35,163 nucleotides of DNA from Bacillota bacterium. Its GTDB lineage: Bacteria; Bacillota; Clostridia; Christensenellales; Aristaeellaceae. The position numbers were made by a program, and so were the translations under genes. The DNA is taken from contig JAEZTD010000250.1 in NCBI GenBank assembly GCA_023443705.1, positions 1 to 35,163 on the forward strand, read 5' to 3'. Shown piece after piece: positions 1 to 35,163 of the stretch; within the stretch, counting starts at the first letter, position 1; every line of letters begins with the position of its first letter. The notes under the pieces are model-generated. The model had not been told where the DNA came from, did no database searches, and was given only the letters and a program-made list of their open reading frames with translations.

Positions 1-915
1 ATGGTGCGCAACCCGCGCCCGACCCGCGCCGAGATCACCGACGTGGCCAACGCCATCTACGATGGCACCAGCGCGCTGATGCTCTCCGGCGAAACCGCGA
101 ACGGCAAATACCCGGTGGAGACGATCCGCACGATGGCGAAAATCGCCGAGCGCACGGAGGAGTTCATCGATTACAAGGGGCTCTTCAACAAGTTCCGCCA
201 GCAGTTGGACAAGAGCGTCGTCAACGCCATCTCCCACGCCACCTGCACCACATCCCATGACCTGGGCGCTGCCGCCATCGTGACGGTCACACGGACCGGC
301 TCAACGGCGCGGATGGTCTCCCGTTTCCGTCCCGCAACCCCCATCGTGGCCATCACACCCAACCCGCGCACCTACCGGCAGCTTGCGCTGTCCTGGGGCG
401 TGACACCGCTGATGAACGACTACAAGGTCAGTTCGCGGGAACTCTTCCTGGCCGCGGCCCGCAAGGTGCAGGAAGCGAACCTCGCCCACGACGGCGACAT
501 CATCGTCGTCACGGGTTCCTCCGACCGGGTGGGGGAGATCACGAACACGCTGCAGATCCACGTGCTCGGCACGGCGCTGGTTCGCGGCACGGGCAATGGA
601 TTTGCGCCGATCACCGGTCGGCTCTGCGTCGTCAAAACCCCGGACGATCTCAAGCACTTTCGGGATGGCGATGTTCTCGTGATCGACCACACCACAAACG
701 TCGTGCTGCATGAGATGCGAAGGGCCGCTGCTGTCGTGACGGAGGAGGACATCATGGACTCCGGTGCGGCCGCCGCCTGCATGGCGCTGGACCTGCCGCT
801 GATCGCAGGGGCGGAGAACGCCACCCACCTTCTGATGACCGGCTGCCTCGCCACCATCGACGCCAAGAGCGGCGTGGTCTACAACGGAGACAGCTGCTTC
901 ACCGGCGGAAAGTAA
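1..915 (+). CDS. pyk: pyruvate kinase, C-terminal part (5' end outside window), with a C-terminal PEP-utilizer-like swivel domain
   Basis: The ORF is open from base 1. It carries PK-like motifs ([28 protein letters not shown]; [11 protein letters not shown]) and then a PEP-utilizer-type tail ([28 protein letters not shown]). TAA at 913-915 is followed by a hairpin. Confidence 0.85.
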
Positions 916-925
916 GCACGTGAAC

Positions 926-955
926 GAAGCCCCCGGCAGAACTGCCGGGGGCTTC
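926..955. terminator. GC-rich hairpin between convergent pyk and the nitroreductase gene
   Basis: GAAGCCCCCGGCAgaacTGCCGGGGGCTTC is a perfect inverted repeat 11 nt after the pyk stop. There is no T-tract, because the 208-nt repeat abuts it directly. Confidence 0.6.
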
Positions 956-1160
956 AAGGCAACGAAAACCCCTGCGGTTGTTTCGATGCGAAGGAAGAAA
1001 TTCTGCGTGCGCCTGAAATCCTCACGGATATCCGGGCGGCGCACTGACCAAAGGTGTGGATAGCGCCACCAGTGTGCGTACTGGTGGCGCTATCCCGTTC
1101 CCGGCATACACGCCGCCGGGAACGATTGAAACCCTACCGATGCTTTGTTGATGGTCTGAA
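954..1160. repeat. copy 1 of a 208-nt structured interspersed element (TCAAGGCA...GATGGTCTGAA)
   Basis: It aligns end to end with 21753-21960, roughly nine-tenths identical by eye. It contains a 16-bp perfect hairpin (1058-1073/1080-1095), a 9-bp hairpin (1097-1105/1115-1123), a 7-bp helix (1007-1013/1038-1044) and a closing helix (1046-1053/1143-1156). Confidence 0.85.
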
Positions 1161-1193
1161 GCCCCGGCAGTTCTGCCGAGTGCTTAGCGTTTT

Positions 1194-1859
1194 CTATGCC
1201 CAGCGCCAGTTTCCGGCGCCTGCGCCGACCTCAAAATGGCATTTGGCGATGCCCAGGTCCACCCGCGCGTAAAAGCCGGGGAGCGCCACAGCCCTCACCG
1301 CATTGTCGCGGAGTTCAAAGAGGAATTTCTGCTGGTTTATGGCGGTGGGGGCCAGCTGCACCGCCTGCATGCCACGCAAAAACCATTCGGGCATTTCGCC
1401 CTCCACCCGGCTCAGCGCCTCGACGGGCTTGGTTTTTCGCGGGACACCCGCTACCGCGGCGTAGCCGATGGCGATGACGAGCGCCAGCTTTTCGCCGGGT
1501 TCCACCCTTGCTGTGGCCTGATTTTTCTTGTAGGTGCCGCCTACCCAGCAGGTGGATAGCCCCAGCTGCGTCGCGCGGAGTACGATCTTTTCGCCGTAGT
1601 AGCCGCACTTTTCCTCAAGGTCGGCGCCGGTTTTGCCGACCAGCGCGATGTAATTGCTGACGTTCCTAAATCGGCCGTACCGGGCCATGAATCCGGAAAA
1701 CGCGCGGGGCTCGTTCAGGCACAGCTGCATGGCAAGGCCGCTCTCGAGGTTGCTGGCGGCGATTTCCGTGCGGAGCTTTTCTTCGGCTTCGCCTTCAATT
1801 TTTCTGTCTGTATAAGCGCGCACCGATTTGCGCGCTTCAATGGCATCCCACAGATTCAC
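1194..1859 (-). CDS. nitroreductase family protein
   Basis: The N-terminus NLWDAIEARKSVRAYTD plus a nitroreductase-like body supports the call. GTG at 1857-1859 is preceded by GGGAGGG with 6-nt spacing. The longer ORF-track start has no RBS. Confidence 0.8.
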   Translation of the reverse strand: MNLWDAIEARKSVRAYTDRKIEGEAEEKLRTEIAASNLESGLAMQLCLNEPRAFSGFMARYGRFRNVSNYIALVGKTGADLEEKCGYYGEKIVLRATQLGLSTCWVGGTYKKNQATARVEPGEKLALVIAIGYAAVAGVPRKTKPVEALSRVEGEMPEWFLRGMQAVQLAPTAINQQKFLFELRDNAVRAVALPGFYARVDLGIAKCHFEVGAGAGNWRWA

Positions 1860-2273
1860 ATGGATCCCTCCCAAAGGACGTCGGCGTGCGCGTTGCCGCG
1901 GACGGCGCGCACCCGGACTTTTCATGAAGAAAATAGCTCATTTATGGCGCGTTGTCAAGAAGTGCGGCGCACTGTCCGAAGATCAGCGCAAAGGCCGAGG
2001 GTTTTTGGTGGCGCGGCGTCCGATGCCCCAACGCCTGACAGGCGGGCGCTGCTTTGCGTTCGGCGCGCTTGCGCCGTCACTGTCCCGCGTGCTATAATCG
2101 TTTCGCAATATTTTGCATATTATGGCATTGACGATGCTTCGAGACTGCGCTTATTGAAGATACCCCATCATTCCCTGACGAAAACCCCGTCGAAATCCTC
2201 GAACACGCGGCGATACGAAGGCCTGATCCTTAGCGCACGTCACGCCCAGGAATCTCTATGGGGGGCACACTCG

Positions 2274-4094
2274 ATGAAGAGAAGCGCGAAGCTGCTCGCG
2301 GCGCTGGCTGCGATCCTGGTTTTACTGGCCGAGGCAGGCGCGTCCGGGGCCATCAGGCCCGTACGCGCGGCGCTGGACGCGAGCCTTGTCTTGATCGACC
2401 TTGCCGATCGAAGCACCCACCAGCTTACCGGCAGCGTACTGCCGCAGGGCGCAAGCCAGAGCATGGCGTGGAAAAGCTACAACACCAAGGTGGCGACGGT
2501 TTCAAAGACGGGTCTGGTCACGGGGCGCGCCATCGGCACCACCGCCGTCGCGGTGCGTCCCGCCAGCCGGAGCAATTGGACGAAGGCCACCGTGCGGGTG
2601 ACCGACAGCCTCGCGCCCGACACCATCCGCCTGAGCGCTTCCCGGCTCAACCTTCTGATTGGCAGCACGGGCCTTCTCACGGCTGAGGCGGGGCCGGACA
2701 CCGCGATCACCACAATCCGGTGGTGGTCCAGCAAGACGAGCGTCGCACTCGTAACGCCGGACGGCCAGGTGCTGGCGCGCAAGGCCGGAACGGCCGTCGT
2801 CCGGGCGATTTCGACAAGAAACCCCGCGCTGTACGCCTCCGCGCTGGTGACGGTCAAAAACCTGCCGCCGCCGGTCAGGCTGACCATCACGCCCGCAAGC
2901 GCGAAGATTGAAAGAGGCGAAAAACTCCAGCTGTCGGTGGCTGTTTCGCCGCCGGAGGCAAACCTGTCTCTTCGCTGGTATACGAACAACCCCGCCGTCG
3001 CCACCGTCGGCAAAACAGGGCTCGTGAGCGCCAAGAAAGTCGGGAAATTCAAGGTCAAAGCAGTCTCGAGGATAAAGCCCACGGTTAAGCAGATCCGCTC
3101 CTACGAGGTCGTGGACACGAAAACGGTGACTGGCGTGGTCATCGAGAGCGACGAGAGCGTCCTGCTGGCCGGGGGAACGCTGCAGCTGCGGGCCGGCGTG
3201 CTGCCGCCCACCGCCTCCCAGGCGGTGTCGTGGACGAGCAGCAACCCCGCCGTTGCCACGGTGTCAGAAGCGGGGTTCGTCACCGCCGTATCCCTTGGCA
3301 GCACCACCGTCACCGCCGCGGCGAGCGGCAAGTACGCGAAGCAGCGCGTGGTGGTGATGGACGCGGCGCCCGTCACCGAACTGCCCGCACAGGTGACGAG
3401 CGCCGACGGCATCAGCCTGAACCTCGCAAAGATCGACGCGGTTCAGCGCTACGCCGTGGAACAAGTGGACGCACTCCGCGCCGCGGGCGTGATCCCAAAA
3501 TCGGAGGCGGACGCCAGAAAGCTCATCATCGTCCGGGCTTTCCGCATGGCGCGCTTCCCGTGGATGAGCGCGCGGAACGTGCGTTACTGGTCGGGCGACA
3601 GCCTGTACCAGAAAAATGTGGTATATTACGGCATCCCCTACACCCAGACGAACCGCGTCTACAATACGTCGAACATCGTAAGGTCCGGGGCGTTCAAGCT
3701 GCTCGGAGACGACGCCTTTCATACCGCCTACATGGTCGACAGGCGCTATCCGGGCAACGACTGCTCCTCGTTTGTGTCGATGAGCTACTGGGGGCTGGGC
3801 TCCAGCTACTCGTACCTGCGCTCCCGAAACATGCTGGATTCCTCGGTCTACAAAACCGTCGCGATGCGATCCAAGCCGACCGCCTACCTGAACCTGCGGC
3901 CGGGAGATTTCTTTGTCCGAAACGGGCATGTGGCGATGTTTCTGTACTACGCCAACAGCCTGAGAACCCGGGTCATGATCATTCAGCAGGGCGGGCGAAA
4001 CACCCTCAACACCGTGGGGCTGTTCCTCAAGCCCATCAGCTACTACAGCGCAGACTCGCGCTACATCGCGCGGCGGAAGCGCTCGTTCGCTTAA
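2274..4094 (+). CDS. secreted protein with repeated bacterial Ig-like (Big_2-type) domains and a C-terminal NlpC/P60-like Cys/His domain
   Basis: The signal peptide MKRSAKLLAALAAILVLLAEAGA starts at 2274. It is followed by repeated ..VATVSKTGLVTG.A.GT..V.. modules. The C-terminus carries NDCSSFVS...GDFFVRNGHVAMFLYY. The upstream part of the 744-aa ORF is Arg/Ala-rich GC-shadow sequence. Confidence 0.7.
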   Translation: MKRSAKLLAALAAILVLLAEAGASGAIRPVRAALDASLVLIDLADRSTHQLTGSVLPQGASQSMAWKSYNTKVATVSKTGLVTGRAIGTTAVAVRPASRSNWTKATVRVTDSLAPDTIRLSASRLNLLIGSTGLLTAEAGPDTAITTIRWWSSKTSVALVTPDGQVLARKAGTAVVRAISTRNPALYASALVTVKNLPPPVRLTITPASAKIERGEKLQLSVAVSPPEANLSLRWYTNNPAVATVGKTGLVSAKKVGKFKVKAVSRIKPTVKQIRSYEVVDTKTVTGVVIESDESVLLAGGTLQLRAGVLPPTASQAVSWTSSNPAVATVSEAGFVTAVSLGSTTVTAAASGKYAKQRVVVMDAAPVTELPAQVTSADGISLNLAKIDAVQRYAVEQVDALRAAGVIPKSEADARKLIIVRAFRMARFPWMSARNVRYWSGDSLYQKNVVYYGIPYTQTNRVYNTSNIVRSGAFKLLGDDAFHTAYMVDRRYPGNDCSSFVSMSYWGLGSSYSYLRSRNMLDSSVYKTVAMRSKPTAYLNLRPGDFFVRNGHVAMFLYYANSLRTRVMIIQQGGRNTLNTVGLFLKPISYYSADSRYIARRKRSFA

Positions 4095-4126
4095 AAACAG
4101 GGCGCGGCCCGAAGGGAGCCGGACAC

Positions 4127-5440
4127 ATGGCGCGCATCGACCAGGTGATCCCGAAAACCACGCGCAGGGAGACAGCCGTCCAGTTTGGCGGCGGAGGCTT
4201 CCTGCGCGGTTTCTTTGACTGGATGCTGCAGGAGGCGAACGACGCCGGGGTGTATGACGGTTCCGTGGTCGTCGTCCAGTCAACATCGGGCGGCGTCGCG
4301 GATGCGCTCATGCGGCAGAACGGCCAGTACACGCAGATCCTTCGGGGCGCGGAGGGGGTTAAGGCCTGTCCCATCGACGTCGTCTCCCGATGCGTCAAGG
4401 TCTACGAGGATTTTCCCGCTTTCCTCGCGCTGGCGAAGGTCCCAACCCTTCGGCTGATTGTGTCCAACACCACCGAGGCGGGCATTCGCTTTGAGCCGGA
4501 GGAGGAGATTGCGTCGCCCATATCGTTCCCCGCGCGGCTTACGGCGCTTCTCCGCCGCCGGCATCAGCTGGGGCTTCCGGGCTTTGTGGTTCTGCCCTGC
4601 GAGCTGATCGAAGAGAACGGCCGCACGCTGAGGGAATACGTCCTCCGGCACGCGCGCTTGTGGGGGCTGGGGGAAGATTTTGCCCGGTTTGTCGAGCGGG
4701 ACAACCACTTTCTGAACACGCTGGTGGACCGGATCAATACCGGATACCCGTCTGGCGAGACCATGGACCTTGGGTATGAGGACGAGCTCGTCAACTGCTG
4801 CGAGTGGTACCACCTGTGGGTGATCGAAGGGGACAAGGCGCTCGCCGCGGAGATACCCTTTGACCGTGCGGGGCTGAACGTGAAATGGGTAGACGACCTT
4901 GCGCCCTACCGGACGCGGAAGGTACGCATCCTAAACGGCGCGCACACCGCCACCGTCGCCCTGGCGATGCTCGCCGGGGTCGAGACCGTCGGCGAAGCGG
5001 TGGCAGACCATGAAATCGGCGCGTTTATGCGCCGGGCGGTCTTCGAGGAAATCATCCCTTCGCTGGATTTGCCGAGCGAAGAACTGGAGGAATACGCCGA
5101 GGGCGTGTTCCGGCGCTTTCAGAACCCCTTCATCCGACACGAATGGCGCGCCATCTCGCTGAACTCGGTCTCAAAATTCCGGGTGCGGGTGCTGCCGTCG
5201 ATTCTAGAATACGAGCGGCGCTTCGGCCGGATTCCGCCAAATCTCATCCGCTCGCTGGCGATACTGATCGAACTGTACCGGGAATTTGAGGTTCGGGACG
5301 AACCGCGGGTGATCGCGGCGATGCGGCGTTCCTGCGTCCGGGAGATCCTCTCGGACGAGGCGCTCTGGGGAGCGGATATCCGTCACCTTTCCGCAGCGGT
5401 GGAAGGAAACCTCACAAAGACATCGGAGGGACGCGCATGA
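4127..5440 (+). CDS. uxaB: tagaturonate reductase (altronate oxidoreductase), mannitol dehydrogenase family
   Basis: The N-terminus is MARIDQVIPKTTRRETAVQFGGGGFLRGFFDWML. A GAAGGGAG RBS lies upstream. The stop overlaps the next start (ATGA at 5437-5440). Confidence 0.8.
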   Translation: MARIDQVIPKTTRRETAVQFGGGGFLRGFFDWMLQEANDAGVYDGSVVVVQSTSGGVADALMRQNGQYTQILRGAEGVKACPIDVVSRCVKVYEDFPAFLALAKVPTLRLIVSNTTEAGIRFEPEEEIASPISFPARLTALLRRRHQLGLPGFVVLPCELIEENGRTLREYVLRHARLWGLGEDFARFVERDNHFLNTLVDRINTGYPSGETMDLGYEDELVNCCEWYHLWVIEGDKALAAEIPFDRAGLNVKWVDDLAPYRTRKVRILNGAHTATVALAMLAGVETVGEAVADHEIGAFMRRAVFEEIIPSLDLPSEELEEYAEGVFRRFQNPFIRHEWRAISLNSVSKFRVRVLPSILEYERRFGRIPPNLIRSLAILIELYREFEVRDEPRVIAAMRRSCVREILSDEALWGADIRHLSAAVEGNLTKTSEGRA

Positions 5441-6837
5441 GGCTGTTCATGGACGAGGACTTTCTTTTGTCAAACCAGACGGCGCGCCGCCTGTACCACG
5501 AGTACGCCGCGCCCATGCCCATCATCGACTACCATTGCCACCTGTCTCCGGGGGAGATCGCGGAAAACATCCGCTTTCGGAACATCGGCCACCTGATGCT
5601 GGGCGGCGACCACTACAAGTGGCGCGCCATGAGCGCCTGCGGCTATGACAACGAATTCATCCGCACATCGGGTGACTACGAGCGGTTCATGGCCTACGCG
5701 AAGGTGATGCCGCAGCTCATCGGAAATCCGCTGTACCACTGGACGCACATGGAGCTTCGGCGCGTGTTTGGAATCCGCGAGACGCTTTCGGAGAAGACCG
5801 CGCCGGGCATCTGGGCGGTGGCCAATGAGATGCTCGTTGGAGACGATTTCCGCGCGCGGCGGCTGATTGAGCGGTTTGGCGTAAAAATGCTCGCAACCAC
5901 CGACGATCCGGTGGATTCGCTTCGGCACCACCAATCGATTGCGTCGGATGCGCCGTTTTGCGTCCAGGTGCTGCCCGCCTTCCGACCGGACAAGGCGCTG
6001 AACGCGGACAGGCCCGGCTTCAAGGCATATATTGAAAGCCTGTCAGAGGCGTCCGACATATCCATCGCGTCAGCGGCGGACGTCGTTCGCGCGCTGGAAA
6101 AGCGCGTCGACTACTTTCATGCCGAGCGCTGCCGCCTGTCGGACCACGCGCTGGACACCGTGCCGTTTGCGCAGGTCGATCCCGCAAAAGCGGAGCACGC
6201 GTTTGCCGCCGGCATGGGCGGCGGGATGGTTGCGGCGGAGGATCTTGAGCACTACCGCACCATGCTCCTCGTGGCGCTGGGCGGTATGTACCACGCCCGG
6301 GGCTGGGCGCAGCAGTACCACATGGGCGCGCTCCGGGATGCGAATGGGCGCATGTTTTCGCGCTTCGGCCCGGACACCGGCTTTGACGCCATCTCAAACC
6401 CGCCGGACGCCGGAAAGTTGGCGGCGCTGCTCGACGCGCAGGAGCGAAACGGCGCGCTGCCCAGAACCATCCTCTACACGCTGAACCCGTCGGCCAACTA
6501 CGCGCTGGCGGCTGTGGCGGGCTGCTTCCAGGGCGGAGAGCCCGGCAAAATCCAGTTCGGCAGCGCCTGGTGGTTCTGCGACCAGAAGGACGGGATGCTG
6601 GAGCAGATGAAGGCGCTGGCGGGGCTCGGGGTGCTGGGACGCTTCGTCGGCATGCTGACGGACTCCCGCTCCTTCGTCAGCTATCCGCGGCACGAGTACT
6701 TCCGCCGCATCCTGTGCGATCTGATCGGCACTTGGGTGGAGAACGGAGAATACCCGGAGGACGAGGGCGCGCTGCGGGAGATCGTCCGCGGCATCGCCTA
6801 TGAAAACGCGCGGCGCTACTTCGGGGTGGAAGAATGA
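5437..6837 (+). CDS. uxaC: glucuronate isomerase
   Basis: FLLSNQTARRLYHEYAAPMPIIDYHCHLSP is a typical UxaC N-terminus. The length is 466 aa and both ends are overlap-coupled to neighbouring genes. Confidence 0.9.
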   Translation: MRLFMDEDFLLSNQTARRLYHEYAAPMPIIDYHCHLSPGEIAENIRFRNIGHLMLGGDHYKWRAMSACGYDNEFIRTSGDYERFMAYAKVMPQLIGNPLYHWTHMELRRVFGIRETLSEKTAPGIWAVANEMLVGDDFRARRLIERFGVKMLATTDDPVDSLRHHQSIASDAPFCVQVLPAFRPDKALNADRPGFKAYIESLSEASDISIASAADVVRALEKRVDYFHAERCRLSDHALDTVPFAQVDPAKAEHAFAAGMGGGMVAAEDLEHYRTMLLVALGGMYHARGWAQQYHMGALRDANGRMFSRFGPDTGFDAISNPPDAGKLAALLDAQERNGALPRTILYTLNPSANYALAAVAGCFQGGEPGKIQFGSAWWFCDQKDGMLEQMKALAGLGVLGRFVGMLTDSRSFVSYPRHEYFRRILCDLIGTWVENGEYPEDEGALREIVRGIAYENARRYFGVEE

Positions 6838-8306
6838 ACAGGGCGGAGGCGCGGGCAAAGCGCATTCACCCGTCGGACGACGTGGCGGTGGCCCTCGCGC
6901 CCATTTCTAAGGGAGAGCAGGCACTGGGCGTCACGGCGCTTGATGACATACCCTTCGGGCACAAGATGGCCCTTCGACCCATTCTCCGGGGCGAGGACGT
7001 GACCAAATACGGCATGCCCATCGGTCGCGCCACGGAGGACATCCCACTGGGCGCGTGGGTACACACCCACAACCTTGCGACAAAGCTCGACACCGTGCGG
7101 GAATACCGCTACGAGCCCTCCCGGATTCCGGCCATCACCCCCTTCGAGGGAAGCTTCATGGGCTACCTTCGCGCGGACGGCTCCGTCGGCATCCGGAACG
7201 AGCTTTGGATTCTGCCCACGGTGGGCTGTGTGAACGGCGCGGCCGAGGCGATCGCGTTCAGGGCGCGGCGGGAGGTCGGCGTCCCAGTCTACGCGTTTTG
7301 CCATCCCTACGGCTGCAGCCAGCTGGGCGAGGACCATGAGAATACGCAGAAGATCCTGGCGCGCCTGGCCCGCCACCCCAACGCGGGCGGCGTACTGGTC
7401 TTGGGCCTCGGGTGCGAGAACAACCACATCGCCGCCTTTCGAGCGGTGCTCGGCGCGGTGGACGAGCGCCGCGTGCGCTTTCTGTGTGCCCAGGATGCCG
7501 AGGATGAAATTGAGGAAGGCCTGCGGCTGGTCCGCGAAATCGCTTTGACAGTGCGGGGCGACCAGCGGACGGCGCAGGGCGTTTCCAAGATCGTATTGGG
7601 CCTCAAGTGCGGCGGCTCCGACGGACTGTCCGGCATTACCGCCAACCCGCTCCTCGGCACCGTATCGGACGGCGTGTGCGCGGCGGGCGGCTCCGCGCTC
7701 CTGACCGAAGTGCCGGAGATGTTTGGCGCGGAGACGCTTCTCATGAACCGCTGTGAAAATGAGGAGACATTCCGAAGCGCGGCGGACATGGTGAACGGCT
7801 TCAAGCGATACTTTGCGTCCCACGGCCAGCCGGTGTACGAAAACCCTTCGCCGGGCAACCGGGCGGGGGGAATCACGACGCTGGAGGAGAAGAGCCTGGG
7901 CTGCACCCAGAAGGGCGGAACCGGCCCGGTTTCAGACGTCCTGGGTTATGGAGAGACCCGCAGAAAAAGCGGCCTGACCCTCGTGAACGCGCCCGGCAAC
8001 GACATCTGCGCCGTGACGGCGCTCGCGGCGGCGGGCGCGCAGCTGGTTTTGTTCACTACAGGCCGGGGAACTCCGCTTGGCGCACCGGTACCGACGGTGA
8101 AAATTTCCTCGAACGCCGTTCTCACGGCGAAGAAGAAAAACTGGATCGACTTCGACGCCAGCCCGCTTATGGACGGCGCGCCGCTTGCGGATGAGGCGCG
8201 GCGGCTGTTCAGCCTCATCCTGGACGCGGCCTCCGGCACAGAAACGCGGAATGAGCGAAACGGGGAGAGGCAGATCGCGATCTTCAAAAACGGCGTGACG
8301 CTCTAA
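6834..8306 (+). CDS. uxaA: altronate dehydratase (UxaA family)
   Basis: A SAF-like N-terminus (IHPSDDVAVAL..I.KGE) is followed by a UxaA-like body. The start overlaps the uxaC stop (ATGA). Confidence 0.9.
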   Translation: MNRAEARAKRIHPSDDVAVALAPISKGEQALGVTALDDIPFGHKMALRPILRGEDVTKYGMPIGRATEDIPLGAWVHTHNLATKLDTVREYRYEPSRIPAITPFEGSFMGYLRADGSVGIRNELWILPTVGCVNGAAEAIAFRARREVGVPVYAFCHPYGCSQLGEDHENTQKILARLARHPNAGGVLVLGLGCENNHIAAFRAVLGAVDERRVRFLCAQDAEDEIEEGLRLVREIALTVRGDQRTAQGVSKIVLGLKCGGSDGLSGITANPLLGTVSDGVCAAGGSALLTEVPEMFGAETLLMNRCENEETFRSAADMVNGFKRYFASHGQPVYENPSPGNRAGGITTLEEKSLGCTQKGGTGPVSDVLGYGETRRKSGLTLVNAPGNDICAVTALAAAGAQLVLFTTGRGTPLGAPVPTVKISSNAVLTAKKKNWIDFDASPLMDGAPLADEARRLFSLILDAASGTETRNERNGERQIAIFKNGVTL

Positions 8307-8314
8307 ACGAAAAC

Positions 8315-8349
8315 AAAACGGAACGCGGCAATTCGCCACGTTCCGTTTT
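8315..8349. terminator. bidirectional Rho-independent terminator between uxaA and the FMN-binding protein gene
   Basis: AAAACGGAACG (8315-8325) pairs with CGTTCCGTTTT (8339-8349). The A-run and T-run lie inside the arms, so the hairpin can serve both strands. Confidence 0.65.
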
Positions 8350-8361
8350 CGTAGGGTCTGC

Positions 8362-10014
8362 TTATCCGATGGTCAGTTCGACCGGCACCTTGTAGTCAAA
8401 GCTCTTGCGGATGGCGGCGAGGATGTCGCCGTGGCCGTCCTTGAGGCTCATGGTGGCGGAAGAGGTGACGTCGGCGAGGTGGGTCTTGTCCTCATCGGAG
8501 AGGGCGTTGTATTTCGCCACATCCTGCTCATTGGAGGAATCGGCCTTCAGCGGACGGCCGTTGACGTCGGAGGTATACTTGGCGAACCAAGCGTCCACCT
8601 CGTCCACGGTCATGCCGACGAAGAGCTTCTGGAAGGCGTCCATCTCGTTCTGCCAGGTGGTGGTGTTCAGCTTGTAGCCTTCGCCGCGCTCACGCTTGGT
8701 CTTCCAGCCGGCGACGTCGGCCAGGAAGCTGTCGTCGGTGCTTTCGGAGACGGAGTCGACCTTCTCGTCGTGGTCGGCGTCCATGTTGTAGCCGCCCTGT
8801 CCCGGGTAGCCGCTGAAGTGAGGCATGGATTCGCCGTCGTAGTTGGGCGAGGCGACCTCCACCTGATCCACCTGGATGGCGGCGATGCGGCCCTCGGCGT
8901 CAAACAGCGTCACGGCGACGACATCGTTGAAGGAATAGACGGGGACTTCCTTGTCGTCCTTGCCGGGGCCGATGCGGCCGTTGTGGGACGCGCCCAGGCC
9001 AAAGCCTGTGGCGGACGTGGCCGTCAGCGGAACGCGGTTTTCATAGGCCTTGCGGATGGCGGCGAGGATGTCGCCGTGGCCGTCCTTGAGGCTCATGGTG
9101 GCGGAGGAGGTGACGTCGGCGAGGTGGGCCTTGTCCTCGTCGGAGAGGGCGTTGTACTTCGCCACGTCCTGCTCATTGGAGGAATCGGCTTTCAGCGGGC
9201 GGCCGTTGACGTCGGAGGTGTACTTGGCGAACCACGCGTCCACTTCGTCCACGGTCATGCCGACGAAGAGCTTCTGGAAGGCGTCCATCTCGTTCTGCCA
9301 GGTGGTGGTGTTGAGCTTGTAGCCTTCGCCGCGCTCGCGCTTGGTCTTCCAGGCGGCGATTTCGGCCAGGAAGCTGTCTTCGGTGTTCTCGGAGACGGAG
9401 TCAACCTTCTCATCGTGGTCGGCGTCCATGTTGTAGCCCGGCTGGCCCGGCAGGCCGCTCAGGTGGGGCATGGATTCTCCGTCGTAGTTGGGTGTGGCGA
9501 CCTCCAGCTGGTCGATGTTCAGGTGCAGGATCTTGCCTTCGCCGTCAAAGATCGCGCTGGCGTACACCTCGTTGAAGGAGTAGACCTGCACATCCTTGTC
9601 GTCCTTGCCGGGGCCGATGCGGCCATTGCTGACGATGCCGAGGCCCAGGTACGCGTCCGCAGCTTCGATGACGGCGGGCGCCTCGGCCGCTTCTGCTTCG
9701 GTGGTCAGCCCCAGCGCACTCGAAACAGCGGCCAGAATGGCCTTGCCGGTGTAGGTCGCACCGGAAACCACGTCCACTTCGACACCGTTCGCCTCGACGA
9801 TCTTCGCCGGCAGCCCTTCAAGCGCCAGCGTGCCGATGCCGTCTGTTTCCTTCGCGCCGGTTGCCTCGACGGAGACAATCTTGCCGTCCTCAACCGTCAC
9901 GGTCACCTCGACCGGGCCGCCGAAACCATCGGCGGTTCCGGTGAACACTTCGGCCTGCGCCGCGATGCTCACCATCAGAAGCAATGCGACCAGAATGGAA
10001 ACCAACCGCTTCAT
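8362..10014 (-). CDS. exported FMN-binding domain protein with two tandem copies of an uncharacterised ~215-aa domain
   Basis: The signal peptide is MKRLVSILVALLLMVSIAAQA. An FMN_bind-like segment follows (GFGGPVEVTVTVEDGKIVSVE...VDVVSGATYTGKAI). Two repeats of GRIGPGKDDK...NYDGESMPH...WKTKRERGEGYKLNTTTWQNEMDAF... come after it. Confidence 0.75.
   Translation of the reverse strand: MKRLVSILVALLLMVSIAAQAEVFTGTADGFGGPVEVTVTVEDGKIVSVEATGAKETDGIGTLALEGLPAKIVEANGVEVDVVSGATYTGKAILAAVSSALGLTTEAEAAEAPAVIEAADAYLGLGIVSNGRIGPGKDDKDVQVYSFNEVYASAIFDGEGKILHLNIDQLEVATPNYDGESMPHLSGLPGQPGYNMDADHDEKVDSVSENTEDSFLAEIAAWKTKRERGEGYKLNTTTWQNEMDAFQKLFVGMTVDEVDAWFAKYTSDVNGRPLKADSSNEQDVAKYNALSDEDKAHLADVTSSATMSLKDGHGDILAAIRKAYENRVPLTATSATGFGLGASHNGRIGPGKDDKEVPVYSFNDVVAVTLFDAEGRIAAIQVDQVEVASPNYDGESMPHFSGYPGQGGYNMDADHDEKVDSVSESTDDSFLADVAGWKTKRERGEGYKLNTTTWQNEMDAFQKLFVGMTVDEVDAWFAKYTSDVNGRPLKADSSNEQDVAKYNALSDEDKTHLADVTSSATMSLKDGHGDILAAIRKSFDYKVPVELTIG
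8404..9693. repeat. intragenic tandem duplication, 2 units of 645 bp (about 8404-9048 and 9049-9693)
   Basis: The shadow ORFs 8405..8677 and 9050..9322 differ at 3 of 90 residues. The first ~300 nt of each unit are nearly identical and the rest is clearly more diverged. Confidence 0.9.
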
Positions 10015-10127
10015 GAATAGTCCCTCCCCATTTCTTCATCTCCACGTTTTGTCTCCTGGGAACCGCCGCCACAGGAGGCGGGAAAAGATGCGTTCACCCC
10101 CCGATGAGCCGCGATCCCTTCAAAAAA

Positions 10128-10156
10128 ATTATGCGCTTTTTGCACGAACAGGTCAA
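10128..10156 (-). promoter_or_regulatory. candidate sigma-A promoter for the FMN-binding protein gene
   Basis: On the minus strand: TTGACC (10151-10156), 17-nt spacer, CATAAT (10128-10133). It lies about 110 nt upstream of the start at 10014. Confidence 0.35.
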
Positions 10157-10256
10157 TATACCTACGGTAAATTTAAACCATATGTGTGGTGTGAATTTTT
10201 TACTGCGAGCGACCGTGCCGCGCCCGGTCGCTCGGCGGGCCATGCCGGGGGTTTGG

Positions 10257-11498
10257 CTAATCGTAGGATTGTTCCTCCACCACCAGGTGCGCGGCGGGGA
10301 ATGGAGCGAGCGCGCGGGGCAAAATACCCATGAGGTATGCGATCAGGACGCCGTAGTTCGTGACGTAAGTTCCCTGGGCGCGGGCCTCGGAAATCCTGTA
10401 GTCCATCTCTCGGCGGTTCAGCATGCAGCCGCCGCAATGGACGACCAGCCGATAGCCCGACACATCTTTGGGAAAGCACGCGCCGCTCGCCCAATCGAAT
10501 TCGATGCCGCCGCCCACTTTTTCGCGGATCCAGCGAGGGAGCTTCACCGTACCGATGTCGTCCTCCTGGCGGTGGTGGGTACAGCCCTCGACGATCAGCA
10601 CCCGATCGCCCGCATTCAGCCACTCGATCTGCCGCGCGCCCCGCACCATCTCTTCGAGGTCACCTTTCTGCCGGGCGAAGAGGATGGAGAAGGAGGTCAT
10701 CGGAATCTCCGGCGGGGTTTCCGCGGCCACGACTTGAAACGCCTGGGAGTCGGTGATGACAATGGCGGGCGGCGCTTGAAGCGCCTTGAGCGCCTGCCTC
10801 AGGGCGTTCTCCTTCACGACGACGGAGATGGCGTCTTTTTCCAGAAGGGCGCGGATGGTCTGCTGCTGCGGCAGGATCAGCCGTCCCTTCGGCGCGGCCT
10901 TGTCGATGGGCGTCACCAAAACCGCCACCTCGCCCGGGCTAATCAGGCCGTCCACCAGCGCAGGTTCTTCGTCCTCGACGGCGGCGGAAGATATGATCTG
11001 CTCCTTCAGCGCGCCGACACCCTGCCCGCTTTGCGCGCTGACGGCGAGAACGGGCACGCCGAAGCGCGTCTTCATTTCGGAGACGAAGGTCTGGTCGGGC
11101 TGGGCGGCGTCGCACTTGTTGACGACGAGGATCGCGGGGATGCGCCGCCTGTTTAGCTGCGCGAGCAGGTCCTTCTCAAAGGCGGTGATGCCCTGCATGA
11201 AATCTGTGACCACCAGCGCGAGATTGCACCGGCGAAGCGCCTCGTAGGTCTTTTCCACGCGCTTCGCGCCGAGTTCTCCCTCGTCGTCGAGCCCCGCGGT
11301 GTCGATCAGCAGCACCGGTCCGATGGGGAGCAGCTCCATTGCCTTTCGGACGGGGTCTGTGGTGGTGCCGGGAACCTCGCTGGTGACGGCGACGGGTTGC
11401 CCGGCGATGGCGTTGATGAGCGAGGACTTGCCCGCGTTGCGCCGTCCGAAGAGGCCGATGACGTACCGGGAGCCCGACGGGGTCTCGTTCATATCCAT
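10257..11498 (-). CDS. hydF: [FeFe] hydrogenase H-cluster maturation GTPase HydF
   Basis: It has a GTPase P-loop (GRRNAGKSSLINAI), a DTAG motif and a HydF-like C-terminus with CGGC. Among the clustered ATGs, the one at 11496-11498 has the best spacing (7 nt) to GGAGG. Confidence 0.9.
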   Translation of the reverse strand: MDMNETPSGSRYVIGLFGRRNAGKSSLINAIAGQPVAVTSEVPGTTTDPVRKAMELLPIGPVLLIDTAGLDDEGELGAKRVEKTYEALRRCNLALVVTDFMQGITAFEKDLLAQLNRRRIPAILVVNKCDAAQPDQTFVSEMKTRFGVPVLAVSAQSGQGVGALKEQIISSAAVEDEEPALVDGLISPGEVAVLVTPIDKAAPKGRLILPQQQTIRALLEKDAISVVVKENALRQALKALQAPPAIVITDSQAFQVVAAETPPEIPMTSFSILFARQKGDLEEMVRGARQIEWLNAGDRVLIVEGCTHHRQEDDIGTVKLPRWIREKVGGGIEFDWASGACFPKDVSGYRLVVHCGGCMLNRREMDYRISEARAQGTYVTNYGVLIAYLMGILPRALAPFPAAHLVVEEQSYD

Positions 11499-11562
11499 TC
11501 GCATACCTCCTTGTCCGCGCCGGGCGCGGCCGGGTTTCTGGTTTTATCGGGACTATGCGCTA

Positions 11563-12648
11563 TTAGCATGTCGGGGCCTCCCTCCGCTCGGCGTCCGGGT
11601 GGTCGCCACGCGAAAAGTCAGGCTGGAACCCGGCGGATTCGATCCGACGGCTGAGGCAGGAAAGGCACTCCGCCGCCTCCTCGCCGGTGCAGATTTTGTT
11701 GTCGTAGAGCGCGTAATCCTTTCGGTGCCGGACGGGGGAGAGGTTGGGCATCACCACGTTGGCTCCCGCCTGAAGACCCTTTTCCCGTCCTCCGGGGTCG
11801 ATGGTGCCCAGCGCCGTGGTGGCAGGCAGCAGCACCTTCGGCAGAAGAAGCCGGACGATGGACAGAAGAATCAGCGTCCTGTCCGCCGTGGGCGTGGGCA
11901 GGTTCCTAAAGCGCGTGTCCTTCTGGGGGATGAAGGGGCCGATCCCCACCATGTGGGGTTTGAGGTCCAGGAGAAAGAGGAGGTCCTCCGCAATCGTTTC
12001 AATGGTCTGGAGCGGGGATTCCACCATAAAGCCCGCGCCCACTTGAAAGCCCAGTTCTCTCAGGTCGTAGAGGCAGCGCAGGCGGTTCTCAAGGCGCATC
12101 TCAGGCGGATGCAGCGCTTCGTAATGGGCTTTGTCCGCCGTCTCGTGTCGCAGAAGGTACCGGTCCGCGCCCGCTTCGCGCAGGCGCCGGTAGGAATCGC
12201 GGCTGCGCTCGCCCAGGGACAGCGTCACCGCCGAATCCGGGAACCGCGCCTTGATCTCCGACACGACGCGGCACATCCTGTCGTCGTCAAAATACGGGTC
12301 TTCGCCGCCTTGCAGCACGAAGGTGCGAAAGCCCAGGCTGTGCCCGGTGTGGCAGCAGCCTAGGATTTCTTCCTCCGTCAGCCGGTAGCGCACCGCGCTA
12401 TTGTTGCTTCTGGAGAGGCCGCAGTAGTGGCAGCCGTTTTTGCAGTGGCTGGAGAACTCAATGAGCCCCCGAAAGAAAACCTTCTTACCAAAGTGCGCCG
12501 AGCGCGCCTCGTCCGCCATGCGCCGAAGCGCTTTCCGCGCCTCAGGCGGCGCTCCATCCAGGAAAAAGCGCAGCATCGCCTGAAGCGCCGGCCTTTCCGC
12601 GCCGCTCAGCCAGCGGGTGAAGGCAGTATGTTCCGTCGGATAATTCAT
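11563..12648 (-). CDS. hydE: [FeFe] hydrogenase radical SAM maturase HydE
   Basis: The radical SAM motif CKNGCHYCG and a biotin-synthase-like body support the call. ATG at 12646-12648 lies 7 nt after AGGAG. Confidence 0.9.
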   Translation of the reverse strand: MNYPTEHTAFTRWLSGAERPALQAMLRFFLDGAPPEARKALRRMADEARSAHFGKKVFFRGLIEFSSHCKNGCHYCGLSRSNNSAVRYRLTEEEILGCCHTGHSLGFRTFVLQGGEDPYFDDDRMCRVVSEIKARFPDSAVTLSLGERSRDSYRRLREAGADRYLLRHETADKAHYEALHPPEMRLENRLRCLYDLRELGFQVGAGFMVESPLQTIETIAEDLLFLLDLKPHMVGIGPFIPQKDTRFRNLPTPTADRTLILLSIVRLLLPKVLLPATTALGTIDPGGREKGLQAGANVVMPNLSPVRHRKDYALYDNKICTGEEAAECLSCLSRRIESAGFQPDFSRGDHPDAERREAPTC

Positions 12649-12658
12649 GCGCACGCTC

Positions 12659-14110
12659 CTAAAGCCTCAAGTCACGTTCGCCTGCCTCGATCCGTCGGAG
12701 CGTGGCGGCGATCTTTTCGTACACCGGCTCGCCCTTGAACTTGTCGAGGTGTTCAATGAGCGTCCGCTCGCCCTTTTCGCGGGCTTCGGGCGAGGCATAG
12801 TCGATCAGGTATTCCTTTAGCGTGAACAGTGCGTTCGGGATGCAGTAATTGTGCACAAACTTGGATTTTGCGACCTTCATGAAGTGGTCGCCGGTGCGCC
12901 CGGCGCGGTAGCAGGCGGTGCAGAAGGACGGCACGCAGCCCATGTCGCAGACTTCCTGCACGATCTGATCCAGCGGCCGGTCGTCGCCGATCGAAAACTG
13001 CTCCTGATCGGGCAGCGCGTTCGCCCGCTGGGACGCGTGGTACGCGCCCACGCCGATGCGGGTGCCGCCGTCGATCTGCGAAACGCCGAAGGGAATCACG
13101 GCGCGCCGCACGCTGTCCGGTTCCCGGGCGGTGCAGATGAGCCCGGTGTAGGGCACCGACAGCCGGAGCACCGCCACCAGCTTTTTGAAGTCCTCATCGC
13201 TGACGGCGTACTCCGGATGCTCGGAGTAGGGGGTGCCGGTGGCAGGCGTGATGCGGGGGAAGGAGATGGTGTGCGGGCCGACGCCGCCGAAGGTTTCCTC
13301 CAGATGGATGGTGTGGTAGAGAAGCCCCATGACTTCAAAGCGCCAGTCGTACAGCCCGAACAGCACGCCGAGCCCCACGTCGTCCACGCCCGCCTGCTGC
13401 GCCCTGTCCATCGCGTAGAGCCGCCAGCGGTAGTGCCCCTTGATGGTGCCCTTGGGGTGCACGCGGCTGTAGGTCTCGTGGTGGTATGTCTCCTGGAACA
13501 CCTGGAAGGTGCCGATGTCCACATCCCTGAGTTTTCTGAGTTCCTCGACGGTCAGCGGCGCGCAGTTGATGTTGGCGCGTCGGATCTCGCCGTTTCGGTG
13601 CTTGACCGAATACACCTGCCGGATTGACGCGCACATGAAATCGATGTCCGTGGCGGGGGATTCGCCGTAGACGAGCACGGTGCGCTTCTGCCCCTCTTCA
13701 ATCATGATGCGGACTTCCTCGGCGATTTCATCCATCGAAAGGGTCGTTCTGTGGATCGCGCGGTTACTGGCGCGGAAGCCGCAGTAAACGCAGTTGTTGG
13801 CGCATTCGTCCGATATGTAGAGCGGCGCGAAGAACACGATGCGGTCGCCGTAGACTTCCTCCTTCAGCCGGTGGGCCAGGCGGAACATCTCCTCGATCGT
13901 CTCCTCGTCCCGGTTCTGAAGCAGAATCGCGGTCTCCTCAGGCTCCAGCCGCACGCAGCCCTCAGCCTTTTTCAGAACCCGGCGCACATCCTCCCGGGAG
14001 GGGTTCTCCCACCGGTTCAGCTGCGCCCAGATCACTTCATCGTCGATGAAGTCCCGGTTCATCCGGTCGTAGGCCTCGAATTCCGCCCTGTACTTGTCCA
14101 TAAAACCCAT
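12659..14110 (-). CDS. hydG: [FeFe] hydrogenase radical SAM maturase HydG
   Basis: It has the motif CANNCVYCGF and a C-terminal Cys cluster (CVPSFCTACYRAGRTGDHF). An AAGGGGG RBS lies 7 nt before the ATG. Confidence 0.9.
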   Translation of the reverse strand: MGFMDKYRAEFEAYDRMNRDFIDDEVIWAQLNRWENPSREDVRRVLKKAEGCVRLEPEETAILLQNRDEETIEEMFRLAHRLKEEVYGDRIVFFAPLYISDECANNCVYCGFRASNRAIHRTTLSMDEIAEEVRIMIEEGQKRTVLVYGESPATDIDFMCASIRQVYSVKHRNGEIRRANINCAPLTVEELRKLRDVDIGTFQVFQETYHHETYSRVHPKGTIKGHYRWRLYAMDRAQQAGVDDVGLGVLFGLYDWRFEVMGLLYHTIHLEETFGGVGPHTISFPRITPATGTPYSEHPEYAVSDEDFKKLVAVLRLSVPYTGLICTAREPDSVRRAVIPFGVSQIDGGTRIGVGAYHASQRANALPDQEQFSIGDDRPLDQIVQEVCDMGCVPSFCTACYRAGRTGDHFMKVAKSKFVHNYCIPNALFTLKEYLIDYASPEAREKGERTLIEHLDKFKGEPVYEKIAATLRRIEAGERDLRL

Positions 14111-14129
14111 GCCCAGGCCCCCTTGTTCG

Positions 14130-14429
14130 TTACGAATTGGTCTTCGCGATCATGGACTTGACGCTCGCGCCGGAAATCCTGCCGAGCGTCCCCGTCAGCG
14201 CGCTGATCTCGTCGTTTGAGCCGTCCACGATCAGCGCGATCACTGATACGCCCCGCTCCCGGTGCGGAAGGCCCATCCGCCCCGCGATCAGCCCGGCGTG
14301 GTCATGCAGCACCGCGTTGACCCGCTCCACGCAGGTGGGCTCCTCCACCACGATGCCCACGATCCCCAGACGCTTTTCCGCCTCCAAACCGATCTCTCCC
14401 TTCAAATCATACCAATCCGAAACATTCAT
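14130..14429 (-). CDS. TM1266-family putative iron-only hydrogenase system regulator (small ACT-like protein)
   Basis: This 99-aa protein is the first gene of the hydG/E/F operon. Its sequence (GIVGIVVEEPT..VNAVLHDHAGLIAGRMGLP) fits the family usually linked to hydG. Confidence 0.7.
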   Translation of the reverse strand: MNVSDWYDLKGEIGLEAEKRLGIVGIVVEEPTCVERVNAVLHDHAGLIAGRMGLPHRERGVSVIALIVDGSNDEISALTGTLGRISGASVKSMIAKTNS

Positions 14430-14594
14430 TCTTCGTCAGACCGGATCTTTTCGCCGAGAACTGTGTCGCCTTCCGCTTGACGTAGCGCTGCATTTCACGC
14501 CAAAGGCGTATCCCGAAGGGTCGCCTCGCTCCGGCTCCTTCTTCTCAATCGAAAATCTCGCGGTCCTTTGGAATAATGAATATTTCTACTTGGC

Positions 14595-14625
14595 ATAAAA
14601 ACACCCCTCCGGCATGGAAGGGGTG
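14595..14625 (-). terminator. intrinsic-terminator-like hairpin plus U-tract inside the hyd operon leader
   Basis: The minus-strand RNA reads CACCCCUUCC-AUGCC-GGAGGGGUG followed by UUUUUAU. It sits about 165 nt upstream of the first hyd-operon start codon. Confidence 0.55.
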
Positions 14626-14764
14626 CAAAACGGCAACAAAAAAAGAACACACATGCCATCTGCGCGCCTTCCCGCTCGGAAAACACCTTGCGGTCGGGTA
14701 GTGGTCGTGGCCCTGTGCCTCCGGGCATTTCGCGCGAAGACGCATTGCCTTTTTCTCGTCTCCC

Positions 14765-14793
14765 AGTGTAGCAGCGGCCCCGGCGATTGTCAA
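14765..14793 (-). promoter_or_regulatory. candidate sigma-A promoter of the hyd maturation operon or its leader
   Basis: On the minus strand: TTGACA (14788-14793), 17-nt spacer, TACACT (14765-14770). Confidence 0.45.
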
Positions 14794-14823
14794 GCAAAAA
14801 CGCGCGGGATGCGGGAAAAGCAA

Positions 14824-14852
14824 TTGCGCAATTAACCTTCTGGCGGTACAAT
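14824..14852 (+). promoter_or_regulatory. candidate promoter of the EamA/MBL gene pair
   Basis: TTGCGC (14824-14829), 17-nt spacer, TACAAT (14847-14852). It overlaps the first ATG of the ORF-track frame, which argues for a downstream start. Confidence 0.35.
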
Positions 14853-14895
14853 GCCCATGATACGCTTTACCACGAAAGAAGAAGGGGGCTGCGCC

Positions 14896-15843
14896 TTGAA
14901 TAGACACAGCCACAAGAAGGCCGGCCGGTCCGGCGAGGGAATGGGCAGCCTGGCACTTGGCGCGGCCATGCTCGGCATCTCGTTTTCCGCTACGCTCAAC
15001 AAGCTCGCGCTGGGCGAAGGGCTGCACCCCATCTGGATCAACGCGCTCCGGCTGGGCTTTGCGATCGCGCTGATGCTCTTGTATGCCCTCGTCAGGCGGC
15101 GGGCGCCGGTTCGGGGAATGACCCGGCGTACGCTTCTTCTATCGCTCGTCTCCGGCGCGTTTCTGGCGGCGCATTTTGTATGTTGGGTGTACGCGTTGAA
15201 GCTGACCGATGCGCTGGCCGCCGCGGCGTTGTGGAGCACATACCTTTTCATGACGGCGCTGGGCTCGGTGGCGCTCTTCCGGGAGCGGATTCCGAAGGCA
15301 GCCGCCGTTTCGATGGGCGTTGCCTTTCTGGGGGTTTTGGTCTGCTGCATGAACATGAGCGCCTCCCGCCTGTCCGGAAACCTCTTCGCGCTGGGCGCGG
15401 CCGCCACTCAGGCGGGCTACTTTCTCTGCGGGCGCTTCGTGCGCAGGCATGTGGACAACTTCTCCTACACGCTGGTGGTGTACGGGGCGGCGTTTGCGGT
15501 TCTGATGGTGACAGGCTTTGCGCTTTGCCTGAACGTGGACGGGCTGAGCGCGCCGTCGCTACTGTCGACGCTGGGGCTCGCGGTGTTCTGTACGCTCCTC
15601 GGGCATACACTCAGTTCCTACGCGCTGAAGAGCCTGAGCGCCACCACCGTGTCGGTCGCGATGCTGACGGAGGTCGTCTCCGGGCCGCTCATGGTGTTTC
15701 TGGTCCTGGGCGAGGCGCCCGGGCGCTTCACCCTCATCGGCGGTGCGATCATCATCCTGTCGGTGGCGTGGTTCTTCTACCTGGACGTGCGCACCCGGCC
15801 GGTTTTGGCGCAGACAGCGGCGGAAGGGGCGGAGATTCCATGA
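14896..15843 (+). CDS. EamA/DMT-family transporter
   Basis: The protein is multi-TM and has two EamA-like halves. The preferred start is TTG at 14896, with GAAGGGGG 7 nt upstream. Alternative starts lie at 14851 and 14941, so the start is uncertain. Confidence 0.75.
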   Translation: MNRHSHKKAGRSGEGMGSLALGAAMLGISFSATLNKLALGEGLHPIWINALRLGFAIALMLLYALVRRRAPVRGMTRRTLLLSLVSGAFLAAHFVCWVYALKLTDALAAAALWSTYLFMTALGSVALFRERIPKAAAVSMGVAFLGVLVCCMNMSASRLSGNLFALGAAATQAGYFLCGRFVRRHVDNFSYTLVVYGAAFAVLMVTGFALCLNVDGLSAPSLLSTLGLAVFCTLLGHTLSSYALKSLSATTVSVAMLTEVVSGPLMVFLVLGEAPGRFTLIGGAIIILSVAWFFYLDVRTRPVLAQTAAEGAEIP

Positions 15844-16709
15844 GCACTTCATCGATGCGGATCATCGGCAGCGGTTCGGCGGAGGCCATTTCCAGCCCCA
15901 TGTGCGCCTGCCCCATCTGCCGGAATGCCCGGGAAGGGGGCGGGAAGGACGTACGCTCCCGAAGCTGTTTTCGCGTGAACGAGGCCGTGCAGATCGACTG
16001 CGGTCCCGACGCCTTCTACCAGTCGGCGGTGCTGGGAAACGATCTGACGACCGTCACGGATCTTCTCATCACCCACACCCACGAGGACCACATGGCGTTC
16101 GCGCAGCTGGACGTGCGCGCGCTGGCCATCCGCGGCGCGGAAAAGGCGGTGCGCGTACATGCCTCCCGCGCGGGCTGCGAATGGCTGCGCCGCGCCTGTG
16201 CGCCTTACCCATACGCGGCGCTTTTGTACGAACCGCTGTACCGGCTGGTTCCGGTGGACTACGGCGAGCCGTTTGCGGCGGGCGGCCTTCAGGTAACGCC
16301 CCTCAAGGGCAACCACAAGGGCTATGGAGAAGATGAATTCTCGGTCAACTACCTCGTCGCACTTGAAGACGGAAAGATGCTCTTCTACGCCTCCGACACC
16401 GGTTATTTTCTGGAGGAGACGTTTGAAGCGCTCAGCGTCGTGAAGCTCGAGTATCTCGTAGTGGAGGGGACGTTCGGCGACCTGCCAGAATTCATGGACG
16501 AAAAGACAGATGGGCACATGGGCTGCGCCGGGGTGCTGGCGGTGACGCGCCGCCTCCTTGAGCAGGGGACGCTGAATGAAGGCTCAACGGTGGTCGTCAC
16601 CCACATAAGCCACAGGCAGTCGATGAACCATGAGGGGCTGGAGGCTTACTTTGCCTCGCGGGACGCGGGCATCAAAATCCTCGTCGGGTACGACGGAATG
16701 CCGCTATAA
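15840..16709 (+). CDS. MBL-fold metallo-hydrolase
   Basis: It has the HxHxDH motif (THTHEDHMAF). The start MSTSSMRIIGSGS overlaps the EamA stop (ATGA at 15840-15843). Confidence 0.75.
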   Translation: MSTSSMRIIGSGSAEAISSPMCACPICRNAREGGGKDVRSRSCFRVNEAVQIDCGPDAFYQSAVLGNDLTTVTDLLITHTHEDHMAFAQLDVRALAIRGAEKAVRVHASRAGCEWLRRACAPYPYAALLYEPLYRLVPVDYGEPFAAGGLQVTPLKGNHKGYGEDEFSVNYLVALEDGKMLFYASDTGYFLEETFEALSVVKLEYLVVEGTFGDLPEFMDEKTDGHMGCAGVLAVTRRLLEQGTLNEGSTVVVTHISHRQSMNHEGLEAYFASRDAGIKILVGYDGMPL

Positions 16710-16715
16710 CGGAAA

Positions 16716-16742
16716 GGGAGCCGGGCTTTTCGCCCGGCTCCC
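16716..16742. terminator. hairpin terminator between the convergent MBL hydrolase and oxidoreductase genes
   Basis: GGGAGCCGGGC-ttttc-GCCCGGCTCCC is a perfect 11-bp stem. Confidence 0.65.
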
Positions 16743-16758
16743 TAAATATCGGCCACTG

Positions 16759-17871
16759 CTACTCCACGATTCCGTGCAGCGCGGAGCGCTTCATCGGCGC
16801 GCCCCGGTCGTACTTCGTCTCGAGGGTCAGCGTGCGCTCCGCCACGGAGCTCTTTTCAAAGGCGGTCATGATCTCCAGAACGTGCAGCGTCTGCTTCCAC
16901 TCGGCGCGGAAGGACCGTTCGTTCAGAAGCGCGTTCGCCATGTCCGCGAGGCCCAAGCCGCGGCTGTTCTCCTTGTAGTCATACATCAGCGGCAGCTCGC
17001 GAAGCTGCTTGTCCTCCGGGCGGTAGAGCCGGATGGGGCCGGAGAATTCGTTCGGGTCGGGCACGAACAGCGTGCCCTCGGTGCCGTAAACCTCGATGAA
17101 GCGGGACTGCTCCCTCGGGAACTGCACGTCGAAGGTGGTGAAGATCGTGCCGATGGCGCCGTTTTCAAAGCGCATGATGCCGCTGACGTAGGTGGGCACA
17201 TCCACATCCACCACGGTGCCGTAGAGGGGCTGGCTGGTGATGGTGCGGGTGGGGAAGCTGGCCTTCACCATGCCCGTCACCTTTTCGACGCCGCCCACCA
17301 GGTTCACGAGCGCCGTCAGGTAGTAGGGCCCCATGTCCAGCATCGGGCCGCCGCCGTGCTTGTAATAGAATTCGGGATCGGGATGCCAGGATTCATGCCC
17401 ACAGCCGATCATGAACGCCGAGCAGCCGACGACCTGGCCGATGTAGCCGTCGTCGATCAGCCGCCTGCAGGTCTGAATCCCCGCGCTGAGGTAGGTGTCC
17501 GGCGCGCCGCCCAGAAGAAGCCCCTTGGAGGCCGCGAGTTCGCTGAGCGCCTTGCCCTCCTCATACGTGGCCGCCAGCGGCTTTTCGGAGTAGACGTGCT
17601 TTCCGGCGAGGAGCGCCGCCTTCGTGACCGCGTAGTGCTCGTAGGGCCGCGTCAGGTTGAGCACGATCTCAATTTCCGGGTCCGCGAAGATATCTTGCAT
17701 CGTATCATAGATTTTGAGGTTCGGGTACTTCTCTTGGGCCTTTTCCGCCTTTTCCCGCTTCAGGTCGCAGATGCCGACCAGTTCGATCTCCCGGAAAGTC
17801 TCGTGAATGTTCTTAAGATAGATGCCGCTGATGTCGCCGACGCCGACGAGGCCGACCTTTACCGTCTTCAT
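16759..17871 (-). CDS. Gfo/Idh/MocA-family oxidoreductase
   Basis: The Rossmann N-terminus is MKTVKVGLVGVGDISGIYL. AAGGAGAG lies 7 nt upstream of the ATG at 17869-17871. Confidence 0.85.
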   Translation of the reverse strand: MKTVKVGLVGVGDISGIYLKNIHETFREIELVGICDLKREKAEKAQEKYPNLKIYDTMQDIFADPEIEIVLNLTRPYEHYAVTKAALLAGKHVYSEKPLAATYEEGKALSELAASKGLLLGGAPDTYLSAGIQTCRRLIDDGYIGQVVGCSAFMIGCGHESWHPDPEFYYKHGGGPMLDMGPYYLTALVNLVGGVEKVTGMVKASFPTRTITSQPLYGTVVDVDVPTYVSGIMRFENGAIGTIFTTFDVQFPREQSRFIEVYGTEGTLFVPDPNEFSGPIRLYRPEDKQLRELPLMYDYKENSRGLGLADMANALLNERSFRAEWKQTLHVLEIMTAFEKSSVAERTLTLETKYDRGAPMKRSALHGIVE

Positions 17872-17889
17872 GTCGATTCTCTCCTTCAA

Positions 17890-18708
17890 TTACAGACCCA
17901 GCGCGTCGCGCAGGTAAGCGCGCGACACCATCGCCGAGTGGTAGTTGCAGACCGGCTGCTTATCCAGTTCCACGCATAGAACCCCGTCGTAGCCGCCGTT
18001 TTTCAGTTCCTTCACGACGCCTTTGAAGTCCACGGTGCCCCAGCCCAGCGGCAGAAAGCGCGCCATCGGCCATTCGGGGGAGACGGACTCGTCCGGATCC
18101 ACGTCCTTCAGGTGCATGTAGTTGATGCGGGGCGCGTACTTTTTCGCGGCCTTGACCGCGTCCATACCCGCGAGGGTGGTGTGGGCGGTGTCGAGGCATA
18201 GCCCGCAGAGGGCGGGATCGGTATTTTCGAGGAAAAGGTCGATCTGCTCCTCGCTGAAAACCGGCGTGTTGGCGTGGGGATGGAAGCAGGCCACCAGACC
18301 TTTCGACGCGCAGAGCGCGCCGATCTTATCGGAAAGCGCCGCGTAGGCGAGAACCTTCTCCCGGTCGGTGGGCCGGTCGTTGGGCGCGTCATTCCACATC
18401 ACGCCCTGCAGGTTCAGGTAGGTCGCGCCGATCTTGACCATGAAGTCGGTAAAGGCCACCGCCTTCTCATAGTCCTTCTCAGGGTCGTCCGAGTAATGCA
18501 GGTAAAGGTTCGCCATCTCAAGGCCGTACTTATCCAGAAGGCGCTTGACCTCGGCGGCGTCGCCATCAAAGTAATCGGTGATGAACGCAAAATTCTCCAC
18601 AGCCTCGTAGCCCAATTGGGCGACTTCCTTCAGAAACTGCTCAAATTCAAAGCGGTAGTTGTCCTTGTGGTTGACGAGCCACGTCCAGCCGGTGTACGCG
18701 ATCTTCAT
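17890..18708 (-). CDS. sugar phosphate isomerase/epimerase (xylose isomerase-like TIM barrel)
   Basis: MKIAYTGWTWLV...GYEAVENF...LCLDTAHTTLAG is typical of the family. AGGAGG lies 6 nt upstream of the ATG at 18706-18708. The rest of the 496-aa track ORF is a non-coding extension. Confidence 0.85.
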   Translation of the reverse strand: MKIAYTGWTWLVNHKDNYRFEFEQFLKEVAQLGYEAVENFAFITDYFDGDAAEVKRLLDKYGLEMANLYLHYSDDPEKDYEKAVAFTDFMVKIGATYLNLQGVMWNDAPNDRPTDREKVLAYAALSDKIGALCASKGLVACFHPHANTPVFSEEQIDLFLENTDPALCGLCLDTAHTTLAGMDAVKAAKKYAPRINYMHLKDVDPDESVSPEWPMARFLPLGWGTVDFKGVVKELKNGGYDGVLCVELDKQPVCNYHSAMVSRAYLRDALGL

Positions 18709-18870
18709 GCGGTGCCTCCTCGTGCGTATTGGTACTGACATCATAGCACAGAGAACGTCGGCTTTGTTGCCAAATTGGCGCGGATTTCTGCCATAAGTAG
18801 GCCTCGTAGGCTTGCGCGGCGCGGCGCGCGGTGGTATGATGCCTGATGACGGGAGAAAGGGGGAGACGCC

Positions 18871-19659
18871 GTGAGCCTGGGCTATTTTTATGAGGATATC
18901 GCCCACAGTGCCCGCGTTTTCACCGGGCACAATCTGACCTTTCCGATGCATCTGCACATGCAGGCGGAGCTGATCTACGTGCCTGCCGGGCGCACCCTTG
19001 TGACGATCGAAGGCAAAGCGCGCGGGCTGGAGGCGGGGGAGGCGGCGCTCGTCTGGCCGGGTTCGGTGCACGGCTACGATACGCAGGGGGAGAGTGCGCA
19101 CATCATCGCCATTGTGGACGCCTCGGTGCTGGGCGACTACCGGTTGCTTCTCACCGATTACGCCTGCGCCGATCCGTTTCTGGCCCGCGCGGCGGTACAT
19201 CCGGACGTGGGGCATTGCCTTGAGACGCTGGCGAAGGAGGCGGAAATCTCCGAGCCCCTGCGGCGGGCGTACCTGCGCGTCGCGCTGGGGCGGGTGGTGG
19301 ACGCGCTGACGCTCGTGCCCCGGCGTGCTGCCGGCGGGCCTGATGCGCTGCACAGCCTTCTGACCTACATCGGCGCGCATATCGCGGAGCCGATTTCGCT
19401 GGACAGTCTGTCAAAAGCACTGTTTTTGAACCGCTACACCATATCCAAGCTGTTTTCAGAGCGCGTGGGCTGCGGCCTGCACGCCTATGTCAACGCGCTG
19501 CGCGTCTCGATGGCGGAAAATCTCCTTCTGGACACCCAGATGGACCTCTCACAGATCGCGGAGCGCTGCGGCTTCGGGAGCGAGCGCACGTTTTACCGCG
19601 CCTTCTCCGAGATTCGCGGCGCCGCGCCGGGCAGTCTGCGAAAGGTGCGGGGGCGGTAG
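18871..19659 (+). CDS. AraC-family transcriptional regulator (cupin N-domain plus HTH_AraC C-domain)
   Basis: The C-terminus LNRYTISKLFSERVGCGLHAYVNALRVSMAENLL...ERCGFGSERTFYRAF is AraC-like. It is divergent from the isomerase/oxidoreductase pair. Confidence 0.85.
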   Translation: MSLGYFYEDIAHSARVFTGHNLTFPMHLHMQAELIYVPAGRTLVTIEGKARGLEAGEAALVWPGSVHGYDTQGESAHIIAIVDASVLGDYRLLLTDYACADPFLARAAVHPDVGHCLETLAKEAEISEPLRRAYLRVALGRVVDALTLVPRRAAGGPDALHSLLTYIGAHIAEPISLDSLSKALFLNRYTISKLFSERVGCGLHAYVNALRVSMAENLLLDTQMDLSQIAERCGFGSERTFYRAFSEIRGAAPGSLRKVRGR

Positions 19660-19792
19660 AAGGGAGCGTTCTGACCAAAGGATGCACACCAGGCACCTCT
19701 GGCGATCAGATGATGATATTGTTCGTGCGTCGGCAAATCGAAAGAGCGACTGAAATCGTCGGAGCGCCGGGCATCCGCCCCTGATAACTTGA

Positions 19793-20152
19793 TTATTCTG
19801 TAATCTCCCAGCCCTGTTTGAAAAGGCGATACGTCTCGAAAGCTTTACATTCCTCTTGGCCATCGATGATGAAGGAATCGTCGGGTAAACCAATGATGAG
19901 AGATAACTTTGAGGCCTCAACAACATCCGCCAGGTGTTCGTAGCTTGCGGCCTGAATATGCGGTTCGATGTTGAAATTTACCAATCCGATCCCGGCATAG
20001 ATGATTTGTGCGGTCTCGTCATCGTGCGGATCCTTTGCCAAAACGACGTGCTTAGCCATGTTGTTGGAACCGGCGCTCATTCCGATGGTGATCACATCCC
20101 TCGCTTGGAGGACGGGGATCAGGCCATAGTCTCTGATGTAGGCAATCTGCGG
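19793..20152 (-). pseudogene. 5'-truncated fragment of a peptidase S51 (dipeptidase E)-like gene
   Basis: The frame is open only from 20152 and has no credible start. It contains an S51-like nucleophile segment (VITIGMSAGSNNM) and a C-terminal half. The upstream part is replaced by unrelated AT-richer DNA. Confidence 0.5.
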
Positions 20153-20427
20153 TTAAAGCACGATTTTCAGCATGAAACAGCGCTTTGCATATCGAACGGT
20201 GCATTTAAGGGCGCAATGCAGGCGGCTGGTTTTAGTCCAAAGGACGAACGAGAAATAAACGCTGTGTATAAGATACGGCAGCCCAAGCGTCAAAAGGCGC
20301 CAAGGGGATTGCGGGCCAAAGAACATGGCTTCCATGTTGAGTATGATTCCACTGGAGGTGCAAGCGTTACAAGGAGCGAGAACGGGGCGATTCGTCCTCC
20401 CTGACAGATTCTCCGGGGGCCTGGTAT

Positions 20428-20527
20428 AAGCGGCTCGATGCGGCGTATAAACGCTCTCAAACGAAAATACAAGGGAAGCAATGAGTGGGCGTCATTTCGA
20501 TGGCATCCACTTTTATGTTAATGGGCA
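20428..20527. repeat. conserved block R1, copy a (copy b at 25030-25130)
   Basis: AAGCGGCTCGATGCGGCGTATAAACGCTCTCAAACGAAAATACAAGG...GTGGGCGTCATTTCGATGGCATCCAC aligns with 25030-25130 with few mismatches. Confidence 0.8.
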
Positions 20528-20763
20528 TTTTAGTGAGGCAAGCACAGAACGTGCGGGATAACGAAAAAGTGAAGGCGCTTATAATGGTAGGCTGCTTACT
20601 GGTGTTTACCATAGTCAAATTGCTGTTCTTGCGGAATGTTTCGTTGGGCGCCATTGCTTCGGCAGTATATTGGGGCGCAATGCTTGGGGTGGCGTCTCTG
20701 CTTAGCAAAAGATGGGACAGGCACAAGGCGAAAAAGCGTGGATCGAGTTATGTAGAGGAATAG
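20485..20763 (+). CDS. small three-TM membrane protein with a highly charged C-terminal tail (holin-like architecture, function unknown)
   Basis: The 92-aa ORF has a GTG start inside R1. It shows three hydrophobic segments and then SKRWDRHKAKKRGSSYVEE. No homology was recognised. Confidence 0.5.
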   Translation: MGVISMASTFMLMGILVRQAQNVRDNEKVKALIMVGCLLVFTIVKLLFLRNVSLGAIASAVYWGAMLGVASLLSKRWDRHKAKKRGSSYVEE

Positions 20764-20784
20764 GCGAAAAATAGAAGTGGGGGG

Positions 20785-20886
20785 GAGGGGTATTTCCTTC
20801 TTCCTTGTTCCGATCCACACCCTGAGAGAGGGTAGCATGAAGGCATATCGCTCTATATGCGAATGGTTCCTATTCATGTGCAAAAC
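20785..20886. repeat. conserved block R2, copy a (copy b at 26435-26528)
   Basis: The shared sequence is TTCCTTGTTCCG.TCC.CAC..GAGAG.GG.AGCATG...CATATCG...ATG.TTCCTATT.A..GCACAAA. Confidence 0.7.
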
Positions 20887-20974
20887 AGCTTCCCATACTG
20901 GTTCTCATATAACATGCCTAGAGGGTTTGATTTGAGAGTATAGTCGAATCAAGTGGCACAGGAGTTTAGCATAT

Positions 20975-21448
20975 ATGAGTGAAGAGTTGGAGTTTGTAGA
21001 TGTTTCCTTTTCTCGGGGATTGGAGGTCTATTCAGTAGCGCGAAAACGATATGGATACGTTGTGAGAATTATGAAAAACATTACAACTGGAGAAAAGATA
21101 ATTACTGTACGATTTTATGATAACCGAGAAGTTGTTTTATTTGTATTTACAATTTGATCGGGAAGTAACATAATTCATGCTGATCTTTATAAAAATGTAG
21201 TTTTAAAATACGTTCAAGCATTTAATGATATCGAGTCAGAATCTAAAGTATCAATGTATTGTTCACTAAATTTATGCGAGAGAGTTTCTTGCTTCAGGTT
21301 TATGTATAGAATTATAAAAGGCAAATATAGTAACGCCCATTCGCTCAGAGGGAGAGAGAATATTGTTACGAAACACACAAGTATTTACGATACTTCGGAT
21401 GGCGGATTTATAAAAAATGCAGGTTGTATAGAAATGAGCGATATATAA
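20975..21448 (+). pseudogene. 157-codon AT-rich reading frame interrupted by one in-frame TGA (21155-21157)
   Basis: Track ORFs 20975..21157 and 21254..21448 are in the same frame, with no other stop between them. AGGAG lies 10 nt before the ATG at 20975. Confidence 0.4.
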
Positions 21449-21613
21449 ATTATCTATATATTTTTCTGTTTTACGCATATGTTGCGCAATTAATTGTTGG
21501 TATTGAGATGAAAGTGTGATTTTTATTTTTACCTAACCGCCCCCTTCCTCAAACATCAACACAGGTGTGACTTGGAGATTGTAGCCATTCTCCCAAATGG
21601 GTAAAAACGGAGA

Positions 21614-21752
21614 TAAGTGGTCATTTTCAAGCTGGTTGTGGTATTTATTATGGTCAAGCGCAGTTGAGGTAAACCGGCCTGATTGCGCAATTTGTGCAAG
21701 GAGAACAAAGGAAACCCCAATATATAATGAAAACCCACCGCTGTTCGGTGGG
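21614..21752. repeat. copy of the tRNA-proximal end block of the integrative element (paralog of 28359-28497)
   Basis: AAGTGGTCATTTT.AAGCTGGTTGTGGTATTTATT.TGGTCAAGCGC...TGTGCAAGGAGAACAAAG...AAAACCCACCG..GTT..GGTGGG is shared with 28359-28497. Confidence 0.8.
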
Positions 21753-21960
21753 TCAAGGCATCGAAAAACCCTATGGTTTTTTCGATGCGAAGGAAGGAAA
21801 CCTGCGTGCGCCTGAAATCCTCACGGATTTCCGAGCGGCGCACTGACCAAAGGTATAAATAGCGCCACCAATATGCGTACTGGTGGCGCTATCCCGTTCC
21901 CGGCGTACACGCCGCCGGGAACGATTGAAACCCCTACCGAGACTTTGTTGATGGTCTGAA
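21753..21960. repeat. copy 2 of the 208-nt structured interspersed element
   Basis: It aligns with 954-1160. It is flanked by an exact 18-nt direct repeat, CCACCGCTGTTCGGTGGG, at 21735-21752 and 21961-21978. Confidence 0.85.
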
Positions 21961-21983
21961 CCACCGCTGTTCGGTGGGTTTGT

Positions 21984-22033
21984 TGGTGGAGCATAGGGGA
22001 TTTGAACCTATGACCTCTACGATGCGAAAGTGT
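21984..22033 (-). other. displaced 3' fragment of tRNA-Ala (att repeat at the distal end of the integrated element)
   Basis: It matches 28503-28552 (acceptor 3' strand through the anticodon loop), with exact blocks of 19 and 18 nt. Three mismatches break the T-stem. Similarity ends at about 22033. Confidence 0.8.
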
Positions 22034-22125
22034 ACTCATAGTGTTTTGGTGTGTTTCGCCGTCCCGAAATACCCCTGAAATACAAGGGTTTGCCGATTGC
22101 CAAGTATGCCTAGTGTTGCTTCGTG

Positions 22126-22155
22126 TTGTGGTAATTGTGGTCAGAATTGTGGTCA
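22126..22155 (+). promoter_or_regulatory. three direct TTGTGGT(C)A repeats, candidate integrase arm-type binding sites
   Basis: TTGTGGTA is at 22126-22133, and TTGTGGTCA is at 22135-22143 and 22147-22155. The same motif pair recurs at 28381-28401 and 21636-21656, each about 100 nt from a tRNA-derived core. Confidence 0.5.
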
Positions 22156-22569
22156 AAATCCCGGGCTGATCGGGGTGTGTTTAGCCCTCCATGTCAAGCT
22201 GCCAATCATCAAAGAACATCTGTTTTCATTGAAAAAAATCGCATCAGCAGTAAACACCGGCATTAGTCGGAAACGTTTCCGTAAGCTATATTTGATCGAT
22301 CAACGATTGTCAGCGCATGTAAGGGGGGCTGCCTATAAACGGGCCGCTCTGATACATGCTATCTTCCTGCTTGCATCCCATCGAGCCGCACCACGCACAG
22401 ACCCTGAGGGGAGGGGACAATTACCACCCTATGCGCGCGGCTTGCGTCCGTCCCCAGAAGGTGAGATGCATGCAGAGACATGAGAAAGCCCCCCCTGGGG
22501 GAGGGCGAAGTGGGTCCTACTTTCCGCAAATGCAAGAGGCTGTCGCGATTTTTTTTGGCACCCCACCGG

Positions 22570-23715
22570 TCAAAAATGCTGTAGGGCTTCAAGGGCTTTC
22601 TTCTTGGTTTCCATGCTGCTATGAACGTAGGTCTGAAGCGTGAAGGCGACTTTGCTATGACCGATCAATTCACCAACCGTGCGAACGTCAACCCCGGCGC
22701 GGATCAGGTTTGTAGCGAATGAATGCCGGAGCGCATGGAGGCCCCGATGCTTCAATCCTGCCCGTTTCAAAGCCGCTGTGAGCGTCCTTCTGAGGTTGGC
22801 CGGGTCTTTGATCGCCCCGGATTCGGCAGAGAACACATACCCGTTATCCTGCCATAGTTCACCGGCTGCAAGCTTCCGCTCTGCATATAGCTTGCGTTGC
22901 GTCTGGAGAATTGCGGAGGTTGCCGGAACAATCGGGATTTCGCGCTTCCCTGCTTTCGACTTGGGCGCAGCGATGGACAGGGCGGTTTTGCGCTCGTCTT
23001 CCTTGGCATCGAAAGCCTTGACACGAACCGCTCCCTGCCGTACTGTGAAATGGTCTGCGTCTACATCTGCCCAGCGCAGCGCACAGAGTTCCGAAACGCG
23101 GAGGCCGGTATTGAGGATGAACCGCAGACAACGCCCATTGTCCGTATCGGGCAGCGATTCCATGAGCTTCTTTTGCTCGTCAGGCTCAAAGAAATCAACT
23201 TCGCGCTGTTCCATCTTGGGTTGCATCACGCCATCAGCCGGGTTCTTTGCAATGAGGCCGTTAATGACCGCCTGCTTGAGCGCGGCTTTGAGGACTTCAA
23301 TCATCTTCCGAACCGTTGCGGGCTGCTTGTCCTTGGACTGCTCATTGATAAAGCGCTGGATCTGCTCCACCCGCAGCTTTTGAAGCTGAACCTTTCCCAT
23401 GGAAGGGATGAGGTAGGTCTTGATATTTGAATCGTACACCGTTGCGGTCGATTCCCTGTGCGAGGGCCTGAAATACACTTCAAACCACGAATTCAGCCAG
23501 CCCGAAACCGTCATCTTGTCCGGCGCAATATACAGCCCTTCGTCGAGCTTCTTTAAAACGTCGCGCAGCTTTATCCGCACTTCGTCCTGGGTGGCAGCAT
23601 ATACGCTCCGCCTTATCAGGGTTCCGTTCGGCTTCCGTCCGCAGCTGTAAATGCCTTCCCAGCGCCCATCGGGCCGCTGACGAATGCAACCCTCACTGTT
23701 CGCTCTCTTGGACAT
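22570..23715 (-). CDS. int: tyrosine-type site-specific integrase
   Basis: The catalytic region reads HALRHSFATNLIRAGVDVRTVGELIGHSKVAFTLQTYVH, and the N-terminus is SAM-like. ATG at 23713-23715 lies 6 nt after AAAGGAGG. Confidence 0.9.
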   Translation of the reverse strand: MSKRANSEGCIRQRPDGRWEGIYSCGRKPNGTLIRRSVYAATQDEVRIKLRDVLKKLDEGLYIAPDKMTVSGWLNSWFEVYFRPSHRESTATVYDSNIKTYLIPSMGKVQLQKLRVEQIQRFINEQSKDKQPATVRKMIEVLKAALKQAVINGLIAKNPADGVMQPKMEQREVDFFEPDEQKKLMESLPDTDNGRCLRFILNTGLRVSELCALRWADVDADHFTVRQGAVRVKAFDAKEDERKTALSIAAPKSKAGKREIPIVPATSAILQTQRKLYAERKLAAGELWQDNGYVFSAESGAIKDPANLRRTLTAALKRAGLKHRGLHALRHSFATNLIRAGVDVRTVGELIGHSKVAFTLQTYVHSSMETKKKALEALQHF

Positions 23716-23884
23716 TGTGGGCCTCCTTTTCAACGCTGTTCGATAATGCTGCCTTTCGCATCGAAATAATCTCATCTCGTACCAACTTCAAACCAGCAGG
23801 AACATGAAGAAGCAACGCCTGTGCTACGCTGTCGCCATCTAGGACTGAGTTCTTAGTGCTATAGCCCTCTGTAACCCCTCCCAT
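23693..23884 (-). CDS. possible small HTH/excisionase-like protein overlapping the int start (weak)
   Basis: The 63-aa ORF overlaps the int start by 23 nt. The segment SVAQALLLHVPAGLKLVRDEI is loosely HTH-like. No convincing RBS is present. Confidence 0.25.
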   Translation of the reverse strand: MGGVTEGYSTKNSVLDGDSVAQALLLHVPAGLKLVRDEIISMRKAALSNSVEKEAHNVQESEQ

Positions 23885-23919
23885 TCGAGATCGAGATTCG
23901 GGATCGGCTGCAATACGGC

Positions 23920-24108
23920 TTGCCAGTTGAGAAGTGGGAATGGTACAAGACCTCCGATCTTAAGCCATACATCCCGGGCTATGCGACCGGGGAGCAGATA
24001 GGTCGCGTGCTTCGAAAGCTGGCGAAAGAGGACTCGCGTATTGTAATCAAGACACCGGGAAACATTCGTCACTACCTGCTTCCGTTGGTGCGGTCTTCCT
24101 TCATGTAG
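23920..24108 (+). CDS. possible small winged-helix-like protein, or the C-terminal remnant of a larger (primase-like) gene
   Basis: It has a TTG start and no RBS, and the frame is open only from 23875. The pattern ..GEQIGRVLRKLAKEDSRIVIKTPGNIRHYLLP resembles C-terminal tails of P4-type primases. The ORF ends exactly at the iteron cluster. Confidence 0.3.
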   Translation: MPVEKWEWYKTSDLKPYIPGYATGEQIGRVLRKLAKEDSRIVIKTPGNIRHYLLPLVRSSFM

Positions 24109-24115
24109 GGGGGGA

Positions 24116-24359
24116 GTTAATGGGGTTAAGGCGGAGTTAATGCGGAAATCGCGGGTGCCTTAACCCCGAAAACCCTTGTATTCATTGGGTTTCCAGACCG
24201 TAGTTAAGGTTGTTAATGCACATTCTAATGAGCTGTAAGAAGTTGGTGTATAAAAAATAAACATAGGGAAATGTGCCTTAACTGCATTAACAAGACCAAT
24301 AAAAAGCCTTGATTTATAAGGGTTTGTGGCGTGATTCGGGGTTAATGCGGTGCCTTAAC
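24116..24359. repeat. cluster of ten GTTAAKGC motifs in both orientations around an AT-rich core (iteron/operator array)
   Basis: Forward sites start at 24116, 24125, 24136, 24203, 24212 and 24341. Reverse sites (GCMTTAAC) start at 24157, 24275, 24284 and 24352. An AT-rich stretch (GTATAAAAAATAAACATAG) lies at 24248-24266. Confidence 0.8.
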
Positions 24360-24429
24360 ATCCTTCACTTCCATGTCGCCCGCGCCCGTGCGACCGACAC
24401 GACCAAATCAAAAGTGAACAAGGAGCAAC

Positions 24430-24708
24430 ATGCGACGGAAAATATCAGTAGGCGTCCGGGATCTCGCTGCCGTTCAGCGCATCTTGGAGGGTGCGGAGAT
24501 CGAGCAGTTCCTTACTGGCCCGGCAGTTGACTTTGGTTGGGTGTGTGGCCGGACGCGGATAGGGCTAATTCTTCGACGGCCTAACGGTTCAAGACTGCTA
24601 TTGAGCTTGTTTGCTGGGGGAGTGATCGAAAGCCCTTTGCTCGGAAACATCCACAGGATTCCACCCATAGGCAAAATACAGGAGGACAAACCCAATGAGG
24701 CAGATTGA
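24430..24708 (+). CDS. hypothetical protein (92 aa)
   Basis: AAGGAG lies just upstream of the ATG at 24430. The ORF overlaps the next ORF by 14 nt. No family was recognised. Confidence 0.55.
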   Translation: MRRKISVGVRDLAAVQRILEGAEIEQFLTGPAVDFGWVCGRTRIGLILRRPNGSRLLLSLFAGGVIESPLLGNIHRIPPIGKIQEDKPNEAD

Positions 24709-25012
24709 TACGAAGTTGAACATTCTGGATTACTTTGATTCGCTTACATGGCGGGAGGTGCCTGACCTCAAGGCGCTTCGCGAGATGTTGCGCGGATGCA
24801 CCATCGAAGAAACTGAACAAGCTTGTACGGAGTTCGATGACGAGCAGGGCATCCCACTCTATGCAGCGTTGTTTTTGAAGGTTGCCGCTCCTGACGGTCG
24901 GCGTATTGCGGTTCAACTCCTTGCAGAAGACCCCATTGGGCTTTCGGGTTGGCTCGTTGCTTCGGTCGCTGATATAGGCAATCAGAGCGGCGAAGGAACG
25001 CCCCCTTCCTGA
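24695..25012 (+). CDS. hypothetical acidic protein (105 aa)
   Basis: AGGAGG lies 9 nt upstream of the ATG at 24695. A diverged, truncated counterpart appears to exist at about 20230-20404, just before R1a. Confidence 0.55.
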   Translation: MRQIDTKLNILDYFDSLTWREVPDLKALREMLRGCTIEETEQACTEFDDEQGIPLYAALFLKVAAPDGRRIAVQLLAEDPIGLSGWLVASVADIGNQSGEGTPPS

Positions 25013-25029
25013 TACACGCCCCAGCCCGC

Positions 25030-25130
25030 AAAACGGCTCTGTGCGGCTCACAAACGCTCTCAAACGAAAATACAAGGACAGTCTCTTGTGGGCGTCATTT
25101 CGATGGCGTCCACGCTCATGTTATTGGGCA
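25030..25130. repeat. conserved block R1, copy b
   Basis: It aligns with 20428-20527. It retains the GTG start and first ~13 codons of the 92-aa membrane-protein frame (VGVISMASTLMLLG), then diverges and stops at 25175-25177. Confidence 0.8.
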
Positions 25131-25336
25131 ATAAGAATTACATACAGAATAACCGGCAAAGTGAGCCAAGCCCTTGACAACGGCACGGAAAAGCAGTACA
25201 TTTGAACTGATAACTATATGCACAGATTTGGTTAACTTGATGAAAATCCAAATGGCAGACCGCCTCTAAGTAGACTTAGAAGCTGAATGATGTGTTTTAC
25301 TCCGTGCAAGGTGCGTTGAACATTGGAGGAATAACA

Positions 25337-26287
25337 ATGTGCTATTTGCGAAAGGTCATTACTGGTTTCGCTTTCCTTGCCGCGCTTATTTTCCCTTTTG
25401 TTTCCTTTGGCGATAGTATTCTCATTCCTGTAGATTTGGGATGCACGCCAAATCAAATGCTTGAATATATATATAGTCATTCGGACTGTGACGCTGTGAA
25501 GTTGAGTGAGTATGATTTTCATGTTGATGTGAGAGGCGAATCTGGACACTCGATAATGGCTTTAAAGAACGGCTTTTTTCAGGCATATATGATTAATGAG
25601 AAGACGAAAAACATCCATACGTTGAATATTGGTTTCGATAAAGAAGCGGACGTTGATAAGATAACGGCTTCTGCCAACATTTTCATGGATACGGTAAGGA
25701 TTGTTATGGAGAGGATCGGGAGATTGTCCGATTATTCATCTCTCGTTGACAGGATCGGAACTGAGAATATAAACTCATATTTCACCGATATTCAGACAAG
25801 CGTTTCGTACAACGGTGTCACTTATATTTTTGGTTCGGACATAAAAAGTGTGTCGCTGTTTGTGAGCGTGGATGATATAGATTCAGCGAAAATGAGTGTG
25901 GACAATGAAGTTGATTGGCAAGACGCAAGGACAGTATTAGCGGCAATGGAGAAAACCGGTGAAATTTCAGCGGGAGGAAAGAAAATCTATAATAAGTACA
26001 CCGACATAGTAGATAAAACAATAAGCGGAGGATCCGATATCTATTTCTATGATAAATTCACAGGCGAACACGCATATAACCGAATTACCGTTTATTACAG
26101 TACTGCAAGAGCTATTGAGGTTGAAAATAGCATCAATAGCCTATCGTACTATTTCCCTGAAACGATGCCAAGGTGTTATAGATTTAAAAATTGTGTACTC
26201 GTGTTGTCTTCAGAAATTGGCTCATATATGGAGCTGAAATATGCCGTTGCCTTTTATAAGGCTTTCCAAACACAGCAAGATAACTAA
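25337..26287 (+). CDS. secreted hypothetical protein (316 aa), AT-rich cargo gene
   Basis: GGAGG lies 7 nt before the ATG at 25337. The signal peptide is MCYLRKVITGFAFLAALIFPFVSFG. This is the most AT-rich long ORF in the window. No family was recognised. Confidence 0.7.
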   Translation: MCYLRKVITGFAFLAALIFPFVSFGDSILIPVDLGCTPNQMLEYIYSHSDCDAVKLSEYDFHVDVRGESGHSIMALKNGFFQAYMINEKTKNIHTLNIGFDKEADVDKITASANIFMDTVRIVMERIGRLSDYSSLVDRIGTENINSYFTDIQTSVSYNGVTYIFGSDIKSVSLFVSVDDIDSAKMSVDNEVDWQDARTVLAAMEKTGEISAGGKKIYNKYTDIVDKTISGGSDIYFYDKFTGEHAYNRITVYYSTARAIEVENSINSLSYYFPETMPRCYRFKNCVLVLSSEIGSYMELKYAVAFYKAFQTQQDN

Positions 26288-26434
26288 TCCAATTTACCCC
26301 CAGGTTCTGCGGCTCTCATCGGATAAGACTATTAATGTCGATCTTTCAAACACCTCCAGCCGTTTGCCGGGCGTTTGGACGGACGCAGACTGATTGTCCA
26401 CAGTTTAGGTCGAATTAATGCGGATGGGAAAGGC

Positions 26435-26528
26435 GGGGTTTCCTCCTTCCTTGTTCCGTTCCCCACAGAGAGGGGGGAGCATGCCTCATATCGGCACTTA
26501 ATGAGAATGATTCCTATTTACGCACAAA
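26435..26528. repeat. conserved block R2, copy b
   Basis: It aligns with 20785-20886. It includes a small hairpin with one compensatory change: CCCT/AGGG in copy a versus CCCC/GGGG in copy b. Confidence 0.7.
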
Positions 26529-26562
26529 GGCCCACCATGCAGGCGGCTATTCTTATTCCATG

Positions 26563-26585
26563 CATCTAGTTTTAGAAACTAGATG
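26563..26585. terminator. perfect 10-bp inverted repeat between convergent cargo genes (bidirectional terminator or operator)
   Basis: The sequence is CATCTAGTTT-tag-AAACTAGATG. Confidence 0.45.
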
Positions 26586-26701
26586 GAGCTGGGGCTGCTG
26601 TTGGCTCTATTTGCGAACAAGAAGCACTTGAGTATGTACAATTTATTGAGCTGTTTCCCCGAACAGCCGCGGCGTGTGACCTTCCTGAAATTGCTGGAGG
26701 C

Positions 26702-27112
26702 TTATTCCCCGGAGCCCAAGCGCTCGTCCTTTGCTTTCAGAGCTGTCCCTATTTGAATTATATCATTGTCAACACAAAGCAAGCCGTTTTCTAGGTTGTA
26801 GTAAACGGTGCGAGGGTTGTTGGGGCCCAAGAAAATAAAGTCGTTTGGGCCTTCTGATTGTGTCATAGGCTTGAGTGTGACGCGAAGTTCGACGCCAATA
26901 CATCTGAAATCTGATTGGAGTACTCTGTTATACCTTTCTAAGCATTCTGTCGCAATTCTTTTGCAGTCCTCCTCATTCGGTAATTGATCGGCATTTATAA
27001 GCGTATCATCGTAAAAATATGCCATTGTTCCCCACGAATCGCGGTTGTTATCAAAAATGTCAATCCTTACATTCCATAGATCTCTTTCCTTGCTACTTAG
27101 TGGCTTTATCAT
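26702..27112 (-). CDS. hypothetical protein (136 aa) co-transcribed with the XRE regulator
   Basis: GGAGGAG lies 6 nt before the ATG at 27110-27112. The start overlaps the last 20 nt of the XRE gene. No family or catalytic motif was recognised. Confidence 0.65.
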   Translation of the reverse strand: MIKPLSSKERDLWNVRIDIFDNNRDSWGTMAYFYDDTLINADQLPNEEDCKRIATECLERYNRVLQSDFRCIGVELRVTLKPMTQSEGPNDFIFLGPNNPRTVYYNLENGLLCVDNDIIQIGTALKAKDERLGSGE

Positions 27113-27329
27113 GATCTTCTCCTCCATCTTCCACGTACTCCATGATATCGCCTGGTTGACAGCCAAGTGCGCGACACAGGTTGTTGATCGTACGTGTATC
27201 CACATATCCTTCATTTTTCATAAGCTTCGCATAAGTGGCCTGACCCACTAGACCGGCTTTCCGGATTTTAATGTTAGTCCATCCTTGTGCGCGTAGCAAT
27301 TCATGTAGCTTATTAAATACAATAGCCAT
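27093..27329 (-). CDS. XRE-family (Cro/CI-type) helix-turn-helix regulator
   Basis: In this 78-aa protein, ..IRKAGLVGQATYAKLMKNEGYVDTRTINNLCRALGCQPGDIMEY is a typical short XRE HTH. GGAGGATAAAA precedes the ATG. Confidence 0.85.
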   Translation of the reverse strand: MAIVFNKLHELLRAQGWTNIKIRKAGLVGQATYAKLMKNEGYVDTRTINNLCRALGCQPGDIMEYVEDGGEDHDKATK

Positions 27330-27361
27330 TTTTATCCTCCGTCATCGTTCTTTCCCTCAAC

Positions 27362-27390
27362 AGTATAACAGAAAGCGCACACCATGTCTA
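27362..27390 (-). promoter_or_regulatory. candidate promoter of the XRE/136-aa operon
   Basis: On the minus strand: TAGACA (27385-27390), 17-nt spacer, TATACT (27362-27367). Confidence 0.45.
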
Positions 27391-27432
27391 GTGCAATAGC
27401 CCCACATGCAATACACTAAAGATTGTGCAATT
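27391..27432. promoter_or_regulatory. three direct RTGCAATW repeats between the divergent promoters (candidate XRE operators)
   Basis: GTGCAATA is at 27391-27398, ATGCAATA at 27406-27413 and GTGCAATT at 27425-27432. Confidence 0.45.
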
Positions 27433-27440
27433 ATCCGGTA

Positions 27441-27469
27441 TTGAGATTACACTAGATATGGTGTATAAT
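27441..27469 (+). promoter_or_regulatory. strong sigma-A-type promoter with extended -10, driving the 89-aa/101-aa genes
   Basis: TTGAGA (27441-27446), 17-nt spacer ending in TGT, then TATAAT (27464-27469). Confidence 0.55.
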
Positions 27470-27597
27470 GTTGACGGAGGTTGAGGGAAGCACACAAGAA
27501 GCCCAACGGGAACCGGATGCGAAAGGCAGTGCCAATAAGCCCGAGTAAGCAGAAGCCGCCCCGCCCCAACCGATCAACACGAAGGAGGTTTTCAACA

Positions 27598-27867
27598 GTG
27601 TCACAGCATGAGATCGTCGCCACTGTCACCGAGCTTCAGGAGTTGCGCCGGATGCAGGAAGAACTGGAGGCCGCTATCGAGGCCGCACAGGACAAGATCA
27701 AGGCCCACATGGGCGAGGTCGAGGAACTGACCGCCGGGGGGTTCAAAGTCACATGGAAGGCCGTCACCAGCAACCGCCTGGACGCCACCGCATTGAAAAA
27801 GGCCCTGCCGGAAGTGGCGGAGCGGTTCACCAAGACCACCACCGCGCGGCGCTTCATGGTAGCGTAA
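27598..27867 (+). CDS. hypothetical coiled-coil protein (89 aa)
   Basis: GAAGGAGG lies 9 nt before the GTG at 27598. The sequence TELQELRRMQEELEAAIEAAQDKIKAHMG...ALKKALPEVAERFTK looks like small proteins I recall from clostridial mobile elements; this is unverified. Confidence 0.6.
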   Translation: MSQHEIVATVTELQELRRMQEELEAAIEAAQDKIKAHMGEVEELTAGGFKVTWKAVTSNRLDATALKKALPEVAERFTKTTTARRFMVA

Positions 27868-27987
27868 AAGCCGCCCACCTTCCACAGCGACGGCTTTCGC
27901 AGGAACTTACCAACCGAATCGGCTGGAGGCTCACACAGAGTATAGCGCGGGGCCTCCAGCCGGTCAAGTACGAAAGGAGAGGTTTTC

Positions 27988-28293
27988 ATGAAACTGAATC
28001 CCGTCAACACGTCGAACCTCGTGTATGTTCTTCGAGATGCCCTTCTGTACCACAGCGTGTATTGCGCTCGCCCGGAAGACGTGGAAACGCCGGATAAAGC
28101 AATCTGCAGAACCGAAAAAGCCTGCAGCGAGATCATGAAGCGGGTCGAGTGCGCCGATTTGCAGGAGGAAATTGAAAACGCATACGCGGAGTGTCTTGCA
28201 GCTTATGAATGCTCCGGCTTTCAGCGTGGTATCCAGGCGGGGGCGCAGCTCATGCTTGAACTGCTAGGTAAGGGACCGTACAAGGAAGGCTAA
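27988..28293 (+). CDS. hypothetical protein (101 aa)
   Basis: AAGGAGAGG lies before the ATG at 27988. A terminator follows the stop. Confidence 0.6.
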   Translation: MKLNPVNTSNLVYVLRDALLYHSVYCARPEDVETPDKAICRTEKACSEIMKRVECADLQEEIENAYAECLAAYECSGFQRGIQAGAQLMLELLGKGPYKEG

Positions 28294-28315
28294 GCCACCG
28301 GAACCGAGCCGACAG

Positions 28316-28340
28316 CGGGGCGTAGATCGCCCCGTTTTTC
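28316..28340 (+). terminator. Rho-independent terminator of the 89/101-aa operon
   Basis: CGGGGCG-tagat-CGCCCCG is followed by TTTTTC. Confidence 0.75.
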
Positions 28341-28358
28341 TATGCTCAAAACCGGGGA

Positions 28359-28497
28359 AAAGTGGTCATTTTGAAGCTGGTTGTGGTATTTATTGTGGTC
28401 AAGCGCGGCTGGGGAGAATCGGTCAGATAGTGTGTTTTGTGCAAGGAGAACAAAGAAAGCTCGAATACAAAGCGAAAACCCACCGTGTTTTGGTGGG
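28359..28497. repeat. tRNA-proximal end block of E1 (paralog of 21614-21752), including arm-type repeats at 28362-28401
   Basis: It aligns with 21614-21752. It contains GTGGTCA (28362-28368), TTGTGGTA (28381-28388) and TTGTGGTCA (28393-28401). Confidence 0.8.
28471..28497 (-). terminator. Rho-independent terminator of tRNA-Ala (unoccupied homolog of the site carrying repeat copy 2)
   Basis: The minus-strand RNA reads CCCACC-aaaacac-GGUGGG followed by UUUUCGCUUU. Confidence 0.75.
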
Positions 28498-28502
28498 TTT
28501 GA

Positions 28503-28578
28503 TGGTGGAGCATAGGGGATTCGAACCCCTGACCTCTACGATGCGAACGTAGCGCGCTACCAGCTGTGCTAATGCCCC
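28503..28578 (-). tRNA. tRNA-Ala (anticodon CGC), CCA encoded
   Basis: The manual cloverleaf is GGGGCAT/ATGCTCC acceptor with G3-U70, anticodon stem CTACG/CGTAG, loop TTCGCAT, and T-arm AGGGG-TTCGAAT-CCCCT. The D-stem has one mismatch. Length is 76 nt. Confidence 0.9.
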
Positions 28579-28620
28579 CTATAAAGCGCTTTGGAAGTGT
28601 TTCTCCCTTGACGCCCGACC

Positions 28621-28649
28621 ATTATAACACGGACGGGGTAAAAACACAA
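28621..28649 (-). promoter_or_regulatory. candidate promoter of tRNA-Ala
   Basis: On the minus strand: TTGTGT (28644-28649), 17-nt spacer with TGT, TATAAT (28621-28626). It lies about 40 nt upstream of the tRNA 5' end. Confidence 0.45.
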
Positions 28650-28775
28650 TGGGGAAATCACAAAAAAATGTTAAGAAATGACGCTTCGGCGCGGCGGGCG
28701 GCGATGGAAAAGGGCATGTGAATATGCCTTGCGCATGTCATATATCTGTGGTTAAATGGTGCCGGGGGTGGGCGA

Positions 28776-29675
28776 TTGCAGATTCACCGGATGCTGGAAA
28801 TCGTATACCTGCTCATGGGCGGGAAGCCGCTGACGGCCGGGTCGCTGGCGCGGCGCTTCGAAGTATCAAACCGCACCATTTACCGGGATGTGGAGGCGCT
28901 TTCCGCCGCGGGTGTCCCGGTGTACATGACCAGGGGGAAGGGCGGCGGCATCGCGCTTTCGCCAGGTTCGTCGCTGCGCGGGGCGATACTGACCGATGGG
29001 GAGAAGGCGGACGTATTGGCCTCCCTCAAGGCGCTGGGCGGTGTGGCGCCCGGCGCGGCGGACGGGGCGCTGAAAAAGCTGAACGCGCTGTTCGGCGGCG
29101 TGGGCGCGGACTGGATCGAGGTGGATTTTTCATCATGGAGTGATCCGAAGGGTGTTTCGGAGGCCTTTTCCCGCCTTAAATCATCGATATTGGGGCATCG
29201 GGTGGTTTCCTTCACCTACGCCGGCGGACGCGGGGAGACCGCGCGCCGAACGGTCGAGCCGCTGAAGCTTTGCTTCAAGGGGCAGGCCTGGTATCTGTAC
29301 GGCTACTGCCGGGATAGGCGGGCTGCGCGTCTTTTCAAGCTCAGCCGCATGCGGGAGATCAAAGCACACGATGAATCATTTTCGCGGGAGGCCCCATCCC
29401 GGGCGCTGGAGGCGGACCCGCTCCCGCAAGGAGAACTGGTGGAAGTCACCCTGAAGGTGCCGGAAGAGATGGCCTTCCGGGTGTATGACGAATTTGAGCG
29501 CCATGAGCACCTGGAAGACGGTTCCTTCCTCGTGCGGGCCATGCTGCCCAAGGGCGAGGGATTTTACCAGTACGTGCTGTCCTTCGGTGAGCGCTGCGAG
29601 GTACTCTCGCCGCCGGAGGCGCGCCTGGAAATCGCCGTAAGGATAGAAAAAATTCTCTCCCGATACAGAATATGA
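28776..29675 (+). CDS. YafY-family transcriptional regulator (HTH plus WYL domain)
   Basis: The HTH reads RMLEIVYLLMGGKPLTAGSLARRFEVSNRTIYRDVEAL. The WYL motif region reads GQAWYLYGYCRDRRAARLFKLSRM. The start is TTG per the track. Confidence 0.85.
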   Translation: MQIHRMLEIVYLLMGGKPLTAGSLARRFEVSNRTIYRDVEALSAAGVPVYMTRGKGGGIALSPGSSLRGAILTDGEKADVLASLKALGGVAPGAADGALKKLNALFGGVGADWIEVDFSSWSDPKGVSEAFSRLKSSILGHRVVSFTYAGGRGETARRTVEPLKLCFKGQAWYLYGYCRDRRAARLFKLSRMREIKAHDESFSREAPSRALEADPLPQGELVEVTLKVPEEMAFRVYDEFERHEHLEDGSFLVRAMLPKGEGFYQYVLSFGERCEVLSPPEARLEIAVRIEKILSRYRI

Positions 29676-29730
29676 CACGATTATGTCATGTATTATGGAC
29701 TATAATGGCGCCATCAGAAGGAGGGATAGC

Positions 29731-30369
29731 ATGGGCAAGCTGCAGTATGTCAAGGCGTTCCCGGAGCTTTACGCGCCGGGCGGCGAACCAAGCGCTTTGG
29801 ACGTGCCGGAGATGGTATTTCTGCAGGTGGACGGCGCGGGAAATCCGAACGAAGAGGATGGCGCGTACGCGAAGGCAATAGAGCTTCTGTACGCGATCGC
29901 CTACACCATCAAGATGTCGCCCAAGGGCGAGCGGACGCCGGAAGGGTATTTTGAGTACGTGGTGCCGCCGTTGGAGAGCCTTTGGTGGTTCGGGGACGGC
30001 GCGATGGATGTTCTGACCGCCGACAAGGACAAATACCACTGGACGGCCATGATCCGCCAGCCGGAATTCGTCACACCGGCGGTGTTCGACTGGGCGGCTT
30101 CGGAGGTTTGGCGCAAGAAGAAGCTGGACGTCGGCCGCGCGCGCCTCGCACCCTTCCGGGAGGGGCTCTGCGTACAGTGCATGCACTTTGGCCCCTATGC
30201 GGACGAGCCGGCCACGGTGGCCCGGATGCATGCTTTCATGGCGGAAAACGGCCTGGTGTCGGACCTGTCGGAGGAACGCAGGCACCACGAAATCTACCTG
30301 GGCGATCCGCGCCGCACAGCGCCGGAAAAGATGCGGACGGTGCTGCGCCACCCGGTCGGGAGGGCGTGA
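29731..30369 (+). CDS. GyrI-like small-molecule-binding domain protein
   Basis: GGAGGG lies 5 nt before the ATG at 29731. FLQVDGAGNPN...ESLWW...FGPYADEPATVARMHAFMAENG...HHEIYLGDPRR is typical of GyrI-like proteins. Confidence 0.8.
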   Translation: MGKLQYVKAFPELYAPGGEPSALDVPEMVFLQVDGAGNPNEEDGAYAKAIELLYAIAYTIKMSPKGERTPEGYFEYVVPPLESLWWFGDGAMDVLTADKDKYHWTAMIRQPEFVTPAVFDWAASEVWRKKKLDVGRARLAPFREGLCVQCMHFGPYADEPATVARMHAFMAENGLVSDLSEERRHHEIYLGDPRRTAPEKMRTVLRHPVGRA

Positions 30370-31125
30370 TGCAGATCATCGAGGTAAACCGGGAGAACAT
30401 CGACCGCGAGCACGTCTGCTTCGCGCTGTCGGGCTGATCGGACGCCTGCGCAAACGCCAAGAAGTCCTGGATGAAAGCGCGGTTTGACGATGGGCTTACG
30501 TTCCGACGGCTCGACGCCCGCGGCAAGGTGATGATCGAGTACATGCCGGCCGAGACGGCCTGGTACCCCGTCGAAGCGGACGGCTATATGCACATCGATT
30601 GCTTCTGGGTGTCCGGGCAGTACAAGGGGCGGGGGTGGGCCAATAGGCTGCTGGATGAATGCATCGCGGACGAAAAGGGGAAGGGGGATATCGGCCTCAC
30701 TGCAATTTCATCAGCGAATAAGCGGCCTTTTCTGCCAGACGGCGGCTTTCTGCGCCACCGTGTTTTCGGGTGGCGGATACCGCCAGGCCGTATTTTGAAC
30801 TTCTGTACCTGCCGTTTACAGAAAGTGCGCCGGTTCCGCGCTTTGCCGACTGCGCAAAGGATGGCGTGACGGATGTGCCGGGGCTCGCGCTCTACTACAG
30901 CGACCAGTGTCCGAACGCGGAGAAATACGCCCGGCTGATTCAGGAAGCGGCGTCGAGGCACGGGCGAGATCTTCGGCTCGTCAAGCTGGAATCGGCGGGG
31001 CAAGCTCGACGCGCGCCGTCGCCGTTTACCACCTACAGCCTTTTTTGGACGGGTGCTTTGTCACGAACGAGATCCTGAGCGAAAAGAAGTTTGAAAAACT
31101 GCTGGAGGAACGCGGCCTTTTGTAG
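30369..31125 (+). pseudogene. YoaP-like GNAT N-acetyltransferase, disrupted (one in-frame TGA and two -1 frameshifts)
   Basis: Four track ORFs splice into MQIIEVNRENIDREHVCFALSG*SDACANAKKSWMKARFDDGL...VADTARPYFELLYLPF...APSPFTTYSLF/LDGCFVTNEILSEKKFEKLL. The lesions are a TGA at 30435-30437, a frame change near 30760-30770, and a T6 run at 31041-31046. Confidence 0.75.
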
Positions 31126-31195
31126 CCAAGATACTTGAACACGAACTGCGGTCAAGCACCACGCTGCATCGGGATGCGCTTTCCGGATTCGGTTA

Positions 31196-31582
31196 TTAGG
31201 CTTCGGTCCGGGCCTTCAGATAGGTCTCGTACTGCCTTGAATAGCAGTCGATCTTGCAGGCCACCTTTTCGAGGTGCCTGTGCATTTCCTCAATCTGCGC
31301 TTCGACGCTTTTCTTGTGCTCGTGGAGCATCTCGCAGCGCTCCTTCAGCGTGCCGTCGCCCTGAGCGCTCAGGTCCACAAATTCCTTGATCTGCTTGATG
31401 GACATGCCGGTATTCTTCAGGCACACAATCAGCCCAATCCACTCAAGATCCTCCGAGTCGTAGCGGCGAATGCCGCTCCGGCTCCTTCTGACGCTCGGGA
31501 GCAGCCCCTCTTTTTCATAAAACCTGAGCACCGTGGGCCGCAGCTGCATCTTTTCGGATACCTGATGGATGGAGTACTCCAT
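31196..31582 (-). CDS. MerR-family transcriptional regulator
   Basis: The N-terminal HTH reads YSIHQVSEKMQLRPTVLRFYEKEGLLPSVRRSRSGIRRY and is followed by a coiled-coil dimerisation helix. Confidence 0.85.
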   Translation of the reverse strand: MEYSIHQVSEKMQLRPTVLRFYEKEGLLPSVRRSRSGIRRYDSEDLEWIGLIVCLKNTGMSIKQIKEFVDLSAQGDGTLKERCEMLHEHKKSVEAQIEEMHRHLEKVACKIDCYSRQYETYLKARTEA

Positions 31583-31609
31583 GTTAACGCCTCTTTTACA
31601 CTCAAACTA

Positions 31610-31640
31610 TTGACTTAAAGTGAACTTGAACCTTTATAAT
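31610..31640 (+). promoter_or_regulatory. MerR-type promoter with a 19-nt spacer in front of the aldo/keto reductase gene
   Basis: TTGACT (31610-31615), 19-nt spacer (TAAAGTGAACTTGAACCTT, with a TAAAG...CTTTA dyad), TATAAT (31635-31640). It is divergent from the merR-family gene. Confidence 0.5.
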
Positions 31641-31694
31641 GACATTGTAACAGGCGCAGTATGCGCCGTCAATGATTATTTAGGAGGTGCGTCC

Positions 31695-32546
31695 ATGAAA
31701 TCTCTGACCGACAGCTACGTTTTGAATAACGGCGTCAAGATTCCTTGCGTCGGCTTTGGCACCTGGCAGACGCCGGATGGGGAAGTCGCGGTTTCGTCCG
31801 TCAAGGCCGCCATCGACGCGGGCTACCGCCACATCGACACCGCCGCAGCCTACGGCAACGAGGAGGGCGTCGGCAAGGGCATCCGCCTGAGCGGCGTCAG
31901 GCGCGAGGAGCTGTTCATCACAACGAAGCTGTGGAACGACGACCACGGCTACGAATCCACCCTCAAGGCCTTCGACCGCTCCATGAACAACCTGGGCCTT
32001 GATTACCTCGACCTGTACCTGATCCACTGGCCCAACCCGCCCAAGTTCCGCGACCGCTGGCAGGCGATCAACAAAGAGACGTGGAAGGCGATGGAAGAGC
32101 TCTACGAGGCCGGCAAGATCCGCGCCATCGGCATCTCCAACTTCCGCCCCCACCACATCGATGCGCTGATGGAGACCGCCAAGGTCACGCCCGCCGCCAA
32201 CCAGATCCGCCTCTGCCCCGGCGACATTCAGGAGGACGTGGTGGCGGCCAGCCGCAAGCACGGAATGATCCTCGAGGCCTACAGCCCGCTGGGCGTGGGC
32301 AAGATTTTCGAGGTGCCGGAGGTTAAGGCGCTGGCGGAGAAGTACGGAAAGAGCGTGGCGCAGGTCTGCATCCGCTGGAGCCTTGAGCGCGGCTACCTGC
32401 CGCTGCCCAAGTCCGTCACCGCGGAGCGCATCGCGGAAAACGCCAAGGTGTTCGACTTTGAACTGGACGAAGAGGACATCGAGATGCTGGCAAACCTGAC
32501 CGGCGTGTGCGGTTTCTCCACCGACCCGGACACCGCGACGTTCTGA
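31695..32546 (+). CDS. aldo/keto reductase
   Basis: AGGAGG lies 7 nt before the ATG at 31695. NNGVKIPCVGFGTWQ...GYRHIDTAAAYGNE...LDYLDLYLIHWP is classic AKR sequence. Confidence 0.9.
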   Translation: MKSLTDSYVLNNGVKIPCVGFGTWQTPDGEVAVSSVKAAIDAGYRHIDTAAAYGNEEGVGKGIRLSGVRREELFITTKLWNDDHGYESTLKAFDRSMNNLGLDYLDLYLIHWPNPPKFRDRWQAINKETWKAMEELYEAGKIRAIGISNFRPHHIDALMETAKVTPAANQIRLCPGDIQEDVVAASRKHGMILEAYSPLGVGKIFEVPEVKALAEKYGKSVAQVCIRWSLERGYLPLPKSVTAERIAENAKVFDFELDEEDIEMLANLTGVCGFSTDPDTATF

Positions 32547-32818
32547 TCATACTACCGCGTTCTAATCATATACCATTTGTGTGCGCCCGGAGCATTTCGC
32601 TTCGGGCGTTTAGGCTATAAACAGATTCTTTGCACAAACCAAATCGTCCCCGGTGGCGTGGAAATTGGACGCGCGATGTGCGTCCCTACGAAGGACGCCG
32701 AGCAGCGGCGCCACCCAATCCCTGTCGTTCCTTCAAATCGTTCCCGGCGGCGTGTACGGCGGTAACGGTTCTCGTAGCCAGTGCGCACACCGGCGGAGGA
32801 AACGATTCCTTTAAGTAA

Positions 32819-32851
32819 GGAAGACTGAACCCCAAAGTGGTTCAGTCTTCC
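32819..32851. terminator. 13-bp perfect hairpin downstream of the isomerase/kinase operon
   Basis: GGAAGACTGAACC-ccaaagt-GGTTCAGTCTTCC lies about 70 nt after the stop at 32920. No clear U-tract is present. Confidence 0.45.
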
Positions 32852-32919
32852 GAAGTATCCCGTTCCCACGTGTCAAAATGTCCGCAGGAGATTTGGACGC
32901 AAGCGCGTCAGCGCAATCG

Positions 32920-34323
32920 TTAGCTGTGCCTGTAGATCTCCCACCCCATGTAGTTGGAGAGCGCCTCTTCCAGCACATCCGCGCACTCAGCCTGGGTCAG
33001 CGCCACATGGTGCTCGTAGCCGTTTTTGGTCAGGTGGCGCATCAGGCCGCTCAGGTTCTCCACCTCGCACACCGCCACGCCGCCGAAGGTGGGGAGGGGG
33101 TCGTCGGTAAAGCGTCCCTCGCCGAGATAGCCCTTGACGACGCCGCGCCGGTCGTCGGTGGAGAGCTTGAGGTAGGTCATCTTTGCCGGGCGCACGCGGC
33201 CCTTCAGCGCGCCGAAGGACACATCCGCGCCCAACGTGGTGGCGAGGATGTCCAGGTTCGCGATCTCCGGCTTTTCCTCAAACGCGCAGGCGGGGTAGTT
33301 CGAGCAGTGGACGTTGATGCACTTGTCCGGCTCGTCTTTATAGTTGTTGTTCCAGTCCTGATAGATCGGCGGAACGCCGGAGGCGTTCAGGAGCGCCAGC
33401 ATCGAAACGGCGCCCATCACATCGGTCTCGCAGGCGCTGGGACGGCCCTTTTCGCCCATCATGCTCATGCCCAGGCACATCGCGCAGCCGTAGTTGGCCT
33501 CCACGCTGTCCCAGCACTGGATCGCGCTGGCGGTGCAGCGGTGGGCGGCCATCCAGTCCTCAACGGCGAGGATCAGCTTTGCCTGGCGCTCCAGCTTTTC
33601 CTGGGTGCCGCAGGGCGCGACGTTGCCGTAGGCGCGAATCTCCGCGACCTTCTGGTCGATGCGGGCGCGGTCCGTCATTTCGTTCGCGTCGGCGAGAATT
33701 TCGGAAAAGTCCTCGGTCTCGACGGTAATCCCGCTCAATTGCAAGAGCTTTTCGGAATAACGCACGGTGCGGAAGGGCGTGACGCGGGCGCCGATCTGGC
33801 CGATGCGGGCGGTTTTCAATGCCTTGACCACCCGGCAGACGCCCGCGAAGAATGCAACATCTTTTTTGAATGCTTCGGACAGAATCGCGCAGGTGTGGCG
33901 GCTGGTCAGCGTGTACTTGATGCCGTACTGGTAGAGGTTGTTGCACAAGGACAGCTTGCCGCAGAACGCGTCGCGGCGGTTTTCCAGCTGCAGCTTGTCA
34001 AAGTCGTCGTCGCAGGCCTGGATGAGGATTGGACAGTCGAGCTTCGACATCCGCATCGCGTCGGCGATGCCGGCTTCCTCGCCGAAGTTGGGAAGGCAGA
34101 TGATCACGCCGTCGATCTCGTCCGCGTGGGTGCGGAAGAGCTTCGCGCACTTCTCGGCCTCCTCATAGCTCATGGTCTCGCCCATGTTGGTGTCCTCGGT
34201 GGACAACGTGACGACTTTGTGGCCCCAGGATTCGAGGGAGCTTAAAAGCTGCTCCCGGGCGGTCAGCACCAAGTGATCCGGGAAGAAGGAGCGGTTGGAG
34301 ATCAGAACGCCAAAGGTAGCCAT
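32920..34323 (-). CDS. L-fucose/L-arabinose isomerase-family protein
   Basis: MATFGVLISNRSFFPDHLV...GVIICLPNFGEE...DAFCGKLSLCNNL is typical of the FucI-like family. AGGAGG lies 7 nt before the ATG at 34321-34323. Confidence 0.85.
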   Translation of the reverse strand: MATFGVLISNRSFFPDHLVLTAREQLLSSLESWGHKVVTLSTEDTNMGETMSYEEAEKCAKLFRTHADEIDGVIICLPNFGEEAGIADAMRMSKLDCPILIQACDDDFDKLQLENRRDAFCGKLSLCNNLYQYGIKYTLTSRHTCAILSEAFKKDVAFFAGVCRVVKALKTARIGQIGARVTPFRTVRYSEKLLQLSGITVETEDFSEILADANEMTDRARIDQKVAEIRAYGNVAPCGTQEKLERQAKLILAVEDWMAAHRCTASAIQCWDSVEANYGCAMCLGMSMMGEKGRPSACETDVMGAVSMLALLNASGVPPIYQDWNNNYKDEPDKCINVHCSNYPACAFEEKPEIANLDILATTLGADVSFGALKGRVRPAKMTYLKLSTDDRRGVVKGYLGEGRFTDDPLPTFGGVAVCEVENLSGLMRHLTKNGYEHHVALTQAECADVLEEALSNYMGWEIYRHS

Positions 34324-34334
34324 ATTATTTCCTC

Positions 34335-35163
34335 CTATCTTGCGCGTCGCACGGCGTCGGCCCACTGAAAGCGCAGGGCCCTGCGCGCATCCTCCGCCAT
34401 TTCGGGCGCGTATTCCGCGGCCGGGGCGGATTCAATGAAGTCGCCGAAGATGCCCGATGCCTGGCCGCTCATAAGCCCGGCGCCCATCGCCGTCAGATCC
34501 GGATGGGCGGCGACCTTCACGCGGCAGGGGGTCAGGTCGGCCTGCATCTGCATCAGGAGCTTGTTGACCGTGCCGCCGCCGTCGGCGGAAAGCACCGAGA
34601 CCGGCGCTTTGAGGTCCCGCGCCATCGCGTCCAGCACGTCGGCGTTTTGCTGGGCGATGGAGATTAGCGCCGCCCTCGCCACGTGGGCGCGGGTGGTGCC
34701 GCGGCTGAGCCCGGAAAGGATCGCCCGTGCGGCGGTGTCGAAGTACGGCGCGCCGAGTCCGGAGAACGCCGGCACCAGCTGCACGCCGCCGGTGTCCGGC
34801 ACGGTTTCCGCCAGACGGTCGAGGGTTGCGAGGTCCGGGAACAGCTCCAGCTGATCCCGGAGCCACACCAGCGTGTCCGCGGAGCAGGTAATGTTGCCCT
34901 CCAGCACGTAGCACACGCGGCCCTTCGCGCCGTAGCCCACTGAAGAAGAAAGGCCGGAGGTCGAGCGCACGGGCGACGCGCCCACGTTCATCATGATCGA
35001 CGAGCCGGTGCCGTAGCTGGTCTTGACCATGCCCGCCGCGTGGCAGCCCTGGCCGTACAGCGAGGCGTGGCTGTCGCCCAGGACGCCCGTGATCGCGATC
35101 CCCTCGGGGATGCCCGGCACGTTCGTAAAGCCGAAGGCGGCGTCCGAATGCCGGATCTCCGGC
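34335..35163 (-). CDS. FGGY-family carbohydrate kinase, C-terminal part (N-terminus outside window)
   Basis: The frame is open to the window edge. GDSHASLYGQGC...KTSYGTGSSIMMN...ADGGG matches the FGGY C-domain. Confidence 0.85.
   Translation of the reverse strand, partial: PEIRHSDAAFGFTNVPGIPEGIAITGVLGDSHASLYGQGCHAAGMVKTSYGTGSSIMMNVGASPVRSTSGLSSSVGYGAKGRVCYVLEGNITCSADTLVWLRDQLELFPDLATLDRLAETVPDTGGVQLVPAFSGLGAPYFDTAARAILSGLSRGTTRAHVARAALISIAQQNADVLDAMARDLKAPVSVLSADGGGTVNKLLMQMQADLTPCRVKVAAHPDLTAMGAGLMSGQASGIFGDFIESAPAAEYAPEMAEDARRALRFQWADAVRRAR

Follow-up and report, generated by a model that had tools for sequence, protein, structure and literature searches.

Why does a densely paired repeat lie beside terminator hairpins at two unrelated places of one contig, and what kind of element is it? 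The question arises from the 35,163 nucleotides analysed here (hereafter, the window), in which an earlier note had described copies of a repeat of about 208 nt at positions 954-1160 and 21753-21960, and had left it unassigned. The two stretches are the same unit: they align end to end with 91% identity. Their outer flanks are unrelated, which is in line with the view of the note that this is an interspersed repeat and not a segmental duplication.

Copies in the window and in related genomes

Copy 1 covers positions 955-1158 of the plus strand (204 nt, 5'-CAAGGC...GGTCTG-3', 173.9 bits with the covariance model). Its left and right inverted repeats lie at about 955-968 and 1145-1158, and it has four internal hairpins, P1 to P4, at 959-989, 1007-1044, 1058-1093, and 1096-1126. 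Copy 2 (21754-21960, plus strand, 183.1 bits) reads 5'-CAAGGC...GGTCTG(AA)-3'. A third copy, diverged and with the same P1-P4 architecture, came to light when we scanned for repeats and searched with a profile, and its position was set by the covariance model (32725-32902, minus strand, 124.4 bits). It starts 18 nt past the stop codon of a co-oriented fucose-isomerase-like gene and still has a decayed 3' tail. Its P4 (32736-32768) is invariant, and the invariant 33-nt hairpin that it has in common with other copies reads CCGTT.CCG.CGTACACGCCGCCGGGAACGATT. No target duplication was detectable in the flanks of copy 3. We searched the window and 8 related loci with Rfam 15, at gathering and permissive thresholds, and found no family for the unit. 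The window matched only tRNA(-Ala), with nothing but sub-threshold chance hits around copy 1, and the 8 related loci had no match in Rfam, including its models of HEARO, of the IS605-orfB motif, and of group II introns.

Relatives of the unit were searched in several ways. A 20-mer from the invariant hairpin P4 was looked up in contigs representing one genome per species and gave 23 loci. Around 20 of these are genuine, all from MAGs of Christensenellales-like Clostridia. The loci L007, L019, and L021, which come from Rhodocyclaceae, Anaerolineae, and Vicinamibacterales, were treated as chance occurrences, since they match only a 20-24-mer within coding-like sequence. A degenerate pattern of the P4 hairpin then revealed 46 further metagenome loci, about 20 of them on separate contigs of the metagenome Ga0268263. 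A profile search of the recovered loci with nhmmer resulted in about 70 element copies, whose flanking genes are unrelated in function. The loci of Ga0268263 have 38 copies per 184 kb, 16 of the 38 not having been used for ascertainment, and the density in one metagenome is about one copy per 5-10 kb of the loci sampled. The element is small (about 205 nt, or about 254 nt in a related lineage), non-coding, present in many copies, and dispersed among unrelated adjoining genes. It encodes no protein, and its substitutions track base pairing, not codons. A BLASTN search of the unit in plasmid and phage collections gave no match, and neither did two pattern scans of viral contigs.

The nitroreductase protein of the window is also found on contigs of the NCBI MAGs GCA_023414615.1 and GCA_023437355.1 and of several ENA assemblies. 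These contigs have the gene order of the window and a spacer of 278 nt between pyk and the nitroreductase gene. Their base-by-base comparison gave many mismatches, probably from a coordinate offset, and the covariance model recovered copy 1 at 173.9 bits in both of the contigs searched (L072 and L077). Two short-read contigs terminate exactly within the conserved hairpin. This is a typical repeat-induced assembly break; short-read assemblies of these uncultured gut and digester Clostridia are broken at this hairpin.

Element ends, target duplications, and empty sites

In full-length copies (long forms), the 3' tail repeats the 5' end imperfectly and in inverted orientation. The long forms end in 5'-CAG/CAA...CTG-3', and their terminal inverted repeats are 12-16 nt long and imperfect, with 3 central mismatches. 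The ends of the family read 5'-CAGAGCGTTGA.../...TCAACAGCCTG-3', in general form 5'-CAG(A/R)GCGTTGA...TCAACAGCCTG-3'. They are CAAGGCATCGA...TTGATGGTCTG in the subfamily of the window and CAGCTTGTCAA...TTGACAGTCTG in the second lineage, the one of about 254 nt. The terminal complementarity is 78%, compared with 74.7% in shuffles (1 of 500 shuffles is as high), and two end positions change together between subfamilies.

Direct repeats of 16-33 nt in the flanks bracket 15-18 long forms from at least 6 genomes (the window, OH_CBB_177, OH_PDB_46, Ga0268263, DSTMC04003, and GCA_040768845/GCA_029974035). Their scores range from 11 to 33, with shuffled maxima of at most 12. The direct orientation scores above the inverted one in 13 copies, and a few copies with symmetric loops are indistinguishable. 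Additional duplications were found at L044 (24 nt, second lineage) and at L079/L084 (about 24 nt). The duplicated sequence is different at each site, but always a GC-rich palindrome of the intrinsic-terminator type located directly downstream of a gene. The association with hairpins that the earlier note had seen in the window holds for the family. The length of these duplications is far beyond the 2-14 bp that are usual for MITEs.

When the empty sites are reconstructed, the ends of the duplication lie 0-3 nt from the ends of the palindrome in 7 of the 11 perfect-match cases. In 3 of the other 4, the palindrome or exact-match search was misled by an indel or an imperfect stem. At copy 2, the two offsets are 4 and 2 nt. 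At L043, the 16 duplicated nucleotides are the perfect part of a hairpin in which, from our reading of the flanks, 5 more pairs are possible if a G-T pair is allowed, which is easier to reconcile with a DNA cruciform than with an RNA hairpin. Several long forms (L018, L032, L028) have the hairpin on the downstream side only. Most duplications are 100% identical, while elements in one genome differ by about 11%, and these insertions are therefore recent.

Both long copies of the window show the duplication. At copy 2, the 19-nt palindrome of the tRNA-Ala terminator, CCACCGCTGTTCGGTGGGT (21735-21753, plus strand), is repeated exactly on the other side of the element (21961-21979, plus strand). 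Terminator scoring identifies the left hairpin copy as a minus-strand terminator and the right one as a plus-strand terminator. At copy 1, the left duplication (927-954, plus strand) is made of the pyk-side palindrome GCCCCCGGCAGAACTGCCGGGGGC (929-952) with 2 nt on either side, and the right one, AAGCCCCGGCAGTTCTGCCGAGTGCTT (1159-1185, plus strand), is degenerate. The far flank does repeat the pyk-side hairpin, as had been noticed earlier, with the 4-nt loop reverse-complemented (GAAC versus GTTC). The two flank hairpins score 12 in direct and 18 in inverted orientation, and copy 1 is the only clear inverted-loop case among about 17. A secondary flip of the loop, e.g., by strand switching inside the palindrome, is our preferred, though unproven, explanation of this case.

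Empty sites are available for all three copies. In a related species (L078, the orthologous empty site of copy 1), whose nitroreductase is 88% identical to that of the window, the spacer between pyk and the nitroreductase gene is 47 nt long and has one hairpin, GCCCCCGGCAGATTCTGCCGGGGGC, and no element. The empty counterpart of copy 2 is a paralogous region of the window itself: positions 28348-28550 match the two flanks of copy 2 (21603-21753 and 21961-22031). This region takes in the 3' part of a tRNA-Ala that is intact (28503-28578, minus strand), followed by its terminator and a further 130 nt. The hairpin is present there once, as CCACCGTGTTTTGGTGGGT (28480-28498, plus strand), directly downstream of the tRNA-Ala, and the filled site has in addition the element and a second, identical 19-nt copy of the hairpin. 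Copy 3 is missing downstream of a 94%-identical orthologue (L083), where an ordinary terminator is found instead, and also at more distant orthologues. Elsewhere in the family, L002 and L037 are an orthologous pair of filled and empty sites. The palindrome is single at empty sites and occurs once on each side at filled sites. We also searched for excision footprints in the form of tandem hairpins and found none; the single candidate was a collagen-like coding repeat.

We regard the unit as a non-autonomous transposon (MITE) because terminal inverted repeats, target duplications, empty sites, and high copy number come together with a lack of coding capacity. Since the duplication is the whole terminator palindrome, of variable length, the points of strand transfer appear to be set by the structure of the target. 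In our view, the unit is probably a non-autonomous, MITE-like DNA transposon, which finds palindromic terminators by their structure and leaves the entire palindrome duplicated. It would be a variant of the known MITE type with an unusual landing site, one chosen by the shape of DNA. Points that speak against this reading are the inverted loop at copy 1, the long forms with a hairpin on the downstream side only, the lack of excision footprints, the lack of a transposase or parent element in the DNA searched, and, as set out below, the co-orientation with upstream genes, the four conserved internal hairpins, and the deletion of the stem-loop by IS1272.

The earlier note had remarked that no transposase, reverse transcriptase, or nuclease gene adjoins the repeat, and we find the same. 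An all-against-all clustering of the flank ORFs gave no recurrent or multi-copy protein. Within the window and the related loci (645 kb), the full-length autonomous relative with the same termini that the note had suggested looking for did not turn up, and no transposase with these ends was seen. Fuzzy searches revealed no parent element, whether they looked for solitary terminal repeats at distances of 1-5 kb or for direct hairpin repeats at distances of 0.3-5 kb. A 4.5-kb pair at L039 was rejected as such a parent, as it brackets housekeeping tRNA-synthetase genes and consists of two separate element remnants. No IS1182-family transposase was seen in the recovered loci, and an exact-protein look-up of an integrase returned no record. 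Since neither a transposase nor a full-length parent with these ends was found, we infer that the element is mobilised in trans.

Internal hairpins, orientation, and rival explanations

On either strand, the region of copy 1 folds much better than its dinucleotide shuffles do, with z-scores of -5.8 and -6.0. We aligned 41 members of the family and analysed 54 pairs across P1, P2 (with its inner helix), P3, and P4. Among the cells of these pairs, 90.8% are paired, compared with 80.2% when partners are shuffled and at most 48% when they are slid. Changes on both sides are found in 31 of the 54 pairs, and none of 500 shuffles reaches any of the observed measures. The four internal hairpins are thus shown to be kept up by compensatory change. 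They correspond to most of the pairing drawn in the earlier note: its 5' hairpin is P1, with compensatory changes over the 41 members, and covariation supports its 7-bp helix (1007-1013/1038-1044) with the inner helix as P2, its 16-bp hairpin as P3, and its 9-bp hairpin as P4 (9-11 bp). The closing helix of the note (1046-1053/1143-1156) has to be abandoned: it is 72.6% paired, against 72.3% in shuffles (247 of 500 as high), and shows no covariation. Four deeply conserved internal hairpins are atypical for MITEs.

Such hairpins raise the possibility that the unit is first of all a functional structured RNA, i.e., a module of 3' UTRs or intercistronic regions, or an sRNA that the downstream hairpin terminates. 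Its copies would be kept because the RNA fold serves the expression of host genes (by protecting mRNA 3' ends, by processing, or by binding proteins), with mobility being secondary. The abundance of compensatory change in the four hairpins and the strong conservation of loop and junction sequences speak for it, and so does the persistence of the fold in diverged forms without detectable target duplications. The balance of mismatches does not. The earlier note had argued for selection on a minus-strand RNA, given that three substitutions in the 16-bp helix of copy 2 would be A-C mismatches on the plus strand and G-U pairs on the minus strand. Across the family, the argument does not hold: the plus-strand cells have 43 G-U and 39 A-C, and no bias is found in any helix, in any divergence class, or in the most diverged copies. 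This symmetry is what one expects of palindromes acting at the level of DNA, or of template switching that corrects palindromes, unlike RNA under structural selection. Given the equal frequency of G-T and A-C mismatches, we tentatively suggest that the hairpins act at the DNA level rather than as a stable RNA. They could be sites of recognition for the transposase or of the cruciform, or could be kept by palindrome-correcting template switching. If the element is transcribed, the downstream terminators and the upstream genes point to the plus strand as the sense strand.

The genomic context also has to be weighed here. The nearest upstream gene is on the strand of the element for 43 of 52 copies (p = 2e-6), and in contexts of tandem genes 22 copies are co-oriented against 6. 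By our own count, co-orientation holds without exception for the 16 long forms in which the called upstream gene ends less than 100 nt away. Copies in opposite orientations within single loci, including copies 1 and 3 of the window, each follow their own upstream gene. For this reason, we reject the replication strand as the cause of orientation, which instead follows transcription or the side of the terminator on which the T-tract lies. The co-orientation may result from an integration machinery that reads the T-tract, or else from selection on the transcript. Diverged "short" forms keep P1-P4, and their tail and duplication are unrecognisable. They typically start 0-50 nt past a same-strand stop codon, and several lie directly before the ribosome-binding site of the next gene. 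Some of them, at least, are old long forms, since copy 3 retains a decayed tail.

A role as RNA would account for copies lying 0-60 nt past a same-strand stop codon, many directly before the next ribosome-binding site, for an orientation that follows local transcription and not replication, for the plus-strand terminators found after many copies, and for relatives of the element upstream of rsmH in four MAGs. On the other hand, the unit has no Rfam family, the flanking genes are functionally unrelated, and transposition as the way of its spread is evident from the inverted repeats at its ends, from the target duplications, and from the empty sites. We therefore consider it unlikely that RNA function is primary, and prefer the DNA transposon, which may have an additional role at the RNA level.

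A retroelement of the SINE type would fit some of the same observations. In this case, a structured transcript would be reverse-transcribed and inserted by target priming at nicked terminator hairpins, giving duplications of variable length, in line with the range of 16-33 nt, the co-orientation with transcription, and the dense structure. However, the terminal inverted repeats (5'-CAG...CTG-3') covary between subfamilies and the duplication ends follow the palindrome ends precisely. Moreover, the unit has neither an A-rich nor any other tail at its 3' end, no reverse transcriptase lies nearby, and there is no series of 5' truncations, all of which makes a retroelement very improbable. Finally, the hairpin association, a size within the range of 150-250 nt, and dense secondary structure might suggest a remnant or guide-RNA module of an element that seeks hairpins or terminators, be it a class C group II intron, an IS200/IS605 end with its omega RNA, or the bridge RNA of IS110/IS1111, but these elements lack long target duplications and terminal inverted repeats, both present here, no TnpA/TnpB, DEDD recombinase, or intron reverse transcriptase is adjacent in any of about 70 loci, and Rfam has no match to HEARO, IS605-orfB motifs, or group II introns, so this explanation is largely refuted and barely credible.

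Proposed mechanism and comparison with known systems

If the unit is a structure-targeting DNA transposon, a transposase provided in trans would read the shape of the target, an extruded cruciform or hairpin, and not its sequence. The two 3' ends of the element would be joined to the two 5' feet of the palindrome, and gap repair would then copy everything between the feet, duplicating the palindrome. On the upstream side of the element, a hairpin would remain for the gene, while the copy bearing the T-tract would terminate the extended transcript. The insertion would therefore be nearly neutral, allowing a high copy number. From a symmetric attack on a cruciform, one would not expect the elements to be so strongly co-oriented with their upstream genes. 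One can also join these readings into a single one, which we find doubtful as a whole. It holds that a terminator cruciform, read purely by structure, is attacked at both feet, in a mode of integration so far undemonstrated for any mobile element, where a palindrome of any length becomes the duplication. The hairpins of the element would be modules of recognition or synapsis, possibly recruiting a junction-specific enzyme of the host instead of a dedicated transposase, and older copies would persist as selected intercistronic modules that follow transcription. In practical terms, many 3' UTRs and spacers between cistrons gain about 200 nt of structured sequence from the element, which is relevant to annotation and to the reading of transcript ends.

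The precedents that the earlier note had brought up (group IIC introns, IS200/IS605, and IS110) do not suit an element with terminal inverted repeats and whole-hairpin duplications. Class C group II introns resemble it in inserting next to intrinsic terminator stem-loops. However, they are ribozymes (domains I-VI) with a reverse transcriptase, exceed 600 nt, are detectable with Rfam, and make no target duplication, and the element has none of these traits: it has no Rfam intron match, measures about 205 nt, and duplicates the hairpin. IS200/IS605 elements insert 3' of a tetra- or pentanucleotide, have no inverted repeats or target duplication, and are associated with TnpA, TnpB, or IscB. An IS200/IS605 PATE or a TnpB/IscB omega RNA was accordingly rejected, given that the unit has inverted repeats and long duplications, that no such genes accompany it, and that Rfam has no HEARO or IS605-orfB match for it. 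A bridge or seek RNA of IS110/IS1111 is encoded beside a DEDD recombinase gene, in elements that have neither inverted repeats nor long duplications. It was rejected as well, since inverted repeats and duplications are present and no DEDD recombinase is adjacent in any locus.

Classical MITEs (Correia/NEMIS, ERIC, RUP, and bcr1; see also PMC10969869) are like the element in being short, non-coding, and high-copy, with inverted repeats and target duplications. They also fold stably and are in many cases transcribed together with genes, from a 3' UTR or an intergenic position. They differ from it in their fixed duplications of 2-9 bp at targets defined by sequence, as opposed to 16-33 bp at targets defined by structure. 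They are also usually one long imperfect palindrome, whereas the interior of the element consists of four independent covarying hairpins. Among DDE elements, IS231 and its non-autonomous derivatives MIC231 (IS4 family) prefer the target GGG-N5-CCC, a small palindrome inside a duplication of 10-12 bp. Their duplication has a fixed length and follows a sequence consensus, while the element duplicates whole terminators of variable length. The duplication of CRISPR repeats and the integration of casposons can be likened to the present case by analogy only, in that a palindrome is duplicated by a two-sided attack. Cas1-Cas2 and casposons make two staggered attacks flanking a palindromic sequence of about 30 bp, which is then duplicated. 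For Cas1-Cas2, the length is set by a protein ruler at a sequence-specific repeat, unlike the variable palindromes of the element.

The closest comparison, one that the earlier note had not considered, is with IS1272/TnSha1, a DDE insertion sequence of the IS1182 family in staphylococci, which targets terminator hairpins with no specificity for primary sequence and deletes or replaces the stem-loop without target duplication (PMC4923244, PMC5678879). Likened by features only, both elements hit DNA hairpins, mostly terminators just downstream of genes. However, IS1272 is autonomous, has 1.9 kb, inserts in both orientations, and removes the stem-loop, whereas the element is non-coding, has about 205 nt, belongs to an orientation-biased family, and duplicates the entire palindrome. 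An outcome of the IS1272 type, with the stem-loop deleted and no duplication, was accordingly rejected for this family. For the IS1182 family, ISfinder gives direct repeats ranging from 0 to 60 bp, and some other members may thus behave unlike IS1272. A "pathway b" has been hypothesised, and not observed, in which the cruciform is attacked at its 5' feet and the stem-loop would be duplicated in full (PMC5678879). From our analysis, the present family looks like the outcome of that pathway. It provides many natural, sequence-resolved cases, with matched empty sites, of an outcome so far hypothesised, in which the entire terminator stem-loop is duplicated. Structure-directed target choice becomes directly testable as a result, and the duplication of the stem-loop stands as the duplicative counterpart of its deletion by IS1272.

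Copies and their surroundings in other loci

Among the loci from metagenomes and metagenome-assembled genomes (MAGs) that were compared with the window, second-lineage relatives of the element lie immediately 5' of the rsmH start codon, in a 5'-leader position, in four cases (L012, L014, L020, and L023, from rumen and gut MAGs). One copy (L037 11071-11176) stops after the second internal hairpin, P2, where unrelated sequence of higher AT content takes over and an ORF then begins at the end of this short locus. This truncation may reflect a nested insertion. In L079 and L084, around 200 nt of structured-looking sequence (2905-3100) separate the stop codon of a fucose-isomerase-like gene from a duplication-flanked long-form copy, and this stretch may represent another repeat family. 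The metagenome richest in copies of the element, Ga0268263, also provided a contig with a CRISPR array (repeat GTCGCGCCCTTCGCGGGCGCGTGGCTTGAAAC, L059 1-1060, Ga0268263_1007752).

In two independent short-read assemblies the contigs end (L070 2262 and L071 1647) inside copy 1, exactly within its conserved P4 hairpin. The assemblies of these genomes are fragmented by the repeat.

Other repeats in the window and the tRNA-Ala island

A long ORF of the window contains a 645-nt tandem duplication (8383-9645), in which 8383-8682 and 9028-9327 are 93% identical and 8890-9000 matches 9535-9645 more weakly. The duplicated unit probably corresponds to a protein domain that occurs repeatedly.

The tRNA-Ala(cgc) is the site of an island bearing an integrase (21980-28578). 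The intact tRNA gene is on the minus strand (28503-28578), its 3' half is duplicated at 21980-22031, and the tyrosine integrase is encoded at 22570-23775 (minus strand). Unusually, about 150 nt past the tRNA are duplicated too, with 80% identity (21603-21753 and 28348-28498). Two further direct repeats of 80% identity are shared between the DNA to the left of copy 2 and the island interior (20428-20527 with 25031-25130, and 20793-20831 with 26439-26477), and these may reflect tandem or related integrated elements.

The P4 hairpin outside ordinary copies

Lone additional 3' strands of P4 (..GTCGCCGGGAACGA..) recur 40-90 nt 3' of diverged copies. Solitary strands are found in the window (32640-32665), twice in L006 (7761-7800 and about 2540-2600), and in L032 (about 1290-1310) and L065 (about 2800-2830). 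Their recurrence suggests a module that is repeated independently, e.g. a putative binding site. A Candidatus Fimadaptatus MAG carries tandem units of about 215 nt (L008 2690-3170), each ending in the conserved hairpin's 3' strand (GGGTACACGCCGCCGGGAACGATTGAAG); this array is a satellite-like derivative. On the minus strand of L065 (3650-3700), a P4-like hairpin (CAGCGTTCCCGGCGCGTGCGCCGGGAACGCTG) lies between A- and T-runs. This L065 hairpin has the look of a genuine bidirectional terminator, and a captured terminator may be the origin of the family's conserved hairpin.

Follow-up and report, generated by a model that had tools for sequence, protein, structure and literature searches.

Short conserved blocks that bracket different genes in related elements raise the question of whether the DNA between them is exchanged and, if so, by what means. 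Such a pair of blocks, R1 and R2, occurs twice in a 35,163-nt stretch from a Bacillota bacterium (GCA_023443705.1 JAEZTD010000250.1:1-35163; hereafter the window), once in a remnant island and once in a second element, and a sequence-only reading had taken the interval between them for a cargo-exchange slot. Our preferred explanation, to which as a whole we assign a probability of about 0.7, is that two islands in tandem carry a moron-like cassette that is swapped by homologous recombination in its linkers. The locus records mosaic evolution of an ordinary kind in an island family that is rare and uncharacterised, with the cassette switched between two unrelated predicted exported proteins.

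A probable tandem of islands at tRNA-Ala

The features of the two elements are listed below; relatives found in public contigs are given as L numbers.

Remnant island
20153..20404, +, 3′ part (84 codons) of an upstream 'U1' gene of the 135/136-aa family (blastp)
20428..20527, +, R1a, conserved linker block, with the invariant 20-mer at 20449-20468 and a hairpin at 20485-20510
20485..20763, +, 92-aa ORF, the R1 hairpin frame fused to a two-TM gene (gapped alignment to L029, L020 and L001)
20784..20884, +, R2a, conserved spacer 3′ of the cassette, with a G-rich/CU-rich hairpin at its left edge (20779-20801)
20885..21602, no strand, AT-rich segment particular to the remnant, 34.5% GC
21603..21753, +, D1a, att-proximal conserved block, 80% to 28348-28498, also in L029
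21961..22031, −, displaced tRNA-Ala 3′ fragment and terminator hairpin, 87% to 28480-28550, also in L001

Second island
22570..23718, −, tyrosine integrase (Pfam Phage_integrase 8.5e-27; phrog_1 1.3e-69; 96% aa to L001)
23693..24108, no strand, deletion scar joining an HTH_3 regulator stub to a VapE-like replicase stub (junction 23873/23874)
24110..24372, no strand, iteron-like repeats, with GTTAATGCGG / GCCTTAAC units of either orientation flanking an AT-rich centre; they immediately follow the replicase gene and form a putative replication origin
24430..25012, +, upstream module 'U2', a pair of small paralogous genes (92 aa, 105 aa; blastp; 91% to L029)
25031..25130, +, R1b, conserved linker block, with the invariant 20-mer at 25052-25071 and an 11-bp hairpin with UUCG loop at 25088-25113
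25174..25202, +, TTGACA-17 nt-TACATT, predicted promoter of the cassette, kept by relatives of types B and C but lost in the remnant
25337..26287, +, cargo type C, 316-aa orphan with an N-terminal signal-like segment, GGAGG 7 nt upstream
26432..26528, +, R2b, conserved spacer that separates the cassette from the convergent XRE operon, ~96% to L020 and L029, running to 27980
26702..27329, −, overlapping two-gene operon of an XRE-type HTH (78 aa, 27093-27329; Pfam HTH_26 1e-11) and a 136-aa protein (26702-27112), ~44% GC
27598..28293, +, two small island genes, 89 aa (phrog_1956 / phrog_434 C-terminal part) and 101 aa (weak DUF6809)
28348..28498, +, D1b, att-proximal conserved block, pairing with 21603-21753 (80%)
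28503..28578, −, tRNA-Ala(cgc), integration target (ARAGORN; Rfam 62.5 bits)

These features are best accommodated by two small integrative islands in tandem at the 3′ end of tRNA-Ala, of which the older (about 20153-21960) would have decayed and the younger (22032-28502) would be complete in sister strains, with 2 kb lost in the window. The tRNA fragment at 21961-22031 forms the boundary between them, and the island provides the 3′ part of the tRNA-Ala. The older island has lost its left end at the U1 gene part (20153-20404), the product of which matches residues 53-135 of the 135-aa protein of L001 (72%) and the 136-aa protein of L019 (63%, both by blastp), with a weak phrog_9576 match. Its AT-rich segment occupies the position that the XRE/136-aa operon has in other islands, and thus represents a second variable region.

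The second element had been described as intact; it has, however, lost 2,052 nt at 23873/23874 that are kept in three sister strains (L024, L025 and L026), which match the window at 99.5-99.7% identity to either side of the gap. The missing piece encodes an HTH_3 regulator (208 aa, on the integrase strand), an AlpA-like HTH_17 gene (66 aa, on the other strand) and a VapE-like replicase (443 aa, 1.2e-51). The scar consists of the C-terminal stubs of the regulator (23693-23873, −) and the replicase (23874-24108, +). In L001 and L029 the replicase is an AAA_25 protein. A full-length island of ~8.5 kb would comprise the integrase, HTH regulator, AlpA-like gene, replicase (VapE-like or AAA_25), iteron origin, small genes, cassette, XRE operon and att. 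The U2 module stands in place of the 89-aa and 135-aa 'U1' module of other islands, relatives have 68-aa or 74-aa genes instead of the 101-aa gene, and an identical XRE protein occurs on 13 contigs.

R1 and R2 are repeats shared with other islands

Compared by blastn at sensitive settings, the remnant and the second element share four co-linear repeat pairs: R1, R2, D1 and the tRNA-Ala 3′ fragment. The R1 copies (20428-20527 and 25031-25130) are 81% identical over 100 nt (E = 6e-21) and the R2 copies (20784-20884 and 26432-26528) 75.5% identical over 102 columns (E = 3e-13), bearing out the claim that the blocks are true repeats bracketing different DNA in the two elements. Within R1, the 20-mer AAACGCTCTCAAACGAAAAT is identical in both copies (20449-20468 and 25052-25071), and none of 100 shuffles contains it, even with ≤3 mismatches.

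Both blocks also occur in about 20 public contigs and are thus more than a private local duplication. That the copies lie in the same order and orientation, 4.6-5.6 kb apart, is what a single duplication in this genome, of no wider meaning, would give, but the chance that this is their source is negligible, and the relatives refute it. All retrieved contigs spanning the region have the R1 hairpin motif (present in L001, L019-L022, L027, L029 and L034, from different samples, hosts and neighbourhoods), and R2 was found in more than 12 contigs, including most, not all, of those spanning the region. The window's own copies are only 75-81% alike, whereas R1b is ~99% identical to that of L029; moreover, each copy has its own tRNA-derived boundary beside it, which points to two separate integrations.

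The 11-bp hairpin of R1b has a counterpart in R1a with one C-A mismatch, followed by TTTTATGTT. Standard pairs occupy 98.7% of cells and the sole variation is GC to GU; double compensatory changes are absent from the copies, and shuffling gave an uninformative control. A clear U-tract is missing in most copies, and the hairpin is therefore treated as a putative terminator. The likeness of R1b to relatives extends as far as 25202. A promoter scan found 13 sites against 10.9 expected from shuffled sequence, that is, no excess, so the predicted cassette promoter is called from its conservation and position rather than from the scan count.

Cassettes are exchanged at R1

The inserts catalogued in relatives sustain the idea of exchange, as their contents vary between near-identical elements (L019 and L020; the window and L029). 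For 4,311 nt L019 and L020 share 99.8% identity; mismatches then start inside R1, beyond which their cargo is unrelated (315 aa vs 186 aa + 64 aa). The window and L029 differ in cargo (type C and type B, respectively) between a U2-R1 flank that is 91% identical overall, and nearly identical through 25129, and an R2-XRE flank that is 95.6% identical over 1,556 nt. All four combinations of upstream module and cargo are represented: U1 with B (L001, L020 and L021), U1 with C (L019 and L022), U2 with B (L029) and U2 with C (the window). With both cargo types found behind either upstream module, and a 99.8% identical pair diverging in R1, recombination at R1 is established.

The crossover sites differ by pair, lying at the hairpin, between the hairpin and the promoter, or after the −10 box at 25202. 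This spread of ~170 nt from hairpin to promoter overturns the proposal that a single swap breakpoint is visible after ~13 codons of a membrane-protein frame. Directly behind the cargo, R2 is missing from L001 (207 nt seen) and L019 (134 nt seen); the right-hand linker is therefore not universal.

The strongly conserved hairpin and the invariant 20-mer, which border the variable DNA on its left, might be taken to mean that exchange is site-specific, with the R1 hairpin serving as an integron-like cassette recombination site. An integron has such sites at both ends and a dedicated integrase; here the junctions are scattered between pairs of relatives, R2 has no hairpin matching that of R1, and the sole recombinase is the integrase that targets the tRNA, making site-specific exchange highly improbable. 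We favor homologous recombination between related islands, which would cross over in R1 and R2, as short linkers common to otherwise different modules, and so replace the whole cassette; tandem or co-resident islands, like the pair in the window, would give the opportunity for it.

It had also been proposed that the membrane-protein gene of the remnant was the ancestral occupant of the slot, later replaced by secreted-protein DNA with a break after codon 13. In R1b the GTG (25088) and first 13 codons of the 92-aa ORF do persist, in a frame that runs into a stop at 25175-25177 as described, but the 13 codons are the arms and loop of the conserved hairpin rather than a coding relic, and the amino-acid changes in it (V to A, S to P) are those that turn GU pairs into GC. 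The type-B membrane protein has a 64-aa ORF to itself, which opens with an ATG of its own and lies ~0.8 kb 3′ of R1, behind the 186-aa gene. In gapped alignment to L029, L020 and L001 the remnant consists of R1, 13 nt of the hairpin-to-promoter spacer and the two-TM gene, with ~730 nt missing that correspond to the promoter and 186-aa gene of a type-B cassette. The break seen at 25130 is therefore the edge of the remnant's deletion, not a swap breakpoint, and an ancestral membrane-protein gene is very unlikely. The report that only a 92-aa three-TM protein lies between the remnant's blocks stands as far as the ORF (20485-20763) is concerned, but the ORF is a fusion created by this type-B deletion and not a cargo type of its own. 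Its part homologous to the 64-aa protein (P0009; 75% identity over 70% of the query) begins at ~20569.

Two cargo types of predicted exported proteins

The cargo is indeed swapped, but the diversity expected of an exchange slot is low: about 20 contigs hold two cargo types, B and C, and one deletion derivative, so the slot is no rich hotspot. Type C encodes a 315/316-aa predicted exported orphan protein, and type B a 186-aa predicted exported protein and a 64-aa protein with two TM and a charged tail. As previously noted, R1b and R2b bracket ~1.3 kb of AT-rich DNA with a 316-aa ORF (25337-26287); the interval is 1,301 nt at 40.5% GC, compared with ~52% for the element core and ~62% for the host. 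The 316-aa and 186-aa proteins each have a single N-terminal hydrophobic segment, and the probable site of action of the cargo is the cell surface or the cell's exterior; a role in phage exclusion or against other cells would be a guess.

The exclusion proteins known from Gram-positive prophages are either exported or located in the membrane, and export is also predicted for the cargo. The architecture (conserved flanks, an AT-rich variable insert with its own predicted promoter, a satellite-like island) would also suit a defense or exclusion hotspot as in P2 phages and P4 satellites, with exported proteins that stop superinfecting phages at the envelope. This reading is nevertheless unlikely. 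The inserts give no support to an enrichment for defense or exclusion families: the cargo proteins have no meaningful match in Pfam, PHROGs, NCBIfam or PDB, and the 316-aa, 186-aa, 92-aa and 136-aa proteins have no PADLOC match at E ≤ 0.1. The 316-aa protein has a single relative among 5.8 billion protein clusters, and two cargo types contrast with the very many systems of P2/P4 hotspots (PMC9122126).

Alternatively, the 186-aa protein of type B could be a secreted effector and the 64-aa protein its small immunity partner in the membrane, the decayed island retaining the immunity gene only. The gene order and the charged-tailed two-TM partner fit, and the membrane frame is still open in the remnant that lost the 186-aa gene, but a 64-codon open frame in a young remnant may be chance and the general shape of a class II holin also suits the 64-aa protein. 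As neither likeness to any bacteriocin, toxin or immunity family nor such a partner in type C was found, we regard this pairing as improbable. A joint proposal, that R1 (invariant 20-mer and UUCG hairpin) is not a passive linker but an active cis element tying cassette expression or exchange to the island life cycle and that type B is an effector with a membrane immunity partner, decayed islands being kept as orphan-immunity loci, is decidedly doubtful; if true, these tiny islands of uncultured Bacillota from the gut or the environment would carry a new and exchangeable surface weapon, directed at other bacteria or at phages.

Relation to known mobile elements

P2/P4 hotspots share with the slot its conserved flanks, a replaceable insert, an integrated satellite-type element and swaps between near-identical elements, but they hold a large repertoire of recognizable anti-phage systems (PMC9122126; PMC13586616). 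Between the same flanks we found only B, C and the deletion derivative in about 20 contigs, B and C being predicted exported orphans with no match to a defense family (PADLOC, E ≤ 0.1), and the host is an uncultured Bacillota rather than a member of the Enterobacterales.

In layout the islands look PICI-like. Shared with PICI/SaPI elements are the integrase and regulator pointing leftward and the AlpA-like gene and replicase rightward, followed by a putative iteron origin, as well as a specific att site, an apparent lack of structural and lysis genes, and secreted-protein accessory genes in the att-distal half (PMC6092414; PMC10085698). The window supplies the integrase (22570-23718) and the att site (tRNA-Ala 3′ end at 21961-22031 and 28480-28550; the relative L029 adjoins tRNA-Val). 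The divergent regulation module (HTH_3 vs AlpA-like) is present in L024-L026 and deleted in the window, which also retains only the replicase C-terminal stub. The iteron-like repeats (24110-24372) come directly after the replicase gene, as in the PICI layout (PMC6092414). The island differs in size (about 8.5 kb, 6.5 kb in the window, vs about 12-15 kb). No island ORF matches packaging or interference genes (terS, capsid morphogenesis or capsid size, ppi) in Pfam, PHROGs or NCBIfam, no phage structural or lysis gene was found in the island, and viral contig collections returned no relative. Under SatelliteFinder criteria it would rank no higher than 'Type C', having three core functions, and the authors of that tool do not take such elements as a safe PICI call.

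The slot itself looks moron-like. Moron cassettes of temperate phages, and boundary (linker) sequences in mosaic lambdoid phages, were reportedly described by Juhala and Hendrix in 2000 and by Clark et al. in 2001. Like a moron, the R1-R2 unit would be a self-contained expression cassette between backbone genes, made up of a conserved hairpin that would end the upstream operon, a near-consensus predicted promoter and an AT-rich gene for a predicted exported protein; like lambdoid linkers, its borders are short conserved sequences where homologous recombination would reshuffle modules. Unlike phage morons, it sits in a small island without structural genes, and its promoter and terminator are predicted. 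The candidate moron traits at the slot are the conserved TTGACA-17-TACATT, the upstream hairpin and the G-rich hairpin at the R2 edge, all predicted signals, together with a GC content of 40.5% against ~52% in its surroundings.

Tandem islands beside the tRNA-Ala gene

Host DNA in the window has a GC content of ~62%, and a lower-GC stretch runs from ~19.7 to 28.5 kb. Its reference features are the following.

28503-28578, minus strand: tRNA-Ala(cgc) gene
22570-23718, minus strand: tyrosine integrase gene, just inside a tRNA-fragment repeat
26702-27329, minus strand: XRE operon (~44% GC), overlapping frames for a 78-aa XRE-type HTH protein and a 136-aa protein

The 3' part of the tRNA-Ala gene and the hairpin downstream of it are duplicated at 21961-22031 (87% identity), with the integrase gene just inside this repeat; 22032-28502 therefore represents an island inserted into the tRNA-Ala gene at its 3' end. 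What survives at ~20153-21960 is the right-hand part, now decayed, of a related older island (the remnant), displaced by the second integration. Sensitive blastn recovered four co-linear repeat pairs between the remnant (copies a) and the second island (copies b), namely the conserved blocks R1 (20428-20527 / 25031-25130, 81%, E = 6e-21), R2 (20784-20884 / 26432-26528, 75.5%, E = 3e-13) and D1 (21603-21753 / 28348-28498, 80%), and the tRNA fragment. The R1/R2 repeats and the contrast in the cargo that they enclose, as described in the sequence-only reading, are thus real, and its coordinates and description proved correct by sensitive blastn and ORF analysis.

In L001, a contig from a Bacillota MAG, the integrase is 96% identical to that of the window and the host flanks are 92% identical. 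In the window, a truncated peptidase S51-like ORF (19793-20130, minus strand, ~50% GC) separates the host AraC-type gene from the remnant; the same position in L001 (6835-7470) holds a 211-aa ORF that may resemble a chloramphenicol acetyltransferase, and the remnant is absent there. The host side of the tRNA-Ala att site is itself variable. The island of L029 (5158-5434, compared with window 28302-28578) has the same D1 block and is 95.6% identical to the window island from R2 to the 89-aa gene, and the tRNA gene beside it is tRNA-Val(gac), not tRNA-Ala(cgc); more than one tRNA gene seems to serve as a target for the island family.

A MITE-like structured repeat of ~207 nt occurs at 21754-21960 and 955-1160 (91% identical to each other); its presence explains the additional 208 nt that separate D1a from the tRNA fragment. 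Its terminal inverted repeats are imperfect, and each full copy is enclosed by a terminator-like hairpin, duplicated on either side of it. A 231-nt stretch that includes the repeat folds as RNA to -103.5 kcal/mol (z = -6.2); Rfam gives no match for the repeat. A third, partial copy is found in the sister-strain contigs L024 and L025 (17257-17417), at a site of difference from the window (about 32550-32921), so strains are polymorphic for the element.

Contents of the slot

The R1a-R2a interval contains only a 92-aa hydrophobic ORF. The R1b-R2b interval comprises 1,301 nt (40.5% GC) and holds a 316-aa ORF (25337-26287) with GGAGG 7 nt upstream and a single N-terminal hydrophobic segment. Across the public contigs compared, the contents of the slot do differ, as the sequence-only reading had anticipated, but only two cargo types were found. 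Type C, a 315/316-aa protein, is carried by the window, L024-L026, L034-L038, L019 and L022 (69% identical protein and 76% identical DNA between the window and L019). Type B, in L001, L020, L021 and L029/L030, comprises two genes: the first encodes a 186-aa protein with a signal-like segment at its N-terminus, and the second, which starts at an ATG of its own, a 64-aa two-TM protein. Relatedness of the 316-aa and 186-aa proteins was ruled out (E = 0.76).

The 92-aa ORF was considered as a third cargo type and rejected, as a gapped alignment showed the remnant to be co-linear with type B: R1, 13 nt of spacer, the two-TM gene and R2 follow one another, and ~730 nt are absent, which in type B comprise the promoter and the 186-aa gene. 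The TM protein of the remnant, previously read as cargo of its own, is a fusion made by this deletion. What had been taken for the first 13 codons of the membrane-protein frame in R1b is in fact the R1 hairpin, and the supposed breakpoint of a swap is the edge of the remnant's deletion.

Anatomy of R1 and R2

R1 is made up of three parts.

Part 1: ~55-nt stretch including an invariant 20-mer
Part 2, 25088-25113 and 20485-20510: 11-bp hairpin with a UUCG loop
Part 3, 25174-25202: TTGACA-17 nt-TACATT, ~60 nt beyond the hairpin

The 20-mer is the same in both window copies and was never matched by shuffled sequence, and the TTGACA-17 nt-TACATT element is kept in type-B and type-C relatives and missing from the remnant. 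In seven aligned copies of the hairpin, standard pairs occupy 98.7% of cells; three pairs vary, between GC and GU only, and none has changed on both sides; comparison with controls lends covariation no statistical support. The GU-only variation fits a structure formed by the plus strand of R1, as RNA or as single-stranded DNA. From position and conservation, we infer that the upstream operon ends with the hairpin and that the hexamers are the cassette's own promoter; we put this no more firmly because promoter-like sites are not commoner here than in shuffled sequence. R2 separates the cassette from the convergent XRE operon and has a G-rich/CU-rich hairpin at its left edge; consensus folds of three R2 sequences gave no convincing structure on either strand. 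Neither R1 nor R2 has a match in Rfam, at gathering or at E ≤ 1.

Exchange between upstream modules and cargo

The proposal of a replaceable insert between conserved blocks is borne out by the relatives, which carry clear recombination signatures. L019 and L020 share, at 99.8% identity, a stretch of 4,311 nt that includes the integrase, the regulator, the AlpA-like and VapE-like genes and two small genes; their first mismatches fall within R1, the next 100 nt are ~70% identical, and the sequences are unrelated thereafter. The window and L029 have an upstream module in common (91% overall, nearly identical through 25129) and a further 1,556 nt in common from R2 onward (95.6%), yet despite these common flanks the window carries type C and L029 type B.

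Two alternative modules precede R1: U1, an 89-aa-family gene with a 135/136-aa gene, and U2, two paralogues of the 89-aa family. Each of the four possible pairings of a module with a cargo type was found, namely U1 with B (L001, L020, L021), U1 with C (L019, L022), U2 with B (L029) and U2 with C (window), and exchange between upstream module and cargo is therefore required. As to how it occurs, the crossover points vary by pair, lying at the hairpin, in the 40 nt after the hairpin, or after the -10 box at 25202; such differing positions fit homologous recombination within the shared segment rather than cutting at one site.

Crossovers are seen at R1; the right side is less regular. In L001 the cargo is not followed by R2, and in L019 the resemblance to the window breaks off precisely at R2's left edge. 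Further right, the remnant has 34.5%-GC DNA in place of the XRE/136-aa operon, and the 101-aa gene is swapped for 68-aa or 74-aa genes in relatives. Overall, the att-proximal half of the island consists of replaceable modules strung together by short conserved linkers, of which R1 and R2 are two.

Island core and comparison with PICIs

The second island had been called intact; three public assemblies of this strain group (99.5-99.7% identical to the window) show that 2,052 nt have been cleanly deleted from it at 23873/23874. The missing piece takes in a 57-aa ORF, a 66-aa AlpA-like HTH_17 protein and the greater part of both a 208-aa HTH_3 regulator (including its N-terminal part; on the integrase strand) and a 443-aa VapE-like replicase. 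The second island of the window is therefore a deletion variant without its regulation and replication functions. Directly after the replicase stub, iteron-like repeats at 24110-24372 (GTTAATGCGG / GCCTTAAC units, in both orientations) surround an AT-rich center and are probably the island's replication origin. L001 and L029 have an AAA_25 replicase in place of the VapE-like one. Across different island lineages, 13 contigs encode the identical XRE protein, whereas the 136-aa protein encoded with it has no family match. The operon might serve as a second accessory module or as a toxin-antitoxin-like pair.

Integrase and regulator point leftward, the AlpA-like gene, replicase and origin rightward, with small and accessory genes following and no structural or lysis genes, a layout that matches that published for PICIs (PMC6092414; PMC10085698). 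In contrast to PICIs, no terS, capsid-remodelling or interference gene was recognized and the full island measures only ~8.5 kb; elements with three functions are regarded as unsafe calls by the authors of SatelliteFinder (PMC10085698). The islands are PICI-like in layout and are not filed as PICIs, because no packaging or interference gene was recognized, they are only ~8.5 kb in size and they have no known helper phage.

Cargo function

The suggestion that the inserts could be defense genes found no backing, as the cargo proteins had no match at a meaningful level in PADLOC, Pfam, PHROGs, NCBIfam or the PDB (in PDB sequence searches, nothing below E = 0.09). Among 5.8 billion clusters, the sole relative of the 316-aa protein is that of L019; a full HMMER scan of 1.8 billion representatives returned only the L019 protein and a marginal, repeat-wise match of residues 144-203 to a cadherin/Ig-repeat surface protein (E = 6e-5), a weak hint of a beta-rich extracellular segment. 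AlphaFold2 with this only homologue (two sequences) gave a mean pLDDT of 41.9, too low to use. The DNA of both cargo types is richer in AT than the island and has predicted expression signals of its own, and the encoded proteins have signal-like N-termini; the envelope or the cell exterior is therefore the most likely site of action. That the cargo excludes phages, or that type B is an effector/immunity pair, would be a guess.

The locus offers a clean, small example of accessory-gene reshuffling in satellite-like islands, with short linkers and crossover points visible at the nucleotide level, and the tandem pair shows how one cell comes to hold two copies. The predicted exported cargo, essentially without relatives among billions of sequences, provides candidates for new envelope-level functions. 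Because the principle of conserved flanks with a replaceable insert is already well known, the value of the locus is descriptive rather than conceptual.

Distribution of relatives

The island family is rare and uncharacterized, and its host is an uncultured Bacillota. An integrase search of 185,579 GTDB species genomes gave one close locus, L001; the other 16 loci (≤33% identity) were left out of the analysis. In viral contigs, the R1 core, R1 hairpin and R2 core patterns had no match, and the integrase and 136-aa protein no close relative. The single metagenome match to the R1 core pattern, L018 (4898-4918), is a bare 23-nt identity within an FtsK/SpoIIIE-like gene of an unrelated element, with flanks lacking similarity; it encodes the peptide ALKRKYKD, as does one R1 frame, and was judged to be chance. 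Useful relatives came from protein searches followed by exact look-ups of the encoding contigs: L019-L022 through the 135/136-aa gene, L024-L026 through the 316-aa protein, L029 and L030 through the 64-aa protein, and L032-L041 through the XRE protein. In a motif census, the R1 hairpin was present in all contigs spanning that position and R2 in all contigs with the XRE operon. L028, from an AT-rich organism with a distant relative of the 135-aa gene, lacks R1 and was uninformative.

Streptococcus pyogenes prophages contain distant relatives (35-38% identity) of the 135/136-aa family (in L020, the U1 136-aa gene at 3765-4172), placed ~12-13 kb into records that give them no functional annotation. 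The family also matches a 14-kb Lacticaseibacillus 'phage' record, which may itself be a satellite.

Follow-up and report, generated by a model that had tools for sequence, protein, structure and literature searches.

For insertion sequences in the IS1182 family, ISfinder lists direct repeats of 0-60 bp. Two elements of this family, IS1272 and TnSha1, insert into terminator hairpins without sequence specificity, and their insertions delete the stem-loop partly or wholly and leave no duplication (PMC4923244; PMC5678879). IS1182 elements are also over-represented between convergent genes (PMC9208149). The model of Wan et al. includes a pathway b that would duplicate the whole stem-loop, an outcome that was hypothetical in that paper. 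Long direct repeats of 16-17 and 27-28 bp have been reported for the IS1202 family (bioRxiv 10.1101/2022.12.17.520857). In the literature that we found, whole-hairpin duplication in the IS1182 family appears only as a prediction, and a search for terminator-duplicating MITEs returned nothing directly relevant.

The contig analysed here (35,163 nt, referred to as the window) carries at 21753-21959 a small unit which is very probably a MITE employing the ends of an IS1182-family IS and moved by a transposase that acts in trans and recognizes a hairpin as a structure, the stem-loop of which becomes duplicated. It resembles IS1272 and TnSha1 in that its partner transposase is a DDE enzyme of the IS1182 family (NF033551, PF05598, PF13751) and that terminator hairpins, often located between convergent genes, are targeted by structure (PMC4923244, PMC5678879, PMC9208149). 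It differs from them in being a 207-nt non-coding derivative instead of an IS, and in the fate of the target: IS1272 and TnSha1 delete the stem-loop and produce no duplication, while the family described here duplicated it in 7 insertions. The whole-hairpin duplication is the alternative outcome predicted by Wan et al., and it can be seen here in natural before/after views at several loci. The preliminary description had considered 18 nt unusually long for the duplication of an IS. The duplication is indeed long, but the IS1202 family, in which a DDE-type IS also produces long target duplications, provides a precedent; what is unusual is that the length follows the hairpin. In the IS1202 family, by contrast, the lengths are fixed per subgroup and have no tie to hairpins, and the transposase belongs to a different family.

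Structure of the copy 2 locus

Two exact plus-strand matches to the 18-nt sequence CCACCGCTGTTCGGTGGG exist in the window (21735-21752 and 21961-21978), so the hairpin does occur on both sides of the repeat as had been described. Allowing up to 3 mismatches yielded no third match in the window, and at the same stringency none of 100 dinucleotide-preserving shuffles contained at least two matches. The segment between the 18-nt repeats (21753-21960) is 91% identical to 954-1160, where another copy of the unit (copy 1) is located. The element itself, referred to as MITE copy 2, is 207 nt long (21753-21959, plus strand), has the form TCAAGG...GGTCTGA and scores 200 bits against the family model. 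Its left terminal repeat (21753-21768) is degenerate, and the right one (21944-21959) is identical to the IRR of an IS1182-family IS found at locus L045. Four internal hairpins were placed approximately at 21758-21788 (H1), 21806-21843 (H2), 21858-21894 (H3), and 21895-21923 (H4).

On the left side, the stem-loop copy CCCACCGCTGTTCGGTGGG (21734-21752), which contains the exact 18-nt repeat at 21735-21752, is preceded by an A-tract (21730-21733) representing the minus-strand U-tract of a bidirectional terminator. On the right side, a junction base A (21960) lies between the end of the element and the second 18-nt stem-loop copy (21961-21978), the target-site duplication, which is followed by the T-tract TTTGTT (21979-21984), the plus-strand U-tract of the original terminator. 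As the left hairpin copy has C where 21960 is A, the duplication is either exactly 18 nt or 19 nt with one change. A pattern scan for terminators identified the left hairpin as a minus-strand terminator with the tail TTCATTATAT and the right hairpin as a plus-strand terminator with the tail GTTTGTTGGT. Next to the T-tract lies a 48-nt tRNA-Ala 3′ fragment on the minus strand (21984-22031; 87% identity to 28480-28550), which matches 28503-28550 of the intact tRNA-Ala(CGC) and is an attachment-site remnant of tandemly integrated elements. Reading the minus strand, the order of tRNA-Ala 3′ fragment, hairpin, unit, hairpin, and TTTTCATTAT proposed in the preliminary description was confirmed. The target hairpin of copy 2 is a bidirectional terminator carried by the tRNA-Ala elements beside the 3′-end of the tRNA.

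Empty sites and the other copies in the window

The preliminary description pointed to a homologous block in the window with a single hairpin and no insert, and this paralogous empty site was found at 28475-28502 (AAAACCCACCGTGTTTTGGTGGGTTTGA, that is, AAAA-CCCACCGTGTTTTGGTGGG-TTTGA), where it adjoins the intact tRNA-Ala(CGC) gene (28503-28578, minus strand). In the alignment, 21603-21753 corresponds to 28348-28498 and 21961-22031 to 28480-28550; 18 nt of the empty site (28480-28497) align to both flanks of the copy 2 insert.

Copy 1 (954-1159, plus strand, 206 nt, 192 bits against the family model) lies between the pyruvate kinase gene and a convergent nitroreductase gene, and is bracketed by a left hairpin at 929-952 (GCCCCCGGCAGAACTGCCGGGGGC) and a slightly decayed right hairpin at 1161-1183 (GCCCCGGCAGTTCTGCCGAGTGC). 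Its empty orthologue at locus L034, where the nitroreductase is 88% identical, has a 47-nt spacer with one hairpin, GCCCCCGGCAGATTCTGCCGGGGGC, and BLAST aligns the two flanks of copy 1 to one shared 26-nt stretch of it (L034:1550-1575). In the left hairpin, the middle 12 nt (GGCAGAACTGCC) read as the reverse complement of the centre of the right one, and since the empty orthologue carries the right-hand loop orientation, it is the left loop that is flipped relative to both. The opposite loop orientation noticed earlier in copy 1 is real, yet it is an exception: one clear flip and one ambiguous case stand against five direct repeats. The simplest reading is a later inversion of the loop or a template switch during gap repair.

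A second orthologous pair is formed by the insertion at L015 and its empty counterpart in L043 (galactonate dehydratase 96% identical), which has one hairpin whose stem equals that of the left copy of L015. The two hairpins of L015 differ only at one central base and two compensated stem pairs. When L015:1577-1605 is compared with L043:11171-11203, two compensated base pairs set the right hairpin of L015 apart from the ancestral stem, a rapid change that preserves structure in the copy retaining the T-tract. Altogether three empty sites, one paralogous and two orthologous, were found, each with a single hairpin, while a double hairpin without the unit was absent from every locus examined, related genomes included. 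The presence of single hairpins and the absence of double ones among the unit-free sites of related genomes leave the insertion-with-duplication reading intact.

The third copy in the window (32718-32903, minus strand, 145 bits against the family model) is a divergent family member without flanking duplication, and it begins 17 nt past the stop codon of a fucose-isomerase-like gene. This locus (window 32551-32920; L036:11404-11642) holds different family members in two conspecific strains whose flanks are 99.3-99.7% identical. The swap extends exactly from stop codon to stop codon and comprises the spacer between the fucose-isomerase-like and aldo-keto reductase genes.

Hairpin duplication across the family

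To collect the family, a 20-mer invariant in the three window copies (954-1160, 21753-21960, and the divergent minus-strand copy at ~32718-32903) was searched against contigs representing one genome per species. This gave 23 loci, 20 of which belong to MAGs of uncultured Clostridia/Bacillota. The units are 203-208 nt long and non-coding, and copies occur at unrelated loci in the source species and in several related MAGs. Four copies are present within the ~52 kb that was read of the source species; the fourth of these (L029:11625-11830) reads AAAAA[GCACAGCAGCGAATGCCGCTGTGC]TCAAGG...GGTCTGA[GCACAGCAGGCGAATGCCGCTGTGC]TTTTT. The same MITE locus is represented in two MAGs of one species (L028:15027-15229 and L029:11625-11827), whose flanks are identical and whose units show several differences inside; these could be due to collapsed-repeat assembly or to gene conversion between copies.

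In a test of 24 copies, the 50 nt upstream of each unit were compared with the 90 nt downstream, and 544 mismatched flank pairs served as controls. Flank-to-flank similarity was 16-30 in six of the copies against a control maximum of 12, and no flanking duplication was present in the other 18. Further duplicated cases are copy 0 of L029, L045, and L046. In seven insertions the unit lies between duplicated copies of a local hairpin (18 to ~33 nt), and an eighth, which is cut by the contig end, shows only the left junction at a hairpin. The duplications measure 18, 21, 24-25, 25, 26, and ~32 nt, each corresponding to the local stem-loop within 0-3 nt. The eight target hairpins all differ in sequence and have no sequence consensus; hairpins are different between loci and alike within a locus. 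The ends of the element (TCA...TGA) are nucleotide-identical in at least seven independent insertions. In every duplicated case the A-tract lies to the left of the insertion and the T-tract to its right, which agrees with the earlier claim that the unit sits between the stem and the U-tract of a terminator. Convergent transcription units flank six of the seven duplicated sites, partly according to GC3-based gene calls.

These data demonstrate insertion with hairpin duplication, the length of which tracks the size of the hairpin. The preliminary description stated that its reading would fail if flanking hairpin repeats were missing from other copies; such repeats were found in 6 of the 24 tested copies and also in L045 and L046, so its reading of an insertion with duplication was right, and the evidence supports hairpin-directed transposition by an IS1182-family system as the cause. 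The length of the duplication is then set by the structure of the target.

About ten members without duplication start 0-6 nt after an upstream stop codon, namely those of L004, L018, L024, L025, L036, L005, L017, and L012/L014/L023. The L018 copy, which is 90% identical to copy 2, has no duplication and directly abuts the stop codon. An obligatory sense orientation was considered for the family and dropped, because two copies are antisense.

An IS1182-family partner element

All-against-all BLAST of the loci collected earlier had revealed no repeated IS. The partner IS was found after relatives of the fucose-isomerase-like gene (91% identical) were fetched. At L045 (GCA_040768845.1), one terminator was struck twice, by the MITE and by a full IS, and three identical 21-nt hairpins resulted: the hairpin AGCCCCGCCAAAGGCGGGGCT at 11602-11622 is followed by the MITE (11623-11825), a second copy of the hairpin (11826-11846), the 1602-bp IS (11847-13448), and a third hairpin copy (13449-13469). 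MITE and IS are each flanked by this 21-nt hairpin and are therefore alike in target type and in duplication. L046 contains the same MITE-hairpin-IS junction (L046:11210-11589), along with a further MITE that has a different hairpin directly at its left end, where the contig ends.

The 1602-bp IS has the inverted ends TCAGCCCATCAACAAA (IRL) and TTTGTTGATGGTCTGA (IRR). The latter matches the 3′-end of both window units at 16 of 16 positions, and the 5′-end of the unit, TCAAGGCATCGAAAAA, matches the IRL at 11 of 16; the chance of an equivalent 11/16 match between the two ends of the unit itself is ~4e-4. What the IS and the MITE have in common is confined to 16 nt at each end, the left end of the MITE being degenerate. 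Three ORF fragments of the IS match the NCBIfam profile NF033551, "IS1182 family transposase," at positions 80-155, 245-348, and 386-487 of 488, with scores of 89, 84, and 104 bits, and they also match PF05598, PF01609, and PF13751. The transposase gene of the L045 IS is broken by frameshifts and spread over three reading frames. The IS is known from related genomes and not from the window's own, of whose species ~52 kb was read.

As judged from sequence comparison, the MITE shares its terminal repeat with a full IS that makes a like duplication, and this IS belongs to the IS1182 family. The shared terminal repeat and the array of L045 lead us to regard the unit as a MITE of an IS1182-family IS, the IS and the MITE both duplicating the whole hairpin. 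In the annotation of MAGs, identical hairpin pairs ~200 nt or 1.6 kb apart can serve as marks of these elements. Elements of this type, MITE or IS, also break short-read assemblies, and short-read contigs obtained with the nitroreductase gene from Logan end inside the unit.

The conserved core of the unit

An alignment of 14 copies displayed four hairpins with compensatory changes in 18 of 43 pairs. When 24 copies were aligned to the model, 94.3% of cells paired and both sides changed in 31 of the 43 pairs; none of 500 shuffles reached the observed level, and slid controls paired at 32-49%. Wobble pairs were counted as 20 G.U against 31 A.C, so there is no excess of G.U on either strand. As G.U is not above A.C, there is no sign of one RNA strand being the selected form of the core. 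The motif ACACGCCGCCGGGAACGATT is highly conserved in the family. Conservation of the core, accompanied by covariation, reaches well outside the young subfamily and spans several orders of uncultured Clostridia.

Searches of databases placed the unit in no described RNA family. With Rfam 15 at gathering threshold, the window and 8 loci yielded tRNA only and the unit was unmatched, and at E up to 10 the region 21500-22200 produced chance-level matches only. The exact 20-mer had 0 matches in viral contigs, the unit was unmatched by blastn in PLSDB plasmids and INPHARED phages, and a two-anchor pattern scan of JGI metagenomes retrieved only 2 loci.

Plain gap repair of a MITE insertion does not predict the flipped loop of copy 1, and the covarying four-hairpin interior is not required by the simple MITE model. 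It is possible, though we regard it as rather doubtful, that the interior is an undescribed structured module with an RNA or DNA function of its own, which was captured by IS1182-type ends and spread to terminators. Possible roles of such a module are a 3′-UTR element, a cruciform donor, or a protein-binding structure. If the interior has its own function, the MITE is the vehicle of a functional cassette; the conserved structured core is in any case of interest to those searching for RNA and DNA structures.

Several other features of the family were observed. A more distant form of the core (40-64 bits to the model) shares one position, just upstream of an rsmH-like gene, in L012, L014, L020, and L023, suggesting vertical retention in these four species. 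A conserved 3′ motif, CGCCGGGAACGATTG, is repeated 2-5 times downstream of some copies (L006:7724-7900; L025:1040-1120; window 32639-32653), and L008:2639-3161 contains a 217-nt unit bearing CGCCGGGAACGATTG in a 2.4-copy tandem array.

Proposed mechanism and alternative explanations

We propose that a transposase supplied in trans by an IS1182-family element would recognize a G+C-rich palindrome by its structure, probably as a cruciform, and not by its sequence. For copy 2, this target would have been the bidirectional terminator downstream of the tRNA-Ala remnant. The transposon's two 3′-ends would each be linked to a different target strand at opposite feet of the stem-loop or no more than ~3 nt away from them, with the attack presumably directed to its 5′ feet. 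Gap repair would then copy the whole stem-loop to both sides of the element, so that the left copy would keep the A-tract and the right one the T-tract. Transcripts arriving from either side would fail to terminate at the hairpin that is devoid of a U-tract, continue through the element and end at the complete terminator on its far side, so the target sites may be nearly neutral landing pads. As both directions regain a complete terminator through the duplication, terminators between convergent genes would be good landing sites. The preliminary description regarded the mechanism as unclear and possibly involving hairpin-dependent or copy-choice steps. The hairpin dependence stands, as the shared IS1182 ends speak for hairpin-directed transposition, but copy choice is not needed.

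The 18-nt repeat is interpreted as the target-site duplication of hairpin-directed DDE transposition because of the empty sites, the recurrence of the duplication, and the existence of an IS with a shared end and the same duplication, and these observations also weigh on the other explanations. Replication template switching (copy choice) could do without a transposase if a nascent strand that had copied the hairpin stalled, jumped to an ectopic unit through 1-3 nt of microhomology and returned upstream to copy the hairpin again. The 1-3 ambiguous bases at both junctions of several copies (T/TC on the left, GA/A on the right) would suit such events and the flipped loop of copy 1 could be one of their products, but ragged ends would be expected instead of ends that are nucleotide-identical in at least seven independent insertions and that correspond to the terminal inverted repeats of a genuine IS duplicating hairpins in the same way; this explanation is accordingly very unlikely. 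We give even less credence to a single-strand-DNA system (HUH/Y1, REP-RAYT, or IS200/IS605-like) that recognizes its own hairpins and inserts beside target hairpins. Four covarying hairpins whose G.U pairs do not outnumber A.C (20 vs. 31) fit a constraint at the DNA level, and the highly conserved motif ACACGCCGCCGGGAACGATT could be accommodated as well, yet such systems have neither target duplication nor terminal inverted repeats, the ends of the element match those of an IS1182-family DDE element, and no Y1 transposase was found among the Pfam-scanned ORFs of the window or the gene calls at related loci.

Two further readings have next to no probability in our judgement. One is that RNA of the element was attached to terminated transcripts at their trimmed 3′-ends, by joining or by reverse transcription, and was then copied back into DNA. 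Antisense copies (L013:2757, L001) and the lack of strand asymmetry in the wobble pairs contradict it, despite the 8 sense versus 2 antisense copies between co-directional genes; the left junction, consisting of the hairpin plus 0-3 nt of the U-tract, does look like a trimmed transcript 3′-end, but the duplication of the right-hand hairpin needs a staggered break at the DNA level anyway, a full IS makes a like duplication, and there is no reverse transcriptase in sight. The other, held to be equally remote, denies any insertion and sees in the unit a resident small-RNA or 3′-UTR gene, with the hairpins as its closing helix or as a terminator pair kept similar by selection. The family is structured, it is usually positioned just downstream of genes and its place upstream of rsmH is conserved in four species, all of which such a gene might explain. 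Close relatives, however, are polymorphic for presence and absence, with a single hairpin at the empty sites, and the hairpins vary between loci but match within a locus. A closing helix of an RNA was rejected on account of the empty sites and because each arm is itself palindromic, which such a helix does not need.

Comparison with other mobile elements

Like other bacterial MITEs (Correia/nemis, RUP, ERIC, MITEAba12), the unit is small, non-coding, multi-copy, and intergenic, has terminal inverted repeats in common with a parent IS, is flanked by a target duplication and has a folded transcript. Those elements make a fixed duplication of 2-9 nt, whereas here it varies from 18 to ~33 nt and is set by the palindrome of the target; the four-hairpin core covarying across orders of Clostridia is another distinction. 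The abundant structured palindromes of the REP/BIME/REPIN type are comparable in their intergenic position at gene 3′-ends and in their mosaic of partly tandem modules. REPs, however, are 20-40 nt long, have a GTAG head, are mobilized by Y1/RAYT and lack terminal repeats and duplication, while our unit is 207 nt long and possesses both.

Group IIC introns home to the stem-loops of intrinsic terminators, which they recognize as structure. They are ribozyme retroelements of at least 600 nt with domains I-VI and without target duplication, unlike the 207-nt unit with its duplication, in which nothing resembling intron domains was seen and which had no intron match in Rfam. During CRISPR spacer integration, as with casposons, Cas1 brings a palindromic repeat to both sides of the insert by staggered attack at its borders. 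That reaction depends on a specific leader or target and gives a duplication of fixed length, whereas no Cas1 is present here and the ends are those of a DDE IS. Ends of the Helitron or IS91 type (TC...CTRR) were also considered and discarded, as insertion did not occur between A and T.

Genomic context

The host DNA has a G+C content of ~60%, and the region ~20400-28500 is richer in A+T. It encodes a tyrosine integrase (22570-23775, minus strand; PF00589, 8.5e-27) of an element at tRNA-Ala, which belongs to the context and not to the MITE, and a Cro/C1-type regulator. The regions ~20400-22031 and 25031-28550 have several segments in common, and this indicates that two related elements are probably integrated in tandem at tRNA-Ala(CGC), occupying 20400-28550 of the window. 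The pair would comprise a full element with the tyrosine integrase and a left remnant that ends at the tRNA fragment 21984-22031. Duplication of an att site by the integrase at this tRNA island was rejected as the origin of the hairpin pair, since the unit also occurs between different hairpins at unrelated loci. Strain L036 diverges from the window below position 23873 and has a VapE-like gene there instead. At the left margin of the A+T-rich region there is a truncated Peptidase_S51 fragment (19793-20095), which may delimit the integrated DNA on its outer side. Elsewhere in the window, a minus-strand gene with an FMN_bind domain contains a 645-nt tandem duplication (8383-9645), which is 93% identical over 300 nt and of which the L032 MAG has a shorter version.
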